A DNA stretch of 34,342 bases from positions 1 to 34,342 of the forward strand of contig JAOUEV010000037.1 of assembly GCA_029858565.1 (NCBI GenBank), read 5' to 3'. Of the stretch, positions 1 through 34,342 are shown one piece after another. The DNA is from Nitrospirota bacterium. Lineage in GTDB: Bacteria; Nitrospirota; UBA9217. Below the pieces are notes generated by a model. It searched no databases. It was given only the letters and a program-made list of their open reading frames with translations, and was not told the origin of the DNA. The position numbers were made by a program, and so were the translations under genes. Position 1 is the first letter of the stretch. Each line of letters opens with the position of its first letter.

Positions 1-53
1 CGGGGACATTGAACAGCGTTCTCAAGCAGGCGAAACTGAAGGAGGTCACGTAG
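1..53 (+). CDS. hicA: HicA family mRNA interferase toxin, C-terminal end only (5' partial)
   Basis: Frame from nt 3 reads GTLNSVLKQAKLKEVT*, the typical HicA C-terminal GTLxxILKQA motif; it ends 2 nt before hicB. Confidence 0.8.
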   Translation, partial: GTLNSVLKQAKLKEVT

Positions 54-55
54 CC

Positions 56-268
56 ATGAGGCGATTTCTCATCGTAATAGAAAAAGCCGGTGATAACTTT
101 TCGGCATATTCGCCGGACTTGCCGGGCTGCGTTGCGACCGGGTCCACGCGTGAAGACACCGAGAAAAACATGTATGAGGCCATCGAAATGCATGTCAAGG
201 GTCTTCGGGAAGACAATCTTCCGATCCCCGAATCCACGTCATTCGCTGAGTTCGTGGCAGTGCCTTGA
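56..268 (+). CDS. hicB: HicB family antitoxin (short form)
   Basis: IVIEKAGDNFSAYSPDLPGCVATGSTREDT...EAIEMHVKGLRED..PIP is a HicB signature; GGAGG RBS at 41-45. Confidence 0.9.
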   Translation: MRRFLIVIEKAGDNFSAYSPDLPGCVATGSTREDTEKNMYEAIEMHVKGLREDNLPIPESTSFAEFVAVP

Positions 269-404
269 ATTCCGGTAGTAATGCTTTCCTGTCACTAGCT
301 GATTGCAAAAATAGCGATTATTGTGTTTACAATACTGTCTTGCCTCTGCTATACGCTCGCAGCTTCCTCTTCAACTATGAATAAACAGCTTAAGGTGAAC
401 GATC

Positions 405-557
405 ATGGCGGTTCCTGATTTTCAGTCTTTCTTCAAGCCTCTATTGGATGTTGCCGCTGACGGCAAGGAACATTCAATGAAAGAAGCGCGGCGAACCGTC
501 CTCACTCGATGCGATGTGATCAATTTACCAGGCATTCCCCGCTTCCTCTGTTTCTGA
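405..557 (+). pseudogene. mrr: Truncated Mrr restriction endonuclease N-terminal (Mrr_N) fragment
   Basis: My translation MAVPDFQSFFKPLLDVAADGKEHSMKEARR matches the Mrr N-terminus pattern (MAIPDYQ..M.PLL...ADG.EH). It degenerates after about 30 aa and stops at codon 51. Not in the ORF track. Confidence 0.7.
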
Positions 558-565
558 TATCCTCT

Positions 566-757
566 ATGACTAAGCTTCATACAACCGAAAGTGCGGCGGC
601 GTATCTCAATGTGACACCGGCGAGAGTACGCCAACTGATAATTGAAAAGCGCATCAAGTCGGAGAAGTACGGGCGAGACCATCTGATTTCTGAGAGCGAA
701 TTAAAACAATATGCGGTGAACGGCAAAAAGAAGGCGGGCAGGCCGCCCAAGAAATAA
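566..757 (+). CDS. Excisionase/MerR-like HTH_17 DNA-binding protein with C-terminal GRP (AT-hook-like) tail
   Basis: LHTTESAAAYLNVTPARVRQLIIEKRIKSEKYGRDHLI fits HTH_17; tail KKKAGRPPKK. Start moved to ATG 566 within track ORF 509..757. Confidence 0.8.
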   Translation: MTKLHTTESAAAYLNVTPARVRQLIIEKRIKSEKYGRDHLISESELKQYAVNGKKKAGRPPKK

Positions 758-758
758 C

Positions 759-787
759 TTGCGCTTGCGTTAGCAATATCGTATAAT
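759..787 (+). promoter_or_regulatory. Sigma70-type promoter of the MTase gene, probably leaderless
   Basis: TTGCGC (759-764), 17 nt, TATAAT (782-787), then 6 nt to ATG 794; no SD sequence. Confidence 0.6.
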
Positions 788-793
788 CTTTCG

Positions 794-1702
794 ATGAAAA
801 CCAAGAGAAAATCGCCATCCGGAAAAGCAACGACGGAACTCGTGCTTTCCGCGTATAACGGCGACAACAGCGAGGTATTCCCCCATGTGCTTCGGCTGCA
901 TGTTCCTGCAGGCGCAAAGGTGGCGGACGTGACCTACGGCAAGGGGGTGTTTTGGAAGAATATACCTGCAGCTGAATACAAGCTGCTGGCGTCTGACTTA
1001 AAATCCGGCGTGGATTGCCGCCATCTTCCCTATGGTGATGGAGAGATTGACTGTGTTGTACTCGATCCTCCTTATATGGAGGGTCTTTTCCGAAGTGATA
1101 ATTCCTTTGCCGGCAATGGGACACATTCCTCGTTCCGCGACCATTACTCGAACGGCGACAGGCCGTCAGCGCTGGCCAACAAGTGGCATGACGCGGTGCT
1201 TGAGTTATACATAAGAGCGGCCATCGAAGCAAAGCGGGTGCTGAAGCGCCACGGCGTGCTTATTGTGAAGTGCCAGGACGAAGTGAGCGCGGGCATCCAG
1301 CGTATGACCCACATCGAGATCATCCTGAACCTCATGCGCATGGGCTTCTATGCAAAGGATATTTTCGTCATGATGCGGCGAAACAAGCCGGGGGTTACCA
1401 GGGTGATCAAACAATTACACGCAAGAAAGAACCACTCGTACTTCCTGGTCTTCCAACTCGGAGCGACAAAGTCCAAACTGAACTCGATCAACATTATGCG
1501 CGATTTAACAGACGTTCAAGAAGGGGAATTGGGCTTGCAATATACGGAGGCTGCAACGGCCACGACACCGGCATTAGTGTTGCGAGAAGCTTCCGCTGAA
1601 TGGAGGGAGGGTAGTTCCGGAAAGTGCTGCGCGGAAGGTCGTCGTTCAGCGCGAAAGCGAAGCGCCACTTCTCTTCGAAAGAAAAAAGGTTTACCGCGAT
1701 GA
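794..1702 (+). CDS. Amino (N6-A/N4-C) DNA methyltransferase of a Type II RM system
   Basis: SAM-binding VADVTYGKG precedes catalytic VVLDPPY; LIVKCQD and [12 protein letters not shown] motifs present; the C-terminal ~70 aa overlap the REase antisense. Confidence 0.85.
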
Positions 1703-2093
1703 TGTCAAACTCGCCAACGAGCAGGCAGGTAGTCTCGACGGTCTTGCCGCCGACTTTGATCTTACGGCGGTCGCTCGCGTCGCATTGATACTTGCCGACG
1801 TATCCATCTTCGGTCTTTTTGATGCTGTTTGTCTGAAGGGATTTGCACTCTATCGTGAAATTTATTCCTTTGTAAGTGACGATGAGATCGCCTTTTCGGC
1901 TTCGGTCATGATCGTCGGCTTTGTGCACATTCTCATAACGCGGTCCGGTAAAGTGCATCTTCCGCAATTTGTATTCGGCTATATAGCCGAGCATGAGACC
2001 TCGCATACTCGGATTCTGCTGGATGATCTCGGTAAGTTCCTTCTCCGTCAGGTCCCACCGTTTAAGTATGCTTTTACGTTCACCTGGTGACAT
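1494..2093 (-). CDS. Putative Type II restriction endonuclease (PD-(D/E)xK fold)
   Basis: GYIAE...[15 protein letters not shown] gives the E...D..ExK core; it converges on the MTase; GGAGA RBS upstream. Confidence 0.7.
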
Positions 2094-2364
2094 GCCGTCT
2101 CCTGTTCCTTCTCTGTATTCCCCGGTTGTTTGGCGCGAAGCATTTTAGCCGCTGGAAATGTTATCGGGGATTCTAACAGATTTTAGCTTTATGTCAAGCA
2201 GGAGCGCTCCATGACATGACTTTGCATGTTTTTTTTGTCCGATAAGCAGCAGCTAGCTGTTTGCGTGCTCAATCTAATAAAGAAGACGCAATTTCCTTCA
2301 ACAATGCTGATATCTCTATTGAGCTTTCGGTGTGATGATGTCACATCGGTTGCCAGAGTTGACG

Positions 2365-3057
2365 ATGTCCCTATATCTTTCCAACTATAAAACAAAAGTC
2401 CGCTCTGCAATCAAGTTGTTTTGGAGCAAGAGGGGAACGGGCAATGCCAAGAAACCGCCCACAAGCGAGATGGATGGTTTCAAGGATCTCGTGGTTGATA
2501 TTGTATGCGCCAACGGGCTGACAAGAGGAAATGTCTTGTCGCCGGATCAATCGGTCACGCTGCCGGGGCATTATTCCGCGACCCAATCATGGGATGTTGT
2601 TGTGGTAAACGAAGGCCGGTTGATCACGGCTATCAAGTTTGATTTTCTGCTCGGCCCATCGCTTGCCACGGGTATGAATGGCATGTGCAATGAAATCCTC
2701 GGCAGGGCTATGGAACTGCGGGGCACATTCAGCAGAAAAGCTTTTGGGGGAATCCGAAAACCTTTCGTGGGCTACTTGTTGCTGCTTGAGGATGCCCCGG
2801 CATCCCGCGCGCCAGTCCGGAATGTTTCTCCTCATTTCCGGCTGTTTCCCGAATTTCGCGAGACTTCCTATGCCGAACGTTACGATCACCTGTGCTGGAA
2901 ACTGATGGCCGAGAATCTCTATTCATCCGCTGCTGTTATCGTTTCGCCGCGATCCGCTTCCAAGTCAGGCTCTTATTCCGAAATGAGCGAACTGACCGGC
3001 CTGAAATCGTTTGTCACGACGTTGGCGGGACATATTGCAGCCGAGGCCGCTATGTGA
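2365..3057 (+). CDS. XhoI/PaeR7I family restriction endonuclease homolog with altered catalytic motif
   Basis: MDGFKDLVVDIVCANGL, TLPG, WDVVVVNEG, PFVGYLLLLEDAP, SPHF..FPEF...SY..RY..LC.KL..E.LY and LAGHIAAEA all match the XhoI family; the expected EFKSQ reads KFDFL. Confidence 0.8.
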   Translation: MSLYLSNYKTKVRSAIKLFWSKRGTGNAKKPPTSEMDGFKDLVVDIVCANGLTRGNVLSPDQSVTLPGHYSATQSWDVVVVNEGRLITAIKFDFLLGPSLATGMNGMCNEILGRAMELRGTFSRKAFGGIRKPFVGYLLLLEDAPASRAPVRNVSPHFRLFPEFRETSYAERYDHLCWKLMAENLYSSAAVIVSPRSASKSGSYSEMSELTGLKSFVTTLAGHIAAEAAM

Positions 3058-3099
3058 CGCGCAGGGGCCTTCAACCGGCTTTACACCTGCCAAAACTAC

Positions 3100-3127
3100 G
3101 AGATTGCTTCGATTCGCTCGCAAAGAC
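3100..3127 (+). repeat. REP-like repeat half (GAGATTGCTTCG..CTCGCAAWGAC type)
   Basis: gagattgcttcgattcgctcgcaaagac lies between convergent genes and resembles a widespread extragenic repeat as recalled from memory. Confidence 0.5.
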
Positions 3128-3151
3128 AACAACGGTTATCTTCCTAAACTC

Positions 3152-4462
3152 TTATAACCCTCGCTCATCCAGCAGCTTCTTCTTCCGCTTCTCGAATTCC
3201 CGCTCGCTGATCTCGCCTTTGAGCTTCTGATCCGTCAACGCCCGCAGTTGTATTCTCAAATCATCGGCATCGGACGCTGTGCTTCCCGTGACCGCAGAGA
3301 CAAGTTCGATGCGCTTCTTGAGATTATCGATCTTCCGCAGCAGTGCCGCCTCGCTTTTGATTTCCGAGAGTGCGAGCTTCATCGGCGCGTTTCCGTACCA
3401 GTGAGTGTAATCCGGATTCTGGTGAAAGGCGCCCTTGAATGCGATCAGGGCGTAGAACTGCTTCAGCTTGAAGAAACTACTCTCGACTGACGAGAGGTTT
3501 TCGTACAGCATATGGGGTCCGATGACGAAGGTCGCGCCGAAGAGGGGATGCGGCGGACGGTCGGAAGGCGCAGGAACTAGCAGGCCGTCCCTGTGCAGTC
3601 CCTCGACGATCGCCAGTGCCTCGGCAACGATTTTTTCGCTCTGCTCCGCGACGCCGTCCGCGTCAGCCAGGCTCCGCGCCGCGAACTCCCGGGTATGGCA
3701 TTTGCTGCAGAGGGCGATCATCCGGTCCCGCTCCTGCTTCCGCAGAGCCGAGGTCGCTGACAGGCCCGTGGCGATTCCCCGGCTTACGTTGTGCGAACCG
3801 CCTTCCATGTGGCAGTCGACGCAGGAAGGTCCGGATTTCCCGCCGGACTGCTTGTACAGTACGCCGTGTTGCGACGTTTCCCACGCCTCCAGCTGCGGGT
3901 GGTCCGGGCCCATGTGGCAGACGCCGCAGGTGCCGGGGTTCCGGGCAGTTGCCTGGTCCGTTCCGTGCTTGGTATGGCAGGTATCGCAGGAGGTCTCCAC
4001 GCGATGGCAGGAACCGCATCCCTGGCGCTGCATCTCCGGCGTTTGGGCAAGGAACATCGCGCATTCGGTTTTCACGAGCGGGGCCGCGGACCCGTCCTTG
4101 TGGCAGAAGGCGCAGCTCTTGTCCCGCTCCGCGCCCGGAGGCAGGTTCCGGGTGCACGCCTGGCCGGACTTCAGGCCGACGGCATGCTTGCTCAGGCGGT
4201 GGCTTGCCAAGGCGTCCTTGTGGCAGGAGCCGCAGACCTCGGCAGTTACCGGTCTTTTCCGTCCGTGGCTCGCTTCCACGTTTCCGCCGTGGCAGTCAGC
4301 GCATGCCACGTTCTTCCGGAAATGGACGCTTTCTTTCCAGTAGGCCACGATGCCGGGTGTTTTCCGCTCATGGCAGGAGAGGCAGGGATCGTCGGCCTGG
4401 GCAGGCGCGGCGGCGCAGACCGGGATGAGCAGGGACAACAGGGCGATACGCGTGAGCTTCAT
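3152..4462 (-). CDS. Hydroxylamine-oxidoreductase-like multiheme cytochrome c, 9 CxxCH, with C-terminal SHOCT-like domain
   Basis: Sec signal ending AQA-D. CxxCH motifs: CLSCH, CADCH, CGSCH, CAFCH, CGSCH, CDTCH, CGVCH, CVDCH, CSKCH. HAO-family motifs TPGIV, CHMGPDHPQ, S.HG, GAFHQNPDYTHWYG. Tail LRALTDQKLKGEISEREFEKRKKKLL. Confidence 0.88.
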   Translation of the reverse strand: MKLTRIALLSLLIPVCAAAPAQADDPCLSCHERKTPGIVAYWKESVHFRKNVACADCHGGNVEASHGRKRPVTAEVCGSCHKDALASHRLSKHAVGLKSGQACTRNLPPGAERDKSCAFCHKDGSAAPLVKTECAMFLAQTPEMQRQGCGSCHRVETSCDTCHTKHGTDQATARNPGTCGVCHMGPDHPQLEAWETSQHGVLYKQSGGKSGPSCVDCHMEGGSHNVSRGIATGLSATSALRKQERDRMIALCSKCHTREFAARSLADADGVAEQSEKIVAEALAIVEGLHRDGLLVPAPSDRPPHPLFGATFVIGPHMLYENLSSVESSFFKLKQFYALIAFKGAFHQNPDYTHWYGNAPMKLALSEIKSEAALLRKIDNLKKRIELVSAVTGSTASDADDLRIQLRALTDQKLKGEISEREFEKRKKKLLDERGL

Positions 4463-5694
4463 GGATGTTCCTCCGTTTCCCGCAGCAGACCGGCGCGCCG
4501 GTCATCATACTCCTGCCGGGAGATCAGTTCTTCCGCAAGAAGGTTTTGGAGTCGTGCCAGTTTTGACGCAAGCACGCGGTCCAAAGGACGGTCTGCGCCG
4601 GAAAATGACGGAGTGAAATTCCTGAAGAGCAGAAGCCGGCCGTCCGTTGCCACCGCGAGCCGGGTCCCGTCAGGAGACCAGGAGCCGATGCTGCGCGGGG
4701 AATGCGAAAGCAGGGGCTCCCCTCCCGATCCATCGGTCCTGACGAGCGATCCGCCCAAGTAGATGATGCTTCCCCGGGGATTCCAGGAAGGGTACAGGCC
4801 GGCGGGAGCGGCGACCGGCGTCGCATCGTCATTTCGCAGGGTCTGGAGTTCGAGCCTGCCGTTCCCATCCGCCAGGGCAACGCGCGTTCCGTCAGGAGAC
4901 CAGCCTGCGGAAGCATACAGGGTTTCGCGCCCGCTTCCCGGGATGTCGACTGCGGTCCCGGTCAGCGTGTCAATGCGGGTCACCCGGGAATAGGCAGGCA
5001 CGACCGGCGGTTTCAGATGCTCCATGACGAGGAACGACCCATCGAGCGGATTGACGCCTGCGTGCCGCCAGGCAAGGAGCAATTCTCCGTCCGGGTCTTT
5101 CCAGGGGTAGATCTTGCTGAACGTGGAGAGAGTTTTCGCTCTTCCTGTCGCGACGGCATACCGCGAGATCTGGCGGGAGATCTCGGACCCGATGCGGGTT
5201 GCGCTTATGCGGGCCGATACCAGGATCAGGCTGTCCGCATCTAAGGAATAGAGCATGTCCGCCTGCCGGTCGAGGGGCAGCCGAGTCGCACTGAGCCGGT
5301 CCGGATCGACGGCGAATAATGCTGTCTTGTCAGCCTCCCGGGAGAGCGCATACAGCGTGTTGTTTTCCGACCAGGCCAGGGAAGAAGCGCGCGGGATGTC
5401 CGTTTGTTTCTGTTCAAGCGAGTCCGTGTCCACGATGGTCACGGTCTTGCTGATGAACGCGAGACGTTTGCTGTCAGGCGACCAGGCCAGGGCGCCGGGA
5501 CCAGCGGGCACGCCTTTTGCGATCCTCACCGGATGGTAGAACGACGCTGCTGCGGTCAGGGGATCATGCCGGAGGGGGACACAGGCAGGAACGAACAATA
5601 AGAGCGATAGGGCGAGGAACATTCCCGGCGACGGCACAATAATCGTAAAACAGCGGGATCGGCAAATACGCGGGGTGCTGTTCGGAAATTTCAT
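4459..5694 (-). CDS. TolB/WD40-like beta-propeller lipoprotein with C-terminal SHOCT-like domain
   Basis: Repeats LAWSPDSKRLAF, LAWSENN, GWSPDGTRVAL, SWNPRG, SWSPDGTRLAV; hydrophobic stretch with VPA-C lipobox; tail KLARLQNLLAEELISRQEYDDRRAGLL. ATG 5694 overlaps the nadB stop (ATGA). Confidence 0.75.
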   Translation of the reverse strand: MKFPNSTPRICRSRCFTIIVPSPGMFLALSLLLFVPACVPLRHDPLTAAASFYHPVRIAKGVPAGPGALAWSPDSKRLAFISKTVTIVDTDSLEQKQTDIPRASSLAWSENNTLYALSREADKTALFAVDPDRLSATRLPLDRQADMLYSLDADSLILVSARISATRIGSEISRQISRYAVATGRAKTLSTFSKIYPWKDPDGELLLAWRHAGVNPLDGSFLVMEHLKPPVVPAYSRVTRIDTLTGTAVDIPGSGRETLYASAGWSPDGTRVALADGNGRLELQTLRNDDATPVAAPAGLYPSWNPRGSIIYLGGSLVRTDGSGGEPLLSHSPRSIGSWSPDGTRLAVATDGRLLLFRNFTPSFSGADRPLDRVLASKLARLQNLLAEELISRQEYDDRRAGLLRETEEHP

Positions 5695-7280
5695 CTTCTT
5701 GATCTCGTATGTTCCAATACGATCCTCTTCCGCCAGTTCTTCCCCTTCGCGGGAAAATCCGTCCGATAGTGGCCGCCCACGCTGCCTTCGCGCAGCAGCG
5801 CCGCGCGCGTGATCAGGTGAGCCACCTCGATCATGTTCTTGAGTTCCAGGGCCTGTCGCTCGAGCGGCGGGTTTTTGATCATGCGGTACCATTCCCGCAG
5901 TTTCTTTGTTGCCGCCTGGAGTCCTTTCCGGGTGCGCAGGATTCCTGCGTTTTCCCACATGATCTTCCGAAGCGACGTCCTGACAAAATCAATGTCCGAG
6001 GCTGTATTAACGCCGGAATGACGTTTTTCGAGGTCCTTCAGGAACCTGCCGGAGGGGGCTTCCGGCCGTTCTCGGCGCGCGGCGTAGCGGGCGGCCCCCA
6101 GACCGGCCCGTTCGCCGAAGACCAGACCTTCGAGGAGCGAGTTGCTCGCAAGGCGGTTAGCGCCGTGCACGCCGGTGCACGCGGTCTCACCTGCCGCGAA
6201 AAGGCCCGGAACGGTAGTCGCGCCCCAGAGGTCGGTCTTGACGCCGCCCATGATGTAGTGGGCAGCGGGCGAGACCGGGATCTGCTGCCGGGAGATGTCG
6301 ATGCCAAGCTCTTTGCAGGTCCGGTAGATGCGGGGGAAACGCCACATCAAATATTTGTCGAACATATGGGTCATGTCAAGGTAGACGTGGTCCGCGCCGG
6401 TCCGGATCATCTCGGAATGGATTGCCCGGGTGACCACGTCGCGCGGGGCCAGCTCGCGCGCGGGATGGTAGCGGTCCATGAACCGGAGACCGTCGGTGTT
6501 CCGGAGCATGCCGCCTTCGCCGCGCATGGCCTCGGACAGCAGGAATTGGGGCGCGCCCGGCAGGAACAGCGCAGTTGGATGGAACTGGATGAATTCCATG
6601 TCCACGAGCGCTGCGCCGGCGCGCCAAGCCATGGCCATGCCGTCCGCGGTGGATACCGGCGGATTCGTCGTTCTTTCGAAGAGCCGTCCTGCGCCGCCGG
6701 CAGCCAGCAGCACGGCCCGGGCCGAGATCACGAGCACCTTGCCTAAACGTTGCTGGACAACGACCGCGCCGGTGCATCGGCCCTTTTCAATGATCAGGTC
6801 CGCGGTAAAGGCAAAGTCGATCTTCGATGCGCGCTGCGTTGTACGCACCTTGTCGATCAGCACCCGCAGGATCTCATGGCCCGTGGAGTCTCCTTGGGCG
6901 TGCAGGATGCGGCGCTTGGTGTGGGCGGCTTCCTGGGTAAAGGCGAGTTTGCTTCCTTCCTTGTCGAACTCCGCTCCCCATGCGATCAGCTCCCGGATGC
7001 GCGTCGGGCCCTCTTCAACGAGGGTGCCCACGGATTTCCGGGTACAGAGACCGTCGCCCGCCTTGATCGTATCGTCGAAATGGATCGAGATCTCATCCTC
7101 GTCGGAAAGGGCGACCGCAATGCCGCCCTGGGCGTACTCAGTGCTGCTTTCCGACGGCGCGTCCTTGGTCACTACGAGCACGTCGCCGTTGCGAGCAAGT
7201 TCGATCGCGGCACGGAGGCCTGCCACGCCGCCGCCGATGATCAGGAAGTCTGTTGCTAGATGTTCGATGGTGTAGGACAT
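5691..7280 (-). CDS. nadB: L-aspartate oxidase
   Basis: GGGVAGL FAD motif, STEYAQGGIA, EAAHTKRRILHA, EFIQFHPT, LLSEAMRGEG, ELAPRDVV, AHYIMGG, GVHGANRLASNSLLE. Confidence 0.95.
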   Translation of the reverse strand: MSYTIEHLATDFLIIGGGVAGLRAAIELARNGDVLVVTKDAPSESSTEYAQGGIAVALSDEDEISIHFDDTIKAGDGLCTRKSVGTLVEEGPTRIRELIAWGAEFDKEGSKLAFTQEAAHTKRRILHAQGDSTGHEILRVLIDKVRTTQRASKIDFAFTADLIIEKGRCTGAVVVQQRLGKVLVISARAVLLAAGGAGRLFERTTNPPVSTADGMAMAWRAGAALVDMEFIQFHPTALFLPGAPQFLLSEAMRGEGGMLRNTDGLRFMDRYHPARELAPRDVVTRAIHSEMIRTGADHVYLDMTHMFDKYLMWRFPRIYRTCKELGIDISRQQIPVSPAAHYIMGGVKTDLWGATTVPGLFAAGETACTGVHGANRLASNSLLEGLVFGERAGLGAARYAARRERPEAPSGRFLKDLEKRHSGVNTASDIDFVRTSLRKIMWENAGILRTRKGLQAATKKLREWYRMIKNPPLERQALELKNMIEVAHLITRAALLREGSVGGHYRTDFPAKGKNWRKRIVLEHTRSRR

Positions 7281-7286
7281 AGGTAT

Positions 7287-7359
7287 TTCGGATTGCGGAT
7301 TGTAGATTGCGGATTGAAGTTGCTAGGGATTTACTAATCCGCATTCTGCAATCCGCAAT
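7287..7359. repeat. Inverted heptamer (GGATTGC/GCAATCC) repeat hairpin
   Basis: cggattgcggattgtagattgcggattg ... aatccgcattctgcaatccgcaat fills the intergenic gap. Confidence 0.85.
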
Positions 7360-7362
7360 GTA

Positions 7363-7833
7363 TCACTTCACCGGCATGGCCGACTCCGTCGGCACATAGG
7401 GATTCTTGCCTTCGACAGCGAGGACCTTGTACGTCGAAGGGTCGTGGACCACGGTGACCCTTCCTCCGTCCTTCAGGATCTTTCCGCCGCTGGTCTGCCA
7501 CTCAGCGGACCAGGTGAATACCGTTTTGACATTTCCCTGGTACTGGACCATGACGAGCATCCGGGTGTCCTGGACCGTGAACTGTATGGTCTGATAGACA
7601 GCGAAGGTTTTTTCAACGGACCCGCGAAATTTGTCGCGATCCGGATAAGCGGAGGCGATCCTGTCCATGAAGGCTTCGATGTCCCGTTTTTCATAGGCCT
7701 TCGTCAGATCGCGAACCGCTGTCAACGCACCTTCGCCCAGGATCGCCGCTTGCTTCGGCGGATTGGACGCGCAGGATGCCGTGACGAACAAACTGATTAC
7801 CGCAATGAGAACGAGCAGCTGTTTCCGAACCAT
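7363..7833 (-). CDS. Lipoprotein, NTF2/SnoaL-like fold (putative)
   Basis: Signal peptide with TAS-C lipobox; helix AYEKRDIEAFMDRI followed by beta strands; GGAGG RBS. Confidence 0.65.
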   Translation of the reverse strand: MVRKQLLVLIAVISLFVTASCASNPPKQAAILGEGALTAVRDLTKAYEKRDIEAFMDRIASAYPDRDKFRGSVEKTFAVYQTIQFTVQDTRMLVMVQYQGNVKTVFTWSAEWQTSGGKILKDGGRVTVVHDPSTYKVLAVEGKNPYVPTESAMPVK

Positions 7834-7903
7834 GATGCCTCCTGGTAGTTAACGATGTTTGACCCTGTATTTTGGATAATCAATCAACGGCCGGACGAAC
7901 ATT

Positions 7904-7956
7904 TGACAGGATCACAGGAGAAGAATCCGATAACGGAAGACCCTTTCCTCCTGTCA
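7904..7956. repeat. Degenerate ACAGGA-type inverted repeat
   Basis: tgacaggatcacaggag ... ctcctgtca in the gap between uvrA and the lipoprotein gene. Confidence 0.4.
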
Positions 7957-8012
7957 GAAACCGCAGTTCTCGGCCTTCAGTACTCGCAATCGCACGCCAA
8001 TATACAGCGCCT

Positions 8013-10805
<2,793 letters not shown>

Positions 10806-10971
10806 GAAATCCAAGTGTTACAGTAATAAGCAGTAGAGTAATAAAGCAAGTTGAACTAGGGTCAACAACCTTTTCTGAACTAGCTTGCCTACAATAGAGG
10901 CTGGATAGAAATTATACTCCCCGGAGAGGAGGGGAGTAAAGGCTTTTGTACTTTTGGGGCGCTGCTTCTCA

Positions 10972-11000
10972 TTGAAAAGACAGGACATCTATGCTATGGT
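10972..11000 (+). promoter_or_regulatory. Putative sigma70 promoter for the hybrid kinase
   Basis: TTGAAA, 17 nt, TATGGT with an extended TG, 35 nt upstream of the ATG. Confidence 0.4.
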
Positions 11001-11035
11001 TGAATGGATTTTTTACAATGATATGAGGATGAACC

Positions 11036-14000
11036 ATGACCATCCGTAACAAACTGATGTTGTCGTTCTTTAGCGTTGCCCTGCTGATCGGGATGCTGGG
11101 GGCCTACGCCGTTTACCGGTCCATTGACCAGACCGAGCATGCAGCGCTGCACGAATCCACGGCCGTTGCGCAGACCATTGCCGCGCTCGTGAGCGAATAC
11201 CTGGATGACGGCGGCAAGCCGGTTCCTGGAGATCGGGTTGAAGTGCAGGATCATATCGAGAGGCTCAAGGAGCTTCACCAGCGCGACATTGTGATCGTAG
11301 ACCTGCAGAAGAAAATCATTGCGGACGCCGTGCCCGGAGAGATCGGGACGGTCTTTAATCATGATGCGGGGGACGAGGTCGGAAAGACGATCGCCGATGG
11401 AAAACTCCGGACCTTTCGGGAGATCAGCGCGGCCTATCCCGCGGGCATCAGGCAGATCGTTCTGCCGCTGGACAATGACAGGGGAAAGCGCGCCGGGGCG
11501 GTGATCCTGGAATACACACCGCTGTATGACGAAATCCTGCAGATGAACAAGCGTTCCGCGGGGTCATACCTGCTCTTGTATGTTTTCGCCCTCGGCCTCT
11601 CCCTGTTCATCGGATACCGCATTTCCCGGGAAATTTCCCGGCCTCTTGCAGAACTGCAAAATGCCGCGCTCAAGGTCGCTGCCGGGGACCTGTCGGTGAC
11701 CGTGGAACCGCGGTCGCAGGATGAGCTGGGCTCCCTTGCAGACAGCTTCAATAAGATGACCAACGGTCTGAGTTGGGCGCGGGACCGGCAGATGCGGGCA
11801 CATGAGGAGCTTCTGGCCGAGAGCACGCTGCGGAAGAAGACCGATGAGGCGCTGCTGCAGAGCGAGGTAAAGTTCCGGACCCTGTTCGAGGATGCGGCTG
11901 ATGCGATCTTCGTCATGGATCTGGAAGGGAATTTCATCGATGTGAACCGGACAGCCTACACGCGCCTGGGGTATGCCAAGGAGGAGATGCTGTCCCTCCA
12001 CATTTCGCAGCTGAACGATCCGCAGTTCAATCCGGCGCTGCGCGAACGGTTCAGCAGGATCAAGAGCGAAGGTCAGGCGGTGTTCGAGTCCGGACACCGG
12101 AGAAAAGACGGGTCCTTCATGCCCGTGGAAGTGAACGCCCGCATCGTGGATTTCGGCGGCAGGACGGTGTTCTTCAGCGTGATCCGGGACATCACGGACC
12201 GCAAGCGGGCTGATGACGTGATCAGGAAGGCGAACACCCGGCTCCGGTCCCTGATCCAGGCCATTCCCGACATGGTCATATTCAAGGACCGTGATGGCCG
12301 GCATTTGCTGGTGAACAGGACCGTCGAGGAAATGACCGGCCATGCCGCCGAGGAGATCATCGGCAGGACCGCGGAAGAGATCATGCCGCCTGCTGCCGCG
12401 GAAGCCTGCAGAAAGAGCGATGAAGCGGCGCTGGAGGGCCCTGTGCCTATCCATAGGGATGAACGCATGATCTTGCAGGACGGTTCGGTCAGGTACATCG
12501 ACATGGTCAAAGCGGCCATGGTGGATGACCGGGACCAGGTCATCGGACTGGTGGCGATCGGCCGCGACGTCACGGACCGTAAACGCGCCGAGGCGATCCT
12601 GCGCGAGAGCGAGGAAAAGTACCGCGAACTGGTGGAGAGCGTGAACAGCATCGTACTCCGCTGGTCGGCCGACGGCGTTATCGAGTTCATCAACTCCTTC
12701 GGGGCCCGGTTCTTCGGCTACGCGTCCGGAGAGCTCGCGGGACAACCGGTGCTCGGTACGATCGTTCCCGAGAGCGAGTCAACAGGACGGGACCTGGCAT
12801 CCATGACCCGGGACATCTGTCAATATCCCGACCGGTACCTTAATAATGTGAATGAGAACATGCGCAGGAACGGACGGCGCGTCTGGGTCTCCTGGACGAA
12901 CAAACCGGTGGTGGACGATGAAGGCCGGCTGGTAGAGATCCTGAGCATCGGCAATGATATCACCGAGCGGATGCATGTGCAGGATGAACTGCGCAGGCAT
13001 CGTGAGGAGTTGATGCGGCTGGTGGACGAGCGGACGCGCGAGCTGCAGGAGACGAACAACCATCTGCGCAGGGAAATCGCTGATCGCGAGCGGATGGAGC
13101 AGGAACTGGTCAAGGCCCAGAAGCTCGAATCCCTCGGTGTGCTAGCCGGCGGCATTGCCCATGATTTCAACAACCTGCTGACCACGGTCATGGGAAACAT
13201 CTCCATGGCGCTCCTGGATGTCGACGCCCGCCATCCGGCATACAAGGAGCTTGCTCGGGCCGAGCGCGCCATCCTGCGCGCCCAGGACCTGACCCAGCAG
13301 TTACTCACCTTTTCCAAGGGCGGCGCGCCGGTCAGAAAGACGGCGTCGATTAGCGATCTTATCAGGGAGACAGCGGGTTTTGCCGTGCGGGGCGGAAGGG
13401 TAAAGTGCGAATCCCGTTTGCCCGATGATCTGCGGCTCGTGGACATGGACGGGGGGCAGATGAGCCAGGTCATCCACAACCTGATCATCAATGCCGATCA
13501 TGCCATGCCCGACGGCGGAACCATTACCGTGCGCGGAGAGAACGTCCGCCTTCCTGTGAGCGGCGGGCCCTCCCTGCCTCCGGGAGATTATGTCCGGGTC
13601 TCGGTAGAGGACCACGGCATGGGCATCCCTGCCGAGTATTTGCCGAAGATATTTGATCCCTATTTCACCACAAAACAGCGGGGGAGCGGCCTTGGCCTGG
13701 CAACCAGCTACTCGATCATCCAGAAGCACGGCGGCAGCATTACCGTCCGATCCGTGCTGGGCAGGGGCACGACCTTTGAGCTCTACCTTCCTGCCAGCAG
13801 CGCATCAGCCCTGGCAGCGGGCGCGGATACTGCCACTCTGCAGGCCGCCGCGGGCCGGGTGCTGGTCATGGACGACGAGGAGGATGTACGGGAAACTGCC
13901 GGCAGTGTTCTCAAGCGGCTCGGCTATTCCGTTGCGCTGGCCGAGGATGGCAATCAGACGATAACGATGTACCGCGAGGCCATGGAACGAGGAGAACCCT

Positions 14001-14257
14001 TTGACGCGGTGATCATTGACCTGACGGTCCCGGGCGGAATGGGCGGCAGGGAGGCGGTCAGGCTCCTGCGAGAGATCGATCCCTCGGTCAGGGCGATCGT
14101 GTCAAGCGGCTATTCGAACGATCCGGTGATGGCGGAGTATGAGGACTACGGTTTTGCCGGCATGGTCTCCAAGCCCTACCGGATGAAAGACCTCGGCTTG
14201 GCAGTGCAACGGGTCCTTGCGAACGACCGGCCGGAAGGGGTAAGGAGCGAACCCTGA
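11036..14257 (+). CDS. Hybrid sensor histidine kinase (2 TM, periplasmic sensor, HAMP, 3 PAS, HisKA, HATPase, REC)
   Basis: HAMP (DELGSLADSFNKM); three PAS/PAC ends (DITDRK, DVTDRK, DITERM); H-box GIAHDFNNLL; G boxes DHGMGI and FTTK..GSGLGL; receiver VLVMDDE..DLTVPG..KPY. Confidence 0.93.
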   Translation: MTIRNKLMLSFFSVALLIGMLGAYAVYRSIDQTEHAALHESTAVAQTIAALVSEYLDDGGKPVPGDRVEVQDHIERLKELHQRDIVIVDLQKKIIADAVPGEIGTVFNHDAGDEVGKTIADGKLRTFREISAAYPAGIRQIVLPLDNDRGKRAGAVILEYTPLYDEILQMNKRSAGSYLLLYVFALGLSLFIGYRISREISRPLAELQNAALKVAAGDLSVTVEPRSQDELGSLADSFNKMTNGLSWARDRQMRAHEELLAESTLRKKTDEALLQSEVKFRTLFEDAADAIFVMDLEGNFIDVNRTAYTRLGYAKEEMLSLHISQLNDPQFNPALRERFSRIKSEGQAVFESGHRRKDGSFMPVEVNARIVDFGGRTVFFSVIRDITDRKRADDVIRKANTRLRSLIQAIPDMVIFKDRDGRHLLVNRTVEEMTGHAAEEIIGRTAEEIMPPAAAEACRKSDEAALEGPVPIHRDERMILQDGSVRYIDMVKAAMVDDRDQVIGLVAIGRDVTDRKRAEAILRESEEKYRELVESVNSIVLRWSADGVIEFINSFGARFFGYASGELAGQPVLGTIVPESESTGRDLASMTRDICQYPDRYLNNVNENMRRNGRRVWVSWTNKPVVDDEGRLVEILSIGNDITERMHVQDELRRHREELMRLVDERTRELQETNNHLRREIADRERMEQELVKAQKLESLGVLAGGIAHDFNNLLTTVMGNISMALLDVDARHPAYKELARAERAILRAQDLTQQLLTFSKGGAPVRKTASISDLIRETAGFAVRGGRVKCESRLPDDLRLVDMDGGQMSQVIHNLIINADHAMPDGGTITVRGENVRLPVSGGPSLPPGDYVRVSVEDHGMGIPAEYLPKIFDPYFTTKQRGSGLGLATSYSIIQKHGGSITVRSVLGRGTTFELYLPASSASALAAGADTATLQAAAGRVLVMDDEEDVRETAGSVLKRLGYSVALAEDGNQTITMYREAMERGEPFDAVIIDLTVPGGMGGREAVRLLREIDPSVRAIVSSGYSNDPVMAEYEDYGFAGMVSKPYRMKDLGLAVQRVLANDRPEGVRSEP

Positions 14258-14266
14258 CCGCGTAAC

Positions 14267-14321
14267 GGGACCGGAGCTGGTCCCTCAAGACACAACGGGC
14301 TTTGAGCTGAACTCAGCTCAA
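14267..14321. terminator. Two hairpins between convergent genes (possible bidirectional terminator)
   Basis: gggacc-ggagct-ggtccc (14267-14284) and the perfect ttgagctga-ac-tcagctcaa (14302-14321). Confidence 0.45.
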
Positions 14322-14329
14322 CGAGCATT

Positions 14330-14521
14330 TCATGTGGGACCGCAGTTCAGGCCGCAGGCCTTTTCCGCGGCCCGGTCCTGCTCATCAGGGAGATGGCATT
14401 TCTTGTATTTCCTGCCGCTGCCGCACCAGCAGGGGTCGTTCCTGCCCGGTTTGGCAGCAGGCGCCTGCGGCTCCTGTCTTGTTGTTGCGAACAAGCCCCT
14501 GGCACGGTCTAGCAGACCCAT
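14330..14521 (-). CDS. Small SEC-C metal-binding domain protein
   Basis: [19 protein letters not shown]; GGAGG RBS. Confidence 0.85.
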
Positions 14522-14809
14522 GGTACCTCCGGTGGATGTCTATGGCGTTCACTACGCGCCATCCGTCTCACAAGTCAATAGTACCACAGTGAGCGTTCAA
14601 AACGAATACCCGCGTGCGGGGGAACCCTTCGTTGCCCGAAAGCCGTGCTGTCCTGAGTGCTGTTTCTGCGCCAATGTAATGATGGACATCAGTGCTGCAA
14701 TGTGCAATAATTTCCAGCTGAATGATCAGCCGGTCGTAATTCCGAAAAGTAAGCTCTTGCGGTCTGGTCGCCCGCGGATCGCGACACGGCTGCTGTGGAA
14801 GGAGCAGGC

Positions 14810-16813
14810 ATGGGGAAGAGGGTCCTTGTTATCGTATGCCTGTCAATGGTCCTCCTGGGCGCATCGGCAGGAAATTCACTGTCTGAGCCCCCTCCGGTCA
14901 TGACCGCTTCCCTGGGCGACGAGACACTGCTGTTCCAGGAGATCCCCACGGTCACGGGCGCATCAAAGTATGAACAGAAGGTGATCGAGGCGCCGTCTGC
15001 CGTGACCATCGTGACCGCAGCGGACATCAGCAGGCACGGCTACCGTACCCTGGCGGACCTTCTCCGGAGCGTGCGGGGCTTCTACGTGACCTATGACCGC
15101 AACTACAGTTATGTGGGCGTGCGCGGTTTCGGACGGCCCTCTGACTACAACACCCGCGTCCTGCTTCTTTTTGACGGCCACCGGGCGAACGATAATGTCT
15201 ATGACGGGGCCTATTTCGGCACCGAGTCGATCATCGATATCGACCTCATCGACCGCGTCGAGATCATACGGGGACCGGGCTCGTCGCTGTACGGCAGCAA
15301 CGCCCTGTTCGCCGTTGTGAACGTCATCGCCAAGCGGGGCAGGGACCTGAAGAGCGCCGAACTGGCGGCAGAGGCAGGCAGCCAGGGGACGGCCAAAGGC
15401 AGGGCAAGCTACGGCGACCGGTTCTCGAACGGTGTCGAAGCGCTTATCTCCGCCTCGGCCTATGACAGCACCGGGCAGCGGCTGTACTATCCGGAATACG
15501 ACTCGCCGGCGACCAATAATGGCGTTACTGAACGGACCGATTATGACAGAACCGAGAACTATTATCTCAAGCTTTCCCACCACGACCTGACCTTCTCGGG
15601 CGCCTATCTCGCCCGGACCAAGGGCATCCCGACCGGCGCCTTCGGCACGGATTTCAACGAACAACAGAACAAGACCCGCGATGAGCGCGCTTACGCGGAC
15701 CTGAAATTCGAGCGGAGCCTGAGCAGCATCACGGACATCACGGCACGCCTTTATTACGACCGCTACCGGTACGAGGGGGACTACGCGTACTTCCAGGATC
15801 CCTTCACGTCAGCACTGAACAAGGACCTGGGCTCCGGAGACTGGTGGGGGAGCGAACTCCGCCTCATCCGGAAAGCCGGGGACCTGCACCGCCTGATCTT
15901 CGGCGCCGAGTACCAGGGCAACCTGCGCCAGGACCAGGAAAGCTTTTATGCCGATCCCTATGGGTCGATCATGCCCAAGGATGAGCGGCGGTCCAGCGTG
16001 GCCGCGGCCTATGTGCAGGACGAGATCACGTTCTCGTCGTCCTTACTGCTGAACGCCGGTGTGCGGTATGACCGGTACTCGACCTTCGGCGGTACGACGA
16101 ATCCGCGGCTCGCCCTGATCTGCAATACCGTGGGCAAGGGCACGGTCAAGGCCCTCTACGGCAGCGCCTTCCGCACGCCGAACGCTTTCGAGCTGTACTG
16201 GCAGTCGACGACAACGGACGCGAATCCGGACCTGAAGCCCGAGCAGGTCCGGACCTATGAACTGATCTACGAGCAATATCTGGGGGACCGTCTCCACGGG
16301 AGCCTTTCGGGCTACTATTACCGCATCAATGACCTGATCACCCAGGTCACGGTCGCATCGGGCAACACCATGTTCGAGAACATCGACAGTGTTGCCGCGC
16401 GGGGCGGGGAAGTGGAACTTGACGCCAAGTGGCGCGGCGGGATCGAGGGCCGCCTCAGTTTTGCGCTCCAGCGGGCCGAGGACCAGCGGACCGGACAGCC
16501 GCTCACGAACTCTCCGGCGCAGATGGCGAAGCTTGCGGTCACCGCGCCCCTTGTTGCTGACCGCGTCTTTGCGGGCATTGACGAGCAGTACCTCGGCAGG
16601 CGCAGGACCGAGGCCGGGAACTTCACTCCCGGTTTCGGGATCACGAACATCACGGTTTACGGCCAGACGCTGAGGAAACGGTTCGAGGTCTCGGCAAGTG
16701 TCTACAATCTCTTTGACCGCAGGTTCGGGGACCCGGTGTCCCGGGACTTTCTTCAGGACACGATCCTGCAGGACGGCAGGAGCTTCCGCGTGAAGCTCGG
16801 CTGCGCATTCTGA
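14810..16813 (+). CDS. TonB-dependent receptor (signalling-cassette type)
   Basis: Signal peptide; plug domain (ASKYEQKVIEAPSAVTIVT, IDRVEIIRGPGSSLYGSNA); barrel with VYNLFD; terminal Phe. Confidence 0.92.
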   Translation: MGKRVLVIVCLSMVLLGASAGNSLSEPPPVMTASLGDETLLFQEIPTVTGASKYEQKVIEAPSAVTIVTAADISRHGYRTLADLLRSVRGFYVTYDRNYSYVGVRGFGRPSDYNTRVLLLFDGHRANDNVYDGAYFGTESIIDIDLIDRVEIIRGPGSSLYGSNALFAVVNVIAKRGRDLKSAELAAEAGSQGTAKGRASYGDRFSNGVEALISASAYDSTGQRLYYPEYDSPATNNGVTERTDYDRTENYYLKLSHHDLTFSGAYLARTKGIPTGAFGTDFNEQQNKTRDERAYADLKFERSLSSITDITARLYYDRYRYEGDYAYFQDPFTSALNKDLGSGDWWGSELRLIRKAGDLHRLIFGAEYQGNLRQDQESFYADPYGSIMPKDERRSSVAAAYVQDEITFSSSLLLNAGVRYDRYSTFGGTTNPRLALICNTVGKGTVKALYGSAFRTPNAFELYWQSTTTDANPDLKPEQVRTYELIYEQYLGDRLHGSLSGYYYRINDLITQVTVASGNTMFENIDSVAARGGEVELDAKWRGGIEGRLSFALQRAEDQRTGQPLTNSPAQMAKLAVTAPLVADRVFAGIDEQYLGRRRTEAGNFTPGFGITNITVYGQTLRKRFEVSASVYNLFDRRFGDPVSRDFLQDTILQDGRSFRVKLGCAF

Positions 16814-17757
16814 TGAGGACCCTATTGATGATCAAGAAGCCGCTCATCGCGATCTTGCTGTTCCTGCTGTGGTTCCTTCCCGGCGGGAGGATCACTGCCG
16901 CTGACGACCGGATCGTCATCCTGGTCAGCTCCAATGAGGACCCCTTCGCGCAGACGGTAGAGGGATTCTCGACCGCCCTGTCCAGGAGCCGCAACGGCTC
17001 CGGCGTGGAGATCATCCGCCTGGACGGCGACGCCGCAAAGGCCGGTCCCTCGGCACGGAAGATCAGGGCCGGGGGCGCGCGGCTCGTCTTCACCGTGGGG
17101 GCGCTCGCAACAGACGCCGCAGCGCGGGAACTGTCCGACATCCCCGTGGTCTCGTGCCTGGTCCTGCGCACCGATGCGCTGCAGCAGTCCCCGAACATGA
17201 CCGGCGTGGGACTCGAGTATCCCGCCGAGGTTCAGTTCGCATGGATGCAGCGCCTGCTGCCCCGGGCAAAGAACATCGGGATCCTCTACAACGCAGGCGA
17301 GAACCAGCGGACCGTTGATGCGGCAAAAGAGGCGGCGAAGCAGGCAGGCATCAGGCTGGAGACGGAACAGGTGCGGTCGCCCCAGGACGTGCCCGCGGCG
17401 CTGAACAACCTTTCACGGCGCGTTGACGCCATCTGGGGGATCCCGGACAGCATCGTGCTCTCTCCGCTCATCGCCAAGAACATCCTGCTCTTCTCGTTCC
17501 GGAACAGCATTCCCGTCATTGGTCCGTCTTCCACCTGGGTCAAGGCCGGCGCGCTCTATGCCCTGGACTGGGACTATCGCGACCTGGGCGGCCAGTGCGG
17601 CGAAATGGCGATCCGTATCCTCGAAGGCGCGACGCCGAAGTCCATTCCCACGGCCGGTCCGCGCAAGGTGAACTATTCGATCAATCTGGTCACGGCACGG
17701 CAGATGAAGCTCGAACTGCCCGGCCAGCTGGTCCAGGGCGCGCGTCAGACGTATTAA
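16813..17757 (+). CDS. ABC-type substrate-binding protein (ABC_sub_bind-like), periplasmic sensor partner
   Basis: NMTGV, IGILYN, DAIWGIPDS, GALYAL..DY..LG.Q.GEMA.RIL.G, INL.TA; its start overlaps the receptor stop. Confidence 0.85.
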   Translation: MRTLLMIKKPLIAILLFLLWFLPGGRITAADDRIVILVSSNEDPFAQTVEGFSTALSRSRNGSGVEIIRLDGDAAKAGPSARKIRAGGARLVFTVGALATDAAARELSDIPVVSCLVLRTDALQQSPNMTGVGLEYPAEVQFAWMQRLLPRAKNIGILYNAGENQRTVDAAKEAAKQAGIRLETEQVRSPQDVPAALNNLSRRVDAIWGIPDSIVLSPLIAKNILLFSFRNSIPVIGPSSTWVKAGALYALDWDYRDLGGQCGEMAIRILEGATPKSIPTAGPRKVNYSINLVTARQMKLELPGQLVQGARQTY

Positions 17758-17766
17758 GGAACGACG

Positions 17767-18748
17767 ATGGGAATCCGGAACGATCAACGAAGAGGCGGTC
17801 TCCGTAGCGGGCCATGATGTCTTTGTCACGTGCAGCATGGGGATCGCCCTGAGTTCGAGCGGGTACGAGTTCCCGGAACAGGTGCTGCGCGACGCGGACA
17901 CGGCAATGTACAAGGCAAAATCCCGCAGCCGGTCGGACGTCGCGATCTTCGAGCCGACCATGCACGCCCATGCTTTGGAGCGGCTCCTGCTCGAGACCGA
18001 CCTGCGGCTGGCCCTGGACCGCAGGGAATTCGCGACCTATTACCAGCCGATCCTGTCGGTCAGCAGGAAATGCATCGTCGGGTTCGAAGCGTTGGCGCGC
18101 TGGAACCAGGCTGAGCGCGGGCTCATTCAGCCGGCCCACTTCATCCCGCTTGCCGAGGAAACGGGCCTTATCGTCTCGATCGAACGGATGATCCTGAGGC
18201 AGGCGTGCATGCAGATGAAGACAGGGAATGACCTGTTCCCGGACGACAACCGCAGGTTCGTGATCGTGAACCTGGCGCACAAACAGATCCTGCAGCCCGA
18301 CCTGGTGGAGTATGTCGCCGCGGCGCTGAAGGAGTCCGGCCTGCGTCCGGACCAGCTGAAACTGGAGATCACCGAGAACGTGCTGTTCGAGAATCCCGCG
18401 TCCGCCGCAGCGCTGCTTTCAAAACTGCGCGACCTGGGCGTGCAGCTCTACATCGATGACTTCGGGACCGGCTACTCGTCGCTCAGCTACCTGCACCGCC
18501 TGCCGATCAACGGCCTCAAGATCGACCGTTCCTTCATCAAGCGGATAGACGACATTGATGAGAACAAGGCGATCGTCAGGACCATCCTGACACTTGCACG
18601 GGACATGCACATGGATGTGGTCGCCGAGGGCGTGGAAACAGCGAACCAGCTCGCGCACATCGCGGCGCTGGACTGCACCTGCTGGCAGGGCTTCTTTTAT
18701 TCCAAGCCCGTGGACAGCGGTGCGGCGCAGTCGATGCTGGAAGGCTAG
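17767..18748 (+). pseudogene. Internally deleted GGDEF-EAL protein; intact EAL domain may be expressed from ATG 17837
   Basis: Only the GGDEF tail remains (GHDVFVTCSMGIA...LRDADTAMY). The EAL is complete (FEALARW, LEITE, DDFGTGYSSL, KIDRSF, AEGVET, QG). An RBS-preceded ATG at 17767 (MGIRN) is in another frame. Confidence 0.7.
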
Positions 18749-18837
18749 GTCCTTTAGCCACGTTGATCCTCTTTCCTGATCTGCATCATAGTTATACCGC
18801 TTCGCGGGGCGTACCATGCATCCCAGCGAGGTGCGCC

Positions 18838-18993
18838 ATGCTGACCTGCCCCTTTTGTGAACGAACCCTTGAGCAGCGAACGCCCGACGGCTGGATCTGC
18901 TCCTGCGGAGAGACCGTCCCGACGGGGTTCGAACGGGACGATGACGAGAATTGCGAAGCCTGCCCCATGAAGGACTGCCCGCGCAGGAAGTAG
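18838..18993 (+). CDS. Small Cys-rich (zinc ribbon-like) protein, 51 aa
   Basis: MLTCPFC...WICSCG...CEACPMKDC; GAGG RBS before ATG 18838. Confidence 0.7.
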   Translation: MLTCPFCERTLEQRTPDGWICSCGETVPTGFERDDDENCEACPMKDCPRRK

Positions 18994-19209
18994 CTGCCGA
19001 AGCCCCACCCTTTCAGGTGGCGTCGTCATCTTCTCTCTTGCCATTTCCCCGCAATTGTACTAATCTCATGTTCATGAGCGAACAAAAGGACCCAACCCGT
19101 ATTCCCTGCCCGCCTTAGGTATTTGCCACTGCTAAACCGGGATGCCGTCATTGAGGCTTTACGCGGGAATTCTCTTTGGGTAATATGAAGTCAACGATAG
19201 GTGTTTTTT

Positions 19210-20505
19210 ATGGCAAAGAATAAGAAATATGAAAAAATGAAAAAAGACATTCCCCTTGTTGCAGAGGAAGAAGCCGTGTACCTTGCACGGGTTGATGGCT
19301 CGCTGCAGGATGTAAAGCTGCGACCTAAACTTATCGACTTGTTCGCAGGTGCAGGGGGGATGACGCTTGGCTTCACAAAGTTTACCGGACACGGATATAT
19401 ACCTGTGTGGGCGAATGATTTTAATGATTATGCCGCACGTACCTATAATGCAAATTTCGGGGAGCATTGTAGGGTCGGTGATATCGTCGATATCCTCGAA
19501 AATCCGAAAACCAAAATCCCTAAAGCTGATGTTGTGATCGGAGGCCCTCCCTGTCAGGGATTTAGTTTGCTCAACAGAAATCGCGATAACGATCCAAGGA
19601 AGCAGCTTTGGCGGCCGTATATGGACATCGTAGAGCGCTCCGGAGCGTCCGTTTTCGTCATGGAGAACGTACCTCAGCTGCTCGATTCCTTTGAGCATGG
19701 TGAAATTATCGGTGTAGCTGAGGCAATGGGATTTAAATTGAGATGGGCGAAACTATGCGCAGCCGATTACGGTGTTCCTCAAGTAAGGTGGCGTGCTTTT
19801 ATCGTAGGATGTAAATTTGCCGATCCTGCCGGCGTTTTTCCTCCTAGAAAAACAAACTTCAACGTCAATAACGGCCACCGTAGGGCTTTTAACGAAGAAT
19901 TCGATGAATACATTACGAATCCATCGCCATGGAAAACGGTTCGTGATGCTATTGGTGATTTACCGCCGCCAATTGGGACAGACATACGCAATGAGAACCC
20001 GCCGTTAGATTTGCATTTCGGGCGGACACCGACGGGAATGAGTATGAAACGCTACCGGTCAATACCGAAAGAAGGTATGAACCGATTCGATCTTCAAAAA
20101 CGAGCACCGGAATTGACTCCGGCTTGCTGGATTCGTAAAACATCTGGAGGAACCGATTTGTTCGGAAGGTTATGGTGGGGTAGACCTTCGGTAACGATAC
20201 GAACGGAATTTTTCAAGCCGGAGAAGGGGCGCTATCTGCACCCTGAGCAGCATCGCCCGATTACACACAGAGAGGCGGCGAGATTACAGTCTTTCCCGGA
20301 CGATTTTCAGTTTGTCGGGACAAAGACGGAAATAGCAAAGCAGATTGGAAATGCGGTACCGCCGGTTTTAGCAGCTCGTATTGCAGATTGCGTTTACACG
20401 TTGTTGCTGTCGAAGGAAGTCAATAAATGCCGGATGTCTTCAGCAGGAAGAAAAGAAGCTGGATTATGGCGCGAATTTCAGGCTGCAACACAAAACCTGA
20501 AATGA
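19210..20505 (+). CDS. dcm: DNA (cytosine-5)-methyltransferase
   Basis: Motifs DLFAGAGG, GGPPCQGFS, MENV, QVRWR, REAARLQSFPD, QIGNAV. Confidence 0.95.
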   Translation: MAKNKKYEKMKKDIPLVAEEEAVYLARVDGSLQDVKLRPKLIDLFAGAGGMTLGFTKFTGHGYIPVWANDFNDYAARTYNANFGEHCRVGDIVDILENPKTKIPKADVVIGGPPCQGFSLLNRNRDNDPRKQLWRPYMDIVERSGASVFVMENVPQLLDSFEHGEIIGVAEAMGFKLRWAKLCAADYGVPQVRWRAFIVGCKFADPAGVFPPRKTNFNVNNGHRRAFNEEFDEYITNPSPWKTVRDAIGDLPPPIGTDIRNENPPLDLHFGRTPTGMSMKRYRSIPKEGMNRFDLQKRAPELTPACWIRKTSGGTDLFGRLWWGRPSVTIRTEFFKPEKGRYLHPEQHRPITHREAARLQSFPDDFQFVGTKTEIAKQIGNAVPPVLAARIADCVYTLLLSKEVNKCRMSSAGRKEAGLWREFQAATQNLK

Positions 20506-20846
20506 TCGTCCGTAAAATACTTTACAAAATGGGGTACCGTTATCGGCTGCACGACAAGAAACTGCCGGGAACGCCTGACATCGTGCTAACGAGGCATCAA
20601 AAAGTTGTTTTTGTGCATGGATGTTTCTGGCACGGACATAAGGTATGTCGAAAGGGTGTCCTGCCGAGTAGTAATAAAGCCTTCTGGGCGGAGAAGATAG
20701 CGAAGAACCAGGAACGAGATCGTCGCGCAGTGAGATTGCTAAGAAAAACAGGATGGCGGCTGTTGGTTGTTTGGGAATGCACTACCGGCGATATTGAAAA
20801 GCTTGGGGCCAGATTAAATCGGTTTCTGAAAACAAAGCGGAGCTGA
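20427..20846 (+). CDS. vsr: Very short patch repair endonuclease
   Basis: DVFS..KRS.IM.RI...NTKPE, LPGTPDIV, FVHGCFWHGH, FW..KI..N..RD, VVWEC. Confidence 0.95.
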   Translation: MPDVFSRKKRSWIMARISGCNTKPEMIVRKILYKMGYRYRLHDKKLPGTPDIVLTRHQKVVFVHGCFWHGHKVCRKGVLPSSNKAFWAEKIAKNQERDRRAVRLLRKTGWRLLVVWECTTGDIEKLGARLNRFLKTKRS

Positions 20847-20849
20847 GAA

Positions 20850-21788
20850 TTGCCAAGACGACCGAGTGAAACAAAGCCGGAAACGATACGTGTACAACTT
20901 ATCGAGCTTCTTGCACACTTTGAGGATCAGCTCAGGAAGGGTGATCTTCGGAGAAAAGTACTGTCACTGATTTCCGCTTTTCATCTTCTGCGTGATCTTG
21001 GAAGTTCTTTGATTCCCCGCGAAGAGGCTTCTGCAGCCCGAGATAGAATCCTCGCCTATTTCCGTAAATATCCCTTGTTGGTAATTCATGGAGATGAGTT
21101 GATGGTGGTCTCGGGTATTCAGGATTGGCCAAGGAGGATAAGAGAACTGAGGCGGGAGTATGGTTGGGCAATTGCATCAGGTGTCACGGTCCAAGAGATG
21201 ATCGCGGAGGATGAAATCAACGTAAAAGGGCTGGTTGAAGCATCGTTAAAGCCTGAGGAATATATATTGCTCGATAAAGAACAAGATCGCGAAGCGGCGC
21301 ATCGATGGAAAATTGCCAACGATATTCGCAAAAAGTCAGGCGGTGTGCATGCAAAGATTCTTGAGTTTTTACGCAGCAACGTCGGGAGACCTGTAACGGG
21401 AGAGGAACTTCGGTATGTAACAAATGACAAGAGCGAGTGGGCACGTCGTGTGCGTGAATTGAGAACAGAACAAGGCTGGCCGATTCTCACGCGTAACACT
21501 GGCCGGCCGGACTTGCCCATAGGTTCCTACTTACTTGAGAAAGATAGACAAAGTCCTGCACATGATAGAAAGATTCCCGATCCTGTTCGGCGAGCAGTGC
21601 TCGTTAAAGACAAATATACATGTCAGAAATGCCGCTGGACTCACGAGCAGTGGAACCCTTCTGATCCACGGCATCTTGAACTCCACCACAAAGAACACCA
21701 CGCGAAGGGTGGCGAGAACACGAAAGAGAACTTGATCACATTGTGCGTGGTTTGTCATGACGCAGTTCATCGTAAGGACAAATCATAA
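20850..21788 (+). CDS. HNH endonuclease with tandem wHTH-like repeats, probable restriction enzyme of the dcm-vsr cassette
   Basis: Two repeats GDEL..WPRRIRELRREYGW and GEEL..WARRVRELRTEQGW; C-terminal CQKC...HH..HH..GG.N..ENL.TLC..CHD..H; TTG start. Confidence 0.85.
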   Translation: MPRRPSETKPETIRVQLIELLAHFEDQLRKGDLRRKVLSLISAFHLLRDLGSSLIPREEASAARDRILAYFRKYPLLVIHGDELMVVSGIQDWPRRIRELRREYGWAIASGVTVQEMIAEDEINVKGLVEASLKPEEYILLDKEQDREAAHRWKIANDIRKKSGGVHAKILEFLRSNVGRPVTGEELRYVTNDKSEWARRVRELRTEQGWPILTRNTGRPDLPIGSYLLEKDRQSPAHDRKIPDPVRRAVLVKDKYTCQKCRWTHEQWNPSDPRHLELHHKEHHAKGGENTKENLITLCVVCHDAVHRKDKS

Positions 21789-21994
21789 TCGCCACCCTCG
21801 TCGATCAGATGCTTTCCCTCAACAAGCAACTGCCTACGACCAAGACCGACCACGAAACAACCGCCCTCCAGCGCCGGATCAATGCCGCTGACCAACAGAT
21901 CGATCAGCTGGTGTATGAGCTGTACGGATTGACGGAGGAAGAGATCGGGATCGTGGAGGGGAAGGAAGAAGGAAAGGCAGAGTCAAGAAAATAG
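21788..21994 (+). pseudogene. C-terminal remnant of a Type IIG RM enzyme / N6-MTase
   Basis: IATLVDQMLSLNKQL...LQRRINAADQQIDQLVYELYGLTEEEIGIVE is the typical Type IIG C-terminus; no N-terminal part is present. Confidence 0.8.
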
Positions 21995-22008
21995 GGCTGA
22001 TAAGACCT

Positions 22009-22596
22009 ATGGACAGCAACGAGGATAAGAAAAAAGCAAAAGCTTCGCCCGGCCTGATTCCCGCTCACGGCGGCTACCGCAATCTGAAATCCTATCAGAT
22101 GTCGGAGATCGTCTATGACGCGGCGACCGCGTTCTGCGACCGGTTCATCGACCGCAGGTCGCGCACCCACGACCAGATGGTCCAGGCGGCGCGGAGCGGG
22201 AAGCAGAACATCGCCGAGGGGAGCATGGCCTCGGGCACATCGCGCAAGACCGAACTGAAGCTCGTAGGCGTGGCGAGGGCGAGTCTTGAGGAGCTTTTGC
22301 TCGACGGTGAGGATTTTCTGCGGCAGAAAGGGCTGGTTCTGTGGGGCAAGGATGATACTGGGGCGCAAGCCGTGAGGCGGCTTGCGTACAGCAAAGATAG
22401 GTCCTATAAGACCTATAGGGCCTATATTGAAGTTGAAGACCCTGAAACCGCGGCCAACACGCTGGCCTGCCTGATCCACCAGACCAACTACCTGCTGGAC
22501 CAGCAGCTGAAGCAGCTGGAAGAGCGTTTTCTGAAAGAAGGCGGTTTCGCGGAACGGCTTTACAGCAAGCGACAGGAGATCCGAAGAACGAGGTAA
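22009..22596 (+). CDS. Four-helix-bundle protein with suffix domain (23S rRNA IVS protein/bAvd-like)
   Basis: HGGYRNLKSYQ, RTHDQMVQAARSGKQNIAEGS, VARASLEELL.D.EDFLRQ, LLDQQ...LE..FL.EGGF.E.LY. Confidence 0.9.
   Translation: MDSNEDKKKAKASPGLIPAHGGYRNLKSYQMSEIVYDAATAFCDRFIDRRSRTHDQMVQAARSGKQNIAEGSMASGTSRKTELKLVGVARASLEELLLDGEDFLRQKGLVLWGKDDTGAQAVRRLAYSKDRSYKTYRAYIEVEDPETAANTLACLIHQTNYLLDQQLKQLEERFLKEGGFAERLYSKRQEIRRTR
22397..22423 (+). repeat. 3 x 9-nt tandem repeat inside the four-helix-bundle gene
   Basis: ataggtcct ataagacct atagggcct; two related units at 21991-22008. Confidence 0.75.
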
Positions 22597-22618
22597 ACTC
22601 GCTTTTCCAACAACGTTC

Positions 22619-23251
22619 ATGCGCCCGAATACCCGCACAAAAACTAAACTGAAACGCCCGCCGCAGCATCAGCGCGCCAGCGTGGATGTGGACATCGAGT
22701 CGCTTCTCTCGATCGAGAACCGCTGCGGAGGCTGCGCACAGGGCGAGCGGTGCTGCTGTTCGTCCTTCGATGTCTGCGTCACTCCTGCTGAGATGAAGCG
22801 GATCATCAAGGTCCTGCCCTCGGCCGCTAAATTCGCTTCCCATCTGCGGACGGACGGGGGCTATGACAATGTGTTTGACGAAGAGGAGCAGGGGCTCCAT
22901 TCCATTGATACCACCGAGGACGGTCTCTGCCTCTTTGCCTACCGGTCGAAGCGGCGGATACACTGTTCCCTTCATTCCGCGGCCGCGGCCCTCGGCCTGC
23001 CCCTTGCGCGGGTGAAGCCGAAAGTATGCCTGCTCTGGCCCCTGCACTTCTCCGAGGGAGAGGAGGTCCTGTCCATACACGACGATGCCCTTGTGTTTGC
23101 CTGTAATTCCGGGACAGAGAAAGGTTCGCGCGAGCTGTGCCGGGGATTCGTCGACGCGATCGAGCTGGTGTACGGCGCGGGATGCGGGGACCAGGTGCGG
23201 CAGGCAGCGGAGCGCGGGGAACGGCGCACGCGGCTGGCGCCCCGGCATTGA
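22619..23251 (+). CDS. Cys-cluster protein (DUF3109/YkgJ CxxCxxCC-like, putative Fe/Zn binding)
   Basis: CGGC....CCC, CLFA, CSLH, KPKVCLLWPL. Confidence 0.7.
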   Translation: MRPNTRTKTKLKRPPQHQRASVDVDIESLLSIENRCGGCAQGERCCCSSFDVCVTPAEMKRIIKVLPSAAKFASHLRTDGGYDNVFDEEEQGLHSIDTTEDGLCLFAYRSKRRIHCSLHSAAAALGLPLARVKPKVCLLWPLHFSEGEEVLSIHDDALVFACNSGTEKGSRELCRGFVDAIELVYGAGCGDQVRQAAERGERRTRLAPRH

Positions 23252-23277
23252 GCAGTCCGGGGTCACGGAGCTGAACA

Positions 23278-23517
23278 ATGAGCGACCAGGAGATCATCGA
23301 GGGCCTGAAGCCTGTCTGTCTTTGCAAGGGGATCCGGAAGAGCGTGTTCCTGAAGCACATCCGTGCGGGCATCAGGACCGTGGATGGCCTCAGGAAAGCG
23401 ACCGGCGCTGGAAGCGGCTCCTGCGGAGGCAAACGCTGCAAGGAGCGGATCGAGGAATTGCTGCGGGAACTGTCGGGAACAGGCGGGCCCGGCGCAAGGA
23501 AGGGCGGCGGGGCGTGA
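23278..23517 (+). CDS. BFD-like (2Fe-2S)-binding protein
   Basis: PVCLCKGI...IRTVDGLRKATGAGSGSCGGKRC; GGAG RBS. Confidence 0.85.
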   Translation: MSDQEIIEGLKPVCLCKGIRKSVFLKHIRAGIRTVDGLRKATGAGSGSCGGKRCKERIEELLRELSGTGGPGARKGGGA

Positions 23518-24110
23518 AGAAAGACCGGTTCGTGCATATGATCAAGCACCGCTTTTTCCTGCGGTTTCACATGGCGCTGATTCTGATCGCGACAGGTCTT
23601 TCCGGGCTTGCAGTCTCCAAACTTCTGCTCCTCGTCGACCTGGACAACATCGTCATCCGTTATCCTCTTGCCGTTTTGCTTTCCTACGGCATGTTCTTTC
23701 TCTTCATCAAGCTGTGGCTCGTCTATCTTCGCTCAACGGCCCTGGAGCGGATCGGGAAGCTTGTCGACACCGCAGGAGACGTCATCCCCGATGTTCCTGA
23801 CGTGATCGGAAATGCGGCAGCGCGCGCCGGGGAGGTATTCCGGGGCGCGGGCGGCGGATCGGGCGGCGGAGGAGCATCAGGCTTGTTCAGCGCTTCCACT
23901 GCCGAGGCGGCATTTCAGTGCGTACTCGCCGGAAGTCTTCTCAAGAGCGCCCGAAGGATGGACGCGCCAGACTGGATCGGCGGGGTCTTTCGCGCGACCT
24001 GGATACCCCTTGCCGTCGTGCTCGGCATCACCTGGATCGGCGCCGCGGTCATCCATGCGTACTATCCCAACCTCGTCAAGATTTCCGATATCTTATCATC
24101 CGGCCGGTGA
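23514..24110 (+). CDS. Hypothetical integral membrane protein with Gly-rich linker
   Basis: GTG start overlaps the bfd stop (GTGA); three hydrophobic segments; GGGSGGGGASG linker. Confidence 0.7.
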   Translation: MKKDRFVHMIKHRFFLRFHMALILIATGLSGLAVSKLLLLVDLDNIVIRYPLAVLLSYGMFFLFIKLWLVYLRSTALERIGKLVDTAGDVIPDVPDVIGNAAARAGEVFRGAGGGSGGGGASGLFSASTAEAAFQCVLAGSLLKSARRMDAPDWIGGVFRATWIPLAVVLGITWIGAAVIHAYYPNLVKISDILSSGR

Positions 24111-24131
24111 TAGGACTGCCGTCAGGGGGGA

Positions 24132-24160
24132 TTGACATCGCTGAAAAATACTCCTATACT
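24132..24160 (+). promoter_or_regulatory. Near-consensus sigma70 promoter
   Basis: TTGACA, 17 nt, TATACT, 36 nt upstream of ATG 24197. Confidence 0.75.
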
Positions 24161-24196
24161 GATCCTGTATTCAAACTGCTTCAGGGGAGGTTGAGC

Positions 24197-25063
24197 ATGC
24201 GGAAAAAGAGGAGGGGGTTTCGGAAGGCGGGCGTAGTCGCGGTTTCGCTGCTGTTACTCTGGGCAACCGGCTGCGCTACGGTGCGCGGGCCGGAGCCGAT
24301 GACCGCGCAGCAGACCGATGCGCTGAAAGCGCGGCTCGGGAAGATCGGTGTGGTCGCGGCGCGGTACGTGCCCAAGGCGGAGATTCAGGTCCCGGCGAAA
24401 GGCGCAGGGCAGGGGGCGGCAAAGGGGGCCGCGGTCGGGGCCATGGCGCCGCTCGAAATGCTAAAAGGCGGCGCGTCCGGCTGCAATAGTCTTGGCTGTG
24501 CACTCCTTCCCGCCATTGCAGTCATGCTTATGCCGGTCGGCGCAGTGGTTGGGACGGTGGGCGGCGCGATCACCGCTGATTCCGCGGAAGCGGTAAACGA
24601 GCGGGAAACGAAGATCAACGATGCCATGACAAGCCTGCGCATGCAGGAGGCGATGCGCGACCGTTTTTCCGCGCGGGTGGTGGATATGAAAACCTTTGAT
24701 GTATCAACCATTCAGGACGCCGGTCCTGCGATGGAAGGTCAGAATGCGGATTATCGGCAGATGAAGTCGACGGGGATCGATACGGTAAATGAAATCATTG
24801 TCCAGAAGCTGACGCTCAAGGGTGAGGGCAAGGTGCGGCCCGATCTGGCGCTGCATCTGGCGGTGAAAGCACGGGTGGTTTCTGCCGCAGAGAATGCGGA
24901 ACTCTATGCAAAGGACTATACCTGCGCGAGCAATAAGGACAAGTTTGAGGCCTGGGCGGAGCAGAATGCCCGGAAATTCCAGGACGAGATCGACCGGTGC
25001 TACAACGACATCGCCATGCAGGTAGTAAAAGACGTTTATGTGAACGATACGCTGTTGCGGTGA
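24197..25063 (+). CDS. Lipoprotein with glycine-zipper-like segment
   Basis: MRKKRR...LLLLWATG-C lipobox; GAGQGAAKGAAVG and VGAVVGTVGG; GGAGG RBS. Confidence 0.75.
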   Translation: MRKKRRGFRKAGVVAVSLLLLWATGCATVRGPEPMTAQQTDALKARLGKIGVVAARYVPKAEIQVPAKGAGQGAAKGAAVGAMAPLEMLKGGASGCNSLGCALLPAIAVMLMPVGAVVGTVGGAITADSAEAVNERETKINDAMTSLRMQEAMRDRFSARVVDMKTFDVSTIQDAGPAMEGQNADYRQMKSTGIDTVNEIIVQKLTLKGEGKVRPDLALHLAVKARVVSAAENAELYAKDYTCASNKDKFEAWAEQNARKFQDEIDRCYNDIAMQVVKDVYVNDTLLR

Positions 25064-25155
25064 TCATCAATGCCTTTGCTACGGTCGGGGTTTGCATATC
25101 CCCGGCCGCATATTTCCCGCTTGCCATTCACAAACGGCGCGAAGCCCGCTAATCC

Positions 25156-26754
<1,599 letters not shown>

Positions 26755-26894
26755 GGTCTTCCTTTGTTCGAGGGGCAATTTACAGCCCCGAAAGCCCGCT
26801 ACAATAACAGCTTTGGATTGGTCAAGTCAAGGAGAGAATAAAACACCGATGCGGATGTAGTGGCTCTGTGCAGCAGAAAATCAAATACGCGATA

Positions 26895-26970
26895 TTTACC
26901 ACGGAGCCACGGAGGTTACGGAGAAACCGCAGCTCGGTTTTTCTCGGTGTCTCCGTGCCTCCGTGGTGAA
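26895..26970. repeat. Inverted CACGGAG-type repeat hairpin
   Basis: tttaccacggagccacggaggttacggagaaa ... tttctcggtgtctccgtgcctccgtggtgaa. Confidence 0.8.
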
Positions 26971-26995
26971 ATCCTTCCCGATTTTATCGACAACG

Positions 26996-27589
26996 TCAGA
27001 ACTTCACCTTCGGCGCCTTGTCCGCGCCTTCCTCGGCCTTGAAGGGTTCCTTCAGCTTCAGGTGCAGGAGCCAGTTGTTGGTAAGGTTGTTCGGGAAGAT
27101 CCTGATCGAGGTGTTGAAGGTCTCCACCGCCTTGTTGTAGCGCTGTCGTGCTACATTGATGCGGTTCTCACTGCCTTCAAGCTGGCTCTGGAGGTCCTGG
27201 AATCCCTGGTTCGCCTTGAGGTCCGGGTATTTCTCCAGCACCACCAGGAGGCGGGACAGGGATGAGCCCAGCGTTGCCTGGGCCTGCTGGAACTTCGCCA
27301 GCGCCTGGGGGTCCTCGAGCATTTGAGGCGTTACTTTGATCTCTCCCGCGCGAGATCGGGCTTCGGTCACAGCTGTCAGGGTCTCGCGCTCGTGTTTCGC
27401 GTAGGCCTTTACGGTCTCCACCAGGTTGGGGATCAGATCTGCCCTGCGTTGATAGGATGACTCCACATCGCCCCACGCGGCCTTAACAGCCTCTTCATTT
27501 GCCTGCATCGTATTGTATCCGCACCCCTGCAGTAGTGTGCCTACCGCCAGCAGTACTAACAATGGAAGGATCGTCAGGAACCGTTTCAT
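26996..27589 (-). CDS. lemA: LemA family protein
   Basis: GCGYN...[52 protein letters not shown]. Confidence 0.95.
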
Positions 27590-27944
27590 TTATGCCTCCT
27601 TGGGATAGTCATTCGGTCCTGGCCCGCAACCGACTGTGTTCTTAAATTATAGGGTATTTCAGCTCTGATGAAAATAGCATACTTTTCCTGGTCAGGCAAG
27701 AACCTCGTCCGGCCAGCAAAAGACCGCTTTGTCAGGAGCAGGGAGGGAACCGGCATGAGCACGATCAGTGGCCGAATCATATCCGGTCATTATGATAAAA
27801 GATCAGGAAGGACATCCCGGGGGATGAGGAGAAGGCGTGTAAACCGGAGAAAATGAGGGGCGCAAGGACCGTAACAAATTTTCCCCTCCCTGTTACCATA
27901 ACCAAAACCTTTACACTCATTTATATATTTAATAGGCAAAATTA

Positions 27945-27974
27945 TTGACTTTGCCGTGGGGAGTGTGCTAGTTT
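27945..27974 (+). promoter_or_regulatory. Putative atp operon promoter
   Basis: TTGACT, 18 nt, TAGTTT with an extended TG; AT-rich upstream element. Confidence 0.5.
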
Positions 27975-28028
27975 CATCAAGCTTAAAACAGTAACTTTGG
28001 TTTTTCTACTTCTGAGGCGGTCTCGGCC

Positions 28029-28454
28029 ATGGTTGATATCAACATTTCTTTCCTCATCCAGCTGATCAACTTTATCGTACTTCTCGTCGCCCTGAACTAT
28101 ATCCTGTTCAAGCCGATCCGCGGGATCATGGCTGAGCGCGCTCAGTCGATCAGCGGCGCCTTTGCCGACGCGAAGACGGCCCAGGACCGGATGCAGTCCC
28201 TTCTCGAACAATATAACACCTCGCTGGCCGAAGCAAAGCAGAAGTCAGCGGCCGCCTACGGCACGCTGTACCAGCAGGGGCTTGACGCGCAGCGCGACAT
28301 GATCTCCGCCGAGCGGAGCAAGGCAAGCGAACTTCTCGACAAGGCACGCGCCGAGATCGCCGCTGCATCGGGATCGGCCCGGACCGAACTCAGGACCGAG
28401 TCGGAAAAACTTTCCAAGGACATTTCCTCGAAACTGCTCGGCAGGGCAGTGTAG
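28029..28454 (+). CDS. atpF: F0F1 ATP synthase subunit b'
   Basis: SFLIQLINFIVLLVALNYILFKPI followed by a coiled coil; first gene of the atp cluster. Confidence 0.88.
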   Translation: MVDINISFLIQLINFIVLLVALNYILFKPIRGIMAERAQSISGAFADAKTAQDRMQSLLEQYNTSLAEAKQKSAAAYGTLYQQGLDAQRDMISAERSKASELLDKARAEIAAASGSARTELRTESEKLSKDISSKLLGRAV

Positions 28455-28567
28455 CCAGATAAAAAAGTAGTAAGTGGTAAGGGCTAAAGTGGTAAGCAAT
28501 ATCTGAAGCAAGGCAAGAACAGAAAAACAGCGGAAATTTTCAGAACAATAAAGCCTGATCGGATGCC

Positions 28568-29161
28568 ATGATGACCACGAAGAAAAACATAACTGCAATT
28601 CTCATCACCCTGGCTGGAATGCTGGTGCTGGCCACCGGCTCCGCGCCGGCGTCCAGCGGCGGAGGGGGCAACGCCGAGATCACCTTCTGGGGCGACTGGT
28701 TCCCCCGCCTTGTCAATTTCGCGATCATCAGCATTGTGCTCGTATACTTCCTTCGAAAACCCACCCGCGACTTCTTCAAGAACCGCACCATAGAGATCCA
28801 GAATTCCATCAAGCAGTCCCAGGAAGCGCGCGAGCAGGCTATGAAGGCCCTTGCGGATATGGAGCGGAAGGTGCGGGAGACCGAGGCCGAGGCACGGTCC
28901 CTGGTCGCGGATGCCCAGGCCCGGGGCGAGAAGGACAAGCAGGCGCTTGTCGAGGAAGGCAAGCGGCTGGCCAAGGACATCCAGGAGCAGGTGAAGGTCG
29001 GAATTGAGCTTGAAGTGCAGAAGGCCAAGGCCGATCTTGCGATGGAAGCAGCGCTCCTGTCCGTGGAACTTGCCGAGGGAACGATCAAGAAGACGATCAG
29101 CAAGCAGGACCATGAGCGGATCGTGAAGGAATATATCTCGAAGGTGGGAGGCCGGGCTTGA
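28568..29161 (+). CDS. atpF: F0F1 ATP synthase subunit b
   Basis: RLVNFAIISIVLVYFLRKP..FFKNR; coiled coil; N-terminal signal-like extension. Confidence 0.88.
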   Translation: MMTTKKNITAILITLAGMLVLATGSAPASSGGGGNAEITFWGDWFPRLVNFAIISIVLVYFLRKPTRDFFKNRTIEIQNSIKQSQEAREQAMKALADMERKVRETEAEARSLVADAQARGEKDKQALVEEGKRLAKDIQEQVKVGIELEVQKAKADLAMEAALLSVELAEGTIKKTISKQDHERIVKEYISKVGGRA

Positions 29162-29694
29162 TCAAGATCGTCGCGAAACGGTACGCCAAGGCCCTCGTCG
29201 AACTCGCTCACGAGAAGAAGATCGTGGACCAGACCAAGGCCGATCTCGCAGCCTTTGCGGCTGCGGTGGACGGGCAGGCTTCCCTGCAGAAGCTTTTTTC
29301 GAGCCCTGCCTTCACCCCTGATGCTAAAAAAATGGTGATCGCGGAACTTTCCGCCAAGCTTGGGCTCCAGAAGACCACGAAGCGGTTCATCGAGCTCCTG
29401 GCCGAGACCGGAAGGATCCGGTATGTGCGCGAGGTCTGCGCGGCTTTCGAGGAGATCCTGGCGGAGCGCCAGAACCGGGCGATCGCCCGCGTGACGACCG
29501 CGTCTGACCTGGCTCCGGCCGAGACCGCAGAGATCAAGAAGAAGCTCGAGGGCATCACGGGCAAGCAGGTGGAGATCGACGGCAAGGTGGATGCAGCGGT
29601 CATCGGCGGCGCTCACGCCCAGATCGGGAGCGTGGTGTACGACGGAACGATCCGGAACCAGCTGTCCAAGATGCGCGACCGGCTGATGAGATAA
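29158..29694 (+). CDS. atpH: ATP synthase F1 subunit delta
   Basis: VAKRYAKAL...VD..VIGG....IGSVVYDGTIRNQL. Confidence 0.95.
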   Translation: MIKIVAKRYAKALVELAHEKKIVDQTKADLAAFAAAVDGQASLQKLFSSPAFTPDAKKMVIAELSAKLGLQKTTKRFIELLAETGRIRYVREVCAAFEEILAERQNRAIARVTTASDLAPAETAEIKKKLEGITGKQVEIDGKVDAAVIGGAHAQIGSVVYDGTIRNQLSKMRDRLMR

Positions 29695-29726
29695 TAAAAC
29701 ATCAGGAGACGGAAGGATACTTCTGA

Positions 29727-31262
<1,536 letters not shown>

Positions 31263-31266
31263 CACT

Positions 31267-31301
31267 GAATTGCGGATTGCGGAATGCGGATTGCGGATTG
31301 A
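31267..31301 (+). repeat. 5 x heptamer GGATTGC-type tandem repeat
   Basis: gaattgc ggattgc ggaatgc ggattgc ggattga. Confidence 0.85.
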
Positions 31302-31345
31302 TTGACCGCACGCTTCCCTGATACCAGATCGGCCGGGGACAACCG

Positions 31346-32212
31346 ATGCCAAGTTTAAGAGACATTAAAAGAAAAATAACGAGCGTCAAGAAGACGCAGC
31401 AGATCACCAAGGCCATGAAGATGGTGGCGGCGGCGAAGCTCCGGCGCGCCCAGGACCGGGTGATCTCGGCCCGGCCCTATTCGCGGAAGATGTTCGCGGT
31501 GATCGCCAACCTCGCGTCCCGGGTGGAGCGGGCCCAGCACGCGTTGCTGGCCAAGCGGGAGCCGAAGAAGGTGAAACTTGTGGTGCTCACGTCGGACCGC
31601 GGCCTCTGCGGCGCCTACAATACCAATATCCTGCGCAAGGCGGTTGAGGCCGCGCGGGAGTTCCAGGCCCAGGGCAAAGAGGTCCGGATCAACGTGGTCG
31701 GCAGAAAGGGCCGTGATTTCTTCCGCAAGCGCGCGCAGTTCAGCGTCGGCCAGGTATGGTCCGATCTCGGCATGATCGATTACGACAAAGCCGCGGTCAT
31801 CGGCAAGAACATCGTGGACCGCTTCTCCGCGGGAGAGACCGACGAGGTCTATCTCCTGTACAACGAGTTCAAGAGCGTGATCCAGCAGAAAGTGACCCTG
31901 GAGAAACTGCTTCCCGTGGAGCCGCCGACGGAGACCGATCCTTTCATGTCGTCGGTGGATTATCTCTATGAACCGTCGGCAGAGGCGATCCTTTCCTCGA
32001 TCCTGCCGAAGCACATTGAAGTACAGGTCTACCGTTCGATGCTGGAATCGCAGGCATCAGAAATGGGCGCGCGCATGACGGCCATGGACTCGGCCACGCG
32101 CAACGCCAAGGACCTGATCGGCAAGCTGACGCTCAAGTTCAACAAGCAGCGCCAGGCCGCGATCACCAAGGAAATTTCCGAGATCGTGGGCGGCGCGGAA
32201 GCCTTGAAGTAA
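31346..32212 (+). CDS. atpG: ATP synthase F1 subunit gamma
   Basis: QITKAMKMVAAAK, TSDRGLCGAYN, SEMGARMTAM, RQAAITKEISEIVGGA. Confidence 0.98.
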   Translation: MPSLRDIKRKITSVKKTQQITKAMKMVAAAKLRRAQDRVISARPYSRKMFAVIANLASRVERAQHALLAKREPKKVKLVVLTSDRGLCGAYNTNILRKAVEAAREFQAQGKEVRINVVGRKGRDFFRKRAQFSVGQVWSDLGMIDYDKAAVIGKNIVDRFSAGETDEVYLLYNEFKSVIQQKVTLEKLLPVEPPTETDPFMSSVDYLYEPSAEAILSSILPKHIEVQVYRSMLESQASEMGARMTAMDSATRNAKDLIGKLTLKFNKQRQAAITKEISEIVGGAEALK

Positions 32213-32276
32213 ACGCAAAAGTATCAGCGCAACAGGTAGCATAGCCGTACCTTTATTTTTCATTTCCCAATTTTGA

Positions 32277-33725
<1,449 letters not shown>

Positions 33726-33731
33726 CATGCC

Positions 33732-33792
33732 GGTAGGCGGCAGGTGATAGGCGATGATTATCATCCTAACGCCTCACGCCTAACCCCTGACG
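33732..33792. repeat. Inverted heptamer repeat (TAGGCG/CCTAACG type) around a central palindrome
   Basis: ggtaggc ggcaggt gataggc | gatgattatcatc | cctaacg cctcacg cctaacc cctgacg. Confidence 0.7.
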
Positions 33793-33837
33793 GGTTCATT
33801 TTTGAGTAAAATGAGCGCCGAAGATTGGAAAAAGAAA

Positions 33838-34263
33838 ATGGTCGCTGAAAAAGGAAAAATGCTCCTCGAGATCGTCGCTCCGAGCCGCCAGGTCGTCCGC
33901 TCGGAGCGTGTCGATGAAGTGATCGCTCCCGGCAGCGAAGGCGAGTTCGGTGTGCTTCCCGGCCATACGCCTTTCCTGGCCACGCTGAAAGTCGGCATGC
34001 TCTCGTACCGCGAAGGCACGGAATGGCACCATATCGCCGTGGACTGGGGATACGCCGAGGTTGGCGCGGACCGGGTGATCATCCTGGCCGAAGGCGCGGA
34101 CCGTGCCGCGGATATCGACATCGCTGAAGCGCGGCTTGCCAAGGAACGGGCCGAGCAGCTTCTGGGCGGCAAGCTCGATATCAAGGATTACGAAAAGACC
34201 CGGATTGAGCTGTTGCGCGCCATGATCCGCATCCAGGTGGCCGAGAGGCACAGCCAGAAGTAG
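33838..34263 (+). CDS. atpC: ATP synthase F1 subunit epsilon
   Basis: LEIVAP...PGSEGEFGVLPGHTPFL..LK.G; start uncertain (33802, 33811 or 33838). Confidence 0.95.
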   Translation: MVAEKGKMLLEIVAPSRQVVRSERVDEVIAPGSEGEFGVLPGHTPFLATLKVGMLSYREGTEWHHIAVDWGYAEVGADRVIILAEGADRAADIDIAEARLAKERAEQLLGGKLDIKDYEKTRIELLRAMIRIQVAERHSQK

Positions 34264-34298
34264 CATACAACCTCTATCGTGATCCATCAACCTACGCG

Positions 34299-34333
34299 AA
34301 AGCGGTCCTGTGAAAACAGGACCGCTTTTTTTT
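34299..34333 (+). terminator. Rho-independent terminator of the atp operon
   Basis: aaagcggtcctgt-gaaa-acaggaccgcttt followed by a T-tract. Confidence 0.92.
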
Positions 34334-34342
34334 GGATTCGCA

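Follow-up and report, generated by a model that had tools for sequence, protein, structure and literature searches.

Nitrospirota, Geobacteraceae and Myxococcota share a conserved, translationally coupled gene pair for a nine-haem HAO-family cytochrome and a beta-propeller lipoprotein, both with SHOCT-like tails

Enzymes of the HAO family carry out key steps of the nitrogen cycle, including the oxidation of hydroxylamine and hydrazine and the reduction of nitrite to NO; to our knowledge, their roles outside nitrifiers, anammox bacteria and Epsilonproteobacteria are largely unknown. In Nitrosomonas europaea, the operon of the oxidative HAO (1FGJ/4FAS) includes HaoB, cytochrome c554 and cM552. 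In Kuenenia stuttgartiensis, the HAO-family protein Kustc0458 (6H5L) is described as a nitrite-to-NO reductase without the Tyr cross-link, and a separately encoded partner, Kustc0457, co-purifies with it as an equimolar complex (PMC8042395). Another HAO-family group in our survey (Gemmatimonadota, Rokubacteria/Methylomirabilota and others; L062-L099) has a hydrophobic helix near its C-terminus, with an Arg-rich stretch behind it, and thereby provides a precedent for membrane attachment at the C-terminal end. Anammox hydrazine synthase, a nitrogen-cycle haem enzyme, contains integral cofactor-less beta-propeller modules, but its haem subunits are cytochrome c peroxidase-like, not HAO, and it has neither SHOCT tails nor a lipid anchor in the available account (PMC12758564); it serves here as an analogy only.

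The SHOCT domain (PF09851) is a short two-helix C-terminal domain. The initial annotation of this locus treated its link to oligomerisation as established; however, the founding paper tested self-association for one SHOCT domain, reports no support for it and suggests that SHOCT binds something other than itself (PMC3581485), and membrane anchoring of proteins is the function predicted for SHOCT-like domains in a later comparative study (PMC11237479). The words 'cytochrome', 'periplasm' and 'lipoprotein' have no occurrence each in the available text of the founding paper (PMC3581485). Our literature search yielded no paper that reports SHOCT on a cytochrome and none with both 'SHOCT' and 'hydroxylamine oxidoreductase'; the initial annotation, too, knew of no described HAO-SHOCT/propeller-SHOCT pair. 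As far as searched, no description exists of two co-translated exported proteins that each bear a SHOCT domain.

The window, that is, the whole stretch of 34,342 nucleotides analysed here, comes from a Nitrospirota bacterium and encodes such a pair (Table 1). The four bases shared by the two genes read TCAT on the plus strand and thus ATGA on the coding strand, as first annotated. In the genome collection, a cytochrome of this clade is present at 33 loci, of which 31 include upstream DNA. Co-occurrence of homologs, the initial annotation's own yardstick, was found in both directions. An upstream partner is present in 31 of 31 loci: the gene directly upstream of the cytochrome matches the propeller profile in 30, and the last (L041) has an upstream frame with a lipobox and a SHOCT-like tail. 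Conversely, a nine-haem, SHOCT-tailed cytochrome lies directly downstream in 9/11 other genomes of the phylum Nitrospirota with a propeller match; in the two propellers that have no cytochrome neighbour the tail is either cut by an in-frame TAA (G110) or absent (G134). A start codon allowing a 4-nt overlap occurs in 27/31 loci, and a 1-nt overlap in three more.

Table 1. Features of the cytochrome-propeller locus (positions in the window).
Feature	Position	Strand	Remarks
HAO-family cytochrome c gene	3152-4462	minus	436 aa; nine CxxCH motifs
Cytochrome C-terminal SHOCT-like helix hairpin	3170-3250	minus	residues 405-431, after a variable-length linker (~393-404)
Haem-6 motif + Asp187-His188 (CxxCHMGPDH)	3899-3928	minus	distal Asp-His counterpart of the HAO active site
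Clade-specific insertion	4061-4165	minus	~residues 100-134; ninth CxxCH (C117-H121) and invariant cysteines C103, C134
Cytochrome Sec-type signal peptide	4394-4462	minus	residues 1-23; AQA end precedes first haem motif; by eye from translation
Propeller lipoprotein gene	4459-5694	minus	411 aa; ATG at 5694; PD40/WD40-type beta-propeller
ATGA overlap	4459-4462	minus	propeller gene stop + cytochrome gene start
GGAGG ribosome-binding site	4470-4474	minus	7 nt before cytochrome ATG, within propeller gene end
Propeller C-terminal SHOCT-like helix hairpin	4483-4563	minus	residues 378-404
Propeller domain	4624-5529	minus	residues 56-357; ~seven blades; from model secondary structure; invariant Pro229-Pro230
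Propeller signal peptide + lipobox	5581-5694	minus	residues 1-38; predicted lipidated Cys38
Second ATGA overlap	5691-5694	minus	nadB stop + propeller start
nadB	5691-7280	minus	TIGR00551, 565.9 bits; context, outside the conserved unit

The pair occurs in Nitrospirota, Desulfuromonadales/Geobacteraceae and Myxococcota, and cultured carriers include Geomonas oryzae S43, G. azotofigens Red51 and Geobacter sp. OR-1. Flanking genes vary between loci and are housekeeping genes in the ten loci scanned, so that the conserved unit consists of these two genes only; nadB adjoins the pair in no other locus examined, and two genomes of the same genus have nadB with no pair downstream. Pairwise identities of the two proteins correlate (Spearman 0.87 for 406 pairs drawn from 29 loci; 0.75 and 0.86 within the two subclades), a correlated divergence that shows inheritance as a unit, not binding. 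Judged by gene order and overlap, the two genes are a conserved, translationally coupled pair. A functional partnership of cytochrome and propeller is very likely, and physical contact is what the genomic evidence, taken by itself, would suggest.

The cytochrome matches Pfam Multi-haem_cyto (PF13447) at E 2.4e-25, and phmmer against seven HAO-family PDB sequences gave E-values of 1.5e-36 to 3.8e-26, the best solved relatives being 6h5l (1.5e-36) and 4n4j (5.7e-35), then 6t5e, 6hif and 4fas, all of the HAO family. Foldseek with the cytochrome model, which is of moderate quality (pLDDT 70.5), returned only HAO/HDH entries among its top ten (TMq 0.50-0.54). The cut-off of the hydrazine dehydrogenase equivalog NF052343 was not reached (99.7 bits vs 900). 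CxxCH motifs lie at residues 27, 54, 77, 117, 149, 159, 179, 214 and 252, and the eight HAO haem motifs are present in HAO order and aligned with other HAO-family rows. The Asp-His pair after haem 6, which corresponds to the distal, catalytic pair of the HAO active site, is invariant in 25/25 aligned homologs (D187, H188); the CxxCHMGxDH pattern is found in 150/152 family sequences, and 4n4j, 6h5l and 4fas show it at the aligned position. HAO-family proteins form homotrimers through C-terminal interface helices, and a 43-residue helix (H350-392) is predicted in the model.

The additional haem motif belongs to a segment inserted after haem motif 3 and before haem motif 4; this insertion is invariant in 25/25 aligned homologs, has its pattern in 144/152 family sequences and is modelled poorly (pLDDT < 50). 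The insertion is an alignment gap in nine rows from other HAO-family groups, a comparison set that left out the eight-haem paralog of the source genome itself (contig C14). The cytochrome clade is monophyletic, with an SH-aLRT of 99, and of 100 in a tree built without the insertion and the tail. The initial reading as an HAO-fold cytochrome thus stands by sequence and by Foldseek, but the protein has nine CxxCH motifs instead of the eight of HAO and groups separately: it is more than a plain HAO fold, and by motif content and phylogeny it belongs to a distinct HAO-family clade that carries a ninth haem motif.

Compared with the described systems, Kustc0458 is the best solved sequence match, and both cases combine an HAO-family enzyme with a separately encoded partner, which is stoichiometric in Kuenenia and presumably so here; however, the Kuenenia partner is a dihaem cytochrome and enlarges the haem ring (PMC8042395), whereas here it is a cofactor-less propeller lipoprotein. 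Kustc0458 also has eight haems and no SHOCT tail, belongs to another clade of the tree, and has Brocadia relatives (L072, L079, L092, L096) that end without such a tail. The N. europaea enzyme shares the fold, the order of haem motifs 1-8, the Asp-His after haem 6 and a helical region at the C-terminus, but identity over the structural alignment is only ~24%, and the cytochrome here has a shorter N-terminus, the ninth-haem insertion, the SHOCT tail, a His at the position of Tyr467, and no adjoining c554/cM552 gene. The proteins with a C-terminal transmembrane helix likewise possess a C-terminal membrane-attachment device, and many have nine CxxCH motifs; in contrast to the pair, their anchor is a hydrophobic helix of the same polypeptide, their extra haem motif sits in an N-terminal monohaem domain instead of an insertion between haems 3 and 4, they have no propeller neighbour in a profile search, and they form a separate clade.

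For the second protein, the PD40 match (31 bits vs a cut-off of 20.9) bears out the initial propeller assignment. The AlphaFold2 model (pLDDT 91.2, pTM 0.87) has ~28 strands over the propeller domain; its best Foldseek matches are seven-bladed G-beta propellers (TMq ~0.5), and its ESM Atlas neighbours are TolB/PD40 clusters. The TolB equivalog TIGR02800 is not reached (16.5 bits vs 343), and the NCBIfam search yielded nothing beyond weak TolB matches. Export of both proteins, claimed from a Sec signal and a lipobox, agrees with the patterns seen here, assigned by eye and pattern only: a hydrophobic N-terminus is found in 25/25 aligned cytochrome homologs, the Cys38 column is Cys in 42/43 aligned propellers, and the lipobox pattern is found in 38/43; a few Nitrospirota propellers lack the lipobox Cys. 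CxxCH occurs in 0/43 aligned propellers, and their sole conserved Cys is that of the lipobox; the propeller, to judge from these residues, can therefore tether or scaffold but cannot carry electrons. This removes the suggestion that it replaces c554/cM552 or NapGH as a partner in electron transfer. Dedicated genes of those types are indeed missing next to the pair, as originally stated, and no electron donor gene is found near it, in the window and in the ten loci with scanned flanks. The source genome also encodes an NrfA homolog and a second HAO paralog with eight haems, so that the module is not its sole candidate nitrite enzyme.

Both proteins end in a predicted helix hairpin, H396-414/H420-433 in the cytochrome and H373-387/H393-409 in the propeller, the latter with pLDDT 96-97. 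Searched alone against Pfam SHOCT, the cytochrome tail scores 23.7 bits (E 4e-5) and the propeller tail 20.9 bits (E 2.8e-4); both share the sequence pattern of the domain and span model positions 2-28 of 28, but neither reaches the gathering score of 27. Among relatives, 25/33 cytochrome-family and 9/30 propeller-family tails match SHOCT at E <= 0.01, with best E-values of 3.6e-9 and 1.5e-7, respectively, and precomputed PF09851 assignments exist for 11/120 cytochrome homologs and 2/28 close propeller homologs. Profiles of the two tails align to each other in hhalign with 94.8% probability (E 5e-8). The tail ends 119 of the 120 best cytochrome homologs (by eye) and ~141/147 propeller-family representatives (126 by strict pattern and 15 by eye). 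The initial reading of both tails as SHOCT-like is thus upheld by full model coverage, family matches and the profile alignment, and falls short on the gathering score; by these comparisons the two tails are homologous to each other and SHOCT-like.

The best explanation, to which we give about an even chance, is that the pair forms a lipoprotein-tethered, two-subunit periplasmic HAO-family module, probably a reductive N-oxide enzyme. The catalytic subunit would be the cytochrome, which keeps the eight haem motifs and the Asp-His pair and would have gained a ninth c-type haem; its partner would be a cofactor-less, ~seven-bladed propeller, lipid-anchored via the N-terminal lipobox cysteine. SHOCT-type hairpins, behind flexible linkers, may hold the subunits together, in the simplest stoichiometry with one propeller per cytochrome and three per presumed HAO-type trimer. 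An otherwise soluble cytochrome would thereby be tethered to a membrane, the job of the C-terminal transmembrane helix in other HAO-family groups surveyed. The enzyme would most likely work reductively, on nitrite, NO or hydroxylamine and for either respiration or detoxification, because the best solved match is the nitrite-to-NO reductase Kustc0458. Electrons would be supplied by a donor whose gene lies elsewhere, with the ninth haem as a candidate entry port. Binding, its mediation by the tails, the trimer stoichiometry, the catalytic direction and the substrate are what we infer. A more specific and more tentative version, possible but doubtful at present, is heterotypic SHOCT docking, in which the tails of a trimeric nine-haem reductase would clasp those of the propellers in a membrane-tethered 3:3 assembly, with electrons entering at the ninth haem.

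Since SHOCT-like domains are predicted to localise unrelated proteins to the membrane (PMC11237479), both tails are explicable without tail-to-tail contact: the hairpins might bind a common third surface (a membrane face, peptidoglycan or another protein), with the two proteins merely co-localised or touching through other surfaces. The lack of self-association of the one SHOCT domain tested, and the suggestion that it binds other things (PMC3581485), fit this, as does the absence of charge complementarity between paired tails (mean net charge +2.4 vs +1.5; Spearman -0.25, p 0.19, 30 pairs). However, the membrane prediction covers cytoplasmic proteins in the available text (PMC11237479), whereas these two are exported; both tails are strongly hydrophilic (the helical hydrophobic moment peaks at 0.56, where the mean hydrophobicity is -0.84) and do not resemble amphipathic helices that insert into membranes; a second anchor seems redundant on a propeller already lipid-anchored in most lineages; and the two propellers that have no cytochrome neighbour also have no intact tail. 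We consider a third binding surface unlikely. Somewhat less probable still is that the propeller acts as a transient helper in maturation, folding, haem-site assembly or substrate delivery instead of as a stable subunit. Its sequence changes much faster than that of the cytochrome (median pairwise identity 24% vs 50%), it has no cofactor motif, and its near-universal residues are structural only (Pro-Pro, Trp, Gly); a stop/start overlap in 30/31 loci nevertheless suggests a fixed production ratio, the same type of terminal domain is kept in both proteins over at least three phyla, and a helper has no obvious need of a lipid anchor.

The chemistry, too, can be read differently, and an oxidative, P460-type HAO acting on hydroxylamine or hydrazine, with a Tyr-haem cross-link from Tyr352 or Tyr356, is about as improbable as the helper role. 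The invariant His354 takes the place of the Nitrosomonas Tyr467 in a local alignment that is ambiguous by ~2 residues, and Tyr352, two residues off that ambiguous position, is kept in 127/130 family sequences. Tyr356 is kept in 100/130, and its counterpart is a Tyr in 4n4j, the oxidative Kuenenia enzyme, and a Trp in 6h5l, which has no cross-link; together with the conserved Asp-His, both tyrosines favour oxidation. Yet neither is invariant (of the two nearest the cross-link position, one is Phe/Leu in 30/130 and the other Phe/Trp in 3/130), unlike the surrounding His354, Trp355, Gly357 and Asn358, the residue aligned with Tyr467 is His, and the best solved match is reductive. The hosts, moreover, are anaerobic Nitrospirota and Geobacteraceae, for which we know of no route to hydroxylamine. 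Highly improbable, in our judgement, is a role in extracellular or outer-membrane electron transfer (e.g., metal reduction), in which the lipoprotein would hold a nine-haem wire and no nitrogen chemistry would take place. The module is common in Geobacteraceae and Desulfuromonadales, and the extra haem lengthens the chain. Under the sorting rule for E. coli lipoproteins, a residue other than Asp at position +2 directs the protein to the outer membrane, and this residue is never Asp in the 43 aligned propellers; that rule, however, may not hold for these phyla. Genes for a porin or another conduit are missing around the pair in the ten loci scanned, and retention of the HAO Asp-His motif throughout nearly the whole family argues for catalysis at an open haem.

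The cytochromes constitute a well-defined clade, marked by the nine haem motifs, the SHOCT tail and a propeller as obligate partner, that is frequent in sediment and groundwater anaerobes; its presence in cultured, genetically approachable Geobacteraceae makes its function directly testable. N2O production by nitrate-ammonifying Geobacteraceae is described as passing through NO as an intermediate between nitrite and N2O; in the available text of that study, 'hao' appears once, in a figure legend, and an HAO-family enzyme is not discussed (PMC11633192). An overlooked periplasmic nitrite, NO or hydroxylamine enzyme in Geobacteraceae could bear on this nitrite-NO-N2O pathway. With its overlapping genes, one SHOCT copy per exported protein, and the loss of an intact tail in those propellers that have no cytochrome beside them, the pair is also an unusually clean natural test of SHOCT function. 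Heterotypic docking, if true, would be the first function assigned to SHOCT, whose role has been open since 2013; in Nitrospirota, Geobacteraceae and Myxococcota, it would also give periplasmic enzymes of nitrogen oxides an architecture that is new.

The cytochrome and propeller genes adjoin one another in the window and in nearly all other loci where the neighbourhood could be read. On the coding strand, positions 4459-4462 read ATGA, the cytochrome start overlapping the propeller stop as the initial annotation had reported, and GGAGG lies 7 nt upstream of the cytochrome ATG. A genome scan from the cytochrome, with one genome per species, identified 33 loci with a member of the clade of nine-haem, SHOCT-tailed HAO-family proteins, two of which lacked contig room upstream. 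In 30 of the 31 usable loci, the gene directly upstream matches the propeller profile; at locus L041 the frame in that position fails to match the profile, yet has both a lipobox and a SHOCT-like tail. Stop and start codons, the latter inferred from position only, overlap by 4 nt in 27 of the 31 loci and by 1 nt in three, with a gap in one. Hosts include Nitrospirota, Desulfuromonadales/Geobacteraceae (among them Geomonas oryzae S43, Geomonas azotofigens Red51, and Geobacter sp. OR-1), Desulfobulbaceae, Anaeromyxobacteraceae, and other Myxococcota. Nine CxxCH motifs are present in 117 of the 120 best cytochrome homologs from the protein collection; of the other three, two are short and one has a variant motif. 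As judged by eye, 119 of the 120 end in the tail.

The association was also found in the reverse direction. The propeller profile was detected in 12 of 301 genomes of the phylum, the window's included (10 of 229 high-quality genomes); it was not detected in the other three members of the window's genus. A nine-haem, SHOCT-tailed cytochrome lies directly downstream in nine of the 11 other genomes, and the claimed pairing thus held in neighbourhood surveys started from either gene. The exceptions are G134, which carries a weak propeller paralog with neither tail nor cytochrome, and G110 (locus L162, G110:C2:368500-372000), where an in-frame TAA falls just before a still-recognisable SHOCT-like tail and the downstream sequence has many stops and no cytochrome gene; the latter is a decayed copy of the module. 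Because the loci known by genome handle and those from named records overlap, as identical tails in some loci reveal, these counts are not additive. A metagenome scan with a narrower propeller alignment (A5) returned 56 loci, swamped by generic 'WSPDG' PD40 matches. Its best locus (L105) is a contig-end fragment that matches the propeller profile (E = 3e-31), and the other 55 have E-values of 1e-9 to 6e-5; the scan was uninformative for co-occurrence, and the phylum genome search was therefore used.

A conserved third gene was considered and rejected, as the flanks of 10 loci (48 proteins) hold unrelated housekeeping genes. No NapC/NrfH, quinol dehydrogenase, cytochrome b, c554-like, or small cytochrome genes occur in these flanks, in agreement with the earlier statement that c554- and NapGH-type partners are absent beside the pair; NapC/NrfH-like cytochromes and an NrfA homolog are encoded elsewhere in the window's genome. 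In the window, a second ATGA overlap (5691-5694) joins the propeller gene to the upstream nadB (TIGR00551, 565.9 bits). nadB was rejected as a member of the unit, since it neighbours the pair in the window only; two genomes of the same genus carry it at 77-78% identity with nothing pair-like downstream. The unrelated flanks and the occurrence of nadB without the pair indicate that the unit consists of two genes and is patchily distributed. A search of sequencing runs found no RNA run with the stretch and one DNA run containing all of it, which may be the source sample.

The other genes of the window (Table) include a restriction-modification pair adjoining the cytochrome gene. This stretch, 794-3057, may be an acquired island, as nadB is not followed by the pair in the two same-genus genomes. 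A second likely restriction-modification pair lies at 19201-21788. None of the context genes between 8013 and 18748 recurs beside the pair in other loci.

Table. Coordinates of the paired genes, their neighbours in the window, and a second HAO-family gene of the same genome (G000)
Feature	Coordinates	Strand	Remarks
Propeller gene	ATG 5694 to stop 4459	minus	411 aa; upstream gene of the pair
Cytochrome gene	ATG 4462 to stop 3152	minus	436 aa; downstream gene of the pair
SHOCT-like end of cytochrome	3152-3298	minus	31 of 33 family tails match PF05120
N6/N4 DNA methylase	794-1702		PF01555
XhoI-type endonuclease	2332-3057		PF04555, E 1.8e-51
uvrA	8013-10814		context gene
Hybrid histidine kinase with HAMP, PAS, and receiver domains	11036-14257		context gene
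TonB-dependent receptor	14795-16813		context gene
ABC substrate-binding protein	16813-17757		context gene
EAL-domain protein	17837-18748		context gene
C-5 cytosine methyltransferase	19201-20505		PF00145, E 2.4e-58
HNH endonuclease domain protein	20850-21788		follows the C-5 methyltransferase
Second HAO paralog	G000 contig C14, 38621-39907 (L004, 8621-9907)	minus	428 aa; HAO-family gene

Sequence, fold, haem motifs, and the active-site motif all place the cytochrome in the HAO family; no characterised member is its equivalog. The protein matches Pfam Multi-haem_cyto (PF13447, E = 2.4e-25), and the seven solved relatives that score best against it all belong to the HAO family: the reductive Kustc0458 of Kuenenia (6h5l, E = 1.5e-36) leads, and the others are the hydroxylamine oxidases of Kuenenia (4n4j) and Brocadia (6t5e), hydrazine dehydrogenase (6hif), and the Nitrosomonas enzyme (4fas, 6m0p, 1fgj). 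The AlphaFold2 model is of moderate quality (pLDDT 70.5, 25 homologs), and HAO/HDH entries fill the ten top places in a Foldseek search with it. Against the hydrazine-dehydrogenase equivalog the protein scores 99.7 bits, under the curated cut-off of 900. The HAO assignment in the initial annotation therefore stands as to family, but the protein is not a plain HAO: nine CxxCH motifs were counted, not eight. Between haem motifs 3 and 4 is an insertion of ~45 residues that carries the ninth (C117-H121), together with two further invariant cysteines (C103 and C134). In an alignment of the window's cytochrome, one Geomonas clade member, and nine rows from other HAO-family groups, the insertion is a gap in all nine; the model over this region (residues 90-150) has pLDDT below 50.

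As in HAO enzymes, an Asp-His pair after the haem-6 motif is invariant in the clade. The tyrosine through which oxidative HAOs are cross-linked to their catalytic haem has no certain counterpart here: Tyr467 of the Nitrosomonas enzyme falls opposite the invariant His354 in the alignment. Of the tyrosines flanking His354, Tyr352 is present in 127 of 130 family sequences and Tyr356 in 100, with Phe or Leu in the remainder. In trees of 79 HAO-family rows, obtained by quick searches without bootstraps, unrooted, and with several long branches outside the clade, the 33 nine-haem, SHOCT-tailed proteins fall into a single cluster (SH-aLRT 99), which persists (SH-aLRT 100) when insertion and tail are removed before alignment. 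Of the two subclades, one consists largely of Nitrospirota and also contains two Myxococcota-type rows; Desulfuromonadales/Geobacteraceae and their allies make up the other. Identities between pairs of cytochromes correlate with those between the corresponding propellers (Spearman 0.87; 0.75 and 0.86 within subclades), which shows joint transmission of the genes but no more than that. With eight CxxCH motifs and neither a SHOCT tail nor a neighbouring propeller gene, the second HAO paralog of the genome groups outside this clade with Leptospirillia and Deltaproteobacteria sequences (L059, L060).

HAO-family proteins of other architectures were also encountered. In a large group (L062-L083, L086, L098, L099) from Gemmatimonadota, Rokubacteria/Methylomirabilota, Binatia, and others, the CxxCH motifs also number nine but are arranged differently, with the additional motif in an N-terminal monohaem domain. 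At their C-terminus these proteins have a hydrophobic helix and then an Arg-rich stretch, an arrangement that is suggestive of HAO-type enzymes anchored in a membrane and provides a precedent for C-terminal membrane attachment. At locus L061, an HAO-like protein encoded by a Thermodesulfobacteriota MAG has ten CxxCH motifs. In its long C-terminal extension the conserved 'NPDYAHWYGNAP' helix motif is repeated, with a transmembrane helix at the end.

The propeller matches PD40 repeats (31 bits, cut-off 20.9) and does not match the TolB equivalog to curated standard. Its AlphaFold2 model is confident (pLDDT 91.2, pTM 0.87, 43 homologs), with ~28 strands over residues 56-357 followed by helices 373-387 and 393-409. 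Searches for specific structural relatives returned only generic seven-bladed G-beta-type propellers (Foldseek) and TolB/PD40 clusters (ESM Atlas). A Cys ends the N-terminal hydrophobic stretch in 42 of 43 aligned homologs and 38 have a lipobox, by pattern only, with Asp never following the Cys; on this pattern the propeller is predicted to be lipid-anchored in most lineages. CxxCH is absent from all 43. With no redox motif, its role must be structural, contrary to the suggestion that it replaces c554, cM552, or NapGH.

Among 150 best propeller representatives at 50% clustering, 147 were of normal length, of which 126 carry the tail by strict pattern and 15 more by eye. When the final 42-43 residues of each protein were scanned alone against Pfam SHOCT, both window tails covered model positions 2-28 of 28 (cytochrome, 23.7 bits, E = 4e-5; propeller, 20.9 bits, E = 2.8e-4), in support of their initial description as SHOCT tails, although both scores are under the Pfam cut-off of 27 bits. 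At E ≤ 0.01, SHOCT is matched by 25 of 33 cytochrome tails (best 3.6e-9) and nine of 30 propeller tails (best 1.5e-7), and the two tail profiles match each other over 39 columns (94.8% probability, E = 5e-8). Given the whole-model coverage, family matches, and profile match, 'SHOCT-like' is a fair description and the two tails are homologous. Cytochrome tails match GvpG more often than SHOCT: 31 of 33 align with the C-terminal part of the GvpG model (PF05120, positions ~28-64 of 67), which suggests that GvpG may itself end in a SHOCT-type hairpin.

The overlap, adjacency in both directions, common terminal domain, and loss of the propeller tail in loci without a cytochrome point to two subunits, which would be made in fixed proportion and act together. 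The initial annotation linked SHOCT domains to oligomerisation; the paper defining the domain proposes this, and its test of one domain gave no support (PMC3581485). A later comparative paper predicts SHOCT-like domains to be membrane anchors (PMC11237479). Both tails could accordingly bind a third surface and not each other, and the lack of charge complementarity between paired cytochrome and propeller tails also speaks against tail-to-tail docking. Against the third-surface alternative, the window's tails are strongly hydrophilic, with low membrane-type amphipathicity, and the propeller already bears a putative lipid anchor. The modelled layout of the cytochrome, in which a 43-residue helix (350-392) leads through a variable linker to the hairpin, suits a tether. 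Judging from these sequence features, the module is best read as a lipoprotein-tethered HAO-type enzyme with subunits putatively joined through their SHOCT hairpins, in which the propeller's lipid anchor would hold a soluble cytochrome at the membrane.

The chemistry of the module is probably reductive, given that Kustc0458 is the closest solved relative, that the candidate cross-link tyrosines are not invariant, and that the named hosts are anaerobes. This catalytic direction is inferred, as are the substrate, trimer formation, and the place of the ninth haem. Kustc0458 is described as a nitrite-to-NO reductase without the Tyr cross-link that was purified with an equimolar partner (PMC8042395). 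That partner is a dihaem protein, whereas the window's cytochrome has a propeller lipoprotein. An added haem, a SHOCT tail, and an obligate propeller partner distinguish the module from the Nitrosomonas HAO system and from the anammox paralogs; it differs from the membrane-helix HAO clades in haem insertion, tail, and partner.

Literature searches combining SHOCT with hydroxylamine oxidoreductase found no paper, and neither searches on HAO with Geobacter, octaheme/nonaheme, propeller, HaoB, Geomonas, or Anaeromyxobacter nor those on HAO in Thermodesulfovibrionia and HAO-like proteins of Nitrospirae found the pair. The earlier impression that no such pair has been described is thus upheld for the searched literature, although the genes may appear in supplementary gene tables of genome papers on these organisms. 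The pair merits attention beyond the routine: cultured Geobacteraceae carry it and make it testable, and it may provide a first function for the SHOCT domain.
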